Positions 1-64,000 of a stretch of DNA of 64,000 nt are shown here, in pieces. The position numbers and the translations under genes are program-made. The stretch is from assembly GCA_048571215.1 (NCBI GenBank), contig CP182352.1, positions 736,001 to 800,000 on the forward strand, written 5' to 3'. How positions within the stretch are numbered: the first letter of the stretch is position 1; every line of letters begins with the position of its first letter. The notes under the pieces were generated by a model that worked only from the letters and a program-made list of their open reading frames with translations, did not search any database and was not told the origin of the DNA. This stretch comes from Halarcobacter sp. (lineage in GTDB: Bacteria > Campylobacterota > Campylobacteria > Campylobacterales > Arcobacteraceae).

Positions 1-411
1 TATTAGTGAGTTTAATCTTTTACCAAACATCTCCATTTTGAACTCTCTAAAAGACTCAGAATTATTTATTAACCAAAGTACAGTCTCTTTGGGCAACAAC
101 CATCCCTCAATAGGTGTTATTGTTTCTGCTGTTGCTAGAGTTTGGTTTTGGCTTATTGTACTAAATAAATTAACTACACATTGACTACCTGGATTTACTT
201 CATAAAGGGTCATCTCTTCTGAACCAATCTCTTTTGGTTGGATATATACTCTTACTACACCACTTTTTAAGAACAGTACATGTTGACAAGTATCTCCTAT
301 ATAGTAAAGTATATGTTTAGAAGGCAAAATAATAGATTTTGCATCAGTTAAGATTTTTAATTTTTCTTTTTCGCTAATCTCTTTAAAACAATGATAATCT
401 AAAAGTTCCAT
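1..411 (-). CDS. Crp/Fnr-family transcriptional regulator (cNMP-binding domain; 3' end runs off window)
   Basis: Not in ORF track. Manual translation from ATG at 411: MELLDYHCFKEISEKEKIKILTDAKSIILPSKHILYYIGDTCQHVLFLKSGVVRVY...EMTLYEVNPGSQC...ATAETITPIEGWLLPK, open to position 1; cNMP-binding-domain pattern; AAGGA RBS upstream. Confidence 0.85.
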   Translation of the reverse strand, partial: MELLDYHCFKEISEKEKLKILTDAKSIILPSKHILYYIGDTCQHVLFLKSGVVRVYIQPKEIGSEEMTLYEVNPGSQCVVNLFSTISQNQTLATAETITPIEGWLLPKETVLWLINNSESFREFKMEMFGKRLNSLI

Positions 412-468
412 TGATGATCCTTTTTATAATTAAGAAGTAATTTTAACAAAATAGTTCCAAAAACTCTT

Positions 469-1080
469 TTATTTGCTTTCACTTTGTATACTCCTAATAT
501 ATGTTGCCAATGCTTTCATCTCTCGAATAGACAATCTATCTTTAAAATTAGGCATTGTACCAATAACTCCTTTTTTCCCATTTGATAGTACAGTTGCTAC
601 TAAATCATCACTATAAAATTTTATATTTGGTGCAATTAGATTTATACCCTCCCCACTATCATCATGGCATGTTGCACAGGTTTTCCATCCTTTTGGTTTT
701 TTCCCTTTTAGTCCATGCGCTACATATTTTGCAACTTTTTTTGCTTCATCTTCTTTTAATAATCCAGCAGGCATTCCAGAAGGATATATAGATTTAAAAT
801 TATTAGAGCCATTATTTATCACATCCAAAACAGATTTTTCAGCAATTCTTTTTGTATGATTTTGTGCTTTGTTATCGTTTCCTTTTCCGTCTTTTCCATG
901 ACAAGAGGTGCAGTGAACCATATATGTAGTCTTACCTACATTTACAAGTTGTTCAGTTTTTGTTAAAGCAGATACCTCTTTACCAAACTTATTAAAATGT
1001 ACCAATTCTACTGCCATTAGTAGTTTTGAGATTAATAGGGTAGCAAACAGCGTCACACCTGTAATTATTAAATACTTCAT
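469..1080 (-). CDS. Membrane-anchored di-heme cytochrome c (CcoP/FixP-like)
   Basis: Two CxxCH motifs (CTSCH, CATCH), GMPA and GTMP axial-Met motifs, N-terminal hydrophobic helix; ATG at 1080 has GGAGA RBS (track start 1092 is TTG). Confidence 0.85.
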   Translation of the reverse strand: MKYLIITGVTLFATLLISKLLMAVELVHFNKFGKEVSALTKTEQLVNVGKTTYMVHCTSCHGKDGKGNDNKAQNHTKRIAEKSVLDVINNGSNNFKSIYPSGMPAGLLKEDEAKKVAKYVAHGLKGKKPKGWKTCATCHDDSGEGINLIAPNIKFYSDDLVATVLSNGKKGVIGTMPNFKDRLSIREMKALATYIRSIQSESK

Positions 1081-1130
1081 GTTTTTCTCCAATTTTAAAT
1101 ATATTTATGATTATAAATATTTTGGAACTT

Positions 1131-1158
1131 TTTTTATGTGAGTCAAATCACATAAAAA
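1131..1158. promoter_or_regulatory. Crp/Fnr-family operator (TGTGA-N6-TCACA)
   Basis: tttttaTGTGAgtcaaaTCACAtaaaaa: exact CRP core at 1137-1152 with palindromic flanks, in the divergent intergenic region next to a Crp/Fnr gene. Confidence 0.75.
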
Positions 1159-1207
1159 AAAATGAAAATCGATTAATATTTTATTATCAAAACCAAAGGA
1201 TAACTCA

Positions 1208-2470
1208 ATGAAACTCTTTTTTATTGTACTAATCACACTAAATATTTTTGCAAATGACAAGTTAGAACTAATAGATTTAGCTTATAAAAGTGGCTTAGAA
1301 CCTGTTCCTAAAAACTTTGAAACTCTTTTGATAAAATTAAAAACTGATTCAAATACTTTAACAAAAGAGAAAATAGTTCTTGGGAAAAAACTCTTTTTTG
1401 AAAAAGAGTTATCCCTAAATAAAGATATATCGTGTGCTTCATGTCATAGTTTTAAAAAAGGTGGTGCAGATGGAATTAGTACAGCAATAGGGCATAAAAA
1501 AAGAGTAAATCCTTTTCATTTAAATACTCCAACAGTTTTAAATACTGCTTTTTCGAAAAACTATTTTTGGAATGGGAGAAGTAAAGCCTTAGAAGATCAA
1601 GCAAAAGGACCTTTGCAAGCACCATTTGAGATGTCCATAACTCCAAAACTAGCAGAAGAAAGAATACAAAATAATAAAGAGTATAGAAAGTTATTTAAAA
1701 AAATCTATAATGAGGATGATATTACCTTTGAAAATATTGTTAATGCTATAGCATCATATGAAAAAATCCTTATCACAAAAGGTAGATTTGATGATTTTTT
1801 ATTGGGTGATTTTAATGCTTTGAATAAAAAAGAAAAAGAGGGCTTAAAACTTTTTATTTCTAAAAGTTGTGTTGGTTGCCACAATGGTATGGGACTTGGT
1901 GGACAGGTTTTAAGAAAATTCCCCTTATCTTTTCATAAAGTTTGGAGTTTAAGTAATCCTACTGAAATAAAATACTTAGAAAAGAAATATTTGGATCAAA
2001 TGAATATATTAAAAAATATGAAATCTTTTAATAATACAAAAAGAATAGAATACTTAAATTCACAATTGTCAAAAAAAGAGATGAACTTATTAAAAGAAGG
2101 GTTTTTTAGTCAAATTAATAAAGAAAAAAGAATAGATGTTATTGCAAACCAATCCTGTACCCTTTGTCACATAAAAGATAGTTATGAAGTAAAAAGTACG
2201 ATAGAAGAAAATGTAGCTTTCCCCTTTGAAAATATAGGTGGATTCTTAGGTTCTAAAAAGCCAAAAAAATATTTTAGAGTACCCTTACTTAGAAATGTAG
2301 TTGAAACAAAACCTTATTTTCACAATGGAAGTGTAGAAAAGCTCGAAGATGCAATACGAATTATGGGTACTCATCAAAGTAGAAACGACCTATCGGATGA
2401 GCAGATTGAAAAGATAAAAGCTTTTCTAGAATCTGTAAATGGAGAAATAGTAAATTATAAAATAGAGTAG
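1208..2470 (+). CDS. Cytochrome c peroxidase (CCP/MauG family) with a third CxxCH
   Basis: Signal peptide, LGKKLFFE, CASCH, NTPTVLN, FWNGR, CVGCH, FRVPLLRNV, PYFHNGS; extra CTLCH. Confidence 0.9.
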   Translation: MKLFFIVLITLNIFANDKLELIDLAYKSGLEPVPKNFETLLIKLKTDSNTLTKEKIVLGKKLFFEKELSLNKDISCASCHSFKKGGADGISTAIGHKKRVNPFHLNTPTVLNTAFSKNYFWNGRSKALEDQAKGPLQAPFEMSITPKLAEERIQNNKEYRKLFKKIYNEDDITFENIVNAIASYEKILITKGRFDDFLLGDFNALNKKEKEGLKLFISKSCVGCHNGMGLGGQVLRKFPLSFHKVWSLSNPTEIKYLEKKYLDQMNILKNMKSFNNTKRIEYLNSQLSKKEMNLLKEGFFSQINKEKRIDVIANQSCTLCHIKDSYEVKSTIEENVAFPFENIGGFLGSKKPKKYFRVPLLRNVVETKPYFHNGSVEKLEDAIRIMGTHQSRNDLSDEQIEKIKAFLESVNGEIVNYKIE

Positions 2471-2549
2471 AATCTAAACTTTGTTAACTAAAATCAAAGG
2501 GTAAGTGATAACGATAACTTGCTAGTTCACTAAAATAGGCAACAGTTTA

Positions 2550-2573
2550 ATAATCAACTAAACAGTTGATTAT
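2550..2573. terminator. Hairpin between convergent genes
   Basis: ataatcaact-aaac-agttgattat 10-bp inverted repeat. Confidence 0.45.
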
Positions 2574-2626
2574 ATCTATCTCTTTAGAGTTTTATAGTGT
2601 TATACTTATAAAAGTTTTATTTACAT

Positions 2627-2833
2627 TTATGCTATATGTTTTTTATATTGATTTATTGATTCAAAAATTATATCCCAAATTTCAGATAGTTCTGACACAT
2701 CTTTTTGATTAAATAAATTAGAAACATCTTGTGCCATTTCATTGCTGTCAAGCTCATAACGAATCACTTTATCGTTAAACTTAACTACTATATTTTTGTT
2801 TTCTGCTGTAGCTGTATAATTACGTTCGATCAT
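2627..2833 (-). CDS. Small hypothetical protein
   Basis: 68-aa ORF with AGGA RBS upstream; no recognised motif. Confidence 0.6.
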   Translation of the reverse strand: MIERNYTATAENKNIVVKFNDKVIRYELDSNEMAQDVSNLFNQKDVSELSEIWDIIFESINQYKKHIA

Positions 2834-3000
2834 GTTTTATTCCTATCTATTTTTTTAAATACAAATAATTGAGAAAATAATACACTAAGAAAGTAGTCAT
2901 AAAGTAGTGAAAAGTTTCTAATATATTAAATCTCATAAAAATAAACTATATTAAATAAAATCTAGAAAAATTAAACAATATAATAGGTAATTAATTTTTT

Positions 3001-4698
3001 CTATGAAGAACATGTAATATGTGACACCCCAGCGATTCCAAAATAGTCTGATGGTTTTTTATTATAGTATTTTTCTTCTATTTCCTTTGATTGTTCATCA
3101 TATGGATTTGTCATCACTTTTTGTAACTCCTGTACTAGTTTATAGTTTCCATTTTGGGCTTCTTGGTATGCTTTTACTAGATGCAATTCTCTTAAAGTGT
3201 ATTTTGGATTGTTTAGTTTCATTTTATTTGAGAGGTTTTCTATAGACTCTTTTGAGGTTATATCTATTTTTGCTCTGTATTTTTCTAGCCAATTATTCCA
3301 TTTTGATTTTAAATTTTCATTTGCACTTATATAAAAACTTATTTCAAGTTCTTTAACATCAGTTGGTATATTTGAAAGCTCTCTAAAAAATATAGTGTAG
3401 TCGACTTTAGTTTCAATCATAAGATTAATTAGTTCATTAAATAACTCAAAATTAAAATTATTAAGACCTAGTTTATCTGCCCACATTTTTTCTATTTTTT
3501 CTTGCATAGTTTTAGAAAAGTTTTCTTCAACTCTTTCAAGTTCTTTTAATGTTTCTGGAGATGAATTAATTAAAGGTTTCAAGGCACTACAAAAGGATTT
3601 GAAGTTTTTATAGGCTGCTTGGGGTTGATTGAAAAATGAAAAGTGTACTCCTCCACCTGTCCAAGGTTGATACTCTGGGTCAAACATATCAATAAAACCA
3701 AAAGGACCATAGTCTAGTGTATATCCTCCTGCTGCACAGTTATCACTGTTGAAATTACCTTGACAATATCCAACTCTTATCCAGTTTGATACTAATGATG
3801 TAAGACGATTTTGAAACTGTTTTGCCAATTGTATTACCTTTTCTTCCAGATTTAGGTCTTGATTGATAGTATCCTTATATTCTCTATCAATTAGATGTAA
3901 AAAAAGCATTTCTAACTCTTTTAAAGCATCTGGATGCTCATTTTTTCTAGCTCTTCTTCCAAAAAGTTCAAGTTGTCCAACCCGTATAAATGAGGGTGCT
4001 ACTCTAGTAGTTATTGCCACATCTTCTTCTATCATAAGCTCTGGATCTCTTGAATAAGAATTAGGTCTAAACCAAGATCTTTGTACTTGCTCTTTTTTAG
4101 AGGTAAATAGAGTTAAAGATCTTGAAGTTGGAACTTGTAAAGAGTGCATATGCTCCTGAGCTAAAAACTCACGAATACTTGATCTTAAAACTGCACGCCC
4201 ATCAGCACCTCTACAGTATGGTGTTCTACCTGCACCTTTTAGTTGAAATTCCCACCGTTTGTCATTTATTACAGCTTCTAAAACTGAGATGGCTCTACCA
4301 TCACCATAAGCATTTTCAGTTTGAAAAGGGCACTGTGCATAATATTCTGTACCATAAATAGATAGAGCATATCCAGTTGCCCAGCCTTTATCTTTCATAG
4401 GTTTGCTAACATTTGAAATGTCCCCTGAAAACATCTTGATAAATTTATCTTCTTTTAAAAGAGCTTCACTAAAACCTAATTCTTTAAAAAAGTTTTTACT
4501 ATGGGAAATATATATTGGATCTTTTATAGGAGTAGGGCTTACACTTACGTAGTGTCCACTAAAAACCTCCCTTGGCATTTTATTATCTCCATTAAATTTT
4601 GCATCAGGGTCACTATTAAGTTTGTTTACAAAAGAATAATCAGTTAAAGAGCTAAGTTCATCAAATGTTTCTATATTTTTTTTGGAATTTTCTTTCAT
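3001..4698 (-). CDS. selO: Protein adenylyltransferase SelO/YdiU
   Basis: [46 protein letters not shown]-terminal CSS. Confidence 0.93.
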
Positions 4699-4882
4699 CT
4701 ATTTTGTCCATTTATTTTTTATTTATTAAGATTTTTAACATAACTAATTAAAAAGCATAGAAAAAATAAGATTTAGAAAATTTTATTAAGTCAAAATAAA
4801 TTTTGTAAAATAAGATTTTTAAGAAATTTTTTAAAATATATGTTAAAATCAAATTTAAGTATATATATTTCAAGGTGTTGTT

Positions 4883-5275
4883 GTGTCTATTTTTGCTTTA
4901 CAATCATTGGCCGGTGGCTTTCTAGATGAAGATTTAGAACATTTTAATAAAAATTTTGATGACTGGTGTATTCAGTTTGAGAGTTATGAAGATGCTATGG
5001 ATATAGTACAAACTCTTGAAAATCAAGAAGCTATAGATATTGTTGAGATAACACCATTAAGCTACCCAAAATATTTTTTTAACTCTTTACAAGGTACTAT
5101 TTACGCAACACGACAGATTGAAGATAAGATTGTTTGTGTTGTAGAACCATTTATGGGCTCAAGTTTTAAAATTGCAGTATGTGATCTTAAAACTAAAAAT
5201 GTAAGATTATCAAAGACTAGTTATAAAAATATTCCAAGTATTGAGAATGCCTTTGCAAATTTTGGAGATATCTAA
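4883..5275 (+). CDS. Hypothetical protein
   Basis: 130-aa ORF with GTG start and AAGG RBS; no recognised motif. Confidence 0.7.
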   Translation: MSIFALQSLAGGFLDEDLEHFNKNFDDWCIQFESYEDAMDIVQTLENQEAIDIVEITPLSYPKYFFNSLQGTIYATRQIEDKIVCVVEPFMGSSFKIAVCDLKTKNVRLSKTSYKNIPSIENAFANFGDI

Positions 5276-5441
5276 AAACACAATTTAAATTTGCATCTTA
5301 GAAGTTTGCTTTTAACTTTTCTTTTCCCCTTGTATCTTACGGAAACTAAAAAGGAAATTTATTTTGTTTATTTTCCATAATTACTTTACTATAAGTTGCA
5401 ATTAATTACTATGGAGTAATTGATTTTTATAGGAAGAGTAG

Positions 5442-5960
5442 ATGCAAGAAAACCAACTAAAAGCTTTTGTAAAACAAAACTCACCATGGATATTTGAGTA
5501 TATCAACAGTGAAATATTAAAAGATATAGGTAAAATTAGTCCAAATTATTTTATAACACTTATTGATGATTTTTTTGCTAAAAGTTCAGATATAAAAATA
5601 GATGATAAAGATATCTCTGCTGATAGATTCCCATATTTTCTTTTTACTTTGGTTTTGGGTGAAGCAAAAAAGCCATATACTTTTTTTAGAAAAGAGACTA
5701 TGAGTTTAAATGAGCTTTATAAAGAGGTTTCTGTTTATTATAATTATGTTCGATTTTTTATAAAAGGTGATGATTTTTGTATTGATTTGATTCAAACAAA
5801 GATGGGAGTAACATCATTAGATGAAGAGATTATAAAGTTTTCAAAACGAATTCCTATGAAAAATACAGGTATTAAAGAGTTTATAAATAAAAGAGAAGAT
5901 GAGGTATTAAATGAAAGCTTACAAAAAATAAAACAAGAGATCAATACTATTCTTGACTAA
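5442..5960 (+). CDS. Hypothetical protein
   Basis: 172-aa ORF with AGGAAG RBS. Confidence 0.7.
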   Translation: MQENQLKAFVKQNSPWIFEYINSEILKDIGKISPNYFITLIDDFFAKSSDIKIDDKDISADRFPYFLFTLVLGEAKKPYTFFRKETMSLNELYKEVSVYYNYVRFFIKGDDFCIDLIQTKMGVTSLDEEIIKFSKRIPMKNTGIKEFINKREDEVLNESLQKIKQEINTILD

Positions 5961-6225
5961 AGTTTAAGAACAAATCTTGCATAGCAATTTTTATGAGTAC
6001 CTATCCTTTATATTGCAATAATTGCAAAAAAAATTATAATGTTCGTAAAGAAGATTTAGAACTAATGAAAAAACATAACAAAGAGTTTGATGGAAAAGAG
6101 TATCTTAAAGGTTGTTTCTTTAAAGATTTAACAAATATCAAAAAATCAAAATCAAACTAATATATACAATATAAGTTTAAGAAGATATAATTTTCTTTGT
6201 TAAATATTATTATATGGATTAAAAA

Positions 6226-7041
6226 ATGAAATTAAAAAAATGGCTATTTTTAGCAGTAGTACTTGTTATTTTGTATTATACCTTTATTGTAAATACTTTT
6301 CTAACTTTTGCAGTTATTGCTGCTTTAATCATAGCCTTTAAACTATATAAGTTTTATGCTAATAAGAGATTAAATAAGTTAACAAGTTCAAAAGAGGCTT
6401 TTAGAGAAAGTGAGTTGGGACATTTTATTGCACTTGTTGCAAAAGTTGCAAAAGCAGATGGTAGAGTTCAAGAGTTAGAAGCCCAACTTATTAGCATGAT
6501 GTTTGATGATATCTCTAAAGTATTTGATGAAAAAGAAAAAGCTAGAGCTATTATGAAAGAGATTTTCAATGAAGAGAAACAAACTCTTGATGATACAAAG
6601 CAGATAACTCAATCTTTAAATAAACTTCTTAGTAAAAGCTTATTAAAACGAAGACAATATATAAGCTTTTTAATTCAACTTGCGTATATTGATAGTGGAA
6701 TTGGTTCTGATGAAGAGAAACTTTTACGGCAAATTATAAAAGATTTAAATATGTCACCAGAAGTTTATGATGCCATTGTTAATAGTTTTGAAAATAGAAT
6801 GAAAAATGCTCAACAAACAATGAGTGCTTCAGAAGCTTATAAAATCTTAGGTGTAAATGAAAATGATGATATGAATAGTATCAAAAAAGCTTATAGAAAG
6901 CTAATTAGAGAGTATCATCCAGATATTATAAGTTCGCAAGATAAAGATGAATCTTATATGGAAGAAGCAACTGCAAAAACACAAGAGATAAATCAAGCTT
7001 ATCAAGTTATCAAAGACCTTAGGAGTAAAAATGGATTATAA
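6226..7041 (+). CDS. DjlA-like co-chaperone (TM + TerB-like + DnaJ domain)
   Basis: N-terminal TM, KVAKADGRV TerB-like motif, C-terminal J domain AYKILG...IKKAYRKLIREYHPD. Confidence 0.88.
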   Translation: MKLKKWLFLAVVLVILYYTFIVNTFLTFAVIAALIIAFKLYKFYANKRLNKLTSSKEAFRESELGHFIALVAKVAKADGRVQELEAQLISMMFDDISKVFDEKEKARAIMKEIFNEEKQTLDDTKQITQSLNKLLSKSLLKRRQYISFLIQLAYIDSGIGSDEEKLLRQIIKDLNMSPEVYDAIVNSFENRMKNAQQTMSASEAYKILGVNENDDMNSIKKAYRKLIREYHPDIISSQDKDESYMEEATAKTQEINQAYQVIKDLRSKNGL

Positions 7042-7633
7042 AAAATTTGCCGAACTTAGTCCTTGCGATTATGCAGGACCTTTACAAAGAGAAAACTTCA
7101 TGGATGCAGGAATAAAACAGTTGTGGTTAGATATTCCAAGAATAGCAGGACCAGCTTTTACTGTTAAGATGGTTGCAGGGGATAACTTAGCACTTCATAG
7201 GGCAATCTATGAGGCACCAAAGGGTTCAATTATAGTTGCGCAAACAAACTCAATGGATTATGCAGTTTCTGGTGGAAATGTATGTGCCATAGCACAAGGG
7301 CTTGGTATTGCTGGATTTGTTATTGATGGTGTTGTTCGCGATATTGGAGAAGTTAAGCAGATGAAATTTCCTATTTTTGGTAGGGGAGTTATACCAATGC
7401 CAGGTATAAAAAAAGCAGTTTTACCTTTGAATACTCCAATCGTAGCAGGGGGTATTGATGTTAATCCTGGGGATATTATAGTTGCAGATGAAGAGGGTAT
7501 TGCTGTAATACCAAAAGATAAAGCAAATGAAATATATGAAGAAGCTAAAAAAAGAGTTGATGAAGAAGCAGCTATGGGGTTAGAAAAATGGGCTGAAAAT
7601 CATCGTAAAAAAATAGATTCATTTTATAAATAA
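7031..7633 (+). CDS. RraA family / HMG-aldolase-like protein
   Basis: GPAFTV, GDNL, GG, VIDGVVRD, VNPGDIIVADEEG. Confidence 0.88.
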   Translation: MDYKKFAELSPCDYAGPLQRENFMDAGIKQLWLDIPRIAGPAFTVKMVAGDNLALHRAIYEAPKGSIIVAQTNSMDYAVSGGNVCAIAQGLGIAGFVIDGVVRDIGEVKQMKFPIFGRGVIPMPGIKKAVLPLNTPIVAGGIDVNPGDIIVADEEGIAVIPKDKANEIYEEAKKRVDEEAAMGLEKWAENHRKKIDSFYK

Positions 7634-7665
7634 GTATTGATATGGATGAAATCTATTTTATATAA

Positions 7666-8901
7666 TTAGTCAATTGTTACTGTCTGATTTCTTCCCATAT
7701 CTTTTGCTTTATAAAGTGCCTTATCTACAGCTCTTATAAATTGGTCTAAGCTAAGCTCTTGTTTAGGGACACCTAGTCCAATACTAACTGTTAAATTATA
7801 TTTTTGAATATCTTTAGACTCTTTGATAGATAAGTGTAGTTTTTGTGCAAGAGAAAGGGCATTGTCTATATCACTATTTGGATAAATTATTATAAACTCT
7901 TCTCCACCCCATCTACCTACTGTATCTGTTTGTCTTGTAGATTCTTTTAATATTTCTGCTAAGTATTTTAATACTTTATCTCCCTCTTGATGCCCATATT
8001 TGTCATTGATACTTTTAAAATGATCTAAATCTAACATCAATAAAGCAAAAGAGGTGCCATTTTTTTGGAAGTTATCATAGTGTACTTGCAATTCATTATC
8101 CAATTTATATCTATTATAAAGTTTTGTAAGAGAATCAGTAATAGATTTTTTTGAAACCTCTTGGTACTCTTTTTGTTTATCTCTTATAATATTTTTATAT
8201 GCAATAAGTATTGGAATAATAGCAATTAAAAATAGTAGAAAAGATAGGAGTGTTTTGATTGTATTTTGTTTCAAAATGCGGTTTACATGTGAAATGTCCA
8301 TATCAACTCCTATAACATATAGGTTTCCCTTTGCTGTTTGTATAGGAAGAACGATAGAACGGTATGTTCCCCATCTATCACTAAAAATAGGCACATAAAA
8401 TGGTTTATATATTTTATTTGGTGTAATATAATCTGTACTTAAATGTTCAAAACTATTTTTTAAAGTTTCACTTGCATCTGGATAGGGTGTAAAATACCGA
8501 ACTTCAGTGTTATTTTTTATCTCAGAAGCTAAAGCACTAGAACTAGTTAGATAGTATTTCTTATCTTTATAGCGTATTACAGTATAAAGAAATTTTGTAC
8601 CCAATTGATTGTTTAACTTTGTAAGGTTTTTGATATTTTGAAAATCTTCTTTTTCACTTATAGATGTGGCAGAGCTTACCCTATCATGAAAGTCATCTTC
8701 TAATACAAAAGGTACTGCAACAGCTGCTGAATAGAGTTGTTTATCTATTTGGGCAATTAGATGTTCTTTCTCATTGAAATAATTCCAAATTGAATAAAGA
8801 GTTAAGATAGTGGTTGTAAAGCCTACTGCGGCTGCCATTTTTATACTATCACGTTTCATGAAATAATAAAGATTAAACCTTTTTATATATTTTATAATCA
8901 T
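7666..8901 (-). CDS. Membrane-bound diguanylate cyclase (periplasmic Cache-like sensor + GGDEF)
   Basis: Two TM helices, DRWG sensor motif, DLDHFKSINDKYGHQEGD, RQTD I-site, GGEEF; true start may be 8859. Confidence 0.9.
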   Translation of the reverse strand: MIIKYIKRFNLYYFMKRDSIKMAAAVGFTTTILTLYSIWNYFNEKEHLIAQIDKQLYSAAVAVPFVLEDDFHDRVSSATSISEKEDFQNIKNLTKLNNQLGTKFLYTVIRYKDKKYYLTSSSALASEIKNNTEVRYFTPYPDASETLKNSFEHLSTDYITPNKIYKPFYVPIFSDRWGTYRSIVLPIQTAKGNLYVIGVDMDISHVNRILKQNTIKTLLSFLLFLIAIIPILIAYKNIIRDKQKEYQEVSKKSITDSLTKLYNRYKLDNELQVHYDNFQKNGTSFALLMLDLDHFKSINDKYGHQEGDKVLKYLAEILKESTRQTDTVGRWGGEEFIIIYPNSDIDNALSLAQKLHLSIKESKDIQKYNLTVSIGLGVPKQELSLDQFIRAVDKALYKAKDMGRNQTVTID

Positions 8902-8967
8902 ATAGTATACATTAATTATTTTGTAAACTAATTAAATTGTAAACAATATAGTTATTATTTTGTAAAA

Positions 8968-9297
8968 TTAGTCTATTGTTTGTATATCTACAAGTTCTAT
9001 TTCAGCACAATCTTTTTTTGTAAGTTTCCTTGTTTTTGCATCCTCTTCTGCAAGTGATATTAAATCTGCAAAGTCATCTTTATTTACTTCAAACTGATAT
9101 AGCTCTTTTTGAGTTTCTATTTTTATTTTTGATTCATTCTCTTTTGTCAAAATATCAATATTTCTAATTCCCTTTGCAAATTCACTTTTTATAGTTTTTG
9201 CAACCTTTTCATTTGAAAGTAGTTTTTCTAAAGTAAGCTCTAAGTTGAAGTCATTTTTACATAATAATTTATATGTTACTATCATTTTCCCATCCAC
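8968..9297 (-). CDS. Hypothetical protein
   Basis: 109-aa ORF with AAGGA RBS. Confidence 0.7.
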   Translation of the reverse strand: MDGKMIVTYKLLCKNDFNLELTLEKLLSNEKVAKTIKSEFAKGIRNIDILTKENESKIKIETQKELYQFEVNKDDFADLISLAEEDAKTRKLTKKDCAEIELVDIQTID

Positions 9298-9412
9298 TTT
9301 TAATCCTTTTTATAAATTTTAGTACTTTGTTTTCTTATTTTTATAAATAGTATTTTATCAGTAAAAAATAGTGATATACAAAAATATTACAGATTGTAAT
9401 CAAATTATGATT

Positions 9413-10144
9413 TTAATCTATTTTATCATATTTAGCAAAATTGTTGTATTTAAGAACAGCAATTATTTTTTTAACGTATTCTTCCCCTTGTTCAGAATAA
9501 TTTGTAAGTTTTTTTGCTATCTCAATGGGATCATTAGTATAAAAGTTAGTTTTTTTAAATTCAAAATATATTTTTTTTGATGATAACATTTTATAATACT
9601 GTTTAATGGCATCTTCTATAGTTGCAAATTTTTTTAAGTAAATAGTTGTATCTTCCCTTTTTTCATATGCAGCAATTCGAGGTTCATTTTTATTAAATGA
9701 CCAAACACCAAAAACATTATTGGCTTCTTTTAAAAACCTTGAAGTTCCCCATGCACTTTCTATGGCTGCTTGTGATAAAGTTATACTTATTGGGTGGGGT
9801 TTTAAAGCTATTAAAAGATTTTCATTGGTTTTTACATTGTACTCTTTTTTAAGTTTATCAAGTTTTTCATTTGTAGGTTCTAGTTCTATTAGTTTTTTAG
9901 CTTCTAAAAAATTTTCATATAAGTTATCATATACCTTTGTAACTTTTGGAATAAAAAGTTTATCAAATCTTCTTTTTTTATCACTTACTAATATCTCTTT
10001 TTTCTTTTCTACTTTCTTAGGTTTTAACTCTTTTGTTTGTTTTATAGTACTTTTATTTATTTGGGTATAAGATAAGTATAGAGTAAAAAATAGTAATAAA
10101 ACAAGTATTAATTTTTCTTTTAATCCAATTTTTGTATTGTTCAT
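9413..10144 (-). CDS. Glucosaminidase-domain (GH73, Bax-like) protein
   Basis: LSQAAIESAWGTSRF, NNVFGVW, NYSE..Y motifs; N-terminal TM. Confidence 0.85.
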   Translation of the reverse strand: MNNTKIGLKEKLILVLLLFFTLYLSYTQINKSTIKQTKELKPKKVEKKKEILVSDKKRRFDKLFIPKVTKVYDNLYENFLEAKKLIELEPTNEKLDKLKKEYNVKTNENLLIALKPHPISITLSQAAIESAWGTSRFLKEANNVFGVWSFNKNEPRIAAYEKREDTTIYLKKFATIEDAIKQYYKMLSSKKIYFEFKKTNFYTNDPIEIAKKLTNYSEQGEEYVKKIIAVLKYNNFAKYDKID

Positions 10145-10199
10145 AAGTTAAAACCTTAATATCATTTTATAGATTATAAAGACTAGTTAAAGCTAGCCT

Positions 10200-12452
10200 T
10201 TATTGTAGTTTTTTTGCAACAAGCTCATTTACAATTTTAGGGTTTGCTTTTCCACCAGTGTTTTTCAAAACTTGTCCTACAAAGAAACCTAAAAGCTTAG
10301 TGTTACCAGCTTTAAATTTTTCTACATTGTCTGGGTTTTTTTCAATAATTTGATCAATAATTGGTAATATAACATCTGGATCACTTATTTGTATTAAACC
10401 TTTTTTATCAACTATTTGTTTAGGATCTTCTCCTGTTTTTACCATACTTTCAAATACTTGTTTTGCAATTTTACTTGAGATAGTTTCCTCATCAACCATT
10501 TTAACAAGCTGTGCTATTTGAGAAGCTGTAAATTTTAGTTCACTTAAGTTTTTCTCTTTTAACTCTTTTGCCACATCATTTGCTACAATATTTGCTAGTG
10601 CAATAGGGCTATTTAGTTTTGATAATGCCTCTTCATAAAATGATGAAAGAACTTCATCTCTTGCTAAGATATTTGCAAGTTCATTGTTTAATTTAAACTG
10701 AAAGGTATATTTATCAAATAGTATTTTTTGTTCTTCATTTAAAGCTTGAGCTTCACCATGTACTACTTCCTTTTTTACTTCTTGTTTAGGTGCAGTTTCA
10801 GTTGTTTTTGCTTTTTTTGCCCAAGAATCTTTAAGTCCTACGATTTTATTAAATACAGGTTTTTCATCACTATAATCTATTGGATCTGCATAAAAATACC
10901 CTTGTCTTTCAAACTGAAATCTCTCATCTACTTTATCAGTTATAACAGCTGGTTCTATAAGTGCATCTTTAATGATTGATAATGAGTTTGGATTTAAGTC
11001 TTCTAGAGCTTCTGGGGCTTCATTTTTATAAAGTCTGTCATAAAGTCTAACTTCAATTTTTTTAGCTTTTCTAGCGTCAGCCCATTGGATAGCACTTTTT
11101 ACTTTGATACCACTAGTATCCGACCCACTTTTAGAATCAGGATGATAAGTAGCTTTTATCTGTGTTATTTTGCCATTGGCATCTTTTATCACCTCTTTAC
11201 AAGTGATAATATATCCATGTCTTAATCTTACAGGTTGTTCAGGAGTTAGTCTATAGTAACCTTTTGGAGGATTTTCTTCAAAATCCTCACGCTCTATATA
11301 AAGCTCCTTTGAAAAAGGGATTTTTCTTGAACCCTCTTTGGGTACATCGTGTGGATAATATGAAGCCTCAATTTCTTCACCATCACCCTCATAGTTTTCA
11401 ATAGTAACTTTAAGTGGATCAAGTACACACATAACCCTTGGTACTTTTTGGTTTAAATCATCTCTAATACAAAATTCAAGTTGTGATACATCTACCATTG
11501 AGTTTGCCTTTGCCACACCTATTTGATCACAAAAATTTAAAATAGATTCAGGAGTATATCCTCTTCTTTTATATCCTGCAATCGTAGGCATTCTTGGGTC
11601 ATCCCAACCACTTACATAATTGCCATTTACAAGTTCCAAAAGTTTTCTTTTACTCATAACAGTATAGTTGATACCTAGACGTGCAAACTCATATTGATAA
11701 GGTCTAGGTGGTTCAAGTTCAAGTGTATCTAAAACCCAATCATAAATATCACGATTGTTTTCAAACTCTAAAGTACAAATAGAGTGTGATACACCTTCAA
11801 TATAATCAGATAAACAATGTGCAAAATCATACATTGGGTAGATACACCATTCATCATTTGTTCTAAAATGATGTGCATGTCTGATTCTATATAAAAGTGG
11901 ATCACGCATCTTCATATTTGCTGCACCCATATCGATTTTTGCTCTTAGTACATGCTCTCCCTCTTTGAATTCACCCTTTCTCATTCTTTCAAGTAAATCA
12001 AGGTTTTCTTCAACAGAACGTTTGGCATATTTACTTCTTCTTCCAGCTTCTGTTACAGTTCCTCTATATTCTCTTATCTCTTCTTCATTTAAACTATCAA
12101 CATAGGCTTTTCCCATCTTAACAAGTTTAATAGCATATTCGTATATCTTTGGGAAATAATCTGATGTGAAATATACATTTTCTCCCCAGCTAAAGCCTAG
12201 CCATTGCACAGCATCTTTTAGTGCTTCAACATATTTTGTATCTTCAGTTGTTGGATTTGTATCATCCATTCTAAGGTTACAGTGACCATTATAATCCCTT
12301 GCGATACCAAAATTTATACAGATAGATTTAGCGTGACCAATATGTGGAAAGCCATTAGGCTCAGGAGGAAATCTTGTAATAACCTCTTTATATTTGTCTT
12401 TTCTTAAGTCTTCTTCAACTTTGACACGTAAAAAATCTTTATGCTCACTCAT
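10200..12452 (-). CDS. glnS: Glutamine--tRNA ligase with C-terminal GatB/YqeY domain
   Basis: TRFPPEPNG, HIGH, MSKRK, FQFERQGYF; C-terminus LLGFFVGQVLKNTGGKANP is typical of GatB/YqeY. Confidence 0.95.
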   Translation of the reverse strand: MSEHKDFLRVKVEEDLRKDKYKEVITRFPPEPNGFPHIGHAKSICINFGIARDYNGHCNLRMDDTNPTTEDTKYVEALKDAVQWLGFSWGENVYFTSDYFPKIYEYAIKLVKMGKAYVDSLNEEEIREYRGTVTEAGRRSKYAKRSVEENLDLLERMRKGEFKEGEHVLRAKIDMGAANMKMRDPLLYRIRHAHHFRTNDEWCIYPMYDFAHCLSDYIEGVSHSICTLEFENNRDIYDWVLDTLELEPPRPYQYEFARLGINYTVMSKRKLLELVNGNYVSGWDDPRMPTIAGYKRRGYTPESILNFCDQIGVAKANSMVDVSQLEFCIRDDLNQKVPRVMCVLDPLKVTIENYEGDGEEIEASYYPHDVPKEGSRKIPFSKELYIEREDFEENPPKGYYRLTPEQPVRLRHGYIITCKEVIKDANGKITQIKATYHPDSKSGSDTSGIKVKSAIQWADARKAKKIEVRLYDRLYKNEAPEALEDLNPNSLSIIKDALIEPAVITDKVDERFQFERQGYFYADPIDYSDEKPVFNKIVGLKDSWAKKAKTTETAPKQEVKKEVVHGEAQALNEEQKILFDKYTFQFKLNNELANILARDEVLSSFYEEALSKLNSPIALANIVANDVAKELKEKNLSELKFTASQIAQLVKMVDEETISSKIAKQVFESMVKTGEDPKQIVDKKGLIQISDPDVILPIIDQIIEKNPDNVEKFKAGNTKLLGFFVGQVLKNTGGKANPKIVNELVAKKLQ

Positions 12453-12658
12453 CTATTAAACCCTTTGTCTTTGATACTTTTTTAAGGATGTATTTTATCA
12501 AATTAGTGCTTATATTAGAGGTTTCATAAAAGCTTTCGATTGTATTATTTACAATTATAATTGTAGTTTTGGTTTTTATATTAAATTTGTTTTTATTTTT
12601 TATATTGTATAAGATAATATATTACATAATTAATATTTTAAAATATGGGATAAATTTT

Positions 12659-13462
12659 ATGAAAAAAACCACACTACTTCTTATTGTATTTTTCTTTTTC
12701 TTTTCATTCTATATTGTATATGATAATTTTATTAAAAAAGGTTTTGTTTTTAATGATAGATATGTATATGATATAAATAATTTTGATACAAGTTCTTCAG
12801 ATATTAACTTAAAAGCTGGGAAAACATTGCAATTTAGATTTCATAATTCTTATGATGATGAGATTAGTATTTGTGAGTTGCATGTTCCAAAAAATTATAC
12901 AAAAAATAATGAGATACCAATATTTGTTTGGTTTGCCCCTGGCAATGGCTCTTATAGTGTAAAAAATGTACCTGCACTTGTTGATTTTGATGAATATTTT
13001 ATTTTAGCTTTACCATATTTAGATAATCAATTACCCCGTTTAGCTATCCAAGGTGGAAATATAGATCAGTTTTGGGAATACGATAGACCTATGTTTGAGT
13101 ATGTTATAGATAATATTCCTAATCTTAGTGAAGATGTAAGAATAGCAGCTGGATTTAGTAGTGGGGCACATTTTGTTTCTTCTGCCTTAGATAGGGATTG
13201 GATAGGATTTACTGATTTTTTCACAGGATATATTATCCATGAGGGTGGAGGTGCACCTGAAATGACATACAAAGGGATAAAACCATTTCATAAGATTCTT
13301 ATAACATATGGCGATAGTTATAATAGCTATGGAAAGTTGGTTGCAGATATGATGAAACAAGTACGTAAAGATATAACAGTATATGCAGTTCCTAACACAA
13401 AGCATCAATTAAATCCTCAATCAATAGAGTATATAAGAGAATGGATAAAAGAAACATTTTAA
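12659..13462 (+). CDS. Exported alpha/beta-hydrolase-fold protein
   Basis: N-terminal TM, GFSSG nucleophile elbow, late His (NTKH); ATG at 12659 preferred over track TTG at 12569. Confidence 0.6.
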   Translation: MKKTTLLLIVFFFFFSFYIVYDNFIKKGFVFNDRYVYDINNFDTSSSDINLKAGKTLQFRFHNSYDDEISICELHVPKNYTKNNEIPIFVWFAPGNGSYSVKNVPALVDFDEYFILALPYLDNQLPRLAIQGGNIDQFWEYDRPMFEYVIDNIPNLSEDVRIAAGFSSGAHFVSSALDRDWIGFTDFFTGYIIHEGGGAPEMTYKGIKPFHKILITYGDSYNSYGKLVADMMKQVRKDITVYAVPNTKHQLNPQSIEYIREWIKETF

Positions 13463-13481
13463 AAAATGCTTTAAATTATAA

Positions 13482-15488
13482 CTAATATGGTATGTAAGAT
13501 AACTCTATAAAAAACTTAGCACCTATTTTTGTATTTTTTACATATAAGTTTCCTTTTAGACTCTCTTTTATAATTTTATAACTCATATAGAGACCCAATC
13601 CAGTACCTTGTGATTTGTGTTTGGTTGTAAAATATGGTTCAAATATTTTATCAATTATTTTTTCATCTATACCACCTGCATTATCTTCAAATGTTATTAA
13701 TATCTTTTTTTTATTGATTTTTTTAATATTTAAATATATTTTAGGTTCTTCTATCTCTTTTTCTTTAAATACATCTTTTGCATTAGTTATTAAATTTATT
13801 ATAACTTGAGATAGTTCACCCTCAACAATATTTACAAAAATGGGTTCTATATCATCTAAATTATGCACAAGTTTAATATGGTTGTTTGTAAGTGTAGCTT
13901 TTAATAAATCAATAGATTTATAAATATTTTCTTGAAGAAATACTTTTTTATATACTTTTTCTTGTTTTATAAAGTTTCTAAATGTCTCAATTGTTTCAGA
14001 TAAATATTGTGCACTTTTATTAATCACTTCTAACTCTTCAAATAAAAGTTTATCGGATAAAATATTCATCTCTTTTTGTAGTTTAATTCCTGTTGATGCT
14101 GTACTAATTATACTTAGTGGTTGTCTCCATTGATGGGCAATATTTCCTATCATCTCACCCATAGAAGCCATTTTTGCTTGTTCTATAAGTTTTAGTTCAT
14201 GTTTTACATTTTTTTTAACTTCCAGTTGTATTTTTTCATTTAATGTATTATTTAAATCTGATAACTCTTTTGTTGTTACTGATACTAAGTTTGATAATGC
14301 TTTAATAGTCTGGATTTTTGCATTATTTTGAGGTTGTGAATAATCATCAATTTTAACTTTTATATCGCTTCTTTCACTTAAAGAAAGGATTGTCATTGTT
14401 TCATTAAAAAGTTGATTGAAATTTTTACCATTTTTATCTTTTTTATGAAAAAACTCTCCATATGTAAAAAAACCACTAACGGAAGCTAGTTTAGTAAGTG
14501 GAAATATTTCAGTCTCAATATTTTTACCTATTAAATGTTTTCTAGCCATACAAGAATAGATAAATAGTGATTCTATTGGGGTATTAGATAGTTCATGATA
14601 TAAACTATCTAAATTTTCTAAAATAAACTCAACATTTCCATAACCTAAGTATACTTTATCACCCACTTCAAAGTTACCTGCAAAGATTAGGGAACTATCT
14701 TCATTTTTCCCAATAGCAGCTCTTGCAATCATTTGATTATTTCTTGTTAAGATTAAAGGGAATTCAATCCCTGTCGAGGGGAGTTGATCTGAGATATCTT
14801 TCCCAAGATATTTATTATATATCTCATATGTTGGTATATTATCTATTGAGTATACAATATTTTCATTTGCACTAGTAACTACCATCTCTTTACCAATCTT
14901 TTCCCAGCCAAAATTGAATGTGGTATTTGCTATTAGGTTTTCTCCATAAAGTATCGCTGCAACTGCTCCTTTTTCAATGAAACCTTTATCTGTAAAAACT
15001 AAAGTTTCATCAAATTTTGCATTGTCACCTGCTAAGCCACCAGCAATTGTTAGATGATTTATTTCATCTTGAAAAGCTCTTAAAAACGTCTCACCATTTG
15101 TGTTGAGTCCATCAGCAAATATGATTGCAACTTTTGCCTTATTATTATTTGGTATTTTTTTTATTAAGTTAATTCCCATCTTATAACTTGATGGTTCATA
15201 TTCTATTTCAACTATTTCTATAGTTGATTTTTCAAACTGTGTAAATGATAAAATAATTTCATTAGAAGATACATTTTTATCTAAAATCTCACCATCTGTT
15301 GTAGTACCTATGATTTTATAATCTGGTAGTAGTTTTTTAATATTTTGTAAAACTTTTTCTATTTTATTTTTATTGATTTTTCCAGAAAATATTTGTAGTA
15401 AGCCATTATTTGTATTAATAATATTATTTAAGTTTATAAAATCTTCTAGATTCTTATAAGTAGTATATTTTGTATTATGCGTCTTCAA
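13482..15488 (-). CDS. FIST-domain sensor histidine kinase
   Basis: FIST motifs (GTTTDGEI, GGLAGD, YSCMAR, GFFTYGE), H-box NIAHQWRQPL, DNAGG, FTTK, GTGLGL. Confidence 0.92.
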   Translation of the reverse strand: MKTHNTKYTTYKNLEDFINLNNIINTNNGLLQIFSGKINKNKIEKVLQNIKKLLPDYKIIGTTTDGEILDKNVSSNEIILSFTQFEKSTIEIVEIEYEPSSYKMGINLIKKIPNNNKAKVAIIFADGLNTNGETFLRAFQDEINHLTIAGGLAGDNAKFDETLVFTDKGFIEKGAVAAILYGENLIANTTFNFGWEKIGKEMVVTSANENIVYSIDNIPTYEIYNKYLGKDISDQLPSTGIEFPLILTRNNQMIARAAIGKNEDSSLIFAGNFEVGDKVYLGYGNVEFILENLDSLYHELSNTPIESLFIYSCMARKHLIGKNIETEIFPLTKLASVSGFFTYGEFFHKKDKNGKNFNQLFNETMTILSLSERSDIKVKIDDYSQPQNNAKIQTIKALSNLVSVTTKELSDLNNTLNEKIQLEVKKNVKHELKLIEQAKMASMGEMIGNIAHQWRQPLSIISTASTGIKLQKEMNILSDKLLFEELEVINKSAQYLSETIETFRNFIKQEKVYKKVFLQENIYKSIDLLKATLTNNHIKLVHNLDDIEPIFVNIVEGELSQVIINLITNAKDVFKEKEIEEPKIYLNIKKINKKKILITFEDNAGGIDEKIIDKIFEPYFTTKHKSQGTGLGLYMSYKIIKESLKGNLYVKNTKIGAKFFIELSYIPY

Positions 15489-15566
15489 ATTAGCTACCTT
15501 AAAAAAATATTAAGCTATTATAACTTTTAAAGATTTAAAGTCAAGATTGAAAAGGAAATTTCTTAT

Positions 15567-16484
15567 ATGAAAAAGATTATAGTAGTTATTTTAATGATAA
15601 TAGTTAGTTTATCAGCAAATGTTTATGATTTAAAACCTGTAAAAATTACAGATAATGTAACTTGTTTTATTGGGGATTTTAATCCTCCCCTTAAAACAAA
15701 TAAAGGCTTTGTTTCAAATGTATGTTATGTTGATATAGCAGATAGTGTTGTAGTAATTGAACCAGGACCAACATATGTTTTTGCAAAAGAATTAAATAGT
15801 TATATTAAAAAAACTCTTAATAAAAAAGTAAGTTATGTAGTTGCAACAAACTTTCATGATGATAGATATACAGGAGCTTCTTATTATAAGCAAATGAATA
15901 TTCCAATAATAGCTCATAAAACTATCATAAAAGAGTTAAAAGAAAATCCAGATAAATTTACAAGAATCCAAAAAGTTACAAGTAAAGAAGAGTATTCAAA
16001 ATCCAAAATAGTTCAACCAGATATATTGATAGATGATAAGTATATTATTGAAGGGAAAACAAGAAATCTTGAAATCTTAAAGTTAAGTGCGGGTTCAAAT
16101 TCAGTTTCTGATATAGCTATTTATAGTTTAAAAGATAATTTTATTTTTGTTGGAAATATTGTATTCAATGGAAGAATGATTAAATATGCTAAATATAGCA
16201 ATATAGATAATTGGATAGAAGCATTAAGAAATTTAGAAAAAATGGATGTAAAATATGTATTAGGTGGGCATGGAAGTGAATTTGATAAAAATTCATATAA
16301 ACCAACACTTGAATATCTAAAAATATTAAGATCAAGTGTAAAAAAAGCTTATGAAAATGATGTGGAGAGGGAAGATATCAAAAACTATGTAGATGATAAA
16401 AAGTTTAGTTATTATAAGCATTATAAAACAATAGTTACGGGAAATGCTAAAACCTATTATGATCAATTAGAGTGGGCTGAGTAA
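15567..16484 (+). CDS. Periplasmic MBL-fold protein (SoxH-like) with degenerate metal site
   Basis: Signal peptide, NKGFVSN, VVIEPG, TNFHDDR, GGHG. Confidence 0.75.
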   Translation: MKKIIVVILMIIVSLSANVYDLKPVKITDNVTCFIGDFNPPLKTNKGFVSNVCYVDIADSVVVIEPGPTYVFAKELNSYIKKTLNKKVSYVVATNFHDDRYTGASYYKQMNIPIIAHKTIIKELKENPDKFTRIQKVTSKEEYSKSKIVQPDILIDDKYIIEGKTRNLEILKLSAGSNSVSDIAIYSLKDNFIFVGNIVFNGRMIKYAKYSNIDNWIEALRNLEKMDVKYVLGGHGSEFDKNSYKPTLEYLKILRSSVKKAYENDVEREDIKNYVDDKKFSYYKHYKTIVTGNAKTYYDQLEWAE

Positions 16485-16581
16485 GTGTAGATAAATTTTT
16501 GATTTACTAAACATAAAGTCAACAATAAAAAACTATAATAATATCTTGATGTTATTTACAGAATTTGAATCAAGGTAAAAA

Positions 16582-17076
16582 ATGAAAGATAAAATAAAAA
16601 AATATCTTAAAGAGGGTGTGATACTTATAATATTTTTAGCAATAGCTATGAATGGTATTAGTTATTATAAATCACTTGATTTAAATAAAAATAGACTAGA
16701 TATAGATAGTTTTACCCTTCTTGATGGGAGTAAATATGTAGTCTCTAAAGATAAACCAATACTTGTTTATTTTTGGGCCTCATGGTGTCCTATTTGTAAA
16801 GTTGAAGCACCAAATATAGAAAAAATTTCAAAAGATTTTGAGGTAGTAACAATTGTTGTACAATCTGGAAGTAAAAAACAAATACAAGAGTATATAGCTG
16901 AGCATAAACTTAGCTTCAAAGTTGTAGATGATACAAATGGATTTTATTCTCAAAAATTTAATATAAAAGTTTTTCCCACAACATTTATATATGATAAAAA
17001 TAAAAAATTAAAATTTAGTGAAGTAGGGTATACTACTACTGCTGGTTTATATTCAAGGATGTTGCTAAGTAGATAG
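16582..17076 (+). CDS. TlpA-family thiol:disulfide oxidoreductase
   Basis: TM anchor, YFWASWCPIC, FPTT cis-Pro motif. Confidence 0.88.
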   Translation: MKDKIKKYLKEGVILIIFLAIAMNGISYYKSLDLNKNRLDIDSFTLLDGSKYVVSKDKPILVYFWASWCPICKVEAPNIEKISKDFEVVTIVVQSGSKKQIQEYIAEHKLSFKVVDDTNGFYSQKFNIKVFPTTFIYDKNKKLKFSEVGYTTTAGLYSRMLLSR

Positions 17077-17077
17077 T

Positions 17078-17347
17078 TTACATTATCTTAAATTTATCAT
17101 GATATATTTTTTCTATATTGTCAAATTGCTTAATATCTTTTACAATACTACTAGGACTTCCTTTTTTTAGTATTTGTATAAAGTCATTTAATCTATGCTC
17201 CTCACAAGTAACTACTGCTTCAACAGTACGATCCGGCAAGTTTTTTACATATCCATAAAATTTTTGAGTGTTTGCATTTTTTGCAACATTTTTTCTATAA
17301 TATACACCTTGAACTTTTCCACTTACTAAAAATCTATAACTTTTCAT
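17078..17347 (-). CDS. acyP: Acylphosphatase
   Basis: VSGKVQGVYYR, GYVKNLPD..VE. Confidence 0.92.
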   Translation of the reverse strand: MKSYRFLVSGKVQGVYYRKNVAKNANTQKFYGYVKNLPDRTVEAVVTCEEHRLNDFIQILKKGSPSSIVKDIKQFDNIEKIYHDKFKIM

Positions 17348-17466
17348 TTTTTTCCTTTATTAGTAAATTTGTTTTTATAATATATAAACTATATATTATA
17401 ACTACTAAAAAATATCAATCTCTTTTATAATACAAAAAAAGGATAATTAATGCTATATATTATACT

Positions 17467-17500
17467 AAAAAAAGCTAGAAGAGTATCTCTTCTAACTTTT
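17467..17500 (-). terminator. Rho-independent terminator of lactate permease
   Basis: aaagctagaagag-tat-ctcttctaacttt hairpin followed by a T-run on the minus strand. Confidence 0.7.
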
Positions 17501-17504
17501 AAAT

Positions 17505-19196
17505 TTATTTCATTAGTGGGTCAGTTAAACCAATAACATACATACCTATAAGACCTAAAATACCAGCAACTAAGCAGTAGTAAATAGTAGGGATTATTGT
17601 TTTTCTTAAGGTCTCACCCTCTTGGTCAAGTAAACCAACAGTGGCAGAAGCTGCAACAACATTATGAATCGCAATCATATTTCCAGCTGCTGCTCCAACT
17701 GCTTGAAGAGCAATCATAAAAGTAGTTGAAACGGTAAGGGCATCTGCAACACCAAATTGAAATTGTGATAACATCATATTTGATACAGTATTACTTCCTG
17801 CAATAAAAGCTCCTAAAGCACCAACCATTGGAGCAAATAATGGGTAAATATCCCCCACTGAACTTGCAACAAAATTTGCCATAGCAACAGGCATAGAATC
17901 AAATCCTGAAGCATTTACTCCTGAATTAATAAGAATTCTAACTAAAGGAATAGTAAATACTAATACAAAACCTGCACCTAACATCACTTGTGAAGATTCT
18001 GTAAAGGCTTCTTTCATCTCTTTGAATTCCATTTTATGTAAGAAATAAGTTATAATCACTACAAAAACTAAAATTCCACCTGGTAGATAAAGTGGAGTAA
18101 TAGAGTATCCTAAGCCTTCACCTAAAATATCTTTAAATGGGATTACCCAAGATGTTACAAATGCTTTTGCTTCTGAACTAACTCTTGTCAATACTAAAAT
18201 AGCTGCAACTAATACATAAGGTACCCATGCTCTTGCTAAAGACATATCTACTTTAGTATTCATAGCATCTAATTTCATCTCTAATTTTGAAACCCAATGT
18301 ACAGGCCATTCTTCTTTAGGAGCAAAATCCCAAGTATCTTTTGGAATCAAAAATCCTTTTTTTGCAGCTGTTATTACAATAGGAAGTCCAATTAAAGCTC
18401 CAATAAGAGATGGAAACTCTGCACCTAAAAATACACCTGTTAAAGCATAAGGAATAGTAAATGCCAAACCACCAAAAATTGCAAATGGTAAGATTGATAA
18501 ACCTTCAGTCCACGATTTGTTTTTACCAAAAAATCTTGTCATCATTATAATCATAAATAGTGGAATTAAAGTTCCTGTAATAGCATGGATAATAGCTACT
18601 TCACTAGTAATAATTTGAAGATAAGTTTCCCAGTTTGAACCAAGTGTTTGTAAAGTAGCACTTATCCCTTCTGAATCCAAACCTTTGTTTACACCAATTA
18701 AAATAGGTGTTCCAACTGCACCAAATGATACAGGAGTTGATTGTATCATCATCCCTATCATAACAGCAGCCATGGCAGGAAATCCAATAGCAACCATAAG
18801 TGGAGCTGCAATAGCAGCAGGTGTTCCAAAACCAGATGCACCTTCAATAAATGAACCAAATAGCCAAGCTATAATTATAACTTGAACTCTTCTATCTGGA
18901 CTTACATTATTAAAACCTTCTCTAATAACTTTTATAGCCCCTGAGTGTTTAAGTGTATTTAGCAATAATATTGCACCAAAAATAATCCATAACACAGCCA
19001 CTGTGATTAATAGACCTTGAATTGTTGAAGCTAACACTCTGTTAAAAGTAACTTCCCACACATAAACCGCTACCAAACTTGTCACAACAAATACAACTGG
19101 CATAGCTTTTTTAGCTGGTAATCTTAAACCAACCAATAAAACTGCTGCAACCAAAATTGGTAAGGCAGCAAAAAAGGCTTGAGTACCTATTTCCAT
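17505..19196 (-). CDS. lctP: L-lactate permease (LctP family)
   Basis: [36 protein letters not shown]; many TM helices. Confidence 0.92.
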
Positions 19197-19390
19197 TTCT
19201 TCTCCTTATTTAGATTAGATAATAATAAATTGTTGAAATGATAATCGTATGATAAAAGTAGCATTACCGTAGCGTTTTTGTCATATGTTCATATTTTGTT
19301 TATATTTTTCACACAAAAAAACTATAGTAATTGTTGTCTTGACTAATTATTTAAATAGGACTACAATGTATTCAATAGGAGGTAAAGAAG

Positions 19391-20713
19391 ATGAAACGAT
19401 TCTTTTATTTGCTGTGTTTCTTATTCATACCAATATTTGCGTTTAGCGATAATATAACACATATAAAAATACAAGATGCAATATCTCCCGCAACTGCTAA
19501 ATACTTAAACAATGCCTTTAAAGAAACCAAAAAAAACAATTCAAAACTTTTATTAATCCAACTAGATACCCCAGGTGGATTAGCAAGTTCTATGAGGGAG
19601 ATGATTCAAGATATTTTAAATAGCAAAATACCAGTTGTTATGTATGTTTCTCCCAAAGGTTCTAGAGCTGCAAGTGCAGGTACTTATTTGATGTATGCTT
19701 CACATATAGCTGTTATGAGCCCTGGAAGTAATATAGGAGCAGCAACTCCTGTAAATCTTATAGAAAATCCTAAGTCACAAAAAGAGGAACAAACAGAAGA
19801 TAAGAAGAAAGAAAATTTTTCTCAAATGACAACTACCATGCAAAAAAAAGTTATAAATGATTCTATTGCATATATAAAAAGTATTGCAGAACTTAGAAAT
19901 AGAAATATACCATGGGCAATAAAAGCTGTTAAAGATGGTGAGAGTATCTCTTCTCAAGAGGCATTAAAACTTAATGTTATAGATTTTATTGCAAATGATA
20001 TGGATGAGTTACTTAAAGAAATAGATAAAAAAGAGCTTGTTATAGATGGTAAAAAAATCATAATTAATACAAAAAATGCAAATATAATATTTTTTGCTCC
20101 ATCTTGGAAAACAAAAATTTTAATGACTATAACAAATCCAAATATTGCATATATTTTCTTGATGCTTGCTTTATATGGAATCTTATTTGAGATGTTCAAT
20201 CCAGGTGCAATCTTACCAGGTTTCATTGGGTTTATATCCGCTTCACTTGCTTTGTATTCACTAAATATTTTACCCTTTAATTATGTGGGATTACTGCTTA
20301 TATTTTTTGGTGTTGTATTTATGTTGATGGAAGTATTTATTTCAGGTTTTGGGATTTTAGGAATTGCAGGAGTTTTCTCTTTAGCTACTGGTTCATTTTT
20401 ACTTTTTGATGAAAAAACTTTAGGTTTAGGAGTCTCTTATCCTTTGATAATAGCTTTTTCACTTGTAAGTTTAGCTTTGTTTGTTTATATATTAAAAACT
20501 CTTCTTAAAACAAGAGAAAAAAAATCAATATCGGGGATTGAAAATATAATTGGAAGCCAAGCATTAGTCGTGAAAGTCAAAGGTAATACTTATAAAGTTT
20601 TATCTAATGGAGAGTTATGGAATGCAACTAGTAAGGAAAAACTTAATATTGATGACAAAGTAACAATAGAAAATATAGAAGGTTTAACCCTTCAAATAAG
20701 GAGTGAGAAATGA
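19391..20713 (+). CDS. nfeD: NfeD membrane-bound ClpP-class serine protease
   Basis: LDTPGG, RAASAG, IGAATPV, TM region, C-terminal OB fold (GELWNA); overlaps slipin gene. Confidence 0.9.
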
Positions 20714-21453
20714 TTTCATATACATTGATTTATATAGTTGCTTTTATAGTAGCTATTTTAATCTTATCTATAAAAATTTTAAGGGAATATGAGAGAGGTA
20801 TTGTTTTTACTTTAGGGCGATTTACAGGAGTAAAAGGTCCTGGGATAATTATTCTTATCCCTGGTATTCAACAAATGGTAAGAGTAGATTTAAGAACAAT
20901 TGTTTTAGATGTACCAACGCAAGATGTTATATCCCATGATAATGTTTCAGTTCATGTAAACGCAGTAGTTTATTTTAGAGTAATAGATCCAGAAAAAGCT
21001 ATTATCCAAGTTGAAAATTTTCTTATGGCAACAAGTCAATTGGCTCAAACAACACTTAGGTCAGTTTTAGGTGGACATGAACTTGATGAGATGTTAAGTG
21101 AGAGGGAACGACTAAATATAGATATCCAAGAGATTTTAGATAAACAAACAGATATTTGGGGAATCAAAATCTCTAATGTAGAGATAAAACATATTGACTT
21201 AGATGAGAGTATGATTAGGGCTATTGCAAAACAAGCAGAAGCGGAAAGGGAAAGAAGAGCAAAAGTGATCAACTCCAAAGGTGAACTGGAAGCTAGCAAA
21301 AATTTACTTGAAGCTGCAAAAATCATAAGTGAAAATCCACAAGCTATTCAACTTAGATATTTACAAACTTTAAGTGATATATCAGGGGATAAAACAAATA
21401 CAATAGTTTTTCCATTTCCAACTGAATTGAGTAATATATTTAAAACAAAATAG
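20710..21453 (+). CDS. SPFH/stomatin-like (slipin) protein
   Basis: [44 protein letters not shown]. Confidence 0.93.
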
Positions 21454-21474
21454 TTTTAGCTTGAAGATTTAGAA

Positions 21475-21507
21475 AAGGCAAGAGTATCTATCTTGCCTTG
21501 TTATTTT
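21475..21507 (+). terminator. Rho-independent terminator
   Basis: aaggcaaga-gtatcta-tcttgcctt followed by gttatttt. Confidence 0.7.
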
Positions 21508-21602
21508 ATAATATCTTTTATTATCCAAAAAAATCTATTTAAAATTTTTATTTTTTTTATTAATATGTTATACTATCTAATATTACAAACAGTAGGATAG
21601 TT

Positions 21603-24600
21603 ATGTCAAAAATTATTTTAAAATTTTTTATAATATCTTTTTTGTTTACATCTCTTTATTCTAAAGAAAAAGTAGTTTTACAACTTAAGTGGTTTCATCA
21701 ATTTCAATTTGCAGGTTATTATGCTGCTAAAGAGAAAGGTTTTTATGATGAACTTGGTTTGGATGTAGAGATAAAACAAAGAGATCTAAAATACAATAAT
21801 GTAGAAGAAGTAATAAAAGGTAAAGCTCAATATGGAATTGCAGATTCTATATTGATACTTTATAAATCACATGGAGAACCGGTAGTTATAGTATCTCCTA
21901 TTTTTCAACATAGTGCTAGTGCTTTAATATCTTTAAAAAGTAGCGGTATTAATTCCCCTTATGATTTAGGTGAAAAAGATGTTCTTTTTTATCCTAATGA
22001 TGTGGATGGTTTTGCAATATTAGCTATGTTTAAAAAGTTAAATTTAAAACCAAATTTGATTCGAGAAAGAGAAAAAAATGATTATTTAAAACTAATAAAC
22101 AAAGAGATTGATGCTATTCCTGTCTATTTAAGTAATGAGCCTTTTTATTTTAAAGAAAAGAACATAGATATCAATATCATCAACCCTTCTAATTATGGTT
22201 TTGACTTTTATGGTGATATTTTATTTACTAGTGAAGATGAGGTAAAAAATCATCCCCAAAGGGTTCAAAAGTTTAAAGAAGCTACTTTAAAGGGCTGGAA
22301 TTATGCTTTAGACCACCAAGAAGAGATTATTCAACTAATACATAATAAATATAATTCTTCAAAGTCACTTGAACATTTGCGTTATGAAGCAAAAGCTATT
22401 GAAAAACTTATTATGCGAGAAATAGTTCCCTTAGGAAGTGTGGATAAGGGTAGGGTTAGATATATTTCTGATTTATATAATGAATATGGTTCAAAGGTAG
22501 AATCATTTAATATAAATGATTTTATATTTGAAGAGTATATTAAAGATAAATCAAATCTAAATTTGACTCAAGAAGAAAAAAAATATTTAGAAAAACATCC
22601 TATATTAAAAGTGCAAAACTTAAGTGCCTTTCCACCTTATAACTTTTATGAAAATAATAAACCTCAAGGCTATACAATAGATTATATGAATTTAATAGCA
22701 AAAATTCTTGGAGTTAAAATAGAGTTTGTTGGACAAAAAAATTGGAAAGAGTTTATTGATATGTTAAAAAGTGGACAACTTGATTTGATACCTCATATTG
22801 CTATTAATAAAGAAAGAAGTAAGTTTATAGATTTTACTAATATTGAGCATCTATCTTATAAACCAAGTTTAGCTGTAAGAAAGGGCTCAAATCTTAAAAC
22901 TTTTAGTGATTTAAAAGATAAAACAATAGCCGTATTAAATAAATCATTTTTGCACACTATTTTAAAAAATAAATACCCTAATCAAAAACTTCTTTTAACA
23001 CCTACTACAAGAGAGGGAGCAGAAGCCGTATCAAGTGGTAAAGCTGATGCTTTTATTGGGAATCTGGCAACCACAGAATATTATATAAAACAACATTGGT
23101 TAAGTAATTTAGAAACAGTACAATTAGATAATGTAAAATATATACCAAAAGAGGCACCTTTATATATGGGAGTTTCAAAGGGGAATACTCTACTTAAATC
23201 GATATTAGAAAAAGCAAATAATGAAATCTCATATAATAAAGTAATAGATTTAAAACAAAAATGGTTAAATTTAAAACCACCAAGTAAAGTTAAGTTTACA
23301 GATGAACAATATAAATATTTAGCAAGTAAGAAAAAACTAAAAATGTGTATAGATCCAAATTGGTTGCCTTTTGAGAAGATAGAAAAAGGGAAACATATAG
23401 GGATGACTGCTGAGTATATTAAACTTTTTAGTAAAGAGTTACCTATTTCTATTGAATTGGTAAAAAGTAAAGACTGGTTGGATACTATCTCTTTGGCAGA
23501 AAACAGAACTTGTGATTTTGTAACTATTATGATGGATAGTAAAAAACGTCGTGAATATTTTAATTTTAGTAAAAATTTAATGAATATGCCTTTAGTTATT
23601 GCAACTAAAATAGATATACCTTTTATAAATGATATTTCTAATGTATTATCTAAAAAATTCACTATTACAAAAGGTTTTGTATATTTAGGTTTATTAAAAA
23701 GTAAATATCCAAATATTAAATTTATAGAAGTTAAAGATGCAAAAGAAGGATTAGAAAAAGTTGATAGGGGTGAAGTTTTTGGCTTCATAGGTGTACTTCC
23801 TGTTGTAGCTTATAATATTCAAGAAAATTTTATTTCAAACCTAAAAATAGCAGGTAAACTAGATACCACAATAGGTTTTTCTATTGCAACAAGAAATGAT
23901 GAACCATTATTAAATGAAATAATGAATAAGCTGATATCAAATATACCTATGGAAAAAAATAAAGAGATTTTAAATAAATGGTTATCAATAAAATATGAAG
24001 AGAGTTTTGATGTAAAACCTTTTCTTTATGTTATATCTATTTTTTCAATTATTATTATAATTATAATGATTAAAAACCGAGCCATTAATAGGCTTAATAA
24101 CAAACTTTCAGAATATCTCGATATTGTTGATAAAAATGTTTTAACTTCCACAACTGATAAAGAGGGGATAATAGTATCTGTTTCTCAAGAATTTTGTGAT
24201 ACAAGTGGCTATACAAAAGAGGAACTTATTGGTAAGAATCATAGAATAATAAGACATGAAGATATGCCAAAAGAGTTATTTATTCAATTATGGGACACTA
24301 TAACAAGTGGAAATACATGGAAGGGTGAAATAAAAAATAAAAAGAAAAATGGAGATTTTTATTGGGTTGATGCAAGCATTTCACCAATATTTGATGAAAA
24401 TAAAAATATTACAGGTTATACTGCAATTAGTCATGATATAAGTGATAAAAAGAAAATTGAGAGTATTTCAATAACAGATGAATTAACAACACTTTACAAT
24501 AGAAGATATTTTAATGAGATTTTTGAAAAAGAGTTAAATAGAGCAAAAAGAGAGGGTAACTATTTTGCATTGATTATTTTAGATGTAGATTTTTTCAAAC

Positions 24601-24974
24601 AATACAATGATTTTTATGGGCATCAAAAAGGTGATTTTGTTCTAAAAAGTTTGGGGAAAAGATTGATTGAGATATGTAAGCGTTCTTCTGACACACCATT
24701 TAGAATAGGGGGAGAAGAGTTTGCTATAATATTTACTCCTAAAAATGAAGAGGATGCTCTAAACTTTGCTAAATTAGTAAATAAAAAAATAGAAGAGTTA
24801 AAAATAGAACATAAATACAATAAAGCAAGTGATTATATAACTGCATCTATTGGATTATATGTAGCTTATGGAGAGAAAATAGAAACATCAGAATCTATTT
24901 ATAATCATGCTGATAGTGCTTTGTATAAAGCAAAAGAGAGTGGAAGAAATAGATTTGTTCTATATGAAAGTTGA
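21603..24974 (+). CDS. Diguanylate cyclase with NMT1/THI5-like + two SBP_bac_3 sensors, PAS and GGDEF
   Basis: LQLKWFHQFQFAGYYAA, two PBPb repeats, TM, PAS (WKGEIKNKKKNG..YWV), RSSD I-site, GGEEF. Confidence 0.9.
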   Translation: MSKIILKFFIISFLFTSLYSKEKVVLQLKWFHQFQFAGYYAAKEKGFYDELGLDVEIKQRDLKYNNVEEVIKGKAQYGIADSILILYKSHGEPVVIVSPIFQHSASALISLKSSGINSPYDLGEKDVLFYPNDVDGFAILAMFKKLNLKPNLIREREKNDYLKLINKEIDAIPVYLSNEPFYFKEKNIDINIINPSNYGFDFYGDILFTSEDEVKNHPQRVQKFKEATLKGWNYALDHQEEIIQLIHNKYNSSKSLEHLRYEAKAIEKLIMREIVPLGSVDKGRVRYISDLYNEYGSKVESFNINDFIFEEYIKDKSNLNLTQEEKKYLEKHPILKVQNLSAFPPYNFYENNKPQGYTIDYMNLIAKILGVKIEFVGQKNWKEFIDMLKSGQLDLIPHIAINKERSKFIDFTNIEHLSYKPSLAVRKGSNLKTFSDLKDKTIAVLNKSFLHTILKNKYPNQKLLLTPTTREGAEAVSSGKADAFIGNLATTEYYIKQHWLSNLETVQLDNVKYIPKEAPLYMGVSKGNTLLKSILEKANNEISYNKVIDLKQKWLNLKPPSKVKFTDEQYKYLASKKKLKMCIDPNWLPFEKIEKGKHIGMTAEYIKLFSKELPISIELVKSKDWLDTISLAENRTCDFVTIMMDSKKRREYFNFSKNLMNMPLVIATKIDIPFINDISNVLSKKFTITKGFVYLGLLKSKYPNIKFIEVKDAKEGLEKVDRGEVFGFIGVLPVVAYNIQENFISNLKIAGKLDTTIGFSIATRNDEPLLNEIMNKLISNIPMEKNKEILNKWLSIKYEESFDVKPFLYVISIFSIIIIIIMIKNRAINRLNNKLSEYLDIVDKNVLTSTTDKEGIIVSVSQEFCDTSGYTKEELIGKNHRIIRHEDMPKELFIQLWDTITSGNTWKGEIKNKKKNGDFYWVDASISPIFDENKNITGYTAISHDISDKKKIESISITDELTTLYNRRYFNEIFEKELNRAKREGNYFALIILDVDFFKQYNDFYGHQKGDFVLKSLGKRLIEICKRSSDTPFRIGGEEFAIIFTPKNEEDALNFAKLVNKKIEELKIEHKYNKASDYITASIGLYVAYGEKIETSESIYNHADSALYKAKESGRNRFVLYES

Positions 24975-24985
24975 GTTTAGATGGA

Positions 24986-25015
24986 TTTAAAAGAGAGTTT
25001 AAACTCTCTTTTAAA
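24986..25015. terminator. Bidirectional terminator (perfect 30-bp palindrome)
   Basis: tttaaaagagagttt|aaactctcttttaaa between convergent DGC and pgm. Confidence 0.7.
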
Positions 25016-26615
25016 ATAAAGATTTAACTATCTCTTGAGCTTCACTTTGGATTGTTTTTAAGTGTTCTTCACTAATAAAACTCTCTGCATAGATTTTATA
25101 AACATCTTCTGTCCCTGATGGTCTAAGGGCACACCAACCATTTTTTGTATTTATTTTCAGTCCACCTATTTTTGCACCATTACTTGCACTTGTAAGAATA
25201 GATTCTATTTTTTCACCTGCAAGGGTATCTGCTTTTATAGCTTCTGGTGTCAAATTTTTCAATATGGCTTTTTGTTCACTATTTGCAGGGGCATCAATTC
25301 TAGCATAGATTGGACTTCCATGTTTTTCTTTTAATGTTTCGTAGTATTCACCTGCATCCATTTTAGTAACTGCTAGGATTTCAGCTGATAAAAGATTTAG
25401 GATGATTCCATCTTTATCTGTACTCCACACACCCCTATCAAATCTTAAGAAACTAGCACCAGCACTCTCTTCTCCCCCAAAGAACACTCTACCATCTATT
25501 AAAGGTTTAACAAACCATTTAAAACCTACAGGGGTTTCTATAACCTCTTTGTTATTGTCTTTTGCAACCCTATCTATCATAGAGCTACTAACTAAGGTCT
25601 TACCAATACCTAAGCCATCAAAATCTCTATTTGCACTAAGATAATCTATGGCAACACTTAGATAGTGGTTTGGATTTAAAAGACCTTTGCTTTTTGTTAC
25701 TATTCCATGTCTATCAAAGTCTGTATCATTTCCGAAAGCTATATCATATTTGTCTTTTAGTTCTATTAGTCCTGCCATTGCAAAAGGGCTTGAGCAATCC
25801 ATTCTTATCTTTCCATCTTTATCACAATGCATAAAAGAAAAAGTAAAGTCAGATGTATCATGAAACACATCAATATCAAGATTATACATTTGTTTAATTG
25901 CATGATAATATTTCATACCACTTCCACCCATAGCATCTGCACCAATTTTTATATTTGCTTTTTTTATAGCATCTATATTGATAACATTTTTTAAATCACT
26001 TACATAAGGGTTTACAAAATCATACTCTTTGATATTTGCACTCTCTAAGGCCTCTTTTAGTTCCACATATTTTACACCATTTAAATCATTTTTTAGATAC
26101 TCATTTGCTTTTTGTTCAATCCAGCTTGTAATGTCAACATCAGCTGGACCTCCATCTAAACCATTGTATTTAAAACCTCCATCACAAGGTGGATTATGTG
26201 AAGGGGTTATTACTATCCCATCACTTCCTTTGTGGTTTAAAATGGCATGGGAAATTACTGGAGTAGGTGTGTATTCAAAATCTTTTGCATAACAAACCTC
26301 AATTTTATTTGCAGCCAATACTTGTAAGGCTGTGTTGTGTGCAGGTATTGATAAAGCATGGGTATCCATACCAATAAAAAGTGTACCTGTAATATTTTTT
26401 TCATTTCTATAATCAACAACTGCTTGTGTAACTGCTAAAATATGAGCTTCATTGAAACTATTTTTTAAAGAAGTTCCCCTATGTCCTGAAGTTCCAAAAC
26501 TAATAAGCTGTTCTTTTTTATTTATATCTGGATAGTTTAAGTAGTACTTACTTACCAAACTTGGTATATTTTCTAAAATATTTTTTGGTGCTAATTTTCC
26601 TGCTAGTTCATTCAT
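25011..26615 (-). CDS. pgm: Phosphoglucomutase
   Basis: FGTSGHRG, TPSHNP, DTDFDR, GEESAG, RPSGTE. Confidence 0.95.
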   Translation of the reverse strand: MNELAGKLAPKNILENIPSLVSKYYLNYPDINKKEQLISFGTSGHRGTSLKNSFNEAHILAVTQAVVDYRNEKNITGTLFIGMDTHALSIPAHNTALQVLAANKIEVCYAKDFEYTPTPVISHAILNHKGSDGIVITPSHNPPCDGGFKYNGLDGGPADVDITSWIEQKANEYLKNDLNGVKYVELKEALESANIKEYDFVNPYVSDLKNVINIDAIKKANIKIGADAMGGSGMKYYHAIKQMYNLDIDVFHDTSDFTFSFMHCDKDGKIRMDCSSPFAMAGLIELKDKYDIAFGNDTDFDRHGIVTKSKGLLNPNHYLSVAIDYLSANRDFDGLGIGKTLVSSSMIDRVAKDNNKEVIETPVGFKWFVKPLIDGRVFFGGEESAGASFLRFDRGVWSTDKDGIILNLLSAEILAVTKMDAGEYYETLKEKHGSPIYARIDAPANSEQKAILKNLTPEAIKADTLAGEKIESILTSASNGAKIGGLKINTKNGWCALRPSGTEDVYKIYAESFISEEHLKTIQSEAQEIVKSLF

Positions 26616-26870
26616 ATCTAATCCCTTTTATTGATATATAAATTATAACAGTATATTTATTAATCTATTTTAGAAAGGGTTTTATTTTGGATAGGAATAA
26701 GTGTTTATTCAAATAATATTGTATATATAAATTACTGATTAAAAAACTTTATACTTACTTAATATTAGATTTTAAAATATATTTATTAAATTAAATTAAT
26801 ATTATATTTTAATAATTTATAATAGTATTTGTAAATAATTAATATATAAAAATATTATTAGGAATTTAAA

Positions 26871-27482
26871 GTGGATAATCATATTTTAAAATTACCATTT
26901 ATTTTTGATAAGAAGAAACTAATAGAAGATTTATCACAAGTAAATGAATCTTTTTTGGTTAAACATCCAAATACTAATTATCCTACACCACTTTTTTCTA
27001 AGATGTCATATATACCAAAAATTTTAGAAAATTTTAAAACAAAAATTGAAGCAGTTAGATTTATGAATCTAAAAGCTAATTCTCAAATAAAAGAGCATTG
27101 CGATAGAGAATCCTATTTAGAAAAGGGGTTTATAAGAATTCATATTCCTATAAGTACTAACGAAAAGGTAAAATTTATACTTGATAGTATAGAAGAAAAG
27201 TTAGAACTAGGATGTTGTTATTATATAAATGCAGATAAACCTCATTGCATTGAAAACCTTGGAACAACGGACAGAATTCATTTACTTATAGATTGTAAAG
27301 TAAATGGTTGGCTTAAACAATTATTTTATAATCAAGGATTTGTAGAAGAGAAATCTCTTTATAATAATCATATCAGTGATGAAAATATAGATGATGTAAT
27401 CAAAAATCTAAAACTTATGAATACTATAGTACCAGATAAATTAATCAAAGATTTTGAAAAGATGAGAGATAGACAATGTTAA
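26871..27482 (+). CDS. Aspartyl/asparaginyl beta-hydroxylase-family Fe(II)/2OG oxygenase
   Basis: RFMNL..NSQIKEHCD (HxD), RIHIPI, PHCIEN distal His, DRIHLLID. Confidence 0.82.
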   Translation: MDNHILKLPFIFDKKKLIEDLSQVNESFLVKHPNTNYPTPLFSKMSYIPKILENFKTKIEAVRFMNLKANSQIKEHCDRESYLEKGFIRIHIPISTNEKVKFILDSIEEKLELGCCYYINADKPHCIENLGTTDRIHLLIDCKVNGWLKQLFYNQGFVEEKSLYNNHISDENIDDVIKNLKLMNTIVPDKLIKDFEKMRDRQC

Positions 27483-27964
27483 AAAACTTAAATAAAAATT
27501 TATTAGTAAAGGTAGAAACAAAAGAAGATGAAAATTTTTTATTTAAATTATTTTCTTCTACAAGAGAAGATGAATTGTCATTTCATAATATTTTACCAAA
27601 AGAGAAAAAGATTTTTTTAATGCAACAATTTAATGCAAGACAAAAAGATTTTAAAATCCGTTATGAAGATGCAAATTTTTTTATTATCAAACATAAGGAA
27701 AAAGATGTTGGAAGAATAGTTTATAAAATAGCACAAAAAATACAACTCATAGATATAGCATTAATATCAAAATCTAGAAATAAAGGTTTTGGCACTTATT
27801 TAATTCAAACTTTGATGAAAAAAGCACTTGAAACAAATCTTGAACTACATCTAAGTGTCGCAACCAATAATCCAAAAGCTTTTAAGTTATATAGAAGTTT
27901 AGGTTTTAAAATTATTTCGCAGGATATGATGTATATACAAATGGCATTTAATAAAAATAGCTAA
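27476..27964 (+). CDS. GNAT N-acetyltransferase
   Basis: DIAL...RNKGFGT acetyl-CoA motif, N.KAFKLYRSLGF; overlaps the upstream gene. Confidence 0.88.
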   Translation: MLKNLNKNLLVKVETKEDENFLFKLFSSTREDELSFHNILPKEKKIFLMQQFNARQKDFKIRYEDANFFIIKHKEKDVGRIVYKIAQKIQLIDIALISKSRNKGFGTYLIQTLMKKALETNLELHLSVATNNPKAFKLYRSLGFKIISQDMMYIQMAFNKNS

Positions 27965-27994
27965 ATCTTCTATTTAAGGTTTAGCTATTTTTAT
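27951..27994 (+). terminator. 15-bp-stem hairpin (terminator or mRNA-stability element)
   Basis: ataaaaatagctaaa ... tttagctatttttat perfect inverted repeat spanning the GNAT stop. Confidence 0.65.
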
Positions 27995-28037
27995 GCTCAT
28001 AGTAAATGTGTATAAAAATTTTTATTAAGGAGATGAT

Positions 28038-28562
28038 ATGGCAGATGCATATATTGGAGAGATAAGGTTATTTGCTGGTAATTATGCACCACGAGATTGG
28101 GCCTTATGCAATGGTAGTTTAGTTGCAGTAGTATATAATGAATCTTTATTTTCACTTTTAGGTACTGCATATGGTGGAGATGGAGTAAATAATTTTGCTC
28201 TTCCAGACTTTAGAGGTAGAGTTCCAATGCATTTTGGAACAGGTGTTGGCTTAACACCAAGAACAATTGGTAGAAAATTTGGTTATGAAATTGTAACTTT
28301 AAGTATTGATGAAATGCCACAACATAATCATAATCTAATGGCACAACCTGTAGATGCACATTTGAATGATCCACAAGATGCTTTTATAGCAAAAAGTTCG
28401 TCAGATTTTTATGATGATAATGCAGAAAAGAATCCCCCAGTTACATTGTCGGATGATGCTTTAATGAACAGCGGTCATAATGAAGCACATTCAAATATTC
28501 AACCATGTTTAGGCTTAAGTTTTATTATATGTTTAAGTGGTGAATATCCAAGTAGAAATTAA
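28038..28562 (+). CDS. Phage tail-collar domain protein 1 (MdpB-like)
   Basis: YIGEIRLFAGNYAPRDWALCNG..LFSLLGTAYGGDG.NNFALPDFRGR; C-terminal YPSRN. Confidence 0.9.
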   Translation: MADAYIGEIRLFAGNYAPRDWALCNGSLVAVVYNESLFSLLGTAYGGDGVNNFALPDFRGRVPMHFGTGVGLTPRTIGRKFGYEIVTLSIDEMPQHNHNLMAQPVDAHLNDPQDAFIAKSSSDFYDDNAEKNPPVTLSDDALMNSGHNEAHSNIQPCLGLSFIICLSGEYPSRN

Positions 28563-28572
28563 AGGAGATATT

Positions 28573-29103
28573 ATGGCAGACGCTTATATAGGGGAGATTA
28601 GATTACTTCCATATACTTATTCACCAAGATATTGGATGAGTTGTTCAGGTCAAACACTTCCTATTTTTGAATATTCAAAGTTATATAGTGTTATTAGTAC
28701 AACATATGGTGGTGATGGGGTAACAACTTTTGCACTTCCTAATTTATCTGGAAAATTACCAATTGGAACAGGGACAGGACCTGGTTTGAGTTCTCGTTAT
28801 CTTGGGCAAGGTGTTGGATCATCATCAGTTCAATTATCAGCTCTTCAGATACCAGAACATAACCATAAAATTGATAAAGTTTTTACCGATAGCCCTGTTC
28901 AAAATACACCAAGTAATTTAATGTATTTGGGGAAAATGAAAAAGAATAATTATTATAAAGAAGCAGTAACTACGGAGGAAGTTTATATGAGTAATAGTGC
29001 AGTTTCTAATACAGGGCAATCTGTAGCTCATGAAAATAGACAGCCTTCTTTGGCTTTGCAATATTGTATTTGCGTAGATGGTATTTATCCATCACGAAAT
29101 TAA
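28573..29103 (+). CDS. Phage tail-collar domain protein 2 (MdpB-like)
   Basis: YIGEIRL..YGGDGVTTFALPNL; YPSRN; AAGGAG RBS fixes start at 28573. Confidence 0.9.
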   Translation: MADAYIGEIRLLPYTYSPRYWMSCSGQTLPIFEYSKLYSVISTTYGGDGVTTFALPNLSGKLPIGTGTGPGLSSRYLGQGVGSSSVQLSALQIPEHNHKIDKVFTDSPVQNTPSNLMYLGKMKKNNYYKEAVTTEEVYMSNSAVSNTGQSVAHENRQPSLALQYCICVDGIYPSRN

Positions 29104-29114
29104 AAGGAGATATT

Positions 29115-29648
29115 ATGGCACAACCATTTATTGGCGAAATAAGAATGATGGGATTTGATTTTAATCCCAGAGATTGGGCTTTATGTGATGGGCAAATTTT
29201 CCCAATACAAAAGAATCCAGCACTTTTTAGTTTGTTAGGAAATACCTTTGGTGGTGATGGTATAAATACTTTTGCATTGCCAGATTTAAGAGGAAGGTCA
29301 CCTTTAGGTATAGGAACTTTTGGTTCTTCTCATTATTCCCAAGCAGATCAATGTGGAGTTGAATTAGTTAAACTTTTAGAAGCTAATCTACCTTGTCATT
29401 CTCATCAAATGTTAGCTACTAATTATGATGGTGATAGTAATAAAGCTATAAATAATAGTTCAATTTTAGCAAAATCAGACTATACAGGGCTTTTATACTC
29501 AAAGGATCCAAGTAGCTTAGTTAATTTGGCTGTAGATTCAGTTAGTATGGAAGGAGGTAATCAATTTCATTACAATATGCAACCTACACAAGTAATTAAT
29601 TTTTGTATTGCTTTAGAAGGACTTTATCCAAGTAGACCTTATATTTAG
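29115..29648 (+). CDS. Phage tail-collar domain protein 3 (MdpB-like)
   Basis: FIGEIRM..WALCDG..FGGDGINTFALPDLRGR; YPSRPYI; AAGGAG RBS fixes start at 29115. Confidence 0.9.
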   Translation: MAQPFIGEIRMMGFDFNPRDWALCDGQIFPIQKNPALFSLLGNTFGGDGINTFALPDLRGRSPLGIGTFGSSHYSQADQCGVELVKLLEANLPCHSHQMLATNYDGDSNKAINNSSILAKSDYTGLLYSKDPSSLVNLAVDSVSMEGGNQFHYNMQPTQVINFCIALEGLYPSRPYI

Positions 29649-29679
29649 AGGGAGAGTTCTCCCTCTAATGGTTTTTTTT
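29645..29679 (+). terminator. Terminator hairpin at convergent junction
   Basis: ttagagggaga-gt-tctccctctaa followed by tggttttttttt. Confidence 0.65.
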
Positions 29680-30424
29680 TATTTAATTCTGATGCATATT
29701 CAAAAAGTTTTAAATCATAATAGTTCTCTTGGTTTATTTGTTTTTTCATGCCATTATTTAATTTATAATGTTGTTTGATAAATTCAATTTTTTTTGTATG
29801 ATTTAATCCTTCTAAAGCATTTCCTTTATATCCAGTGACTCTTTTCTTTTCAAATGATGTAGGAAGATTCATAAGGTTAAAGAGTTTTGGTAAATCTTCA
29901 TCAAGTTTGTGGGTTAAAAGAATAAAGTCACATTTATCAAAAAGTTTTTTTGCTAACTCAAACTTTTCATTATCTGAAAAGTTAAGATTTATAGGCATTA
30001 GTTTTTTTGCATAAAAATTGCATATGAAGTTTCTATTTTTTACTTTATAAGTATTATTATACCAATCTTCAAAATTTTTTTTAATAATATTTTTACTTTT
30101 TTCAAAATTATATATTGAAACAATTTGATCTGCTGGACTTCTCATAATAGCAATATAATAAGGAGTTTTATTTATAAAATGTTTATGTATCCCATAATAT
30201 GTTTTATGACCACTAAGTACTTTAATTTTCTCTTTTTCAGAATTATCACGTTTTTCAAAATCTATACAATTGTTTTCTTTTCTATACTTTTCTCCCCAAT
30301 TTGCTAAATGTATAAATTCTTCATCCCATAGCAGATGCTTTTTGAAATGCCCATTTATTGTTGTTCCTCCAGATTTTCTTAAATGAAAGAAAATAAAAAG
30401 TTTATTGTTATTCAATGATTTCAT
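29645..30424 (-). CDS. Sulfotransferase (Sulfotransfer_2-like)
   Basis: FFHLRKSGGTTI 5'-PSB-like loop; MRSPADQIVSIY 3'-PB-like motif. Confidence 0.75.
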   Translation of the reverse strand: MKSLNNNKLFIFFHLRKSGGTTINGHFKKHLLWDEEFIHLANWGEKYRKENNCIDFEKRDNSEKEKIKVLSGHKTYYGIHKHFINKTPYYIAIMRSPADQIVSIYNFEKSKNIIKKNFEDWYNNTYKVKNRNFICNFYAKKLMPINLNFSDNEKFELAKKLFDKCDFILLTHKLDEDLPKLFNLMNLPTSFEKKRVTGYKGNALEGLNHTKKIEFIKQHYKLNNGMKKQINQENYYDLKLFEYASELNKKKPLEGELSL

Positions 30425-31217
30425 ATTTAAAATAATCCATAAGAGATTTATTTTTTATAAATATTTTATTTATGATTTTTATTTGTTCTTTGCTTAGTTT
30501 ATTAATTTGTTTTTGATTCATATTTGTAAGAGTTTCGTTGTATATACCTTTTACTAGAATTTTTTGTTTTAAGTTTATATCCTTTAGTTCTGGTAAAAAG
30601 TTTTTGATTTTGTTTTCAATTAAATCAGGTGTATCACACATTTGTTCATAGGTAAAAAATATACTGTTATCTTTAAATGTTTCAAGATTGCTTTTTTGAT
30701 ATTCAAAACATTTCATTATATGTTTTGCAGCAATCTCAAAGATATCTTCATTATCTTTACAGTTTTTTAATTTTCTTCTACTGATTCCTTCAACAACAGC
30801 ATAGGGGTTTCTTACCATAAATATAAAATAAGTATTAAAAAAATTTTGTTTGAGTTGATCTACTATTAGTAAAAAAGGTGGAGTTTTAGTAGTGAAAATT
30901 GATGCTATATTTGTTTTTGAAAAAGCTTGAAAATACCAAGCTTTTTTTGTTATTTTCCATGCATAAAGAGATTTATCTAAGAGTATATCTAGACTTTCTT
31001 TACTAGAAGCCCAGATTAAAGGTTTGTTGACTGTTTGGGTTGTTGGACCTTTATATCCATATATCCATTGAGCTTCTCTTTTTAGGTTCCAAGTGTTATT
31101 ACAAGTTTGTAGAATGTTTTCAAAAAAAGTTGATCCACTATTGTTGGGACAAATCAAAAAAAGATGTTTTTCAATTAACTTTTCAAGTTCAAATTGTGCT
31201 GATAGATATTTTTTCAT
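30408..31217 (-). CDS. Sulfotransferase (Sulfotransfer_3-like)
   Basis: CPNNSGSTFF loop, KTP, FIFMVRNPYAV, TYEQMC. Confidence 0.7.
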   Translation of the reverse strand: MKKYLSAQFELEKLIEKHLFLICPNNSGSTFFENILQTCNNTWNLKREAQWIYGYKGPTTQTVNKPLIWASSKESLDILLDKSLYAWKITKKAWYFQAFSKTNIASIFTTKTPPFLLIVDQLKQNFFNTYFIFMVRNPYAVVEGISRRKLKNCKDNEDIFEIAAKHIMKCFEYQKSNLETFKDNSIFFTYEQMCDTPDLIENKIKNFLPELKDINLKQKILVKGIYNETLTNMNQKQINKLSKEQIKIINKIFIKNKSLMDYFKYEIIE

Positions 31218-32089
31218 ATTTTATCTTTTGTTTGTTCTTTTATACTAAGATATTGAAAAGCTTCAGTATAGTTTTCTTGCCATAATTTGAAAAATTTTAA
31301 AAGTACAATATCTTTTTGTATTTTGAAAAAATAGTTTTTAAAACTCCATGGTTTTGCACCATTAAAATGTAAAACTTTTATCTTTTTTATATTTTTAGGA
31401 ATAAAATTATTTAACTCTTTTCTTCTATTTAGTAGACAATTGTATGTTATTGGAAGAAAATTTGTATGATTTTCTAAAAGTTTGTTAAATACTATTTGAT
31501 CAGTATATGGTTCTTTTATATTTTGCCAAAATTTATAATCAAGATATTCTAATGTTTTTTTAAAATATATTTGTGAAACAAAATGCTTTGGCAAATATAT
31601 AAGTCCAGCATTAAAAGTTTTGTTTAGATTGTTTTTATCATTTTGATTAAAAACTACATCAAAAGTTGTTTTGTCCCTTGAATATCCTAAATATTGTATA
31701 TATTCAGCACATACAAGTACTTTTTCTTTTTCTTCAAAAATTTCACTTATATTGCTATTAAAAAGTATATCACTATCACAAAATAATATATTGGAGTTTG
31801 TATTTAAATTAAAAAGCTCCAAAGAGTAAAATCTATTTTTTTTATGTTTTAAATTAGGAGATTTAGAAGTTAAGATATCAACAGCTAATTTTAAATTTTT
31901 TGAAATAGAATGAAAAATTATATTTGGGAAGTTTTTAAGTATATTTTGATTTTCTATACTTAGTTGATTATGTAAAATTATGATTTTACCTTTAAACGTT
32001 GAATTAAACTTTAAAAAAGAATGAATCATCACAATACTACCAGTGATAAAGTTGTCACTAGTAACTGTCACAAGAGAAAGTGGATTCAA
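31214..32089 (-). CDS. Glycosyltransferase family 8
   Basis: DSD (DxD), FNAGL, DQIVFN, YN, HFNGAKPW. Confidence 0.85.
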   Translation of the reverse strand: MNPLSLVTVTSDNFITGSIVMIHSFLKFNSTFKGKIIILHNQLSIENQNILKNFPNIIFHSISKNLKLAVDILTSKSPNLKHKKNRFYSLELFNLNTNSNILFCDSDILFNSNISEIFEEKEKVLVCAEYIQYLGYSRDKTTFDVVFNQNDKNNLNKTFNAGLIYLPKHFVSQIYFKKTLEYLDYKFWQNIKEPYTDQIVFNKLLENHTNFLPITYNCLLNRRKELNNFIPKNIKKIKVLHFNGAKPWSFKNYFFKIQKDIVLLKFFKLWQENYTEAFQYLSIKEQTKDKI

Positions 32090-32106
32090 ATTATTTTTGT
32101 TTTATT

Positions 32107-32280
32107 TTAAGAATAATCTGCTATTCCATCAGATTGGCGGCTATTATTTGCATATGTTACAGTTTTTGTTATATCTGAAATTGTACCAAGTGATTTGAAC
32201 TCAGGTGAATGATATTCTTTTAATAGACTTTTATCATTTTGTTCTTTTTTTGCTTCTGTTATATTTTTATTATCTTTCAT
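32107..32280 (-). CDS. Lasso-type RiPP precursor peptide (57 aa)
   Basis: Not in ORF track. Manual translation MKDNKNITEAKKEQNDKSLLKEYHSPEFKSLGTISDITKTVTYANNSRQSDGIADYS*; YxxPxFxxxGxxxxxTx leader; AAGGA RBS; ATGA overlap with PqqD stop. Confidence 0.88.
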   Translation of the reverse strand: MKDNKNITEAKKEQNDKSLLKEYHSPEFKSLGTISDITKTVTYANNSRQSDGIADYS

Positions 32281-32552
32281 TTTATATCCTTTTTAAGTAA
32301 TAAGTTTTTATCATTTAATCTATTTATTAGATTATTAATATCTTCATCTAGTCTTTTTTCTGAAGTATCATAAACCATTAAGAGTTCTTGGATCACTTCT
32401 TCTTGATTTAATCCTTTTTGAAAGAGTTCAATAATCTCAGAACCAACTTTATCTAAAGAAAAATACTCTTCTGTTTGAAGATCTAACAAAATTGTGTCTT
32501 CGTTTAGTTTTTGTATTATTACATCTTCTTTAAAGCTAAGAATTTCTGACAT
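32277..32552 (-). CDS. PqqD-family RiPP recognition element (lasso B1/E-like)
   Basis: 91 aa; ILLDL..EEYFSLDKVGSEIIELF, YD...LDEDI..LI..L...NLL pattern. Confidence 0.88.
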   Translation of the reverse strand: MSEILSFKEDVIIQKLNEDTILLDLQTEEYFSLDKVGSEIIELFQKGLNQEEVIQELLMVYDTSEKRLDEDINNLINRLNDKNLLLKKDIK

Positions 32553-32648
32553 AAAATCCCCTTTTTCTAATAATACTTTTATTTATTTTAAAATTATATT
32601 AAATGATATTATATTATAATATATTATTCTAAATATTATGGAAAAAAT

Positions 32649-34493
32649 ATGAATTCAATTTTTGGAATCTTTACTACTAACTCCAATCTTATAAGAGAAA
32701 ATACAAATGGTAAATTTCATAATAATTTTAAATATTCCATTGAGACATATTTAGATGAAAATATCCTATTAAAAAAAACTTTTCGTAATAAAAAATATAC
32801 TCAAAAATTAATAGAAAAAAATAATATTATCTTAATAGGCAAAATAAGGGTTTATAATAAAAATGAATTAATTAATCAATTTAATTTAAAAAATCAAGAC
32901 TCTTCATCTAATGAATTATTTCTAATAACCCTATATTTAAAACTTGGAAAAGATTTTATAAAGTATCTTAAAGGGCATTGGAGTGTTGCTTTATGGGATA
33001 AAAGTAAAAGAGAATTGTTTTTATCAAGAGATGATTCAATACAAACAAATCTTTATTATTATTGGGATAAAAACTTATTTATTTTTTCAAGTAATCTAAG
33101 AGCTATTTTAGATATTAAGTATATAAATAAAGAATTAAATAAACAGGCGATATATTCTTATAGTGGAATTCCAAATGATAATCAAACTTTATATAAAAAT
33201 ATTTTTGAATTAACTTCATCATCTTTTATTCAAATTGGTTTAAATCAAACTATGAAAATCTCAAATTATGAGTCTTTTAATAAAATAAAAAAAATTGAAT
33301 ATGACACAACTGAACAATATATAAATAAATTTATTAAAGTTTATAACTTTGCAATTGAAAATTGTATTAAAAATTATGATAATATAGCTTCCACCTTAAG
33401 TTCTGGTTTGGATTCAGGTTCAATCACAACATTGGCTTCAAAAATACTTGAAGAGAAACAAAAAAAACTTTACAGTTATAGTTTTGTATCAACTTATGAA
33501 ACAGAAAGTATAAGTAAAAATAGATTTTCTGATGAAACTCAAGGGATAAAAAAAATACTAGCTACTTTAAATAATGTTGAATCAAAAATTTTAAAAAATA
33601 CTAATCTTTCATATGTTGATGCTTTTAATTTAAATTTAGATCTATTAGGACAACCTTTAGGAACTGCTAATATAGATAATTGTCTTAATATGGTATCAGA
33701 ATCAAAAAATGATAACATGGATATTTTGTTGATAGGGCAAAATGGAAATTTCACTATATCTTATCAAGGAGATTATGGATATTATTTAAATAGTTTGTTA
33801 AAAGGTTTTAAGTTTTCTGAGTATTTCAATAATCTTTTTAAAGAAGATAAATATTTAAAGAATTTATATTTACAAATTTCTAATTTAAATTTTATACATC
33901 ATTTAATACATAAAAAACATAAGAAAAAAATTGATAAAACAAGCTTTATAAATAAAAATTATCTTAATTTGAATAAAGTAAGTTCCAATAACCCTGAAAA
34001 AGAGTTTTTAGTTAGGTTAACCATTTTTAAACACCATAAACACTTAATAAAAAATAAATATAAATGGAATGAGTGGGGAGAACTTTTAGGAATTGAAATA
34101 CAAGACCCTACAACCAATATAGACTTAGTAAATTTTTGTTATGGCATACCTGAAAATCAATATATAGACAAATACAATGAAAAACTTTTGATTAAAAATG
34201 CAATGAAAGATTTAATGCCAAAAGAGATTTTATGGGCAAAAAAAAGGGGACAACAATCAGCTGATTTAATTGAAAAATTTAAACAACAAGAGGAACAAAT
34301 AGGGGATAATTTATCTATGATATTTAACTCAACTTTATGTAAAGAGTATCTTGATATTAATGGTTTAGAAAATACTTTTTTAAATTTAAATACTTCTTTA
34401 GATAGGAAAAAACTTTTTGAAAACTGCTATCAATTATTACGTGCATTACATTATGGAATGTTTTTATTAAGACTTGAAAGGAATTGTGTTTGA
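32649..34493 (+). CDS. Asparagine-synthetase-like protein, putative lasso cyclase
   Basis: LSSGLDSGSI ATP-pyrophosphatase loop; lacks N-terminal Cys (MNSIFG); GQNGNFTISY, DPT..DLVNFC.GIP, KRGQQSAD. Confidence 0.82.
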   Translation: MNSIFGIFTTNSNLIRENTNGKFHNNFKYSIETYLDENILLKKTFRNKKYTQKLIEKNNIILIGKIRVYNKNELINQFNLKNQDSSSNELFLITLYLKLGKDFIKYLKGHWSVALWDKSKRELFLSRDDSIQTNLYYYWDKNLFIFSSNLRAILDIKYINKELNKQAIYSYSGIPNDNQTLYKNIFELTSSSFIQIGLNQTMKISNYESFNKIKKIEYDTTEQYINKFIKVYNFAIENCIKNYDNIASTLSSGLDSGSITTLASKILEEKQKKLYSYSFVSTYETESISKNRFSDETQGIKKILATLNNVESKILKNTNLSYVDAFNLNLDLLGQPLGTANIDNCLNMVSESKNDNMDILLIGQNGNFTISYQGDYGYYLNSLLKGFKFSEYFNNLFKEDKYLKNLYLQISNLNFIHHLIHKKHKKKIDKTSFINKNYLNLNKVSSNNPEKEFLVRLTIFKHHKHLIKNKYKWNEWGELLGIEIQDPTTNIDLVNFCYGIPENQYIDKYNEKLLIKNAMKDLMPKEILWAKKRGQQSADLIEKFKQQEEQIGDNLSMIFNSTLCKEYLDINGLENTFLNLNTSLDRKKLFENCYQLLRALHYGMFLLRLERNCV

Positions 34494-35380
34494 ATTATTA
34501 TTATGCTTATAATTTTGTTTTTAAATCAGAACTAGAAATACCAGAGTTAGAAGTTTGTGAAAATAAAGATTATGATGTAGAGATTAGGTTTGACTCAATT
34601 AATTATGATTTTGATAAATTTAAGAAAAATAGAATATGGAAAACAAAAGATAATTATTTTGTATTAAAAGTTAAAAATATAGGTATATTTTTAGTAAAAG
34701 ATGCAAATACAATTATTATAGATTGTTTTGAAAATACAAAAGAAGAAGATTTACGCTTTGTGTTATTGGGTTCTGTTTTTGCTGCTTTATTACAGCAAAA
34801 AAAACTTTTAACTTTGCATGCTGGGTGTGTTAAAGTAGATAACAATAATTGTATTTTATTTATAGGACCATCAGGTTATGGTAAATCAACTTTGACAACT
34901 GCATTTTCTAATTTAGACTATGAAATTCTTTCTGATGATGTTGTAGCTTTAGATATAAAAGAGAAACAAATCAGTATTCCACCTTCATTTCCTAAGCTAA
35001 GACTATGGAAAGATTCTGCAAAACAATTAAAGTTAAACTATGAAAGTTTTTCTACGTCAAGAGTTGGTTTAAAAAAGTATATGATTCCAATTCCTAGATT
35101 TTGTAAAACAAAACTAAATTTAAAAAAAATATATCTTTTAAATGTATATAATAAAGATGAAATTATCTTAGAAGAGTTAAACGGTGCACAAAAAATAAAA
35201 GCTTTGATTGACAATACTTATCGTATTAAATTTTTATCTGGAATGAAACTTATAAAGAATCATAATACTCAGATTTTAAAAGTATGTTCACAAATTGATA
35301 TTGTAAAAATTACTAGACCTTTAAATGTTTTTTTAATTGATGAATTGATTGAAAAGATACAAAAAGATTTATTAAAATGA
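34484..35380 (+). CDS. HPr-kinase-like peptide kinase
   Basis: LHAG, GPSGYGKST Walker A, LSDD. Confidence 0.82.
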   Translation: MCLNYYYAYNFVFKSELEIPELEVCENKDYDVEIRFDSINYDFDKFKKNRIWKTKDNYFVLKVKNIGIFLVKDANTIIIDCFENTKEEDLRFVLLGSVFAALLQQKKLLTLHAGCVKVDNNNCILFIGPSGYGKSTLTTAFSNLDYEILSDDVVALDIKEKQISIPPSFPKLRLWKDSAKQLKLNYESFSTSRVGLKKYMIPIPRFCKTKLNLKKIYLLNVYNKDEIILEELNGAQKIKALIDNTYRIKFLSGMKLIKNHNTQILKVCSQIDIVKITRPLNVFLIDELIEKIQKDLLK

Positions 35381-36204
35381 AAAAGATTTATTGGTTGGCC
35401 TCTTACCCTAAGTCTGGAAATACTTGGTTAAGAGCACTATTAACATCTTATTTTAGCAATGCTGACTTTAATATAAATCAATTGTTGGGAAATAATTTTA
35501 TATCAAGAAATGAATTTGATGATTGGCTTGGTTTAGAATCATCTGATTTAAAAGAGAGTGAAATTACTATGTATCGGCATTATTACTATTTGGATATTGC
35601 TGCAAATCTAGATAAAATAATATTTATAAAAGTTCATGATTTAAACAGATTAACAATAGAAAATAAAGAGTTATTTCCAAACACAATAACAAAAGGAACT
35701 ATCTATCTAGTTAGAAACCCTTTAGATATTGCAGTATCTTATGCACATCACGAAAATTGTAGTTTAGATGAGATTATAAAAAAGATGAATGATACTAATG
35801 CTTTTCTATTGCCCTATACTGAAAAGTTAAAATTATCATTGCCCCAAAAATTATCATCTTGGAATGAACATGTAAAAAATTGGAAAGAAAAAGATAATAT
35901 TAAAATTGTTAGATATGAAGATATGGTTTTAGATACAAAAAATGTTTTTATGGGGATTCTTACATTTATGGGGTTTGAAATTGATGAAAAGAAGATAGAT
36001 AAGGCAGTAGATTTATCAAGTTTTGAGCATCTTAAAAAACAAGAACAAAATTATGGTTTTGTAGAACGATCTGCAGAAGCTAGTTCTTTTTTTAGATCAG
36101 GAAAAATTGGTGAAGGAAGAAAAATCTTAACTAAACAACAAATAAAAAAGATTATTGATAAAAACTATGAAATGGTAGAATATTTTGGGTATTTAAAAGG
36201 TTAA
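35377..36204 (+). CDS. PAPS-dependent aryl/tyrosyl-type sulfotransferase (Sulfotransfer_1)
   Basis: WLASYPKSGNTW, KVH, YLVRNPLDIAVS, RYEDM, FFRSGKIG. Confidence 0.9.
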   Translation: MKKIYWLASYPKSGNTWLRALLTSYFSNADFNINQLLGNNFISRNEFDDWLGLESSDLKESEITMYRHYYYLDIAANLDKIIFIKVHDLNRLTIENKELFPNTITKGTIYLVRNPLDIAVSYAHHENCSLDEIIKKMNDTNAFLLPYTEKLKLSLPQKLSSWNEHVKNWKEKDNIKIVRYEDMVLDTKNVFMGILTFMGFEIDEKKIDKAVDLSSFEHLKKQEQNYGFVERSAEASSFFRSGKIGEGRKILTKQQIKKIIDKNYEMVEYFGYLKG

Positions 36205-36206
36205 TA

Positions 36207-37025
36207 TTGGATAATAAAATTGATAAAATAGAATTTGTTAAGCAGCTTAAAAAAAGTGAATCAAAATTTTTTGTTTCTAGTAGGTTTTTAGATGAAGATA
36301 TGGATTTAGATATTTATTTGAAGTTTTTTTATCCATATTTAAGGTTAGAGCAAATAGAGTCAATATATGGGTTTGCATTACAATTAAGTAGTTTATATGG
36401 GGGACGTTCATATAAAAAAGGAACTTTAGCAACAAAGAAACATTTAAATCAATTAAAAAAGTTGAATATAAATTTTTCATTAACTTTAACTAATCATTAC
36501 TTTAGTGATGAAGCTTTTGAAGAAAGTTTTGAGTTGTTAGAGTATTTACATAAACATGGAAATTCAATTACTGTTACAAATAATAAACTTGTAAAAAAGA
36601 TTAAAGAGTTTTTTCCTTTATTTACTTATAAAGCAAGTTTGATTAAACATCTTGATAGTTTAGAAAAAGTTAATAATGCTTTGAAAATATATGATTATAT
36701 AGTGGTTCCAATGGATAAAAATGATGATGATATTTTTTTAAATTCATTGCCATATAAAGAGAGAATAATTCTTTTTATAAATGCAAATTGTGCTTATAAT
36801 TGTCCTTCAAGAATTTGCTATACTTCAATTAGTAAAAGTTTATCAAATAGACAAGATAGTTCAAATTTTGATTGTTCTATTTATAATATTCCACGCAAAA
36901 ATTTGGGACATATATTTTTCAATCTTAAAAAGTTTGAGAATATGGGATTCTCAAACTTTAAATTAGTTCCTCAATATAGTGAAAAGCTTATTGGTATGGT
37001 AAGAAATTTTTCAAAAAAGAATTAA
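36207..37025 (+). CDS. Cys-rich hypothetical protein, possibly U32-family-like
   Basis: LYGGR, NFSLTLTN, KASLIK, CAYNCPSRIC and a further Cys; TTG start, AAAGG RBS. Confidence 0.45.
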   Translation: MDNKIDKIEFVKQLKKSESKFFVSSRFLDEDMDLDIYLKFFYPYLRLEQIESIYGFALQLSSLYGGRSYKKGTLATKKHLNQLKKLNINFSLTLTNHYFSDEAFEESFELLEYLHKHGNSITVTNNKLVKKIKEFFPLFTYKASLIKHLDSLEKVNNALKIYDYIVVPMDKNDDDIFLNSLPYKERIILFINANCAYNCPSRICYTSISKSLSNRQDSSNFDCSIYNIPRKNLGHIFFNLKKFENMGFSNFKLVPQYSEKLIGMVRNFSKKN

Positions 37026-38044
37026 ATCTTATCTGAAAGATTGATATTTATCCCTTGTTTTAAAAGTTCATCTTGTCTTGGACTTAAATAGTCTAAATAT
37101 GTATTATATTTTTTATAATATTTTCCACTTACATATCTAATCATCTCTTTGAAGTGAAAACTGAATAAAAGTGCATCTATTCTTGCTCTTTCTTTTCCTT
37201 CATCAAATAATAAAATTCCAGGTCTATAGTCAAGTTTTATCTCTTTTGCCCAGTCATATGGAGTTGTTGTTTTTCCATCTGGTGTAGTTATTTTCTCTTT
37301 TGACATAGCATCAAATCTCACTACAGTAACTTTTGATAACTCATCTTGCACATCTTTATTTTTTAGTGTTACATTGTGTAAATAATTACATTGGGTACAA
37401 CTACCATCTTCAAATATAACAGCTAGAGGTCCTTTTATTTTAGAAAGGTCTTTTATATCTTTGAACATTTTATTTGGTTTTAGCGTATAAAGTGTTTTAT
37501 TTTTAACCTTATCTAGATATTCACTTAAATCCATATTTTTATACTCTTCATTTTTTACAAAATCAAGTACAAGTTTGAAGGTTTCTTGTGATCTATAACC
37601 ATTTAGTCTTACTACTACTTCATTTTTTTGGTTTAGGAAGATAATAGTTGGGGTATATTGTACCTTTAGAAAATCGGCATACTCTTTTTCGGTCATTGTT
37701 TTATCTTCATTAACAACAATCTCCCTTGAACCTTTTATATTGATACCAATTACATCAAAGTTATCTTCAATATATTTTTGGTTTTTTGCGCCAACTACAA
37801 AATTATCATTTAACATTTTTGTACAATAGGGACAAAAATCTAAAGACATAAACAACATTACATGTTTGTTAGAGTCTTTTGCTTCTTCTACATCTTCTGC
37901 CAAATCAAGAAAACTCTGCTTGAACCAAGCTGGCATCTCATGTGCCGAACCACCTGTAACTTTCCCCGTTTGGGCTTGAGCATTTGTTATAAAAAGCATA
38001 AGTGTAAAAATGCTTACAAATATTGATACAATCTTTTTTGACAT
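37022..38044 (-). CDS. Periplasmic double thioredoxin-fold protein (SoxW-like)
   Basis: Signal peptide, PAWFKQSFLDL, CPYC, YTPT, second domain CTQC. Confidence 0.8.
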   Translation of the reverse strand: MSKKIVSIFVSIFTLMLFITNAQAQTGKVTGGSAHEMPAWFKQSFLDLAEDVEEAKDSNKHVMLFMSLDFCPYCTKMLNDNFVVGAKNQKYIEDNFDVIGINIKGSREIVVNEDKTMTEKEYADFLKVQYTPTIIFLNQKNEVVVRLNGYRSQETFKLVLDFVKNEEYKNMDLSEYLDKVKNKTLYTLKPNKMFKDIKDLSKIKGPLAVIFEDGSCTQCNYLHNVTLKNKDVQDELSKVTVVRFDAMSKEKITTPDGKTTTPYDWAKEIKLDYRPGILLFDEGKERARIDALLFSFHFKEMIRYVSGKYYKKYNTYLDYLSPRQDELLKQGININLSDKI

Positions 38045-38304
38045 AAGTTTCCTTTATAAAGTTAATTTATAATTTGTATCTAAATATTCATAAGTTTTTA
38101 TTAAAATAAATAAGAATATATATAATTATAAGTTTTTATAAAGAATAAAATAGTAAAAAAAATTTTACTTTTTAATTAATATTTAAGAATAAAATAATTA
38201 AAATATTAAAATCCAAAATTAAGTAAATTCCAAGGTTTGGAATGACAGTTATACATTTACTTGTCTTATTCTGCTTAAAAGGAAAACTATTATTTAAGGT
38301 TTTC

Positions 38305-38856
38305 ATGCATCGAAGCAAAAAAATTTTAATTTTAACTCACTGTATTTTGAATGTTAATGCAAAAGTTTATGGATTGGCTAACTATGAAGGCACTTTTAAT
38401 AAGTTAGTAGAACCTATAATTAATGGTGGATTTGGTTTATTGCAACTTCCTTGTCCTGAAATGATTACTTGTGGGGCTAGACGCTGGGGACAAGTTAAAG
38501 ATCAATATGAAACTACTTTTTTTAAACAAGAATACAAAAAAATCTTAATGCCTATAATTAATCAATTACTTGATTACAAAAATAATAACTACACTATTAG
38601 TGGTGTAATAGGTATTGATGGTAGCCCATCATGTGGTGTAAATAAAACATGTAGAGGTGATTGGGGTGGAGAAATTGATAACTCTTTTAATTTAGAGGAA
38701 AAACTAAATTCATTAAAAGAGGTTAGTGAACCTGGAGTATTTATGGAAGTATTTATTTCACTTTTAGAAGAAAATAATTTAGAATTGCCATTTTTTGCTT
38801 TAGATGAAGAAAATCCAGCTGCTTCAGTGCAGTATATATTAAAGGAACTTATATGA
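38305..38856 (+). CDS. TudS-related (DUF523-like) putative Fe-S desulfidase
   Basis: HCILN, QLPCPE, GIDGSPSCGV, GVFM; AAGGT RBS supports ATG at 38305. Confidence 0.75.
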   Translation: MHRSKKILILTHCILNVNAKVYGLANYEGTFNKLVEPIINGGFGLLQLPCPEMITCGARRWGQVKDQYETTFFKQEYKKILMPIINQLLDYKNNNYTISGVIGIDGSPSCGVNKTCRGDWGGEIDNSFNLEEKLNSLKEVSEPGVFMEVFISLLEENNLELPFFALDEENPAASVQYILKELI

Positions 38857-39578
38857 AAAAATTATTAACAGGTTTGTTATTAATGCTTGGGATTTTGGCT
38901 AATGCACAAGATGATACACTTACTGTTGGTTTGTGTGCTGCTTATCCACCATTTGAGTCAAGAGATGCAAAAAGTGGAGAGATTGTTGGTTTTGATGTTG
39001 ATTTAGCAAAAGAGATAGGTAAAATAATTGGTAAAAAAATTGTTATAAAAGATGCTGAGTGGCAAGCTTTGCTTGGGGGATTGAAAAACAATAATTATAA
39101 TATGATTATAAGTGCAATGAGTCGTCAAGAAGCAGGGGCAAACAATGTTAATTTATCTAATACATATTATCTTTTAAGTGATGTACTTGTTGTAAAAAAA
39201 GATAATAAAGAGATTAAATCTACAAAGGACTTAGTAGACAAAAGAGTTGGTGTTCAATTAGGAAGTGGTAGTGAACAGGTTGTTGATAAGTTAAAAGGAC
39301 TTAAAAAAGTTGCAAGGTATAACTATAACCCTGAGGCATTTTTAGATTTGAAACACAATCGTATTGATGCTGTTGTTGTTGGTTATGCTTATGCATTAAA
39401 TCAAAAAAACTTTAATACAGAATATAAAGTTGTAGGAAAACTTGCACCTTCTGATTTGGTTGTTGTTATGAAAAAAGGTAAAGATAATTTAACTAAACAG
39501 GTAAATAAAGCTTTAGAAACTTTAAAACAAAATGGTACTTATGATAGATTAGTTGAAAAATGGTTGGCAGTCAAATAA
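38853..39578 (+). CDS. Polar amino-acid ABC transporter substrate-binding protein
   Basis: Signal peptide, AYPPFE, GFDVDLA, GTYDRLVEKW. Confidence 0.9.
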   Translation: MKKLLTGLLLMLGILANAQDDTLTVGLCAAYPPFESRDAKSGEIVGFDVDLAKEIGKIIGKKIVIKDAEWQALLGGLKNNNYNMIISAMSRQEAGANNVNLSNTYYLLSDVLVVKKDNKEIKSTKDLVDKRVGVQLGSGSEQVVDKLKGLKKVARYNYNPEAFLDLKHNRIDAVVVGYAYALNQKNFNTEYKVVGKLAPSDLVVVMKKGKDNLTKQVNKALETLKQNGTYDRLVEKWLAVK

Positions 39579-40229
39579 GTGAATTTTACTGCTGTTTTTG
39601 ATAATCTTGGATTTTTATTAGAGGCTTCATACCTTACTATATATTTATCTTTTATCTCTTTTCTTATTGCTCTTTTTTTAGGGCTTATTATAGGCACAAT
39701 AAGGAGTTTTAAAACCAATTGGTTTTTAAGCTCACTTATTACTTGTTATATAGAAATTTTTAGGGGTACACCTTTATTAATTCAACTTTTTTTTATCTAT
39801 TATGGATTACCACAAATCGGAATAGCAATGTCAAGTCATCAAGCGGCAATAATTGGTCTATCTTTAAATTTTGCAGCATACATTGCAGAGATAGTTAGAT
39901 CAGGTATTCAAGCTATTGATAAGGGACAATATGAAGCAGCAGAATCATTAGGATTGAGTAAGCTTCAAATGCTTATATTTATAATATATCCCCAAGCATT
40001 AAGGATAGTTTTACCCTCTATTACAAATACCTATGCTTCAATTTTAAAAGATAGTTCTTTAGTATCAGTTCTATCAATTACTGAACTTACAAGGGCAGGA
40101 CAATTAATATATGTAAGAACCTATGAACCCTTTGAAATTTATTTAACTTTAGGAGTTTTTTATTTTATAATGACTTATGTCGTTGCACTTCTTTCAAGAT
40201 ATATTGAAAAAAGAATCCAATTTTTTTAA
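39579..40229 (+). CDS. Polar amino-acid ABC transporter permease
   Basis: FRGTPLLIQL, AYIAEIVRSGI, GQYEAA EAA loop, KDSSL. Confidence 0.92.
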   Translation: MNFTAVFDNLGFLLEASYLTIYLSFISFLIALFLGLIIGTIRSFKTNWFLSSLITCYIEIFRGTPLLIQLFFIYYGLPQIGIAMSSHQAAIIGLSLNFAAYIAEIVRSGIQAIDKGQYEAAESLGLSKLQMLIFIIYPQALRIVLPSITNTYASILKDSSLVSVLSITELTRAGQLIYVRTYEPFEIYLTLGVFYFIMTYVVALLSRYIEKRIQFF

Positions 40230-40342
40230 ATCTAAATATTTTTTATTTCTTTACAATACTAAGTAAAAAAAAAATTTAGTTTTATATATGGCATTAATCT
40301 GCTATATTTACAATGTTAAAATAGATTTTAAAAGGATGAGAG

Positions 40343-40891
40343 ATGTTATATAAGATTTTATTGATTTTTTCACTTATCTTAACTTCATCATTTGCAAAGG
40401 AGAATAGTGTGAGTATTTATGATTTTAAAGTTAAAAATATAGATGGACAAGAGATCTCTTTGGAAAAGTATAAAGGTAAGGTACTTTTAATTGTAAATGT
40501 TGCAAGCAAATGTGGTTTTACCCCTCAATATGAGGGTTTAGAAAAGCTTTATAAAAAGTATAAAGATAAAGAGTTTATGATATTAGGTTTCCCTTCAAAT
40601 CAGTTTTCAAATCAAGAACCAGGTACAAACAAAGAGATAAAACAGTTTTGTAGTTTAACTTATGGAGTTGACTTTGATATGTTTGCAAAGGTTGATGTAA
40701 ATGGTGAAAATGAGATACCACTTTATACTTATTTAAAAAAAGAGGCAAGTGGTGTATTGGGAACTGAAAGTATTAAATGGAATTTTACTAAGTTTTTAGT
40801 TGATAAAAATGGTAAGGTGATAGATAGATTTGGTTCAATTACAGAGCCAAAAGATATAGAACCAAAGATAGTTGAGCTTTTAGAGCTTTAA
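40343..40891 (+). CDS. Glutathione peroxidase (Cys-type) with signal peptide
   Basis: VNVASKCG, LGFPSNQF..QEPG, KWNFTKFL. Confidence 0.93.
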   Translation: MLYKILLIFSLILTSSFAKENSVSIYDFKVKNIDGQEISLEKYKGKVLLIVNVASKCGFTPQYEGLEKLYKKYKDKEFMILGFPSNQFSNQEPGTNKEIKQFCSLTYGVDFDMFAKVDVNGENEIPLYTYLKKEASGVLGTESIKWNFTKFLVDKNGKVIDRFGSITEPKDIEPKIVELLEL

Positions 40892-40943
40892 AGGATAGTT
40901 TATAGAAAGTTTTATAAATGTAATTGTTGAGTCATTAAAGATA

Positions 40944-41513
40944 ATGACAACCTGGGAAGCAATAGCAATGATTTTGGCTATTGCTTATTTGTTATTAGCT
41001 ATTAAGCAAAATCTATGGTGTTGGCTTGCTGCTTTTTTATCTACACTTATTTATACTATTATCTTTTTTGATGTTTCACTACTAATGGATAGTGCTTTAA
41101 ATTTTTATTATCTTATTATGGCAGTATATGGTTGGTATTCTTGGAAATATGGTGGAAAAAATCAGCAAAAAGAGTTAGAAGTTAGCACTTATGGAGTTTT
41201 GAAAAATATAAAGGTGATAATTGTCTTATCAATCATATCTAGTATCTTAGGTTATATAATGGCTAATTATACTAGCGCTGATTTTGCATATATTGATTCT
41301 TTTACAACTGTATTTGCAATATTTGGAACATATATGTTAGCTAAAAAGGTTTTAGAAAATTGGATTTACTGGATTGTTATTGATTTAATATCTATTTATA
41401 TCTATATTCAAAAAGGATTAGATTTAACAGCAATTTTATTTGCAATTTATACTGTATTGGCTTTTGTAGCTTATAAAAACTGGAAAGAAGAATATGCAAA
41501 TTCAAAAGCTTAG
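40944..41513 (+). CDS. pnuC: PnuC-family vitamin transporter
   Basis: YGWYSW, DSFTT, KKVLENWIYWIVID. Confidence 0.88.
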   Translation: MTTWEAIAMILAIAYLLLAIKQNLWCWLAAFLSTLIYTIIFFDVSLLMDSALNFYYLIMAVYGWYSWKYGGKNQQKELEVSTYGVLKNIKVIIVLSIISSILGYIMANYTSADFAYIDSFTTVFAIFGTYMLAKKVLENWIYWIVIDLISIYIYIQKGLDLTAILFAIYTVLAFVAYKNWKEEYANSKA

Positions 41514-42252
41514 AAGCTTGGATTTTTTTAAAAACAAGAAAATAAAAAGTCTTAAAAAATTGAAAAACCAAGGATATTGCAATATAAACTATAAACTAAA
41601 TACTACAAATAAATCTTATTTAGTGCGTGTCTTTAAAAAGGATACAACAGTAAATATAAGTAGAGAGTTTGAGTATAAAATCCAAAAAAAAGCTTGGAAA
41701 AAATCGATTGCATCCAAACCTTTATATTTGGATAAAGAAAAAACTTTTATGATAACTAGTTTTCTAAAAGGTGTTCATAAATATAAACTAACAAAAAGTG
41801 AACTTAAAAAACTTATTAAAAATATCAAAAAACTTCACAAGATAAAAAGTGAAGTTAAGCCCTATGATATAAAAAAAGATTTCAAAAACTATGCCCTTTG
41901 TCTAAAAGATGAGAGTTCAAAAAAGATTATTAAAGAGTCTTTAAAAGAGTTAAAAAAGATAAAGAGATACAAAAAAACAAAGGTAACTACCCACCATGAT
42001 TTAAATCCTAGAAATATTATTTTTTATAAAAATAGTATAAAATTTATTGACTGGGAATATGTAGGGGTAAATGACTGTTTTTTTGATTTAGCTACAATCT
42101 GTGTTGAGTTTAAACTAAATAAAAAGATGCGAGATTTAGTTTTAAAAAGTTATTTCAATAAGATAAAAAAAGAGTATAAAAACTCTTTAGATAGTTATAT
42201 GAAAATATATGAAAACCTATGCATCCTTTGGTTTAAAACTCTAAAGTTATGA
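41494..42252 (+). CDS. Choline/thiamine-kinase-like phosphotransferase
   Basis: GYCNINY, HHDLNPRN Brenner motif, FIDWEY, FDLA; coupled to PnuC. Confidence 0.82.
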   Translation: MQIQKLRSLDFFKNKKIKSLKKLKNQGYCNINYKLNTTNKSYLVRVFKKDTTVNISREFEYKIQKKAWKKSIASKPLYLDKEKTFMITSFLKGVHKYKLTKSELKKLIKNIKKLHKIKSEVKPYDIKKDFKNYALCLKDESSKKIIKESLKELKKIKRYKKTKVTTHHDLNPRNIIFYKNSIKFIDWEYVGVNDCFFDLATICVEFKLNKKMRDLVLKSYFNKIKKEYKNSLDSYMKIYENLCILWFKTLKL

Positions 42253-42365
42253 GTTAAATCGTAGCAAGATTCTAATTCCTAGATAAAATTTATTATTTTG
42301 ATTCTATAAAAGAATAAAAAATGCATCTAATAATTCTAAATATAATTTAAAGCAGAGGGAATTAG

Positions 42366-42968
42366 ATGGTTTTAGATATGAATATAAAACTTGATGGGAT
42401 AGATGAAGATTTTTTAGAGGATTTAGATGAACTTATAGAAGATACTAGAGTTGAGTATTTTATTATAAATCCTAAAACAAAAGAGCAATTAGATAGAACC
42501 TTAGAGATTTGCTCTGAATATGAAAGATTTAGATATACACTTCCAATAGAATTTAAAGAGTTTAAAACAAATAGTTGTGTAGCTTATAGTATATCAAAAC
42601 CAAGCCAAGTAGACTTATTAGAAGATATGCCTTTGGTTATAAGTTCTAAGAGTTTAAGTGATGAGTTTATAGATTTATTAAACGACAAAGAGATAAAAGG
42701 GGTTGTATTAGATGCTAAACAAAGTGATAATAAACTTAAAAACTTTGCCTATGCAGTTTCTCATAACTCTTTTAAACATTGGACAAAAAAAGGGATGACT
42801 GATACAGATTATAATAAACTTGCTCTACAAAGTGATTATCCAAATTTTAGTTATGATGAACTTTTTGATGTTTTGTTAAAAGATATGTCAGATTTGACTT
42901 TTAGAGCAGAGCAATCAATAGCTTCAGGTGGTACAAGAACAGTTCTAAAAACTTTTGGACTTTTATAA
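42366..42968 (+). CDS. Hypothetical protein, degenerate TatD-like fold
   Basis: MVLDMNIKLD and LALQSDYP resemble TatD IDTHCHLD and LLETDAP without metal ligands. Confidence 0.45.
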   Translation: MVLDMNIKLDGIDEDFLEDLDELIEDTRVEYFIINPKTKEQLDRTLEICSEYERFRYTLPIEFKEFKTNSCVAYSISKPSQVDLLEDMPLVISSKSLSDEFIDLLNDKEIKGVVLDAKQSDNKLKNFAYAVSHNSFKHWTKKGMTDTDYNKLALQSDYPNFSYDELFDVLLKDMSDLTFRAEQSIASGGTRTVLKTFGLL

Positions 42969-42983
42969 TTTCCAAAAGTTTTT
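42947..42983. terminator. Bidirectional terminator hairpin
   Basis: aaaaacttttgga-N11-tccaaaagttttt between convergent genes. Confidence 0.6.
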
Positions 42984-42988
42984 ATCTT

Positions 42989-44374
42989 TTATTTTAAGTT
43001 AGTAAAAATATCATTTATATCTTTTTCAGATAACTTTGATAACAAAGCTTTTTTCCAAATGGGATTTTCTATTTTATTTATAGGAGTAAATTTATAATCC
43101 CCTTTATAAAGGTTTATCTTCGGGCTGTTTGGTTTATAATCAAAGATTATAGGTGGTTTTGTTTTATCGAAATAGTATGCTAAAACTATATTTTCATTTA
43201 TTTTTTTATTTTTTATTTTTAGGGAAGTGTTTTTTTTGATAATTTTAAATTTTGTATTATCAAAACCTAGTTTAGAAAGTATTAGTAGTTTAAGTAAAGC
43301 AAATTCTTCCGTATCTCCAGCTCCTGTACCAATAAATTCTAAAGGAGTAGCCCAATAATTATTTTTATTCCAATGTACCTTATCTTCTAAAAAGTATATT
43401 TTATTTACTAGCAAATTTGTAGCTCGTAATTTATTTGCTGGTTTAGGTAGAGCATTTATTTTATCAAGATATTTGTTTATATAGTTAAATCTAAACAAAG
43501 CTCTATTTCCATATCTTCTAGTATATAAATCCAAGGTTTTTCTAGGAAGTTTTATTGTTGTACCAGTTTTAAGGATATTCTTTTGAATCTTTTTATTATC
43601 TTTTGGTTTTATTCCTTTTGATAATAAATAGTTTCTAATATTTTCTAATTCAGATGAATTTTTCTTAACTATAACTATGGTATTTACACTGTATGTTTTT
43701 ATATCTTTATCTAGAAAAGCATAATCTTTTTTAGAGAGTGTATCTATTTTAATATCAGGATTATCTTTAATTGGAATATTTGATTCAAGAAGTCTAAGGT
43801 TTTTATATTTTGACAAGAGCTTTGATGGTGCTTTTGTTACATAAAATACTGCGTCAATTTTATTCTTAGATAATAAATCTAAACCTTTTTCTATACTTGT
43901 ATTAACAACTTCTCCAAAATTTATTTTATATTGTTCTTCAACAAATGTAGCAGTAACACTACTACCACTTTTTTTACTTCCATAACTTACTTTTTTACCA
44001 TCTAATTGTTTTATTGACTTGATTTTAGAATTTTTATTTACTAATATATGTAGATGTTCAGTATATAAATATCCTACAATATCAACTAAATCGTATTTAT
44101 TTAGATTATCAATTTGATAAATAATATCTAACATTGATAAGGCATCTTCTTGAACTAAGGCTATGTCAGCTTTACCATCTGCAACCAAAAGCATATTTTC
44201 AACGGAACCAGATGTTTTTAAAAGTTTGGCTTTGTTTTTATAAACTTTTGAATTTATCTCTTTGCCTATCTTATAATAGTTACCAGTATCTTCACCAGTT
44301 GCAATAGTTACATCATTTGAGTAAACAATTGAAACAATAAAGATTAGTAGTGTAAGTAAGTGTTTCATTTTCAA
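42989..44374 (-). CDS. TAXI-type solute-binding domain fused to an inactive LapG-like (BTLCP) domain
   Basis: IATG..TGNYY, TSGSVEN, LYTEHLHI, KSGS (TAXI); ED..HW...NYWATPLEF...GAGDTEEFALLK (BTLCP). Confidence 0.78.
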   Translation of the reverse strand: MKMKHLLTLLIFIVSIVYSNDVTIATGEDTGNYYKIGKEINSKVYKNKAKLLKTSGSVENMLLVADGKADIALVQEDALSMLDIIYQIDNLNKYDLVDIVGYLYTEHLHILVNKNSKIKSIKQLDGKKVSYGSKKSGSSVTATFVEEQYKINFGEVVNTSIEKGLDLLSKNKIDAVFYVTKAPSKLLSKYKNLRLLESNIPIKDNPDIKIDTLSKKDYAFLDKDIKTYSVNTIVIVKKNSSELENIRNYLLSKGIKPKDNKKIQKNILKTGTTIKLPRKTLDLYTRRYGNRALFRFNYINKYLDKINALPKPANKLRATNLLVNKIYFLEDKVHWNKNNYWATPLEFIGTGAGDTEEFALLKLLILSKLGFDNTKFKIIKKNTSLKIKNKKINENIVLAYYFDKTKPPIIFDYKPNSPKINLYKGDYKFTPINKIENPIWKKALLSKLSEKDINDIFTNLK

Positions 44375-44486
44375 TCCTTTAATTTATAATTATAGTTTAA
44401 TCTATATTAAATAAAAACTTACTTTATTATTTTGTAACATTTATTTTAATATTTTCTAACATTAAAGTTTATTAATAGTAAAATAA

Positions 44487-47400
44487 GTGATGAAAAAAAT
44501 AGTTAGATTTTTATTACTTTTTACCTATTTTAGTAGTTTTTTATGTGCTTCAAGTGTAAATTTTACAGATAAAGAAAAAGAATATATTAAAAACTCTCCA
44601 AAGGTAAAAATAGGTTCAATGGATACTTATATCCCTTTTAGTTTTATTAAAAATGGAAAAAAAGTAGGATTCACCCAAGATTTGATATCTGTTATATCTG
44701 AAAAAAGTGGTTTGAAATTTGAAGTGGTAGACGGAAATTGGACAAAACTTTATAACTTATTTATTGATTCTAAAATAGATGTAATCTCAGAGTTCTCTTA
44801 TAAAAAAAATAGACTTTCCTTTACAAATTATACTGACCCATATTATGAAATACCAATAGGTGTATTTACAAGAAGTGATTTTAAAAGTTATACGGGAATT
44901 GAAAGTTTAAAAAACAAAAAAGTTGGAGTGGTTAAAAACTCATATATAGAAGATATCTTAAAAAAAGAGAATATAAAGGTTGTTGAGTTTAATAGCTCAA
45001 ATGAAAGATTTTATGCCTTAAATGAAAAAAAAGTTGATGTTGTTTTAGCTAATGTGATGACAATTTATAAGCTTGAAAACTTGATGCTTCCAAATATAAA
45101 ACTTGCAGGTAGATTTGTTCATCCAGATGCAAAAAGTGAAGATCTAAGATTTGGTATAAGAAAAGATAAACCAATTTTAGCTTCTATTATAAATAAAACA
45201 TTAAATTCAATACCATTTTCAAAAATCAGTCAAATAAAACAAGATTGGATTTTAAGTTTAAATAATCAAAATATAGAGATTGATTTAAGTAAAAAAGAGA
45301 AAAAGTGGATTAGTGAAAATAAAATAAAAGTTGGAATAGAACAAGCTAAGCCATATATATATTATGACAATAAAAAAGAAAAATATAGTGGTTTATATTT
45401 TGATATTTTACAAAAGGTTTTGGAAAAAACTGGTTTAAAAGTAGAGTATACTCATGCAAAATGGTCTGAACTTCTAAATCAGTTCAAAGAAAAAAAGCTA
45501 GATCTTCTCCCTGCAACTTTTTATTCAAAACAGCGGGAAAAATTTGGACTTTTTAGTGATGAATATTATAAAGTAAGAGAATATATTTATATATCACAAG
45601 ATAATAATGAAATAAATAATTTTAAAGATTTAGAGGGTAAAAAAGTTGCCATAATTAAAGGATATGCAACAATAGACAAAATAAAAAAGAGATTTCCAAA
45701 TATCAATATAATAGAAACTTCAGGTTTAGATGAGTCCACTAGTAAAGTTTTAAATAAAGAGGTTGATGCTTTGATAGATTATCATTTGGTTGTAGATAAT
45801 TATATTAGAGATAATTCAATTGTTGGTTTAAAAGATATTGCACAAAATGATTTAGATGCAGTATCTGTACATTTCCTTTCAAATATAGATAAACCTATAC
45901 TTCAATCAATTTTGCAAAAGGGTTTAAATAGTATATCAAGACAAGAGATGAATGAGGTACTAAAAAAGTGGGTACAAACTCCATATAATAGTGAAGATAA
46001 AAAAGATTTACTTACTGAAAATGAAAAAGAGTTTATTATAAGACATCAAAAAATTAGATTTGGAATCACTTCAGATCGTCCACCTTTTGAGTTTGAACAA
46101 AATGGAAAAGCAGTTGGTATTGCTATTGATTATATTAAAATAAGTGCAAAAAATGTTGGTCTTGATATAGAATTTATTATTAATAAAATGCCTATAAGTA
46201 AAGCTTATGATAGTATTGAAAACAATTTAAATAATTTTGATACTATCCCTTTTAGTGTAAAAAGCAAAAAAAGAATAAGTAGGTTTTCTTATGGTAAATC
46301 TTATCTTTCTTATCCTATGATGATTATAAAACATAAAGATTCTTCATATATTGGTTCTTTGAAAGATTTAGAAAATAAAACTATTGTTTTAGAAGATAAA
46401 TATCTAACAAATAAATGGATAAAAAGAGATTATCCAAATATTAAAATTGTAAATGTAAAAAATACAAAAGAGGCTTTAATTTATTTAAATGAAGGTAAAG
46501 TTGATGCATATGTTGGAAATTTAGCAGTTGCAAATTATATGAGTATTTTTGGTGGTTTAGAAAATATAAAAGTCGCTGCTCCTTCAGGTTATGGAAATAT
46601 TAAATACAATTTTGTTGCACCAAAAGAGTGGCCTGAACTTGCTAGTATTCTTTCAAAAGGATTTGATCAAATCTCCCAATCAGAACATAGTGCAATTCAA
46701 CAAAAATGGTTCTCTTTACAAACTGTTGAAAAGATAGACTATTCACTTATTTGGAAAATTGTATTTATTTCATTGTTTATAATCATATGGATTTTATGGT
46801 GGAATAGAAAAATAACAATAGAAAAAAATAGAACAAAAGATGCCTTAGATCAATTGCAACTAGCAAAATCTAAATTAGAACAAAAAAATATTGAGGTTCA
46901 AGAGTCTAAAGATTTTCTTTCATCTGTTATAGATGAAAGTCCAGACCTTATAGTTTTAAAAAATATAGAAGGGAAGTTTTTATTGGTAAATAAAGCTTTT
47001 GCAAAACTTTTTAATTGTTCAACTTTAGAGATAATAGGAAAATATGATAGTGATTTTGATGATAAAAGAGAGTTAATAGATTTTTTCAATAAAGAGATTA
47101 ATGAAACTTTTGCCAAACAAGAAACAAAAGTTAAAAATGAAGTGTTTAAAGATAATCTTAATGGTGAGCTAAAACATTATATTACTACAAAAAAACCTTT
47201 TATCAGTGAAAATGGTGAAAATTTAATTCTAATTATTGTTCATGATATAACTATTATAAAAAAATTAGAAGATGAGCAATTAAAACAGCAAGAGTTATTG
47301 TTAAATCAGTCAAAAATTGCAGCAATGGGAGAGATGTTAGGCAATATATCCCATCAGTGGAGACAGCCACTATCTGTTATAACAACACAGGTATCATCTA

Positions 47401-48035
47401 TAAATGTTTGGATAGATTTAGGGATGGATGTAAGTTTAGAAAAAATTAAAGAATACAATAAAAATGTAATCAAACAAGCAAACTATTTATCTAAAACAAT
47501 TGATGATTTTAGAAATTTTTTTATATCTGATTCTACAACAAAACAAATATATAATTTGAAAGAAGTATTTATAAAAGTTGAAGATTTGATTAGTATCCCT
47601 TTTGAAAACAATTTTATTGAAACTTTTATAGATGTTGATGATGATATTGAGGTTGAGTTAAATGAAAATATACTTATTCAAGCATTGATTAATATTTACA
47701 ATAATACAAAAGATGCTTTTGTAGAAAAAAATATTGATACTGATGATAGATTCTTTTTTGTAACAATAAAAAAAGAAAATAATGAATCAGTTATCACTTT
47801 TAAAGATAGTGCAGGGGGAATAAAAGAGGATAGTATCGATAAAATTTTTGAACCATATTTTACAACAAAACACCAATCTATTGGAACAGGAATTGGTTTG
47901 TATATGACTAATCAAATTGTTGTAAAACATTTAAAAGGAACTATTGAAGCTATTAATGAAGTATATGAATTCAATAATAAAAGTTACAAAGGAGCAAAAT
48001 TTATAATGAGATTGCCTCTAGCAAATAGTTTTTAA
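44487..48035 (+). CDS. Sensor histidine kinase with three SBP_bac_3 domains and PAS
   Basis: Three PBPb repeats, TM, PAS, NISHQWRQPL, DSAGG, FTTK, GTGIGL. Confidence 0.92.
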   Translation: MMKKIVRFLLLFTYFSSFLCASSVNFTDKEKEYIKNSPKVKIGSMDTYIPFSFIKNGKKVGFTQDLISVISEKSGLKFEVVDGNWTKLYNLFIDSKIDVISEFSYKKNRLSFTNYTDPYYEIPIGVFTRSDFKSYTGIESLKNKKVGVVKNSYIEDILKKENIKVVEFNSSNERFYALNEKKVDVVLANVMTIYKLENLMLPNIKLAGRFVHPDAKSEDLRFGIRKDKPILASIINKTLNSIPFSKISQIKQDWILSLNNQNIEIDLSKKEKKWISENKIKVGIEQAKPYIYYDNKKEKYSGLYFDILQKVLEKTGLKVEYTHAKWSELLNQFKEKKLDLLPATFYSKQREKFGLFSDEYYKVREYIYISQDNNEINNFKDLEGKKVAIIKGYATIDKIKKRFPNINIIETSGLDESTSKVLNKEVDALIDYHLVVDNYIRDNSIVGLKDIAQNDLDAVSVHFLSNIDKPILQSILQKGLNSISRQEMNEVLKKWVQTPYNSEDKKDLLTENEKEFIIRHQKIRFGITSDRPPFEFEQNGKAVGIAIDYIKISAKNVGLDIEFIINKMPISKAYDSIENNLNNFDTIPFSVKSKKRISRFSYGKSYLSYPMMIIKHKDSSYIGSLKDLENKTIVLEDKYLTNKWIKRDYPNIKIVNVKNTKEALIYLNEGKVDAYVGNLAVANYMSIFGGLENIKVAAPSGYGNIKYNFVAPKEWPELASILSKGFDQISQSEHSAIQQKWFSLQTVEKIDYSLIWKIVFISLFIIIWILWWNRKITIEKNRTKDALDQLQLAKSKLEQKNIEVQESKDFLSSVIDESPDLIVLKNIEGKFLLVNKAFAKLFNCSTLEIIGKYDSDFDDKRELIDFFNKEINETFAKQETKVKNEVFKDNLNGELKHYITTKKPFISENGENLILIIVHDITIIKKLEDEQLKQQELLLNQSKIAAMGEMLGNISHQWRQPLSVITTQVSSINVWIDLGMDVSLEKIKEYNKNVIKQANYLSKTIDDFRNFFISDSTTKQIYNLKEVFIKVEDLISIPFENNFIETFIDVDDDIEVELNENILIQALINIYNNTKDAFVEKNIDTDDRFFFVTIKKENNESVITFKDSAGGIKEDSIDKIFEPYFTTKHQSIGTGIGLYMTNQIVVKHLKGTIEAINEVYEFNNKSYKGAKFIMRLPLANSF

Positions 48036-48604
48036 ATTTTTTTCACACAAATAGCTTGCTTTTTCATCTTATATATCTCATAGCTTTCATTGAAAAACTC
48101 ATCATATTCTAGTATTTTAAAACTATTATCAAAAAAGTTTTTAAGTTCATCTTTTTTTAATAAATAATCTGGATTTGATGGTGGTTTTTCATTTTCTTTA
48201 TCTTCCATATATGTTTCTATTAATAAAAGTCCATCTTTTTTTAAAGCCTTTGCTAGATGGGGAATAATTTTTCTATCTAAGTAGTTGGTTTTTACTATCA
48301 AATCATAGTTGTTCTCTTTTGGGATATATCCTTCTAAATCAACTAGCTTTGTGGTGATATTTTTATAGTTTTTTTCATCAAGGGATTTTAAAGCTACTTC
48401 TGAGATATCTAAAGCTTCAACTTCAAAACCATTTTGTGCAAGATATATTGAGTTTCTACCACTTCCACAAGCTATCTCTAAAGCTTTTTTACCTTTACAT
48501 TCTTTAATCATCTCTACAAGTTTTGGGCTTGGGTCTCTTTGTTTTAATAGTTTTGGAATATCTTTATATTTTTTATTCCATTTTATTTTATCTTCAATTG
48601 CCAT
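48032..48604 (-). CDS. Class I SAM-dependent methyltransferase (TehB-like)
   Basis: ALEIACGSGRN, LDIS, YDLI, LKKDG. Confidence 0.88.
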   Translation of the reverse strand: MAIEDKIKWNKKYKDIPKLLKQRDPSPKLVEMIKECKGKKALEIACGSGRNSIYLAQNGFEVEALDISEVALKSLDEKNYKNITTKLVDLEGYIPKENNYDLIVKTNYLDRKIIPHLAKALKKDGLLLIETYMEDKENEKPPSNPDYLLKKDELKNFFDNSFKILEYDEFFNESYEIYKMKKQAICVKKI

Positions 48605-48750
48605 TTTTACTCTTTGATTTTTTTAAATTATATTATATGTAAACTCAAATTTTTATGATACAAGAAAAACTGAAATAAAATAATTACTTTTAAATTTTCT
48701 AAACTATTAAGATTTAATGGATTAGAATTAAAATAAAAAGGGGCTATATT

Positions 48751-49083
48751 ATGGAACTTCATGGTATAACATTAGATTTTTCTGATAAGAGAACTTGTGG
48801 ATTGTTGCCTGATTTATGCCTTCAATGGGATGTTAGATATGATGATCTTGAGGATAATGAAGAGCTTTTAGAGTATTGGGAAAAACGTATTGAAAATATA
48901 TTAAAACAAACAAAAAATATTGTTTATGTGAATAACAACAATGGGAGGTCTTTAATCTATTCAGCAGATAATGATGCCATTGATATAATCTCCAAGGAGT
49001 TCAAAGATTTACAACTACAAAAAATAAAATATGAAGAGATTATTTCTTGTGAAACTTGCGTAACACATGATTATTTAGCTTAG
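48751..49083 (+). CDS. Hypothetical protein with paired Cys motifs
   Basis: CGLLPDLC and CETC; AGGGG RBS. Confidence 0.7.
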   Translation: MELHGITLDFSDKRTCGLLPDLCLQWDVRYDDLEDNEELLEYWEKRIENILKQTKNIVYVNNNNGRSLIYSADNDAIDIISKEFKDLQLQKIKYEEIISCETCVTHDYLA

Positions 49084-49094
49084 AATTTTTTTGA

Positions 49095-50339
49095 TTAGAT
49101 AGAGATAGTTTTATTTCTTCCAGCAGTTTTAGCTTTATATAAAGCTTCATCTGCTACTTTTAACATCTCTTCTAAGCTATTTTTGTACTCAGTTGTTAGA
49201 CCAATTGAGATCGTATAATTAAAGCTTATATTATCAATTTCCATAACTTGTTTTTCTATAGTTGTTCTAAACATCTCTAAAGCTTTTTTTGATACATCTT
49301 TTTTTATATTTGGAATCAATACACAAAATTCTTCCCCTCCAAGTCTAGCAATAAGTGAGTCTTTTGGCATATACTTTTGTAAATTTTTTGATAGTTCTTT
49401 AATAACTAAATCACCTATATCATGTCCATAAGTATCATTTATTTTTTTAAAATAATCTATATCTAATACTGCTGTAGTCAGGATATTTTTATTTTTTTTG
49501 TTTTTCTTATATAAATCAAAGCCTTCATCAAAAAGATATCTTCTATTATATAAACCTGTTAAAAAATCTTTGTTTGCTTTTTCTTTTGCCTCTTCAAAAA
49601 GTTCAATTGTATTTAGGTTTACCATCAACCTAGCTACAATCTCCTCTATAGATGAACTTTTATCTATATAATCATTAGCACCAAATTTTAAAAATTTTGG
49701 AATAGTTTCTTTATCATTTGAAGCAGATAAAGCTATAATAGCAATCTCATCAGATGAATATTTTTTTCTTAATTGGCTTGTTAATTCTAAGCCATTCATT
49801 TTTGGCATATAATAATCTACAAAGATAAGTTTTATTTTTTGGTTGTTTTTAACTATATCTAAAGCATCTTCTGAATTATTTACTACAATTGTATTTAAAT
49901 TATATTTTTTGCAGGTATCTTCAATTTTTAAAGAGTAAGTTTTTGAATCATCTACAATCATTATAGTGTGGTTTTTATTATTTAAAAATCTCTTTGTCAT
50001 GTTTACAGCTTGTTCTATAGCGTAACTTCGGTCTTTTATTATGTAATCAATTACATTTTTATTTTCTAAGATATTGTTATTTATATTTGATTCATCACCT
50101 GATAAAACTATTATGGGAATATTATACTTTGAAACTAAATCTACAATCTCATTACCTTGAGCATCTGGTAGGTTTAAATCTAGTAAAGCTATATCAAATT
50201 TTTTATATTTTAATAGTCTTTCATGACATCTTTGTTTACTCTCTGCTTGAATAACTTCAACATTAAGTTTCTCTTGGATTGAATAAGCAAGTCTGGTGAT
50301 AATTGTTCTACTGTCATCTACTATTAAAACTTTTTTCAT
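49095..50339 (-). CDS. Response-regulator diguanylate cyclase (REC-REC-GGDEF)
   Basis: VDDS/LLDLNLPD, VDDS/VDYYMP, DIDYFKKINDTYGH, GGEEF; no RxxD I-site. Confidence 0.92.
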   Translation of the reverse strand: MKKVLIVDDSRTIITRLAYSIQEKLNVEVIQAESKQRCHERLLKYKKFDIALLDLNLPDAQGNEIVDLVSKYNIPIIVLSGDESNINNNILENKNVIDYIIKDRSYAIEQAVNMTKRFLNNKNHTIMIVDDSKTYSLKIEDTCKKYNLNTIVVNNSEDALDIVKNNQKIKLIFVDYYMPKMNGLELTSQLRKKYSSDEIAIIALSASNDKETIPKFLKFGANDYIDKSSSIEEIVARLMVNLNTIELFEEAKEKANKDFLTGLYNRRYLFDEGFDLYKKNKKNKNILTTAVLDIDYFKKINDTYGHDIGDLVIKELSKNLQKYMPKDSLIARLGGEEFCVLIPNIKKDVSKKALEMFRTTIEKQVMEIDNISFNYTISIGLTTEYKNSLEEMLKVADEALYKAKTAGRNKTISI

Positions 50340-50422
50340 CTATAACCTTTTGTGTATATAGTTTTATAAAAAATATAATAATATATTAAAATTATTAAAT
50401 TTTAAATGAATAATAGAAAAGT

Positions 50423-50722
50423 TTATTTATTTTTCTTGTTTTTAGTTTTAGCTATACTGCAACCTGTGGTTATTTCTAAGTTTATTGTTGTTTCATCATT
50501 AGAGATTTCAAAATGTTCATCAGAGAGAATTTTTTTAGTTATATTTTTTTTTATTATGATAAAAAAAGGGCATTTAGCAAATTCTATTAGGCACTTTTTT
50601 TCTATATTTTCATTAGAAACATATAAATCTATAAATCCTTTATTAGTATTTAATAGATATTTGCTACTACTATTTATAAAAGAAGAATCCTTTTTTAAAC
50701 TATAAACTTTTATTTTATACAT
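50423..50722 (-). CDS. Hypothetical protein
   Basis: GAGG RBS before ATG at 50722; no recognised motif. Confidence 0.45.
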   Translation of the reverse strand: MYKIKVYSLKKDSSFINSSSKYLLNTNKGFIDLYVSNENIEKKCLIEFAKCPFFIIIKKNITKKILSDEHFEISNDETTINLEITTGCSIAKTKNKKNK

Positions 50723-50794
50723 CTTGCCTCTTTTCAAATTAATAGATTTTAGCAAGTTTATTATTAATAAATTAAATAATTATATATTATTATA

Positions 50795-51004
50795 TTATGT
50801 ATTATTATTTCTAATATTACTAATAGTTTTTCCCCCTATGCCATAGTTATCTGTTGGAACTTCTTCTATTAAAACAACAGTTGAAGATTCACCTCTATTA
50901 AAGATTTTAACAAAACTATTAGTTATCTCTTTTATTAGTTGTTCCTTTTGCTCTTTTGTAGCACCACCATCTTCATGGGTCATTTTTACGTTTATAAAAG
51001 GCAT
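50795..51004 (-). CDS. 4-oxalocrotonate tautomerase family protein
   Basis: MPFI N-terminal Pro, TKEQK, VLIEEV..NYGIGG. Confidence 0.9.
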   Translation of the reverse strand: MPFINVKMTHEDGGATKEQKEQLIKEITNSFVKIFNRGESSTVVLIEEVPTDNYGIGGKTISNIRNNNT

Positions 51005-51006
51005 TT

Positions 51007-52191
51007 TTACTCCTTATTTATTCCTATAATTTTTGAAAATGTAAGTAACATAGCTCCTAAAAAAACAATAAAAGCTGTAAGATATAAAGCATAAGTGTAG
51101 TCACCAAACTTTTCAATTAAAGATACACTATATAATGGTGCCATAACTTGACCTATCCCATAAGCAGTTGTTATTGCACCCATTAGTACAACTGGATTAT
51201 TTCCTGCTAGTTTTCCTCCAAGATTCATAAATAGTGCAACTAAGCCCACAAAAGTTCCACCATATAAAACCCCTGAGAAGATGTTTAGGTATACATTATT
51301 TGTAAGTGCTGAGATTAAGATACCAACAACTTGTAAAAGCATAGCAATAACAATTATATTTACACTTCCATATCTTGAGGCTAGGGTCATCCAAATAATA
51401 CATGAAGGGATACCAGCAAGTCCGACAACTGTCCAAGTTAAACTCCCATATCCTTGTAAGCCCTCTAATGAGTTGATAATATCTGGTAGAAATGTTCCTT
51501 GAACAACAAAGCCAATACCCTCACAAAAATATGCAATTATAAGAATAATAACAAATGGAGAGAATATTTTTATATCAAATTTGTGTTTTACAACTTGAGG
51601 TTTCTCTTTTTTATCAAATGAAAGGATATAGATACTATAAAAAGATGCAAAAAGTGCAAAAATTGTTAATACTATCCAAGCTGTTTCCCAAGTGCCATTT
51701 AGATAATCAACTCCTCTAACTAATAAGTCAGTTGTAAAAATAGCAAAACCAATACCTGAAAAATGTATCCCCATAGCTTTAGTTTTACTATCTAGTTTAA
51801 GTCTACTCATAACAATTGCAGAACCAACAACAACACACATAGCTGTACCAAAACCTGCTATTATTCTTGATATAATCCAGATTGTTTCATTTTGAGTTAT
51901 TCCTAATATTAGTGTTGTTAGTACTGATAAAATCATCCCAATTTTAAAAAACTTAATCTTTGCATGCATATTATTTATAAATACTGCAAAAATTGAACCT
52001 GAAAGGTAGCCCACATAATTAATAGAGGCTAAAATACCAGCAAATTTAACACTTAAAAAATCGTTTAACATAGCTGGAAGTTGCGAGGTGAAACTAAATC
52101 TGGCAACACCAATTCCAATAATTAAAGCTGTAATTCCTGCTAATATAATGGCTGCATTTGAATTTTTATCCAATAAATTAATTTTATTCAT
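51007..52191 (-). CDS. YbfB/YjiJ-family MFS transporter
   Basis: GVARFSFT..LP, ASINYVGYL, 12 TM; GGAG RBS before ATG at 52191. Confidence 0.85.
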   Translation of the reverse strand: MNKINLLDKNSNAAIILAGITALIIGIGVARFSFTSQLPAMLNDFLSVKFAGILASINYVGYLSGSIFAVFINNMHAKIKFFKIGMILSVLTTLILGITQNETIWIISRIIAGFGTAMCVVVGSAIVMSRLKLDSKTKAMGIHFSGIGFAIFTTDLLVRGVDYLNGTWETAWIVLTIFALFASFYSIYILSFDKKEKPQVVKHKFDIKIFSPFVIILIIAYFCEGIGFVVQGTFLPDIINSLEGLQGYGSLTWTVVGLAGIPSCIIWMTLASRYGSVNIIVIAMLLQVVGILISALTNNVYLNIFSGVLYGGTFVGLVALFMNLGGKLAGNNPVVLMGAITTAYGIGQVMAPLYSVSLIEKFGDYTYALYLTAFIVFLGAMLLTFSKIIGINKE

Positions 52192-52284
52192 AACTACTCC
52201 AAGTTTTATATTTTGACATTCTATCACTAAAGATGATATAATGTCAAATATCTAATCATGATTAGTGATATAAGGAAAAGTGAT

Positions 52285-53112
52285 ATGGATTCTAATTTAT
52301 TAAAAGTATTTGTAACAGTTGCCAATAAAAAATCAATCTCAAAAGCAGCAAACAGTTTAAATTTTGCTCAGTCAAATGTAACTTCAAGAATAAAACAGCT
52401 AGAAAAAAATTTAGATTGTAAACTATTTCACAGGGTGCCACAAGGGGTGGTTTTAACCCATGAGGGGGAAAGATTATATCCCCATGCAATTGAGATTATA
52501 AAAAAGATTGAAGAGGCTGTTTTAGATATGAAAAATATGTTAAAACAGGAGCAGTTAGTGATAGCTTCAACAGAATCAAATGCTGTTACAAGAATCGTAA
52601 ACTTTTTATTAAAACTTCATGATGATTATCCATCCTTACAATTAGAACTTATTACGAATACAACTACTGATATAAAAAAGATGATTTTAGATTATAAAGT
52701 AGATATAGCTTTTATAAGTGGAATACCAAAAGAGGAAGAGTTGGTAGTTTTAAATAAAATAGATGAAGAGTTGGTTTTAGTTGAACCTTTTGAGGAACAA
52801 GCTCCAAGTATATTTTTAAGTTTTAAAAAAGGGTGTGCATATAGTGGATTTGCCCAAGACTACCTATTTGAAACTACGCAAATTGAACACAAAAAATTAG
52901 AGTTTGGAAGTTATGAAACAATTTTAGGTTGTGTTAAAGCTGGAATGGGAAAATCTATATTGCCAATAAGTATTGTAAAAAAGTTAAAATTTGATAATGA
53001 GATAAAAGTTTCAAAATTAAAAGAAAAGGCTTGGGGTATGCCAACTTGTTTAGTTTGTAGAAAAGACAATATCCCTAAGATTGGTGAATATTTAAAAAAT
53101 ATAGAGTTGTAA
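52285..53112 (+). CDS. LysR-family transcriptional regulator
   Basis: SISKAA..LNFAQSNVTSRIKQLE..LF.R HTH; divergent from the MFS-tautomerase operon. Confidence 0.93.
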   Translation: MDSNLLKVFVTVANKKSISKAANSLNFAQSNVTSRIKQLEKNLDCKLFHRVPQGVVLTHEGERLYPHAIEIIKKIEEAVLDMKNMLKQEQLVIASTESNAVTRIVNFLLKLHDDYPSLQLELITNTTTDIKKMILDYKVDIAFISGIPKEEELVVLNKIDEELVLVEPFEEQAPSIFLSFKKGCAYSGFAQDYLFETTQIEHKKLEFGSYETILGCVKAGMGKSILPISIVKKLKFDNEIKVSKLKEKAWGMPTCLVCRKDNIPKIGEYLKNIEL

Positions 53113-53124
53113 AGGTTTTAACCT

Positions 53125-54354
53125 TTACTCCTCTTCTGTTCTTGGGTCAAGTACTGGTAATTCTAAACCTGAAGCAACAGGCATATTAACATAAGTTGAT
53201 AAGTCATCATCAGCTATTCTTTTTCTAGATAAAGAATAGAAAGCTAAATATATTGCTATTACAATAAATATTAGAAAGATTACTTCACTATAGTAATTAA
53301 ATAAAAACCCAATAAATATAGGGGCACAAAATGAACCAATTCCATATGTGAATAAAAGTGTTCTACTAATTTCAACTAAATCTTTATTTTCATCTACAAC
53401 ATCATTTGCTCTAGCTACCCCTAGAGGATAGAGTGAAAAGATAGTAAGACCCAATAAAAATCCACAAATATATAAAAACTGCTCATTTATACCAATAATG
53501 ATAAACAAACCTGATATAAGTGCAGTGAAAAATGAAACAACAGATATAACTTTTCTTCTTCCATATTTATCTGAGATAAGACCTATTGGCCATTGAGAAG
53601 TTAGTCCTCCTAGAAGTGTGATTAACATAAAATATGAAACAACTTCAACAGAATTATATTTTGTTAAGATATATACAGGAAACATGGTAAAAAATGCCCC
53701 AACAAAAAAACCTCCAATCAAACTTGATGTGGTTGCAAGAGGTACGACAGAGTATATTTTTGGTAGACTGTATTGCTCAAATGGTTTAAGTATAGGCTCT
53801 TTTATTTTTGTAAGTGAGATAAATACTACAGAAAATAAAATCAAAACAGAGCCTATGGTAAAGATATATTTTTTATAATTATCATCTATATTTAAAAACA
53901 ATTGTCCTAGAGCAGTTGATAGATAAAATATAATTGTATAGATAGCTAATACTTTCCCTCTATTTTCATGGGAACTTTTTTCATTTAACCAACTTTCTAA
54001 AATAATCAATAATCCATAAAAAGAGAAACCAGATATTAGTCTTAATATAGCCCAGATAATCTCATTGAAGAAAATAGAGTGTATCAAAAATGAAACTACC
54101 ATTATTGAAGCAAATGTTGCAAAACTTCTAATATGTCCCACTGATGAGATAATTTTTTGACTAAAGATTGATGAAGCGATTGCTCCCATAAAGAATGCAG
54201 AGTTAATTAGACCAATTACAGTATTACTAACCCCTTGTTCTTTTAAATAGATTCCAACAAAAGTTAATATCATACCGTAACCAATTGCTAGAAATGTGAT
54301 AGCAAAAAATAGTGACGATATGGTCATTATAGAAAATCTATCTTGTCTAGTCAT
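53125..54354 (-). CDS. MFS transporter (YcaD-like)
   Basis: VGHIRSF, ESWLN, QWPIGLISDKYGRR. Confidence 0.87.
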   Translation of the reverse strand: MTRQDRFSIMTISSLFFAITFLAIGYGMILTFVGIYLKEQGVSNTVIGLINSAFFMGAIASSIFSQKIISSVGHIRSFATFASIMVVSFLIHSIFFNEIIWAILRLISGFSFYGLLIILESWLNEKSSHENRGKVLAIYTIIFYLSTALGQLFLNIDDNYKKYIFTIGSVLILFSVVFISLTKIKEPILKPFEQYSLPKIYSVVPLATTSSLIGGFFVGAFFTMFPVYILTKYNSVEVVSYFMLITLLGGLTSQWPIGLISDKYGRRKVISVVSFFTALISGLFIIIGINEQFLYICGFLLGLTIFSLYPLGVARANDVVDENKDLVEISRTLLFTYGIGSFCAPIFIGFLFNYYSEVIFLIFIVIAIYLAFYSLSRKRIADDDLSTYVNMPVASGLELPVLDPRTEEE

Positions 54355-54494
54355 AAATATCCTTTAAGTTTTTTCGTATTATACAAAGTTTTACAAAAAA
54401 AACAATTATATAAACAAGGTTTTTATTAGAATATTTTAAAAGTGATGAATCAGTTGTTTTATTATAAAAATATGATTTATTATATTAGTTAGTT

Positions 54495-55352
54495 TTATCC
54501 TCTTTTTAAAACAATTTTTCCTAGTTTTTGTGATACTTTTTTAGCTACAACTTCACATTTTACTTTAAATAAAAAGAAAACTCTTTTATCTTTATATCCT
54601 TCTAAACACTCAAAATTTCCCATACCTTTAGAGAGTACCAATGGCGTATTTTCAAAACTTTGCAAAAACTCACTACTTGCTTGCTCTTTTTCAAGTCCTG
54701 GGGTGTCAACTCCTGTGCTTACAACCTTACAATATTTATCAATACCAACTTGTAAAGCCTCTTTTGTAGTGATATCATTTATGATTGCTTTTCCTCTTGT
54801 TGCATATATGATTTCAATATTAGGGTAAAGTTGATTGATTGTTTTTACTAGTACCTTATCAAATACATTTTCCCCTGCATTATCTGCTAATATTATAAGT
54901 TGTGAAGTTTTTTCTAACTCATTTTTAAATATATTATAATCATTTATTGCAAAATCTGTTTCAAAGATAGTATTTATCTCTTCATCCAAACAAAACTCTT
55001 TTGTGGTGGCAAAATCTATTACATTTCCAGCAACTGCAGTTTTTATTGCAGTAAATAGTTTATCTTCACTATCTTTTATCTTTTTTTCAACTTGTGGCAA
55101 ATAAGATGTGGCTTTTTTTATTGATTCTTGTTTTAAACTCTCTAAGGGATCATCTAAATTTGTTTTTTTAGCTAAAAGTTCATAAACCTCTTTTGCTACA
55201 AAAGGAGGGGTGTCGCTAAAGGAAAAGTTTAAGGCTCTTTTATTTACCTCTTCCATAATCTCTTTAGATAAAGACTCATCTAGCTCTAAAAGTTTTGTAG
55301 CCTTATCTATTTGTCCAATTATACATTTTACACATTCATTAGTAATATTCAT
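54495..55352 (-). CDS. DUF89/ARMT1-family damage-control phosphatase
   Basis: CVKC, AGNVID, DNAGE, INDIT, KGMGNFE, KC. Confidence 0.88.
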   Translation of the reverse strand: MNITNECVKCIIGQIDKATKLLELDESLSKEIMEEVNKRALNFSFSDTPPFVAKEVYELLAKKTNLDDPLESLKQESIKKATSYLPQVEKKIKDSEDKLFTAIKTAVAGNVIDFATTKEFCLDEEINTIFETDFAINDYNIFKNELEKTSQLIILADNAGENVFDKVLVKTINQLYPNIEIIYATRGKAIINDITTKEALQVGIDKYCKVVSTGVDTPGLEKEQASSEFLQSFENTPLVLSKGMGNFECLEGYKDKRVFFLFKVKCEVVAKKVSQKLGKIVLKRG

Positions 55353-55478
55353 AAAAACTCTTTAAAAAATTTGCCTATTATTGTCATTTATCACTTGTTT
55401 TTAACTTAAGAGTCATTTAATTTATTTAATTTTTTCTTTATTAAAGTTATAATTGCATCTTCTATAATAAGGATTTTC

Positions 55479-56765
55479 ATGTTTAAATTAAAAGAACATA
55501 ATACTAATGTTTCAACAGAGCTTTCTGCTGGGTTTACAACATTTTTAACAATGATGTATATAGTTCCTGTAAATGGATTCATTTTAGCAGATGCTGGACT
55601 ACCTATGGATGCAGTTGTAACTGCTACTGCACTTATAACAATCTTGGCTACACTTTTTAGTGGTTTATGGTCAAATACTCCAATAGCAATGTCTGTAGGA
55701 ATGGGACTTAATGCTTACTTTTCATATGGTTTAGTTTTAGGTATGGGATTGGCTTGGCAAACTGCCTTAGGTATCGTCTTTTTATCTGGTATTTTATTTG
55801 TTATTTTATCATTTACAAATTTTAGGATTTGGATTATGACCTCTATTCCTATGAATTTAAGACGTGCTATTAGTGCAGGTATTGGAACCTTTATCGCTTT
55901 TATTGGTTTAAAACAGATGCAGATGATAGTTGACAACAAAGCTACCTTAGTTGGTCTTGGTGATTTTTCAGACTCAAATGTATTACTTGGAGTTTTAGGA
56001 CTTGTATTATCCTTTTCTTTTTATGCCTATAAAATAAGAGGGGCATTTATTTTATCTATTGCAATTACTTCTATTGTTGCTTGGAGTTTTGGTGTTGGTT
56101 CTTTCCCAACTAGTCTATTCTCAGCTCCTAGTTCTATTGCACCAATTGCTTTAAAACTTGATATTGCTAGTGCTTTAACCTTATCACTTTTACCAGTAAT
56201 AATTACATTTTTAATAACAGATATGTTTGATACATTAGGTACTTTAACGGGTGTTGGTACAAGGGCAAAACTATTCCAAGAGAATAATAAAGATGATAAA
56301 TCTTTACAAAAAACTCTAGAAGCTGATGCCATAGCTACAACAGCCGGAAGTTTACTTGGAGTATCTACAACAACCTCTTTTATAGAGAGTGCAAGTGGAG
56401 TAGAAGAGGGTGGAAGAACAGGACTTACAGCAGTTTTTACGGCTATGTTTTTTATATGTACACTTTTTATGTTACCACTTTTTAAATCTATTCCTGGAAA
56501 TGCAATTTATCCAGTATTAGTAGTAGTTGGGGTATTGATGTTTACAGAACTTGGTAAAATAAATTTTGAACAAACAGATTTAGCTACAACAGCAGCAGCA
56601 TTTTTTATAGTGATACTTATGCCTTTAACCTTTTCTATTACTAATGGAATAGCAGCAGGATTTTTAGTATATACAATGCTTAAGTTTGTAAAAAAAGAGT
56701 ACAAAGATTTAAATCTGGGAATTTTAACAATCACCTTTATAAGTCTTCTATCATTTATATTATAA
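55479..56765 (+). CDS. NCS2 purine permease (AzgA/PbuG-like)
   Basis: AGFTTFLTM.YI, GMGLNAYF, DMFDTLGTL, ESASGVEEGGRTGLT. Confidence 0.92.
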   Translation: MFKLKEHNTNVSTELSAGFTTFLTMMYIVPVNGFILADAGLPMDAVVTATALITILATLFSGLWSNTPIAMSVGMGLNAYFSYGLVLGMGLAWQTALGIVFLSGILFVILSFTNFRIWIMTSIPMNLRRAISAGIGTFIAFIGLKQMQMIVDNKATLVGLGDFSDSNVLLGVLGLVLSFSFYAYKIRGAFILSIAITSIVAWSFGVGSFPTSLFSAPSSIAPIALKLDIASALTLSLLPVIITFLITDMFDTLGTLTGVGTRAKLFQENNKDDKSLQKTLEADAIATTAGSLLGVSTTTSFIESASGVEEGGRTGLTAVFTAMFFICTLFMLPLFKSIPGNAIYPVLVVVGVLMFTELGKINFEQTDLATTAAAFFIVILMPLTFSITNGIAAGFLVYTMLKFVKKEYKDLNLGILTITFISLLSFIL

Positions 56766-56774
56766 GGAAATTAT

Positions 56775-57221
56775 TTGGAAAAATATTATTACGGTTATGA
56801 CGAATTTAAAAAGGATGCACAAGTTTTAGTAAACAAGTGTAAAGATTATGAGCCAGAGATACTTTTGGCTGTTGCAAGAGGTGGTTTAACATTAGCTCAC
56901 TTAATGTCACAAGCTATGAATATGAGAAATCTATTTACGATAAATTCTATCCATTATGAGGGGGAGTTAAAATTAAATAGTTTTAATATTTTTAATATTC
57001 CTGATATGTCTCATGCAAAAAAAGTTTTAATTATTGATGATATTGTTGATTCTGGTGAAACTATGGAAGAAATTTTAAAAATATTAAATAAAAAATTTCC
57101 AAAAGTGGAATTTAAACTTGCAACACTATTTTATAAGAGTGAAGCCCTAATAAAGCCTGATTACAGTGTAAGAGAGGCAAACGAATGGATAGATTTTTTC
57201 TGGGAAGTTGACTTAGTTTAG
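56775..57221 (+). CDS. Purine phosphoribosyltransferase (Gpt-like)
   Basis: AVARGG, VLIIDDIVDSGET PRPP motif, WIDFFWE. Confidence 0.88.
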   Translation: MEKYYYGYDEFKKDAQVLVNKCKDYEPEILLAVARGGLTLAHLMSQAMNMRNLFTINSIHYEGELKLNSFNIFNIPDMSHAKKVLIIDDIVDSGETMEEILKILNKKFPKVEFKLATLFYKSEALIKPDYSVREANEWIDFFWEVDLV

Positions 57222-57324
57222 TAATAATATATGTAGTTTATATATATTTATAGTGATTCTTTTCTATTTTTCAAACTAACTTGTGTTATAATTTTCTAGA
57301 AAAAAAATTATTTATGGAAAATAC

Positions 57325-57579
57325 ATGACATTTATTGACTTTAAAAAATTACTTTTAGATGCCGAACTTACAATTCCTAAGTTTACAGCACTTATAAAAG
57401 TAAGTGAGAAAAATATTCAAGCTTACAAGAAAAAAGAGGAAGTTCCAAATGCTATTGCAGTTGTTGCCGCTTGTTTTGCAAAGATGAATCAAGAGGGTAT
57501 GGACTATAAAAGTTTAATAGAAGAGTTAGACTTGAAGAAAAAAGAGAAAAAAGGTGCAGGCTTCTCTTCAAAGAAATAA
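57325..57579 (+). CDS. Small hypothetical protein (possible HTH)
   Basis: 84 aa; FKKLL...LTIPKFTALIKVSEKNI..YKK resembles an XRE-type HTH. Confidence 0.6.
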   Translation: MTFIDFKKLLLDAELTIPKFTALIKVSEKNIQAYKKKEEVPNAIAVVAACFAKMNQEGMDYKSLIEELDLKKKEKKGAGFSSKK

Positions 57580-57653
57580 TTAAGAATAAACTCTTAAATA
57601 ATCATTAACATTTTTTAGGTATACTTCCCAAAAAAATCAAGGAAGTATATTCT

Positions 57654-58040
57654 ATGACACTTAATAAAAATGTGAAACTATTTTTAACTATAGCCTCTAT
57701 TATGATGGGCTTAGCTGTTGCTATTGGAGCTTTTGGAGCACATGGATTAAAATCATTAGTTGATGAATCTATGCTTAAAGTATATCAAACAGGTGTGCAA
57801 TATCAATTCTACAATACTCTAGGACTATTTGCAGCTTCATTTATAATCTATTTGAAACCTGATTCTAAAAAAATTGTTATAGCCTCTTGGCTTATTTTAT
57901 TAGGTATGCTAATTTTCTCTTTTTCATTATACTTATTAGTTATTTTAAGTATGCCAGTTTTAGGTGCTATAACACCTATTGGTGGAACTTTGATGATAAT
58001 TGGTTGGATTTTATTAGCTTATGGTATTTATAAGGAATAA
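57654..58040 (+). CDS. DUF423 membrane protein
   Basis: GAFGAHGL, TGVQYQ, FSFSLY, GAITPIGG. Confidence 0.9.
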   Translation: MTLNKNVKLFLTIASIMMGLAVAIGAFGAHGLKSLVDESMLKVYQTGVQYQFYNTLGLFAASFIIYLKPDSKKIVIASWLILLGMLIFSFSLYLLVILSMPVLGAITPIGGTLMIIGWILLAYGIYKE

Positions 58041-58041
58041 G

Positions 58042-58848
58042 ATGACAGCTATTGAAAAAATACAAGAGGTTCGAGATTCAAGATGGTTCTCTAATCTTAC
58101 AACCTCTATTATCATAGCATATGCTTCAATTTTAGGATTTAAAACCTTAGATCAAGTGGAAAATGAATATGATATTTTTTTAAGATTTGCAGATTATTTC
58201 GTAACAATATATTTTGTTTTTGAGTTAGCAATAAAAATGGTAGCGGAGAAAAAGTTTTTAAACTTTTTTAAGTCGGGTTGGAATTTGTTTGATTTTATAA
58301 TTGTTACAATAACACTTCTTCCTTTAGAATCATCAAATCTTGCTGCAATTGCTAGACTTATGAGGGTATTTAGGGTCTTAAGACTTTTTACAGCACGTCC
58401 AGAGTTAAAAGCAATTATCGATATGTTGATTCGTGCAATACCTTCTATTATTGATATTGTTATCTTAATGTTTATAATCTTTTATATATATGCAATTATA
58501 GGAAGCTTTTTCTTTGTTGATTTACCATCAGGTTTATGGGATAACTTCTTGGTTTCAATGTTAACATTATTTAGAGTTTTAACATTTGAAGATTGGACAG
58601 ATGTTATGTATGAAGCTATGGAAGTATATCCTTGGGCATGGATATATTTTGTATCTTTTGTAATCATTGCTGCTTTTGTATTTTTTAATCTTTTTGTTGC
58701 AGTTATTATTGGAGAGATGCAAAAACTTCAAGAGGTAGATATGAAAGAAGAGATACATGAAGATCATTTAAAACTTGATATTATGTTAGAAGAGATTAAA
58801 GCTTTACGATCTGAGCTAAGAGATTTAAAAGAGGATAGAAAAGAGTAG
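58042..58848 (+). CDS. Bacterial voltage-gated cation channel (BacNav family)
   Basis: 6 TM, WNLFDF, S4 RLMRVFRVLR, filter TFEDWTD, C-terminal coiled coil; AAGGA RBS before ATG at 58042. Confidence 0.92.
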   Translation: MTAIEKIQEVRDSRWFSNLTTSIIIAYASILGFKTLDQVENEYDIFLRFADYFVTIYFVFELAIKMVAEKKFLNFFKSGWNLFDFIIVTITLLPLESSNLAAIARLMRVFRVLRLFTARPELKAIIDMLIRAIPSIIDIVILMFIIFYIYAIIGSFFFVDLPSGLWDNFLVSMLTLFRVLTFEDWTDVMYEAMEVYPWAWIYFVSFVIIAAFVFFNLFVAVIIGEMQKLQEVDMKEEIHEDHLKLDIMLEEIKALRSELRDLKEDRKE

Positions 58849-58864
58849 ACTTTAAAGTCTACTC
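58843..58864. terminator. 22-bp palindrome between convergent genes
   Basis: gagtagacttt|aaagtctactc overlapping both stop codons. Confidence 0.55.
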
Positions 58865-59482
58865 ATTTGTATTGAAAGCTCGATCTCCAGCATCACCAAG
58901 ACCTGGTCTGATATATTTATTGTCATCTAATCTTTCATCAACTTGAGCGATATAAATATCAACATCTGGATGAGCTTCTTGTACTGCTTTTACCCCCTCA
59001 GGTGCTCCTAATATATTTAAAGAGATAATTCTTTTTGCACCTTTATTCTTTAAATACTCTATCCCATCTATTAAAGATCCACCAGTAGCAACCATTGGAT
59101 CAAGTAGTAATACTGTTTTATCCTTTATTTCAGGAATATTCTCATAAAAAAGTTTTGATTGGGCAGTTTGCTCATCTCTTTTCATGGCTAAAAAACCACT
59201 TCTTGCGTATGGTAGAGTTCTTAAAATACCAGTTAACATAGGTTCACCAGCTCTTAAAATTGGAACTAAAACAAGTTTTTGTACCTCTATCATTTGAACA
59301 TCTAAAGGTCCTTGCCAAGTGTTGATATTTTGTGTTACTGTTTCAAAGTCTGCTAAGGCTTCAGAGGCAATTATTCTAGATATCTCTTCAATAGTTAGTC
59401 TAAATTCATTTGAAGCAGTTCTAACATCTCTTAATCTATTAACAAGATGTTTTACTACTATGTTTGTACTTTCTTTATACAT
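58859..59482 (-). CDS. upp: Uracil phosphoribosyltransferase
   Basis: VPILRAG, LLDPMVATGGS, YIRPGLGDAGDR. Confidence 0.95.
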   Translation of the reverse strand: MYKESTNIVVKHLVNRLRDVRTASNEFRLTIEEISRIIASEALADFETVTQNINTWQGPLDVQMIEVQKLVLVPILRAGEPMLTGILRTLPYARSGFLAMKRDEQTAQSKLFYENIPEIKDKTVLLLDPMVATGGSLIDGIEYLKNKGAKRIISLNILGAPEGVKAVQEAHPDVDIYIAQVDERLDDNKYIRPGLGDAGDRAFNTNE

Positions 59483-59601
59483 TTGTATTCCTATAAAATT
59501 TTAATAAACTATAACAAAAAATTGCTTATTAATCGTACAATAATTTACAATAAGTTAATCCTAAATTGGGTAATATTTTAAAAATTATAAAAAGAGTTAA
59601 A

Positions 59602-60852
59602 ATGAAACCTACAGATTACAACTTCCGATTAAAAGACTCAATTTTAGGAATTCAGTTTTTATTTGTTGCCTTTGGTGCTTTGGTATTAGTTCCTATATTA
59701 ACAGGTCTTGATCCAAATGTGGCACTTTTTACCGCAGGTATAGGAACCTTAGTTTTCCAAATAGTAAATAAAGGCACTATCCCTCCAATATTTCTAGCCT
59801 CATCTTTTGCATTTATTGCTCCTATTTCTAATGGAGTTAAGACTTGGGGTATTGCTGCAACTATGTCAGGCTTAGTTGCCGCAGGACTTTTTTATGTTTT
59901 ACTTAGTTTTCTTATAAGATTAAAAGGGGATAATTTTTTACATAAATTATTACCTGCTGTTGTTGTGGGACCTGTAATTATGTCAATTGGACTTATTTTA
60001 TCTCCTGTTGCTGTATTTATGGCTATGGGAAAAACAGGTGATGGTTCAATACAACTTATCCCTTTTGAACAAGCTATAGTTATCTCTATGGTTTCACTTT
60101 TTACTATGATATTTATTTCATTATTAGGCAAGGGTGTTTTTAAACTTATTCCAATACTTGCTGCAATTATTATGGGATATATTGTTTCACTTTTTTTTGG
60201 AGTAGTAGATTTTAGCTTAATACAAAAAGCAACTTGGTTTGCAATACCTAATTTTACAACACCAGAGTTTAATTGGCAAGCAATTATTTTTATTATGCCT
60301 ATTGCAATTGCACCAGCAATTGAACATATTGGAGATATGTTAGCTATTTCAAATGTTACAAAACAAGATTATTTGAAAAAACCAGGTTTAAAAAACACTC
60401 TTTTAGGTGATGGTTTAGCAACTTCAGTTGCTGCACTTTTTGGTGGACCACCAAATACCACATACTCAGAAGTTACAGGAGCAGTTACAGTAACAAAAGC
60501 ATACAATCCTGCAATTATGACTTGGGCTGCACTATCTGCAATTGTATTAGCATTTATAGGAAAATTAGGAGGTGTTTTAGCTTCTATTCCAGTACCAGTT
60601 ATGGGTGGAGTTATGTTACTTCTATTTGGAATCATTGCTAGTATTGGTATCTCAACACTTGTAAGAGGAAAAGTTGATTTTAACTGTCCTAGAAATTTGA
60701 TTATTGTTTCAATGATTTTAGTTTTTTCAATTGGAGGAATGACTTTTAACTTTTTTGGAGTACCATTTTCTGGTATTGGTTTAGGTGCCTTAACTGGAAT
60801 ATTTTTAAATCTAATTTTACCACAAGCAAGAAAAGAGGATCATATTATTTAA
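59602..60852 (+). CDS. uraA: Uracil permease (NCS2)
   Basis: QFLFVAFGALVLVP, SSFAFI, EHIGD, PNTTYSE; divergent from upp; ATG at 59602. Confidence 0.9.
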   Translation: MKPTDYNFRLKDSILGIQFLFVAFGALVLVPILTGLDPNVALFTAGIGTLVFQIVNKGTIPPIFLASSFAFIAPISNGVKTWGIAATMSGLVAAGLFYVLLSFLIRLKGDNFLHKLLPAVVVGPVIMSIGLILSPVAVFMAMGKTGDGSIQLIPFEQAIVISMVSLFTMIFISLLGKGVFKLIPILAAIIMGYIVSLFFGVVDFSLIQKATWFAIPNFTTPEFNWQAIIFIMPIAIAPAIEHIGDMLAISNVTKQDYLKKPGLKNTLLGDGLATSVAALFGGPPNTTYSEVTGAVTVTKAYNPAIMTWAALSAIVLAFIGKLGGVLASIPVPVMGGVMLLLFGIIASIGISTLVRGKVDFNCPRNLIIVSMILVFSIGGMTFNFFGVPFSGIGLGALTGIFLNLILPQARKEDHII

Positions 60853-60853
60853 A

Positions 60854-60890
60854 AAAGAACTATTTTTATAGTTCTTTCTTCTTTTATTTT
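60854..60890 (+). terminator. Rho-independent terminator
   Basis: aaagaactat-tttt-atagttcttt followed by a pyrimidine/T run. Confidence 0.6.
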
Positions 60891-60907
60891 AATTTTAGGA
60901 ATATTTC

Positions 60908-61693
60908 ATGGAACTTTTTATTATAAAGTCAATTTCCGTGGTAACTTTGGTTTTAGCTTTAAGTTTTATAGCGGAGAAATTGAGTCCAAAAGTTTCAGGT
61001 ATATTGTCTGGACTTCCTGTAGGAAGTTCTATAACTTTACTTTTTTTTGCTATTGAAAATGGTGTTGATTATGTAACTCATGTTGCATTGTATAATATTC
61101 ATGGTCTTTTTGCTGCATTATCTTTTTGTATAGGTTATTATATTAGTACCTTTTACAAAGGCAAATTTGAAATATTTTTAAGTCTTATGATTTCATTTTT
61201 TTCATATTTGATTATAGCTTTTATAATCTCTTTTATTCCACCACATATTGTTTTTACCCCTTTAGTTGTAATTGCTTTAATGTATATTGTATCTATATAC
61301 TTTGCAAAAAAAGAGAACTTTCCAACTGTAAAAAAAGATAAAATTACCATAAGTGATTTACTCTTTAGGTCAATATTAACCATATTTATTTTTTTAATTG
61401 TTTCTAATCTTCCAAAAGTTGTAAGTCCAAATTTAGCAGGTATTTTTTCTGCTTTTCCTACAATTCTTTTGCCTTTATTATTAATAATTCATTTTAGGCA
61501 TAGTAATTTACAAGCAAGAACTATAATAAAAAACACACCCTTTGGATTAAGTTCTGTAGTTATATACTCTTTGGTGATTTATTTGACATATTCTAAAATT
61601 GGTATTTTATATGGAACCCTTATAGCTTTGTTATCTTCAATGTTATATATGGTAATTCAAACAAAAATTTTTAGAATTTTGAAATGGATTTAA
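60908..61693 (+). CDS. Integral membrane protein with internal duplication
   Basis: About 8 TM; repeated P..SGILSGLP / P.LAGIFSAFP motif. Confidence 0.7.
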   Translation: MELFIIKSISVVTLVLALSFIAEKLSPKVSGILSGLPVGSSITLLFFAIENGVDYVTHVALYNIHGLFAALSFCIGYYISTFYKGKFEIFLSLMISFFSYLIIAFIISFIPPHIVFTPLVVIALMYIVSIYFAKKENFPTVKKDKITISDLLFRSILTIFIFLIVSNLPKVVSPNLAGIFSAFPTILLPLLLIIHFRHSNLQARTIIKNTPFGLSSVVIYSLVIYLTYSKIGILYGTLIALLSSMLYMVIQTKIFRILKWI

Positions 61694-61747
61694 TAGTTAT
61701 TACATATTAAATTCCTTATAATAAAATAAAAAATTATAGGATAAATA

Positions 61748-62248
61748 ATGGCAGCAAAAGAACACAGTTTTGATATTTCAGCAAAGTTAGATATGAGTGA
61801 GATGAAAAATGCAGTTATACAAGCACAAAAAGAGATAGATAATAGATATGATTTTAAGGGTTTAAAAGCTGAGATTGACTTCAATCAAGGTGCAAAAACA
61901 TTAACTTTGATCTCTTCAAGTGATAATAAAGTTGATGCTATATATGATATTTTAATCTCTAAAATGAATAAAAGAGGTATCTCAATAAACTCTTTAGATG
62001 AAGCAAAAAAAGAGGATAGTTCAGGGGGAAATAGAAAATATGTATATGCAATTGTTGACTCTATAAAACAAGATGAAGCAAAAAAAATCCAAATAGAGAT
62101 TAAAGGTCTAAAACTAAAAGTTAAAGCTGCAAATCAAGGTGATGAGATTAGAGTTACAGCTAAAAATATTGATGACTTACAAAAAATAATGAAACATCTA
62201 AAATCTTTAGAATTTAAATCACCGTTAGTTTTTGATAATTTTAAATAA
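61748..62248 (+). CDS. yajQ: YajQ-family nucleotide-binding protein
   Basis: SFDISA, NAV.QA.KEI.NRYDFKG, QGDEIRV, DDLQ, FDNFK. Confidence 0.93.
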   Translation: MAAKEHSFDISAKLDMSEMKNAVIQAQKEIDNRYDFKGLKAEIDFNQGAKTLTLISSSDNKVDAIYDILISKMNKRGISINSLDEAKKEDSSGGNRKYVYAIVDSIKQDEAKKIQIEIKGLKLKVKAANQGDEIRVTAKNIDDLQKIMKHLKSLEFKSPLVFDNFK

Positions 62249-62371
62249 AAAAGTAAAGTGTTAATTAGTTACAATAAGTGAAGCTTAAAATTGCTTTAAA
62301 ATATAAATTAAAATAAATATTTATATTTTATGTTATAATAAATAATAAAAATATCAAGGAAAAGTTGTAGC

Positions 62372-64000
62372 TTGAATAACTTAAACTACTTAAAAAATAT
62401 TAATATTTTATATGCAGAGGATGATTTATTTATACAAAAAGAATTTTCTTCTTTTTTGAAAAGTTTTATAAATGATTTATATATTGCAGAAGATGGTTTA
62501 GAGGCATTAGAGTTATTCGAAAAACATTCTCCTGATATTGTTATCTCTGATATTACCATGCCTAAGATGAATGGTATAGAACTTTCAAGAGAGATAAAAA
62601 GTATTAATCCTGATGTTCCTATCATAATAATAAGTGCACATAACAATAGTGATTTTTTAATTGAAGCTATTGAAATAGGTGTAAGTAGATTTATATTAAA
62701 ACCCATTGATATGAGTGAAGTTATGAAAATACTTCTTGAGTTTTCAAAAAATATTGTTATCTCAAGAGAGAATAAGAATATTAATAATATTTTAGAACAA
62801 TATAAAGAAGTAGTTGATTTAAGTTCTATTGTTTCAAAAGCTGATAAATTAGGATTTATTACTTATGTAAATCAACCGTTTATTGAAATCTCTGGTTACA
62901 CAAGAGAGGAACTAATTGGTTCAAACCATAATATAATAAGACATCCTGATACACCCGTTGAAACATTTGAAAAGATGTGGAATACAATAAAAGAAGAAAA
63001 AAAAGTTTGGAAGGGTATTGTAAAAAACAAATCAAAAAATGGTAAGTCTTATTATGTAAGCAGTACTATAAAACCTATATTAGATATAGATGGTAATATT
63101 ATTGAGTATATTGCTATGAGACATGATATAACAGCTTTAGAAAATACAAAACATTTTTTACAAAGACAAAACTTTCAAAAAATATCAAATTTAAATGATG
63201 CTCTAAAAAGTATAGAACAGTATGAAAATGTTATGAATGCAATTAATATTGTTTCAAGAATTAATACAAATGGAAAAATAACTTATGTAAATGAACAGTT
63301 TTTAAAGCTTACGGGATATTCAAAAGATGAACTTATTGGTCAAACATATGATTTGATAAGACATGAAGATAATGATAAAAATACTTCAAAAGAGATGTGG
63401 AAAATTATCAATAGTGGTAAACTATGGACAGGAATAATCAAAAACAAATCAAAGGATGGCAAAACATATCATATAAATGCCGTTATTTCTCCTATATTCA
63501 ATCAAGATAATGAGATTATAGAGTATATCTCTATTTGTCATGATATTTCACCAATTATTGAGTTACATCAAGAGTTAGAAAGTACCCAAAGAGAGATTAT
63601 TTATAGAATGGGTGAGATAGGTGAAACTAGAAGTAAAGAAACAGGGAACCATGTAAAAAGAGTTGCTGAGTATTCAAAACTTTTGGGAGAACTTTATAAA
63701 CTTGATAAAAAACAGCTTGAAAATCTATTTATGGCATCACCTATGCATGATATTGGCAAAGTTGGAATACCTGATGAGATTTTAAATAAACCTGGGAAAT
63801 TAACATCTGAGGAATGGCTTATTATGAAAACTCACAGTGAACTAGGTTATAAGATTTTAAAAGATTCAAATAGAGATATTTTAAAAGCTGCTGCAATTAT
63901 CTCTTATCATCATCATGAAAAATGGGATGGTTCAGGTTATCCTAGAGGTTTAAAAGAAGACTCTATTCATATTTTTGGAAGAATCACTGCTATTGCAGAT
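62372..64000 (+). CDS. REC-PAS-PAS-HD-GYP c-di-GMP phosphodiesterase (runs off window)
   Basis: Not in ORF track. From TTG at 62372: ILYAEDD..ISDITMPKMNG (REC), two PAS repeats, ETGNHVKRVAEYS, MHDIGK, HHEKWDGSGYP. Confidence 0.9.
   Translation, partial: MNNLNYLKNINILYAEDDLFIQKEFSSFLKSFINDLYIAEDGLEALELFEKHSPDIVISDITMPKMNGIELSREIKSINPDVPIIIISAHNNSDFLIEAIEIGVSRFILKPIDMSEVMKILLEFSKNIVISRENKNINNILEQYKEVVDLSSIVSKADKLGFITYVNQPFIEISGYTREELIGSNHNIIRHPDTPVETFEKMWNTIKEEKKVWKGIVKNKSKNGKSYYVSSTIKPILDIDGNIIEYIAMRHDITALENTKHFLQRQNFQKISNLNDALKSIEQYENVMNAINIVSRINTNGKITYVNEQFLKLTGYSKDELIGQTYDLIRHEDNDKNTSKEMWKIINSGKLWTGIIKNKSKDGKTYHINAVISPIFNQDNEIIEYISICHDISPIIELHQELESTQREIIYRMGEIGETRSKETGNHVKRVAEYSKLLGELYKLDKKQLENLFMASPMHDIGKVGIPDEILNKPGKLTSEEWLIMKTHSELGYKILKDSNRDILKAAAIISYHHHEKWDGSGYPRGLKEDSIHIFGRITAIAD

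What the first reader, a model, noticed from the sequence alone, without database searches (positions are those of the whole stretch)
26871..37025. Candidate undescribed system: heavily tailored lasso-type RiPP cluster joined to a triple tail-collar module
Seen: three blocks. (+) hydroxylase-GNAT-3x tail collar; (-) PqqD-precursor-GT8-sulfotransferase-sulfotransferase; (+) Asn-synthetase-like, HPr-kinase-like, sulfotransferase, Cys-rich protein. Most genes within blocks overlap or abut. Known: RRE + Asn-synthetase-like cyclase + HPr-type kinase is the paeninodin/pseudomycoidin-type lasso architecture described in Firmicutes. Inference: a single island may phosphorylate, sulfate, glycosylate, hydroxylate and acetylate a short peptide and/or the collar proteins. 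I know of no characterised lasso system in Campylobacterota, nor one coupled to tail-collar proteins.
Basis: partly seen in the sequence, partly recalled or inferred. Interest (0 to 1): 0.92.

Follow-up and report, generated by a model that had tools for sequence, protein, structure and literature searches.

The report
Lasso-peptide genes beside fibre-tip triplet
A gene island joins a pathway for a knotted, chemically decorated 'lasso' peptide, which lacks its own cutting enzyme, to three phage-tail-tip-like proteins taken from the cell's giant-adhesin cassette; the same odd pairing recurs in unrelated bacteria and has no described function.

Summary
All 14 genes are real, but this is a mosaic, not one pathway. 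(1) 29645-37025 is a kinase-plus-sulfotransferase lasso-type locus: RRE, 57-aa precursor ending in Ser, cyclase-like enzyme, HPr-like kinase, three sulfotransferases, GT8 and a U32-fold protein (the 'Cys-rich' gene). It has no B2 peptidase or exporter; the genome's only intact B2 is 1.37 Mb away in a second lasso cluster. A 7-9-residue ring is possible only as Ala1-Asp8, at atypical leader spacing. (2) 26871-29648 (hydroxylase, GNAT, three collars) matches the family's giant-adhesin cassette in gene order and GNAT/hydroxylase trees. The orthologous 2991-aa adhesin gene lies 1.5 Mb away. The three collars model as a heterotrimer (0.67 vs best control 0.36). No paper found. This scan noted the pairing twice before on other genomes. 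New here: the pairing appears to have formed independently.

The parts
26871..27482 (+). Asp/Asn beta-hydroxylase-like 2OG-Fe(II) enzyme, 203 aa; keeps H76-x-D78...H125 but has a 29-aa in-frame deletion near the N-terminus; ortholog of the family's adhesin-cassette gene
   Evidence: PF05118 E 1e-11; alignment; 49-53% identity to four family orthologs vs <=37% to others
27476..27964 (+). GNAT acetyltransferase of the collar cassette
   Evidence: PF00583; groups with the GNATs of two lasso-free family cassettes, support 0.995 among 42; GNAT present in 32 of 41 collar loci
28038..28562 (+). Collar protein class A, 174 aa, HxH motif, no signal-peptide-like N-terminus
   Evidence: PF07484; class; likeness to T4 gp12 and other fibre tips; N-terminus
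28573..29103 (+). Collar protein class B, 176 aa
29115..29648 (+). Collar protein class C, 177 aa; A+B+C modelled as a heterotrimer
   Evidence: complex score 0.67 vs best control 0.36
29645..29668 (+). Terminator-like hairpin over the converging stop codons that separate the collar block from the lasso part
   Evidence: consensus match only
29645..30424 (-). Sulfotransferase (PF03567/PF00685), 259 aa
30408..31217 (-). Sulfotransferase (PF13469), 269 aa
31214..32089 (-). GT8 glycosyltransferase, 291 aa; its homologs appear to share contigs with homologs of the U32-fold gene
32107..32280 (-). 57-aa precursor: YxxPxF leader motif; the only ring-compatible core is the last 14 residues, ANNSRQSDGIADYS (Ala1-Asp8; Tyr13; C-terminal Ser)
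   Evidence: no family hit; no true homolog (self plus one chance hit)
32277..32552 (-). RRE/PqqD (B1), 91 aa
   Evidence: PF05402; best 5 of 58 compared RREs are the family's non-lasso RREs
32649..34493 (+). Lasso-cyclase-like asparagine-synthetase homolog, 614 aa, with an SGLDS ATP loop
   Evidence: (NF033535 186 bits, cut-off 525); departs at 3 of 19 conserved columns
34484..35380 (+). HPr-kinase-like enzyme of the lasso-associated type, 298 aa, intact GxSGxGKST and SDD motifs
35377..36204 (+). SULT-like sulfotransferase that follows the kinase in many lasso loci, 275 aa
   Evidence: PF00685 E 2e-27
36207..37025 (+). U32-fold TIM-barrel protein with four invariant Cys (195, 199, 204, 223); candidate Fe-S tailoring enzyme
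   Evidence: model pLDDT 93; best PDB match U32 Mk0906 5d88, E 1e-7, TM 0.58; 52%-identical paralog fused to a sulfotransferase in the second lasso locus

Best explanation
Two working modules of different origin sit tail to tail. Module 1 (29645-37025) makes a modified peptide. The RRE binds the 57-aa precursor, and the kinase phosphorylates its C-terminal Ser (inferred from paeninodin and proteobacterial kinases). A sulfotransferase adds sulfate, most plausibly on Tyr13 (inferred). A B2 peptidase borrowed from the genome's second lasso cluster removes the leader (inferred), and the cyclase closes an Ala1-Asp8 ring (inferred). GT8, the two extra sulfotransferases and the U32-fold enzyme are accessory tailoring genes that travel with this module. 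Module 2 (26871-29648) is the family's collar cassette. Three anciently diverged paralogues assemble 1:1:1 into a phage-fibre-tip-like binding knob (modelled, not shown), served by the GNAT and a possibly damaged hydroxylase. Its usual partner, a giant Ig/cadherin surface protein, is encoded 1.5 Mb away. The modules were joined in this lineage. Because the same joining recurs elsewhere, both probably serve one cell-surface recognition or attachment role, without forming one biosynthetic line.
For: B2 only at C1:2138727 (NF033537 67 bits, cut-off 33), beside ABC, NTase, kinase, sulfotransferase and cyclase genes. Family precursors keep lasso rules: 34 of 46 candidates have D/E at 7-9 vs 19.3 +/- 3.0 in shuffles, and 29 of the 34 end in Ser. 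APS kinase is present. Collar block order hydroxylase-GNAT-A-B-C matches two family adhesin cassettes; 10 of 12 other lasso-linked triplets are C-A-B and none is A-B-C. GNAT and hydroxylase group with the family cassettes. Adhesin, lipoprotein and OMP are 57%, 74% and 45% identical to those next to the triplet in G059, and the genome has only these three collars. One each of A, B and C in 26 of 29 triplets, including 11 of 12 held out of the profiles. Heterotrimer 0.67 vs 0.36 (mark met by 116 of 157 solved and 2 of 215 mismatched pairs; contacts agree >=97%, partner pLDDT >=86). Coupling recurs.
Against: No product or transcript was shown; RNA evidence is absent. The precursor's Thr lies 19 residues after the aromatic motif, against 13-14 in 31 of 34 family members, and the cut at canonical spacing gives no ring. 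The RRE is closer to non-lasso RREs than to the two in this genome's other lasso loci, so borrowing B2 may fail. The concatenated collar tree is unresolved (support 58; top identities 45.8% to a lasso-linked and 45.7% to an adhesin-linked triplet). Shared AT-rich composition could bias the GNAT, hydroxylase and RRE groupings. The complex pass may reflect likeness to solved fibre trimers, and homotrimers were not scored.
Confidence: 0.48

Rival explanations
1. Directly coupled system: the collar heterotrimer binds, displays or senses the phospho/sulfo peptide, or the tailoring enzymes act on both peptide and collars. The cassette can take either a giant adhesin or a RiPP cluster as partner.
For: Elsewhere the triplet and GNAT sit inside co-directional lasso operons (L074, L190, L122). 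A named record, NZ_CP039640.1, has PqqD, Asp/Asn hydroxylase, kinase, cyclase, precursor, 3 collars, GNAT, DUF6916 and B2 interleaved. A precursor-like ORF lies directly upstream of a triplet with no other lasso gene detected in 20 kb (L196). 7 of 10 kinase-bearing vs 12 of 240 other alphaproteobacterial genomes carry such collars. An ORF of >=850 aa lies within 3 kb in 31 of 36 lasso-free collar loci but 1 of 5 lasso-linked ones, and that one looks like a shadow frame. The window adds an apparently independent joining.
Against: Most lasso loci of this type lack collars (30 of 33 metagenome loci, many short; 17 of 17 Bacteroidota genomes unlinked). Most collar loci lack lasso genes (36 of 41). 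Here the blocks converge on a hairpin rather than share an operon. No binding was tested.
Confidence: 0.22
2. Chance mosaic in decay: the collar block was displaced from its adhesin and landed beside an incomplete lasso-like island. No peptide is made from this locus and the two parts have no shared role in this genome.
For: No B2 or exporter in the locus; odd precursor spacing; hydroxylase deletion. The third lasso locus holds only remnants of B2 and NTase, and the second is interrupted by a transposase-like ORF (IS256 name recalled). The lasso part is among the lowest-GC stretches (23.1% vs 28.5%; 1 of 488 windows as low). No kinase of this type in 183 other family genomes.
Against: All 14 frames are open. 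Departures from conserved columns are within the range of relatives for nine proteins tested. Landing beside one of three lasso loci by chance is a roughly 1% event (inference), and the pairing recurs in several phyla.
Confidence: 0.25
3. The collars are a prophage or tailocin tail remnant.
For: PF07484 and likeness to T4 gp12 and other fibres; three or more short collars in 10 of 78 viral-collection loci (phage context not checked).
Against: None of the 16 proteins scanned in and beside the locus hit another phage structural family over cut-off. Triplets sit beside GNAT and giant cell-surface genes in bacteria and archaea. Three stable classes.
Confidence: 0.03

Closest known systems
Kinase-containing lasso clusters: paeninodin, pseudomycoidin and the proteobacterial kinase clusters (PMC8498205; section 8 and passages read)
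   Same: Split B1/RRE, asparagine-synthetase-like cyclase, HPr-like kinase, precursor ending in Ser; putative sulfotransferase and nucleotidyltransferase genes were already noted in some Firmicutes clusters. The genome's second locus has the full set, and its precursor weakly hits NF033524 (17.8 bits, cut-off 27).
Tripartite tail proteins of virophage DSLV2 (PMC12724248; abstract and passages read)
   Same: Three consecutive PF07484 genes whose products co-purify as a 1:1:1 heterotrimer with a fibre-tip fold; binds Synechococcus cells, LPS proposed as receptor.
   Different: There it is a virion part. Here it is chromosomal, with GNAT and hydroxylase, no capsid genes, and an adhesin or RiPP cluster as genomic partner. 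Direct homology to the DSLV2 proteins was not tested.
T4 short tail fibre gp12 tip and related fibres (PDB 1OCY, 5IV5, 8KEC)
   Same: Collar domain match, E 8e-9 to 1e-5; invariant HxH in all three classes (its role as a metal site is recalled).
   Different: Stand-alone 175-aa proteins with no shaft; three different chains rather than a homotrimer.
U32 family (Mk0906, PDB 5D88; Fe-S hydroxylases TrhP, RlhA, UbiU/V recalled)
   Same: TIM-barrel fold (TM 0.58, E 1e-7) and clustered invariant cysteines.
   Different: No Pfam hit, 12% identity. Fused to a sulfotransferase in the second locus; structurally similar Atlas clusters are fused to PF00685 or carry PqqD in 35% of members. A role in RiPP tailoring is untested.

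Membership tests
Lasso peptide cluster | Precursor with leader motif, Thr at -2 and Asp/Glu at core position 7-9 | tested here: inconclusive
   Met only by the cut giving Ala1-Asp8, with Thr 19 residues after the aromatic motif; 13-14 in 31 of 34 family precursors; three other Thr choices give no ring
Lasso peptide cluster | RRE (B1) | tested here: met
   PF05402 45.5 bits; below the NCBIfam lasso-RRE cut-offs; nearest compared RREs are non-lasso
Lasso peptide cluster | B2 leader peptidase in the cluster | tested here: not met
   PF13471 over cut-off only at C1:2138727, 1.37 Mb away; remnant at C1:604.9 kb
Lasso peptide cluster | ATP-dependent cyclase (C) | tested here: inconclusive
   Best NCBIfam hit NF033535 at 186 of 525 bits, as for the genome's other two (151, 214); ATP loop kept, 3 of 19 conserved columns changed
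Lasso peptide cluster | Threaded macrolactam product | not testable with these tools
   Needs expression, MS and NMR or protease assays
Paeninodin-type phosphorylated lasso | HPr-like kinase plus C-terminal Ser on the core | tested here: met
   Kinase motifs intact; precursor ends in Ser; rule from PMC8498205 section 8
Pseudomycoidin-type glycosylated lasso | Nucleotidyltransferase in the cluster | tested here: not met
   PF14907 protein only in the second locus; this locus has a GT8 instead
Cellular collar-triplet / giant-adhesin cassette (undescribed in papers found; noted in this scan) | One collar each of classes A, B, C plus GNAT | tested here: met
Cellular collar-triplet / giant-adhesin cassette (undescribed in papers found; noted in this scan) | Giant surface-protein gene adjacent | tested here: not met
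   Not adjacent; the ortholog is at C1:2284041-2293016
Heterotrimeric fibre tip (DSLV2-like) | 1:1:1 assembly of the three chains | tested here: inconclusive
   Model passes, 0.67 vs best control 0.36, but may reflect likeness to solved trimers; homotrimers not scored
U32 Fe-S hydroxylases | TIM barrel with Cys cluster binding 4Fe-4S | tested here: inconclusive
   Fold and four invariant Cys met; cofactor and activity not testable

The most novel reading that the evidence does not exclude
A domesticated phage fibre tip, built from three fixed paralogues, is a modular bacterial binding device that takes either a giant adhesin or a phospho/sulfo lasso peptide as its partner. It binds, displays or senses the modified peptide as a lock-and-key surface signal. 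This genome captures an independent hand-over from adhesin to RiPP, and its U32-fold enzyme is a new class of RiPP tailoring enzyme.
Probability: 0.2. Interest if true: 0.9.

Novelty: new variant of a known kind. Interest (0 to 1): 0.6.

Why it matters
Kinase- and sulfotransferase-bearing lasso peptides have known chemistry but, per the review read, no established biological role. The chromosomal collar triplets have no function in the papers found. A recurrent, apparently repeatedly formed link between the two points both toward cell-surface recognition and gives simple tests: trimer co-purification, peptide binding, and knock-outs in a culturable Azospirillum with the interleaved cluster. 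The locus also offers a candidate sulfated lasso peptide and a candidate U32-type peptide-modifying enzyme. This copy is a poor model for chemistry, since it lacks B2; the interleaved alphaproteobacterial clusters are better.

Tried and rejected
Expression: one RNA run holds 0.08 of the words; no reads were laid on the locus, so transcription is open and the share is no evidence. Precursor homologs: only self and a 1113-aa repeat protein, judged chance. Island ends: the flanking thioredoxin-like gene has different neighbours in 9 of 9 genus loci examined, so no empty site was found. No tRNA in the window. Promoter scan at chance level (79 vs 83.8 +/- 10). Repeats: only the collar paralogy is meaningful. 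The 11 weaker family kinase hits are another system: kinase, PqqD and an 'SRRxFLKK' peptide, with no cyclase or B2 seen in the 1.5-kb flanks. The 14 weak phylum hits were not examined for context. The kinase alignment was too divergent for the metagenome scan, so the sulfotransferase was used. A single lasso-linked collar clade was neither shown nor rejected (low supports; no formal test). U32 homologs: none in plasmids. Weak Pfam CHIPS hit on collar B is below cut-off and ignored. Papers: 0 hits for lasso + tail collar, lasso + PF07484 (24), 'microcystin dependent' (27) and the Xanthomonas/yapH set (33). Searches were seen as listings only, apart from PMC8498205. The library lacks most subscription papers and no supplements were read, so published co-occurrence tables (e.g. 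the RODEO survey, recalled) may already list this pairing.


Full report
Observation. Pfam confirms hydroxylase, GNAT, three collars, three sulfotransferases, GT8, PqqD and an asparagine-synthetase-like protein. Kinase and cyclase fall below curated lasso cut-offs. The segment 29645-37025 is 23.1% GC against 28.5% for the genome; 1 of 488 windows is as low.

The lasso part is incomplete on its own. The genome has four PqqD genes: one in a PQQ-type operon, this one, and two more lasso-type loci. The only B2 over cut-off is at C1:2138727. It sits with ABC, nucleotidyltransferase, a U32-sulfotransferase fusion, kinase, sulfotransferase, precursor and cyclase. The third locus keeps only remnants of B2 and nucleotidyltransferase. 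B2 was also not detected in three collar-linked alphaproteobacterial loci, L187-L189, so B2-less copies are not unique. PMC8498205 (passages) states that B and C are needed in all lasso clusters. Its section 8 states that these kinases phosphorylate the C-terminal Ser of the linear precursor.

The precursor. I collected 46 motif-filtered candidates near related lasso genes; some are false ORFs. 34 have Asp/Glu at core position 7-9, against 19.3 +/- 3.0 in 2000 shuffles (none reached 34), and 29 of the 34 end in Ser. The window peptide passes only with the cut that gives Ala1-Asp8, at spacing 19 rather than 13-14. Its RRE scores higher against five non-lasso family RREs (43-62 bits) than against the genome's lasso RREs (41, 33) among 58 compared. 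A lasso product is therefore plausible but not secure. APS kinase for the sulfate donor is present.

The 'Cys-rich' gene is a U32-fold TIM barrel (pLDDT 93; PDB 5d88, E 1e-7, TM 0.58) with four invariant Cys in 40 aligned sequences. Atlas neighbours include sulfotransferase fusions and a cluster with PqqD in 35% of members. Five of ten GT8 homologs share contig length and source with U32 homologs. I infer that these two genes, at opposite ends of the lasso part, travel together.

The collar block has its own history. These are the genome's only three collars. In 184 family genomes, four others have multi-copy full-length matches and two have strong single ones. None of these six neighbourhoods showed lasso genes; most showed very large proteins and tailoring enzymes. 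In G059 the order is hydroxylase, HExxH protein, GNAT, lectin-like, A, B, C, TPR, S8 peptidase, 2711-aa Ig/cadherin protein, lipoprotein, OMP. This genome has that last trio at C1:2.284-2.294 Mb (57%, 74%, 45% identical) without collars. The window's GNAT groups with the family cassette GNATs (support 0.995), and its hydroxylase is 49-53% identical to theirs against <=37% to others. Its A-B-C order with upstream GNAT is theirs; 10 of 12 other lasso-linked triplets are C-A-B. Against this, the collar tree is unresolved and AT-rich composition may bias grouping. The hydroxylase lacks 29 residues.

Heterotrimer. Triplet members fall into three classes across phyla. 26 of 29 triplets have one of each, including 11 of 12 not used in the profiles, some by thin margins. 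The profiles were seeded from my reading of the tree. The three window proteins with zinc score 0.67 against a best control of 0.36. That mark was met by 116 of 157 solved and 2 of 215 mismatched pairs, and these counts hold only roughly with my alignments and a ligand. Runs agree in >=97% of contacts and partner pLDDT is >=86. Solved fibre trimers are similar, so the pass may be from likeness. A viral precedent exists: three consecutive PF07484 proteins of virophage DSLV2 co-purify 1:1:1 (PMC12724248, abstract and passages).

Does the coupling recur? From the collar side, 5 of 41 genome loci have at least two core lasso genes within 10 kb (Starkeya, Azospirillum, a Spirochaetota MAG, two Chitinophaga); 32 have GNAT and 32 an ORF of >=850 aa within 3 kb. 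That sample leans to Paenibacillus. From the sulfotransferase side, the best 80 of 547 metagenome hits give 33 lasso loci, 3 with triplets (3 of 17 among loci >=8 kb), and 0 of the other 47 have collars. From the kinase side, with 300 genomes sampled per group and centres excluded: 6 of 13 alphaproteobacterial genomes have collars within 10 kb, confirmed by reading the loci. For Gammaproteobacteria it is 0 of 9, with one genome unscored; one of the nine has a triplet beside a cyclase-like gene and 15.5 kb from the kinase. For Bacteroidota it is 0 of 17. Chance proximity is about 0.4-3% per genome. In what appear to be the first 250 of the same alphaproteobacterial sample, 7 of 10 kinase genomes against 12 of 240 others carry such collars (Fisher p 5e-7, overstated because kin are not independent). 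Azospirillum plasmid NZ_CP039640.1 shows the full interleaved set under NCBI annotation; four other plasmid regions viewed did not show the pairing. Collar-linked kinases are scattered over a 68-sequence tree with weak support. Within the family and a 400-genome phylum sample, only this genome has full-strength matches to this kinase type (the profile includes its three kinases).

Reading. Shown: gene content, missing B2, the distant adhesin ortholog, three collar classes, recurrence of the pairing. Modelled: heterotrimer and U32 fold. Inferred: every enzymatic step, use of B2 in trans, and a shared surface role. I put two modules with a loose common purpose at 0.48, chance mosaic in decay at 0.25, a directly coupled collar-peptide system at 0.22 and a phage remnant at 0.03.

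Novelty. Both halves have known relatives. The pairing gave no paper, within a library that lacks most subscription papers. This scan noted the pairing on two other genomes and the adhesin cassette on at least six; these are unchecked notes, not support. What this locus adds is evidence that the pairing formed again from an adhesin-type cassette, a Campylobacterota-type host, and a U32-fold candidate tailoring enzyme. Verdict: new variant of a known kind, interest 0.6.

Noticed in passing
G000:C1:2138300-2149617 (L011, L014): Second, complete kinase-type lasso cluster: RRE, B2, ABC, DUF218, nucleotidyltransferase, transposase-like ORF, U32-sulfotransferase fusion, kinase, sulfotransferase, 51-aa precursor (Val1-Asp8, ends in Tyr-Ser), cyclase. 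A better target for chemistry than the window locus.
   Followed up: partly
G000:C1:604522-610107 (L012): Third lasso-type locus with RRE, remnants of B2 and nucleotidyltransferase, kinase, 39-aa precursor (Asn1-Asp8), SGNH/GDSL-like protein and cyclase; looks like a deletion derivative.
   Followed up: partly
G000:C1:2279793-2293933 (L229, L230): TPR/LicD protein, cytidylyltransferase, DUF4915, a 2991-aa FG-GAP/Ig/cadherin protein, lipoprotein and OMP: the adhesin cassette without its collars.
   Followed up: partly
L204-L214 (11 family genomes): A different RRE system: short 'SRRxFLKK' (Tat-like) peptide, HprK-related kinase and PqqD, mostly beside genes that look like polysaccharide export genes (recalled); no cyclase or B2 in the 1.5-kb flanks.
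   Followed up: partly
precursor set: Predicted first core residues in this family are unusually varied (G 10, N 5, A 5, V 3, S 3, T 2, and one each of Q, H, K, D, R, F among 34), while Asp/Glu at 7-9 and the final Ser are kept.
   Followed up: partly
L196:9732-9965 (G923): Lasso-precursor-like ORF directly upstream of a collar triplet, with no other lasso gene detected in the 20 kb fetched.
   Followed up: no
L152, L187, L192: Lasso-linked collars vary: a triplet with long hydrophobic N-termini that look like signal peptides (L152) and single collars (L187, L192).
   Followed up: no
L042:999-2084 (G022): Two collar units are fused in one 361-aa ORF followed by a third, which fits an obligate mixed trimer.
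   Followed up: no
window:27956-27994: Inverted repeat between GNAT and collar A (seen in the sequence), possibly a terminator or processing site that uncouples collar expression.
   Followed up: no
window:38242-38856: CD3072-family TudS-related putative desulfidase (NF045597 over cut-off) ahead of an amino-acid ABC transporter; outside the finding.
   Followed up: no

Follow-up and report, generated by a model that had tools for sequence, protein, structure and literature searches.

Which peptide is the substrate of the modification enzymes encoded on a compact gene island in Halarcobacter sp.? We addressed this question in a 64,000-nucleotide stretch of the genome (contig CP182352.1, positions 736,001 to 800,000; hereafter the window), for which an earlier note, made from the letters alone, had proposed a short precursor gene overlooked in the list of open reading frames. 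The features of the island are as follows.

26871..29648, plus strand: Asp/Asn beta-hydroxylase-like gene, GNAT gene and three tandem tail-collar-domain genes
29645-29668: terminator-like hairpin at the end of the minus-strand operon
29645..30424, minus strand: sulfotransferase (Sulfotransfer_2/1), final gene of the minus-strand operon
30408..31217, minus strand: sulfotransferase (Sulfotransfer_3), with homologues in L024/L036 and L033
31214..32089, minus strand: GT8 glycosyltransferase, beginning 17 nt past the precursor stop
32107..32280, minus strand: candidate precursor gene (A), 57 aa plus stop, ATG start, the only called ORF between the PqqD and GT8 genes
32287..32291, minus strand: AAGGA ribosome-binding site, 6 nt 5' of the precursor ATG
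32277..32552, minus strand: PqqD-family RRE (lasso B1), 91 aa (PF05402, E 9.6e-12), with an ATGA overlap with the precursor gene
32649..34493, plus strand: Asn-synthase-like macrolactam (lasso) cyclase, 614 aa, divergent from the RRE gene
34484..35380, plus strand: HprK-like kinase (HprK_rel_A, E 8e-8)
35377..36204, plus strand: sulfotransferase (Sulfotransfer_1), part of a conserved kinase-sulfotransferase-U32-like cassette
36207..37025, plus strand: U32-like protein, 272 aa, with a U32-peptidase-like fold and no Pfam family

A short gene between the RRE and glycosyltransferase genes

The 57-codon ORF is real, with a ribosome-binding site and coupling signals. Its translation is identical to that given in the earlier note, whose account of the AAGGA site and of the start/stop overlap also holds: the precursor ATG (32280-32278) shares the ATGA with the PqqD TGA (32279-32277). 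The PqqD stop and the GT8 start are 187 nt apart, and the ORF takes up 174 of these; at 57 aa it falls under the 60-aa default minimum of the ORF list. An identical protein is already present in a public protein collection (P0001, 3 contigs). The peptide ends in D-Y-S, with Tyr56 penultimate and Ser57 last. A terminal Ser together with a Tyr in the last six residues occurs in 407 of the genome's 20,968 small ORFs. Only three of the 20,968 match a composite pattern, written post hoc with the peptides already known, that combines an aromatic-xx-P-x-hydrophobic leader with T-x, Asp/Glu at 7-9 and a C-terminal Ser: the ORF described here and the precursors found at two sister loci.

The earlier note had proposed conservation as a check, and here the result was negative: no sequence homologue was found in relatives, by word search, by phmmer or with the family profile. 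The word search of 5.8 billion proteins returned the precursor only, and phmmer against 1,835,955,588 proteins returned the precursor and one 1113-aa repeat-like match (E 2.2e-4). Among 40 relatives the best E was 0.057 and every match lay inside a long frame, and BLASTP against the two sister precursors gave E 1.2 and 9-13. A leave-one-out profile built from 13 family precursors scored the peptide at a non-significant 8.1 bits (E 2.7), ranking it fifth among the 20,968 small ORFs, with one unrelated ORF ranked higher.

These searches bear on whether the ORF arose by chance in an intergenic spacer and yields no functional translated peptide. An ORF of at least 57 aa appeared in 52 of 5000 shuffles (about 1%) of a 201-nt stretch, where the longest ORF averaged 29 aa. 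A 339-letter contig from an RNA library spans 32146-32479, across the PqqD/ORF junction, with three differing letters and possible DNA carry-over; two differences, with the codons read by hand, are both non-synonymous and swap I7 and T8, which would suit an untranslated spacer. The RNA data are one metatranscriptome run available as contigs, with 0.10 of the sampled words, and indicate that pieces of the locus are present rather than transcribed. A promoter scan was uninformative (59 sites against 62.7 expected). Against a chance origin stand the ideally spaced ribosome-binding site and the ATGA coupling, the hydrophilic composition (GRAVY -1.17), which is unlike that of spurious ORFs in this AT-rich genome, and the joint occurrence of a leader motif, Thr, Asp-Gly, Tyr and terminal Ser at the usual A-gene position of such clusters. 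We therefore regard a chance ORF as very improbable.

Genes of the cluster

The locus has two arms. The minus-strand arm carries PqqD, A, GT8 and two sulfotransferases, and the plus-strand arm carries the cyclase, the HprK-like kinase, a sulfotransferase and the U32-like protein; none of the nine genes is disrupted, and they are packed so tightly that starts and stops overlap. The RRE matches the lasso_PqqD models at E 1e-11, below the cut-off, and its profile matches TbiB1 (5v1u) at E 2.8e-16; the search for its homologues returned the RRE itself only. The cyclase gene lies on the opposite strand and starts 96 nt past the start of PqqD. Its product has Asn_synthase and GATase_7 domains with an intact SSGLDS loop, an N-terminus (MNSIFG) without N-terminal Cys, and lass_lactam_cya as best NCBIfam match (E 1e-54, 186 bits against a cut-off of 525). 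The nearest cyclase among the 5.8 billion proteins is 29% identical. The GT8 protein has a homologue in metagenome locus L035 (34% identity, E 1.9e-48), and in other loci the U32-like protein occurs as a fusion with either a sulfotransferase or PqqD. The U32 family includes Fe-S hydroxylases besides proteases.

The genes at 26871..29648 probably belong to the same conserved island. The synteny of GNAT and the collar triplet is repeated in eight other loci (L022, L023, L028, L034, L039, L043, L045 and L046), and L043 has a homologue of the Asp/Asn beta-hydroxylase-like gene.

Leader motif and recognition by the RRE

Lasso A genes are small ORFs beside RRE/B1 and cyclase genes that encode a leader motif, and here the ORF encodes Y23-H-S-P26-E-F28. 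The motif and the predicted parts of the precursor are placed as follows.

32197..32214, minus strand: codons of Y23-H-S-P-E-F28, putative RRE-binding leader motif of the class [Y/W]xxPx[L/V/I/F/A] (PMC13381572)
32152..32280, minus strand: predicted leader, residues 1-43, ending T42-Y43; boundary inferred as the sole option with Thr(-2) and Asp/Glu at 7-9
32110..32151, minus strand: predicted core of 14 aa, ANNSRQSDGIADYS, in which the ring A44-D51 is followed by G52, Tyr56 and the C-terminal Ser57

Binding of this leader by the RRE, suggested in the earlier note as something to check by structure prediction, received weak support. The prediction with the RRE alignment and the precursor scored 0.55 against 0.01 for the best control, with a partner pLDDT of 56, and at least 80% of the contacts agreed among three runs. 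Of 157 solved complexes, 116 pass the mark used, as do 2 of 215 mismatched pairs; passes at a score of 0.60 or less comprise only 18 of the 157 solved complexes, yet include both passing mismatches. Since similar RRE-leader complexes have been solved (5v1v, 9x90, 9x8z), the pass may reflect likeness only.

In the Trp-type RREs of Bacillota, Gly and Gln are described as setting the discrimination between Tyr and Trp leaders (PMC13381572). Aligned to 9x8z_B and 9x90_B, with an inferred 18-residue numbering offset for the position assignment, the window RRE has Asp34 and Asp71 at the discrimination positions, and the sister RREs have Asn and Asp. The published Bacillota mechanism is thus not supported here, Gly and Gln being absent from the Trp-type RREs of this genome. 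An Asn/Asp pair has been linked to relaxed Tyr/Trp binding (PMC13381572, 2026), and therefore processing in trans by way of the sister RREs is conceivable.

Leader boundary and core

The earlier note had read the leader as an exact-spacing match to the lasso consensus YxxPxLx3Gx5Tx, which reportedly stems from the RODEO study. The residues stood up to this reading: Y23, P26, F28, G32 and T38 are all in place. The implied leader end at T38-K39 did not, as no Asp or Glu lies at core positions 7-9. With the core starting at T40 the first Asp is at position 12, and therefore no 7-9-membered lasso ring is possible. Cutting at T40-V41|T42 places Asp at core position 10. Only T42-Y43|A44 combines Thr(-2) with Asp/Glu at 7-9, by placing D51 at core position 8, and we tentatively place the leader cut there. 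This boundary puts Tyr23 at -21, against the -17 reported for the YxxPxL motif (PMC10368454). The 57-aa precursor thus lacks the motif at -17 to -12 of the core start, and a boundary that would restore -17 has no ring acceptor.

Related loci and their precursors

Two further lasso loci exist in the same genome, both with small precursors of like build that end in Ser and have S/F-D-G after the ring. Using an alignment of the U32-like protein, we gathered related loci elsewhere and found the kinase-sulfotransferase-U32-like cassette in 11 genome and 16 metagenome loci, 27 in all (L022-L048), from many phyla. Identities to these loci are 28-34% for the kinase, 35-41% for the sulfotransferase and 40-49% for the U32-like protein; a search of genome contigs for related loci with the cyclase alone found none.

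A pattern search of the related loci with the C-terminus left unconstrained returned 31 matching ORFs. All 21 Trp-type matches end in Ser, and 18 of these 21 carry a Tyr among their six final residues. The remaining 10 are of the F/Y type, none ends in Ser, and we take them as chance matches. The S-D-G and Y-S of our precursor recur in related precursors; that of L030 ends S-D-G-A-S-T-Y-S, with a K-T to S-D-G distance equal to that in the 57-aa precursor. Thus the peptide resembles the Trp-type family in its cassette and in its build (aromatic-xx-P-x-hydrophobic, Thr, a ring Asp/Glu often followed by Gly, Tyr near the end, terminal Ser). It differs in having Tyr and a spacer six residues longer, whereas all 21 Trp-type precursors have Trp at about -15 or -16, and the family profile does not detect it. 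Likewise, the two sister RREs share 69% identity with each other but only 26-28% with the window RRE. By its residues and spacing, the 57-aa precursor appears as the only Tyr-type, long-spacer member we have seen.

The place of the 57-aa ORF in the island, the motif in its leader, the pairing of its C-terminal Ser with a nearby HprK-like kinase, and the similarly built precursors of sister and related loci lead us to conclude with good confidence that it encodes the substrate peptide of the cluster. The claim of the earlier note that it is the likely substrate is thereby upheld; the ORF is the best and only candidate on the island.

Protease and exporter genes

Neither a B2 leader peptidase (a transglutaminase-like Cys protease, PF13471) nor an ABC exporter was found among the ORFs scanned at 13.5-48 kb of the window. 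The only intact B2 of the genome (C1:2138547-2139002) lies 1.37 Mb away, at the second lasso locus; the B2 of the third locus is a decayed copy with stops and a frameshift, and the second precursor of that visibly decaying locus reads through. Among the related genome loci, 4 of 11 have a B2 within 10 kb, and none was found in L022, L025 and L030 in Pfam scans of ORFs of at least 100 aa. A candidate leader protease (L002) was rejected as a generic transglutaminase-core protein (PF01841) in a housekeeping context. Elsewhere in the window, a 461-aa ORF at 42989-44374 has a sub-threshold BTLCP match.

One single intact B2 for three loci, one of them decaying, raises the possibility that the gene is a relic, a former precursor in an incomplete, horizontally acquired locus that lacks protease and exporter and has ceased to yield a mature product. 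The sparse distribution of the cyclase fits such a history: among 25 genomes of the genus, one has a lasso-type cyclase (the match in G010 is a weak Asn-synthase-like one), and three of 400 other genomes of the order have matches, all weak. Local GC, at 21-25% against 28.5% genome-wide, points the same way. Nine intact, tightly packed genes speak against a relic; the pieces of the locus in RNA-library contigs also speak against it, weakly, as does the conceivable processing in trans through the Asn/Asp pair of the sister RREs. We consider this history improbable, though less so than a chance ORF.

Comparison with known systems

Kinase-type lasso clusters use HprK homologues to phosphorylate the linear precursor at its C-terminal Ser, and apart from this residue their precursors have little in common (PMC8498205). 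The locus has both hallmarks, the kinase (34484-35380) and Ser57. It resembles the paeninodin (PadeA/PadeK), ThcoA/ThcoK and SyanA/SyanK systems in pairing a small peptide that ends in Ser with a discrete PqqD-type RRE, an Asn-synthase-like cyclase and an HPr-kinase homologue (PMC8498205). Unlike these, it lacks B2 and the ABC exporter, has its Tyr 21 residues before the ring-compatible core start, carries in addition three sulfotransferases, a GT8 and a U32-like protein, and shows no sequence similarity to the other precursors. Sulfotransferase genes beside kinase-type lasso clusters have been noted, their role being listed as unknown in the 2021 review (PMC8498205). BsfA of Bradymonas sediminis is similar in its Tyr-type YxxPxL leader, its discrete B1 and kinase, and its non-standard leader end (PMC10368454). 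It differs in having the motif at -17 to -12, a Gly1-Asp8 ring and a kinase target, Ser3, within the ring (PMC10368454); the 57-aa precursor cannot combine the -17 spacing with a legal ring. BsfA has Ile at -2, so boundary rules in the phosphorylated-lasso class are not absolute (PMC10368454).

Another comparison is with the linear polyphosphorylated peptides (LPPs) of Bacillota, whose leader YxxPxVLxHQxIxFET ends at Thr and is followed by xxS (PMC13381572, 2026). LppA likewise coexists in one genome with Trp-type lasso systems and has the Y-to-T spacing of 15 seen from Y23 to T38 (PMC13381572). Y23, P26, F28, I34 and T38 coincide with positions 1, 4, 6 (hydrophobic), 12 and 16 of the LPP consensus (PMC13381572); L7, H9, Q10, F14, E15 and the Ser at +3 differ. 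The likeness suggests that the peptide could remain linear, being presented by the RRE to the kinase, sulfotransferases and GT8 and cut by an enzyme other than B2 (for example after T38) or not at all. Such a peptide would suit a Tyr-type leader that offers no ring acceptor under canonical spacing, in a locus without B2 and in a family where 4 of 11 genome loci have a B2 within 10 kb. We find it unlikely, however. A full-length cyclase with an intact SSGLDS loop is encoded divergently 96 nt from the RRE gene, and the S-D-G and terminal Y-S align with the lasso-type cores of the family. The residue at +3 after T38 is Val, where LPP kinases modify Ser. LPP clusters are described as having an exporter, an NTP transferase and a signal-peptidase-I-like (SpI-like) leader peptidase but no cyclase; the locus here has a cyclase, and the ORFs scanned in the window gave none of those three. 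LPPs are moreover described as restricted to Bacillota (PMC13381572).

Proposed maturation and significance

We slightly favour the reading that the gene encodes the precursor of a kinase/sulfotransferase-type lasso cluster, with its translation coupled to the upstream PqqD-family RRE gene. What we observed is the ORF with its coupling signals, the genes around it and a precursor build common to the family; from these we infer all of the biochemical steps that follow. The RRE would bind the leader at Y23-H-S-P-E-F28, and the surrounding enzymes most likely phosphorylate the peptide and probably sulfate it, with further groups added by the GT8 and by at least one of the three sulfotransferases. 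As Tyr is conserved near the terminal Ser, there is a concrete hypothesis for the sulfation site, with Tyr56 as the leading candidate. Cleavage, most likely after T42-Y43, would free the peptide of its leader, the enzyme being the lone intact B2 1.37 Mb away or another protease. The cyclase would then link the new N-terminus A44 to the side chain of D51, giving an 8-residue ring in a 14-residue product, perhaps knotted into a lasso; we rate the chance that a true macrolactam or lasso forms at a little short of even.

A more elaborate scheme would make the Tyr-reading RRE and its dedicated substrate a third pathway, separate from the two Trp-type ones. Its product would be a 14-15-residue ring peptide with phospho-Ser57, sulfo-Tyr56 and perhaps a sugar, freed of its leader by B2 in trans or by the U32-like protein and acting together with the tail-collar triplet. 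We regard this full scheme as speculative and rather doubtful. Our literature search found no report of phospho-Ser, sulfo-Tyr and a sugar together on lasso peptides, no sulfated lasso peptide, no U32-like enzyme in lasso biosynthesis and no study characterising the kinase/sulfotransferase/U32-like cassette; supplements could hold related precursors. Tyr-sulfated RiPPs occur in bacteria, RaxX being an example.

Naming the substrate makes the island testable, with one short peptide and nine enzymes, by co-expression and mass spectrometry. The presence of a Tyr-type, long-spacer precursor beside two Trp-type systems in a single genome makes it a natural test of the 2026 leader-discrimination idea (PMC13381572). 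Beyond Halarcobacter, the cluster is a member of a widespread kinase, sulfotransferase and U32-like cassette, seen in the 27 loci from many phyla.

A candidate precursor gene beside the RRE gene

The 57-codon ORF between the genes for the window RRE (a 91-aa PqqD-family protein) and a GT8 glycosyltransferase probably encodes the substrate of its cluster, as an earlier note had proposed. Its position, translational coupling, leader motif, Thr, Asp-Gly, Tyr and terminal Ser all agree with this assignment. The ORF is real, and its translation is identical to the one reported in that note. An AAGGA ribosome-binding site is present 6 nt upstream of the ATG, which shares the letters ATGA with the TGA of the PqqD-family gene. 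The genes of the cassette are listed here.

Genes of the window lasso cassette (window coordinates, strand, product)
29645–30424, minus: sulfotransferase
30408–31217, minus: sulfotransferase
31214–32089, minus: GT8 glycosyltransferase
32107–32280, minus: candidate precursor ORF, 57 codons
32277–32552, minus: PqqD-family ORF, 91 aa (PF05402, E 9.6e-12)
32649–34493, plus (divergent): Asn-synthase-like protein; best NCBIfam match, the lasso isopeptide cyclase model
34484–35380, plus: HprK-like kinase
35377–36204, plus: Sulfotransfer_1 protein
36207–37025, plus: 272-aa U32-like protein, in no Pfam or NCBIfam family

The ORF occupies 174 of the 187 nt separating the PqqD-family and GT8 genes, and the latter starts 17 nt past its stop. 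When the 201-nt stretch around it, where GC is ~24% versus 28.5% genome-wide, was shuffled 5000 times, an ORF of at least 57 aa arose in 52 cases. The peptide is hydrophilic (GRAVY -1.17); the spurious ORFs of this genome are rich in Phe, Leu and Ile. The description of the ORF as hidden holds for ORF lists with a 60-aa threshold only, as a public protein collection already contains the identical 57-aa protein (P0001).

In a public RNA-library run (X1, searched as contigs), one tenth of the sampled words were present. One contig of 339 letters spans 32146–32479, across the PqqD/ORF junction, with three letters different. Changes at 32258 (G>A) and 32261 (A>G, both plus strand) swap Ile7 and Thr8 of the leader when read as codons. 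Because such libraries may contain DNA, we make no claim of transcription; the contig shows a near-identical locus in another sample, not proof of expression.

The minus-strand arm runs from PqqD through the window ORF, GT8 and two sulfotransferase genes to a terminator-like hairpin. On the other arm, the Asn-synthase-like protein matches the lasso isopeptide cyclase model with E 1e-54 and 186 bits, under the NCBIfam cut-off of 525. True glutamine amidotransferases begin with Cys; this protein begins MNSIFG, with no initial Cys. Neither a B2 peptidase (the transglutaminase-like leader peptidase) nor an ABC exporter was found among the ORFs scanned at 13.5–48 kb of the window.

Several other neighbours were recorded. 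A 461-aa NMT1-like periplasmic-binding-type protein (42989–44374, minus) has a sub-threshold match (24.7 bits, cut-off 27) to PF06035, the bacterial transglutaminase-like cysteine proteinase family. A GNAT gene and three tandem phage-tail-collar-domain paralogues (26871–29648, plus) directly adjoin the cassette. The same GNAT and collar triplet lies beside lasso cassettes in eight loci from other phyla (L022, L023, L028, L034, L039, L043, L045 and L046), and only a collar fragment in L026 and L035; an Asp/Asn beta-hydroxylase-like gene from this region recurs in L043.

Precursors of the family

Related loci were retrieved with an alignment of the U32-like protein and its locus 2 paralogue as query, giving 11 from species genomes and 16 from metagenomes, at 40–49% identity. 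Their 4,018 small ORFs were searched for an aromatic-xx-P-x-hydrophobic motif, with Thr 8–11 residues on, Asp or Glu at ring distance and an unconstrained C-terminus, and 31 distinct ORFs matched. Trp-type matches (21/31) all end in Ser, and 18 of the 21 have Tyr among the last six residues. The remaining ten matches, of Phe or Tyr type, are hydrophobic or nested within another gene, and all lack a final Ser. Among 13 precursors studied closely, ten have Trp at -15, Thr at -2 and a ring of 7–9; the L030 precursor needs Thr at -3 to fit, and those of L024 and L025 fit neither Thr position. Asp-Gly follows the ring in loci 2 and 3 (the sister lasso loci of this genome), L030, L043, L045 and L047. 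The C-terminal ends of the window peptide and the L030 precursor are S-D-G-I-A-D-Y-S and S-D-G-A-S-T-Y-S, respectively, with equal K-T to S-D-G distances. Elsewhere in the family, L048 carries a tandem array of five Trp-type precursor genes, some of them overlapping (1806–2845, plus), all ending Y-K-[ST]-G-S and adjoining a single kinase/sulfotransferase/U32-like set.

Terminal Ser with Tyr in the last six residues occurs in 407 of the 20,968 small ORFs of the genome itself (1.9%). A composite pattern selects three of the 20,968, the precursors of the three lasso loci; it was composed post hoc, after these three peptides had been seen.

Conservation of the window ORF could not be demonstrated, as no homologue was detectable. 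Its sole non-self match in a 1.84-billion library, the 1113-aa P0010 (E 2.2e-4, 37% identity), covers residues 20–50 in five stretches of P0010 and is probably repetitive or compositional. BLASTP against the sister precursors was not significant (E 1.2 and 9–13); the locus 2 and locus 3 precursors match each other at about 2e-4. A profile of 13 family precursors that left the window peptide out scored it at 8.1 bits with E 2.7, placing it fifth among 20,968, behind one unrelated ORF (12089–12178) among others. The window peptide is the sole Tyr-type member among the family precursors seen.

The leader–core boundary

As the earlier note stated, the peptide matches the lasso leader consensus exactly as a pattern (Y23, P26, F28, G32, T38). 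This match agrees with the span of -17 to -12 reported for YxxPxL (PMC10368454). The boundary that this implies begins the core at T40 and leaves the first Asp at position 12. The observation is confirmed and its interpretation partly supported, as regards the substrate but not the boundary. Cleavage at T40-V41|T42 would give a ring of 10, and at T42-Y43|A44 a ring of 8 (A44–D51) with Thr at -2; Thr at -3 would allow cores starting at Y43 (ring 9) or N45 (ring 7). From sequence comparison we favour A44 as the putative core start, because the Thr-to-acceptor distance there matches most family members. Tyr23 then falls at -21, six residues farther out than the family Trp.

Sister loci and leader recognition

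The genome, a single 3.61-Mb contig (C1) on which the window occupies 736001–800000, has three lasso loci in total, the window locus and two others.

Sister lasso loci (contig coordinates, description)
C1:2134000–2149000 (2.134–2.149 Mb; locus at 4301–15001): locus 2 (L011), complete, kinase-type
C1:600000–618000 (0.600–0.618 Mb; locus at 4523–10108): locus 3 (L016), partly decayed

Locus 2 encodes PqqD, B2 (PF13471, 70 bits), an ABC transporter (exporter), DUF218, NTP_transf_5, a Mutator-family transposase, a 539-aa U32-like/sulfotransferase fusion, an HprK-like kinase, a sulfotransferase, a cyclase and a 51-aa Trp-type precursor (L011 13667–13822) with the C-terminal end ...WEIPAIEVLDTDETKVGAPGPFDGSGPYS. 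Locus 3 has PqqD, kinase and cyclase genes, an intact 39-aa precursor (L016 6259–6378, ...WIKPEVKELDVNKTANATSVNSDGSLLS), a second precursor-like ORF (7767–7955) whose core, devoid of a ring acceptor, continues for 62 aa, and a B2 remnant (about 4853–5131) interrupted by stops and a frameshift. The intact precursor gene and the precursor-like ORF flank a GDSL lipase, and a SPASM/radical-SAM protein is close by (L016 12556–13353). The one intact lasso-type B2 of the whole genome is at locus 2; a second, weak PF13471 match was rejected as a generic transglutaminase-core protein.

The RREs of loci 2 and 3 share 69% identity, and their identity to the window RRE is 26–28%. A lasso-type cyclase occurs in 1 of 25 genomes of the genus (the match in G010, another genome, is weak and Asn-synthase-like). 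At order level, cyclase matches at E 1e-25 occur in 3 of 400 other genomes, all weak, and the nearest cyclase among 5.8 billion proteins has 29% identity. No close relative of the window locus is on record in these genus, order and protein searches, and the locus looks horizontally acquired.

A predicted complex of the window RRE (3-row alignment) with the precursor is weakly supported: it scored 0.55 in three of three runs (best control 0.01), with at least 80% of contacts shared between runs and a partner pLDDT of 56. The mark is attained by 116/157 solved complexes and 2/215 mismatches, yet at scores of 0.60 or below by only 18/157 solved complexes and both passing mismatches. Because comparable complexes are already solved (TbiB1 5v1u/5v1v, 9x90, 9x8z), the pass may reflect likeness only.

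A 2026 paper (PMC13381572) shows that in Bacillota RREs distinguish Tyr-type leaders of linear polyphosphorylated peptides (LPP) from Trp-type leaders of paeninodin-like lasso peptides, allowing co-resident pathways without interference; where the Tyr-reading RRE has a particular Asn and Asp, its Trp-reading counterpart has Gly and Gln. The main rival reading, in which the Tyr-type window peptide would be a linear, LPP-like tailored product, is in our view unlikely. To locate the discriminating positions, we aligned the RREs with chains 9x8z_B and 9x90_B and applied a numbering offset of 18 residues, inferred from residues named in PMC13381572. The window RRE has Asp34 and Asp71, and both Trp-type sister RREs carry Asn and Asp, so the published signature is absent here. 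By this analogy the sister RREs could be permissive, and the window peptide could be processed in trans by the locus 2 RRE and B2.

The U32-like protein and its cassette

The Atlas model of the U32-like protein is similar to 549-aa sulfotransferase proteins over their N-terminal half (TM 0.87), to Peptidase_U32 clusters (TM 0.74) and to a PqqD-containing cluster of 428 aa (TM 0.73). A paralogue with 52% identity makes up the N-terminal half of the locus 2 protein of 539 aa and keeps its Cys pattern, N-A-N-C-A-Y-N-C...R-I-C...C. Named records among the related loci include Desulfuromonadota, Desulfobacterota, Planctomycetota, Acidobacteriota, Bacteroidota and Zetaproteobacteria. Most keep the gene order of window 34484–37025 (kinase, Sulfotransfer_1, U32-like), then cyclase, with PqqD nearby, and in most cases a second sulfotransferase domain is joined to the U32-like domain, as in locus 2, L022, L025 and L030; the Atlas also has a U32-like/PqqD fusion. 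L035 encodes a GT8 homologue (34% identity, E 1.9e-48).

B2 lies within 10 kb in 4/11 genome loci and 4/16 metagenome loci (many metagenome contigs being short), and none was detected when L022, L025 and L030 were scanned with Pfam. As so few related loci show B2 nearby, its local absence is common in this cassette family. The U32-like protein may act in place of B2 as leader protease, or as a hydroxylase feeding the sulfotransferase. A homologue with 48% identity in a Sulfurimonadaceae MAG (L027 10001–10696) has no kinase, sulfotransferase, PqqD or cyclase detected within 10 kb, so the domain also occurs outside lasso contexts.

Proposed maturation and relation to known clusters

HprK homologues are described in a review as phosphorylating the C-terminal Ser of the linear lasso precursor, in a class whose precursors have little else in common (PMC8498205). 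By family resemblance, Ser57 would be phosphorylated on the linear precursor. Tyr56 is the likeliest candidate sulfation site, because the tail Tyr is conserved and locus 3 has neither sulfotransferase nor tail Tyr, the latter point being an anecdote of three loci. The leader would then be removed in trans, followed by A44–D51 ring closure, a course to which we give slightly less than an even chance.

Kinase-type lasso clusters, the C-terminal Ser rule and unexplained neighbouring sulfotransferase and glycosyltransferase genes are already in print, and finding a precursor gene in such a cluster is routine. In literature searched largely outside subscription journals, we found no sulfated lasso peptide and no U32-like enzyme in lasso biosynthesis. 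The window locus departs from known kinase-type lasso systems in having no local B2 or exporter, in a tailoring set of three sulfotransferases, GT8 and the U32-like protein, and in a precursor of Tyr type, with a long spacer and no detectable homologue, in a family that is otherwise Trp-type.
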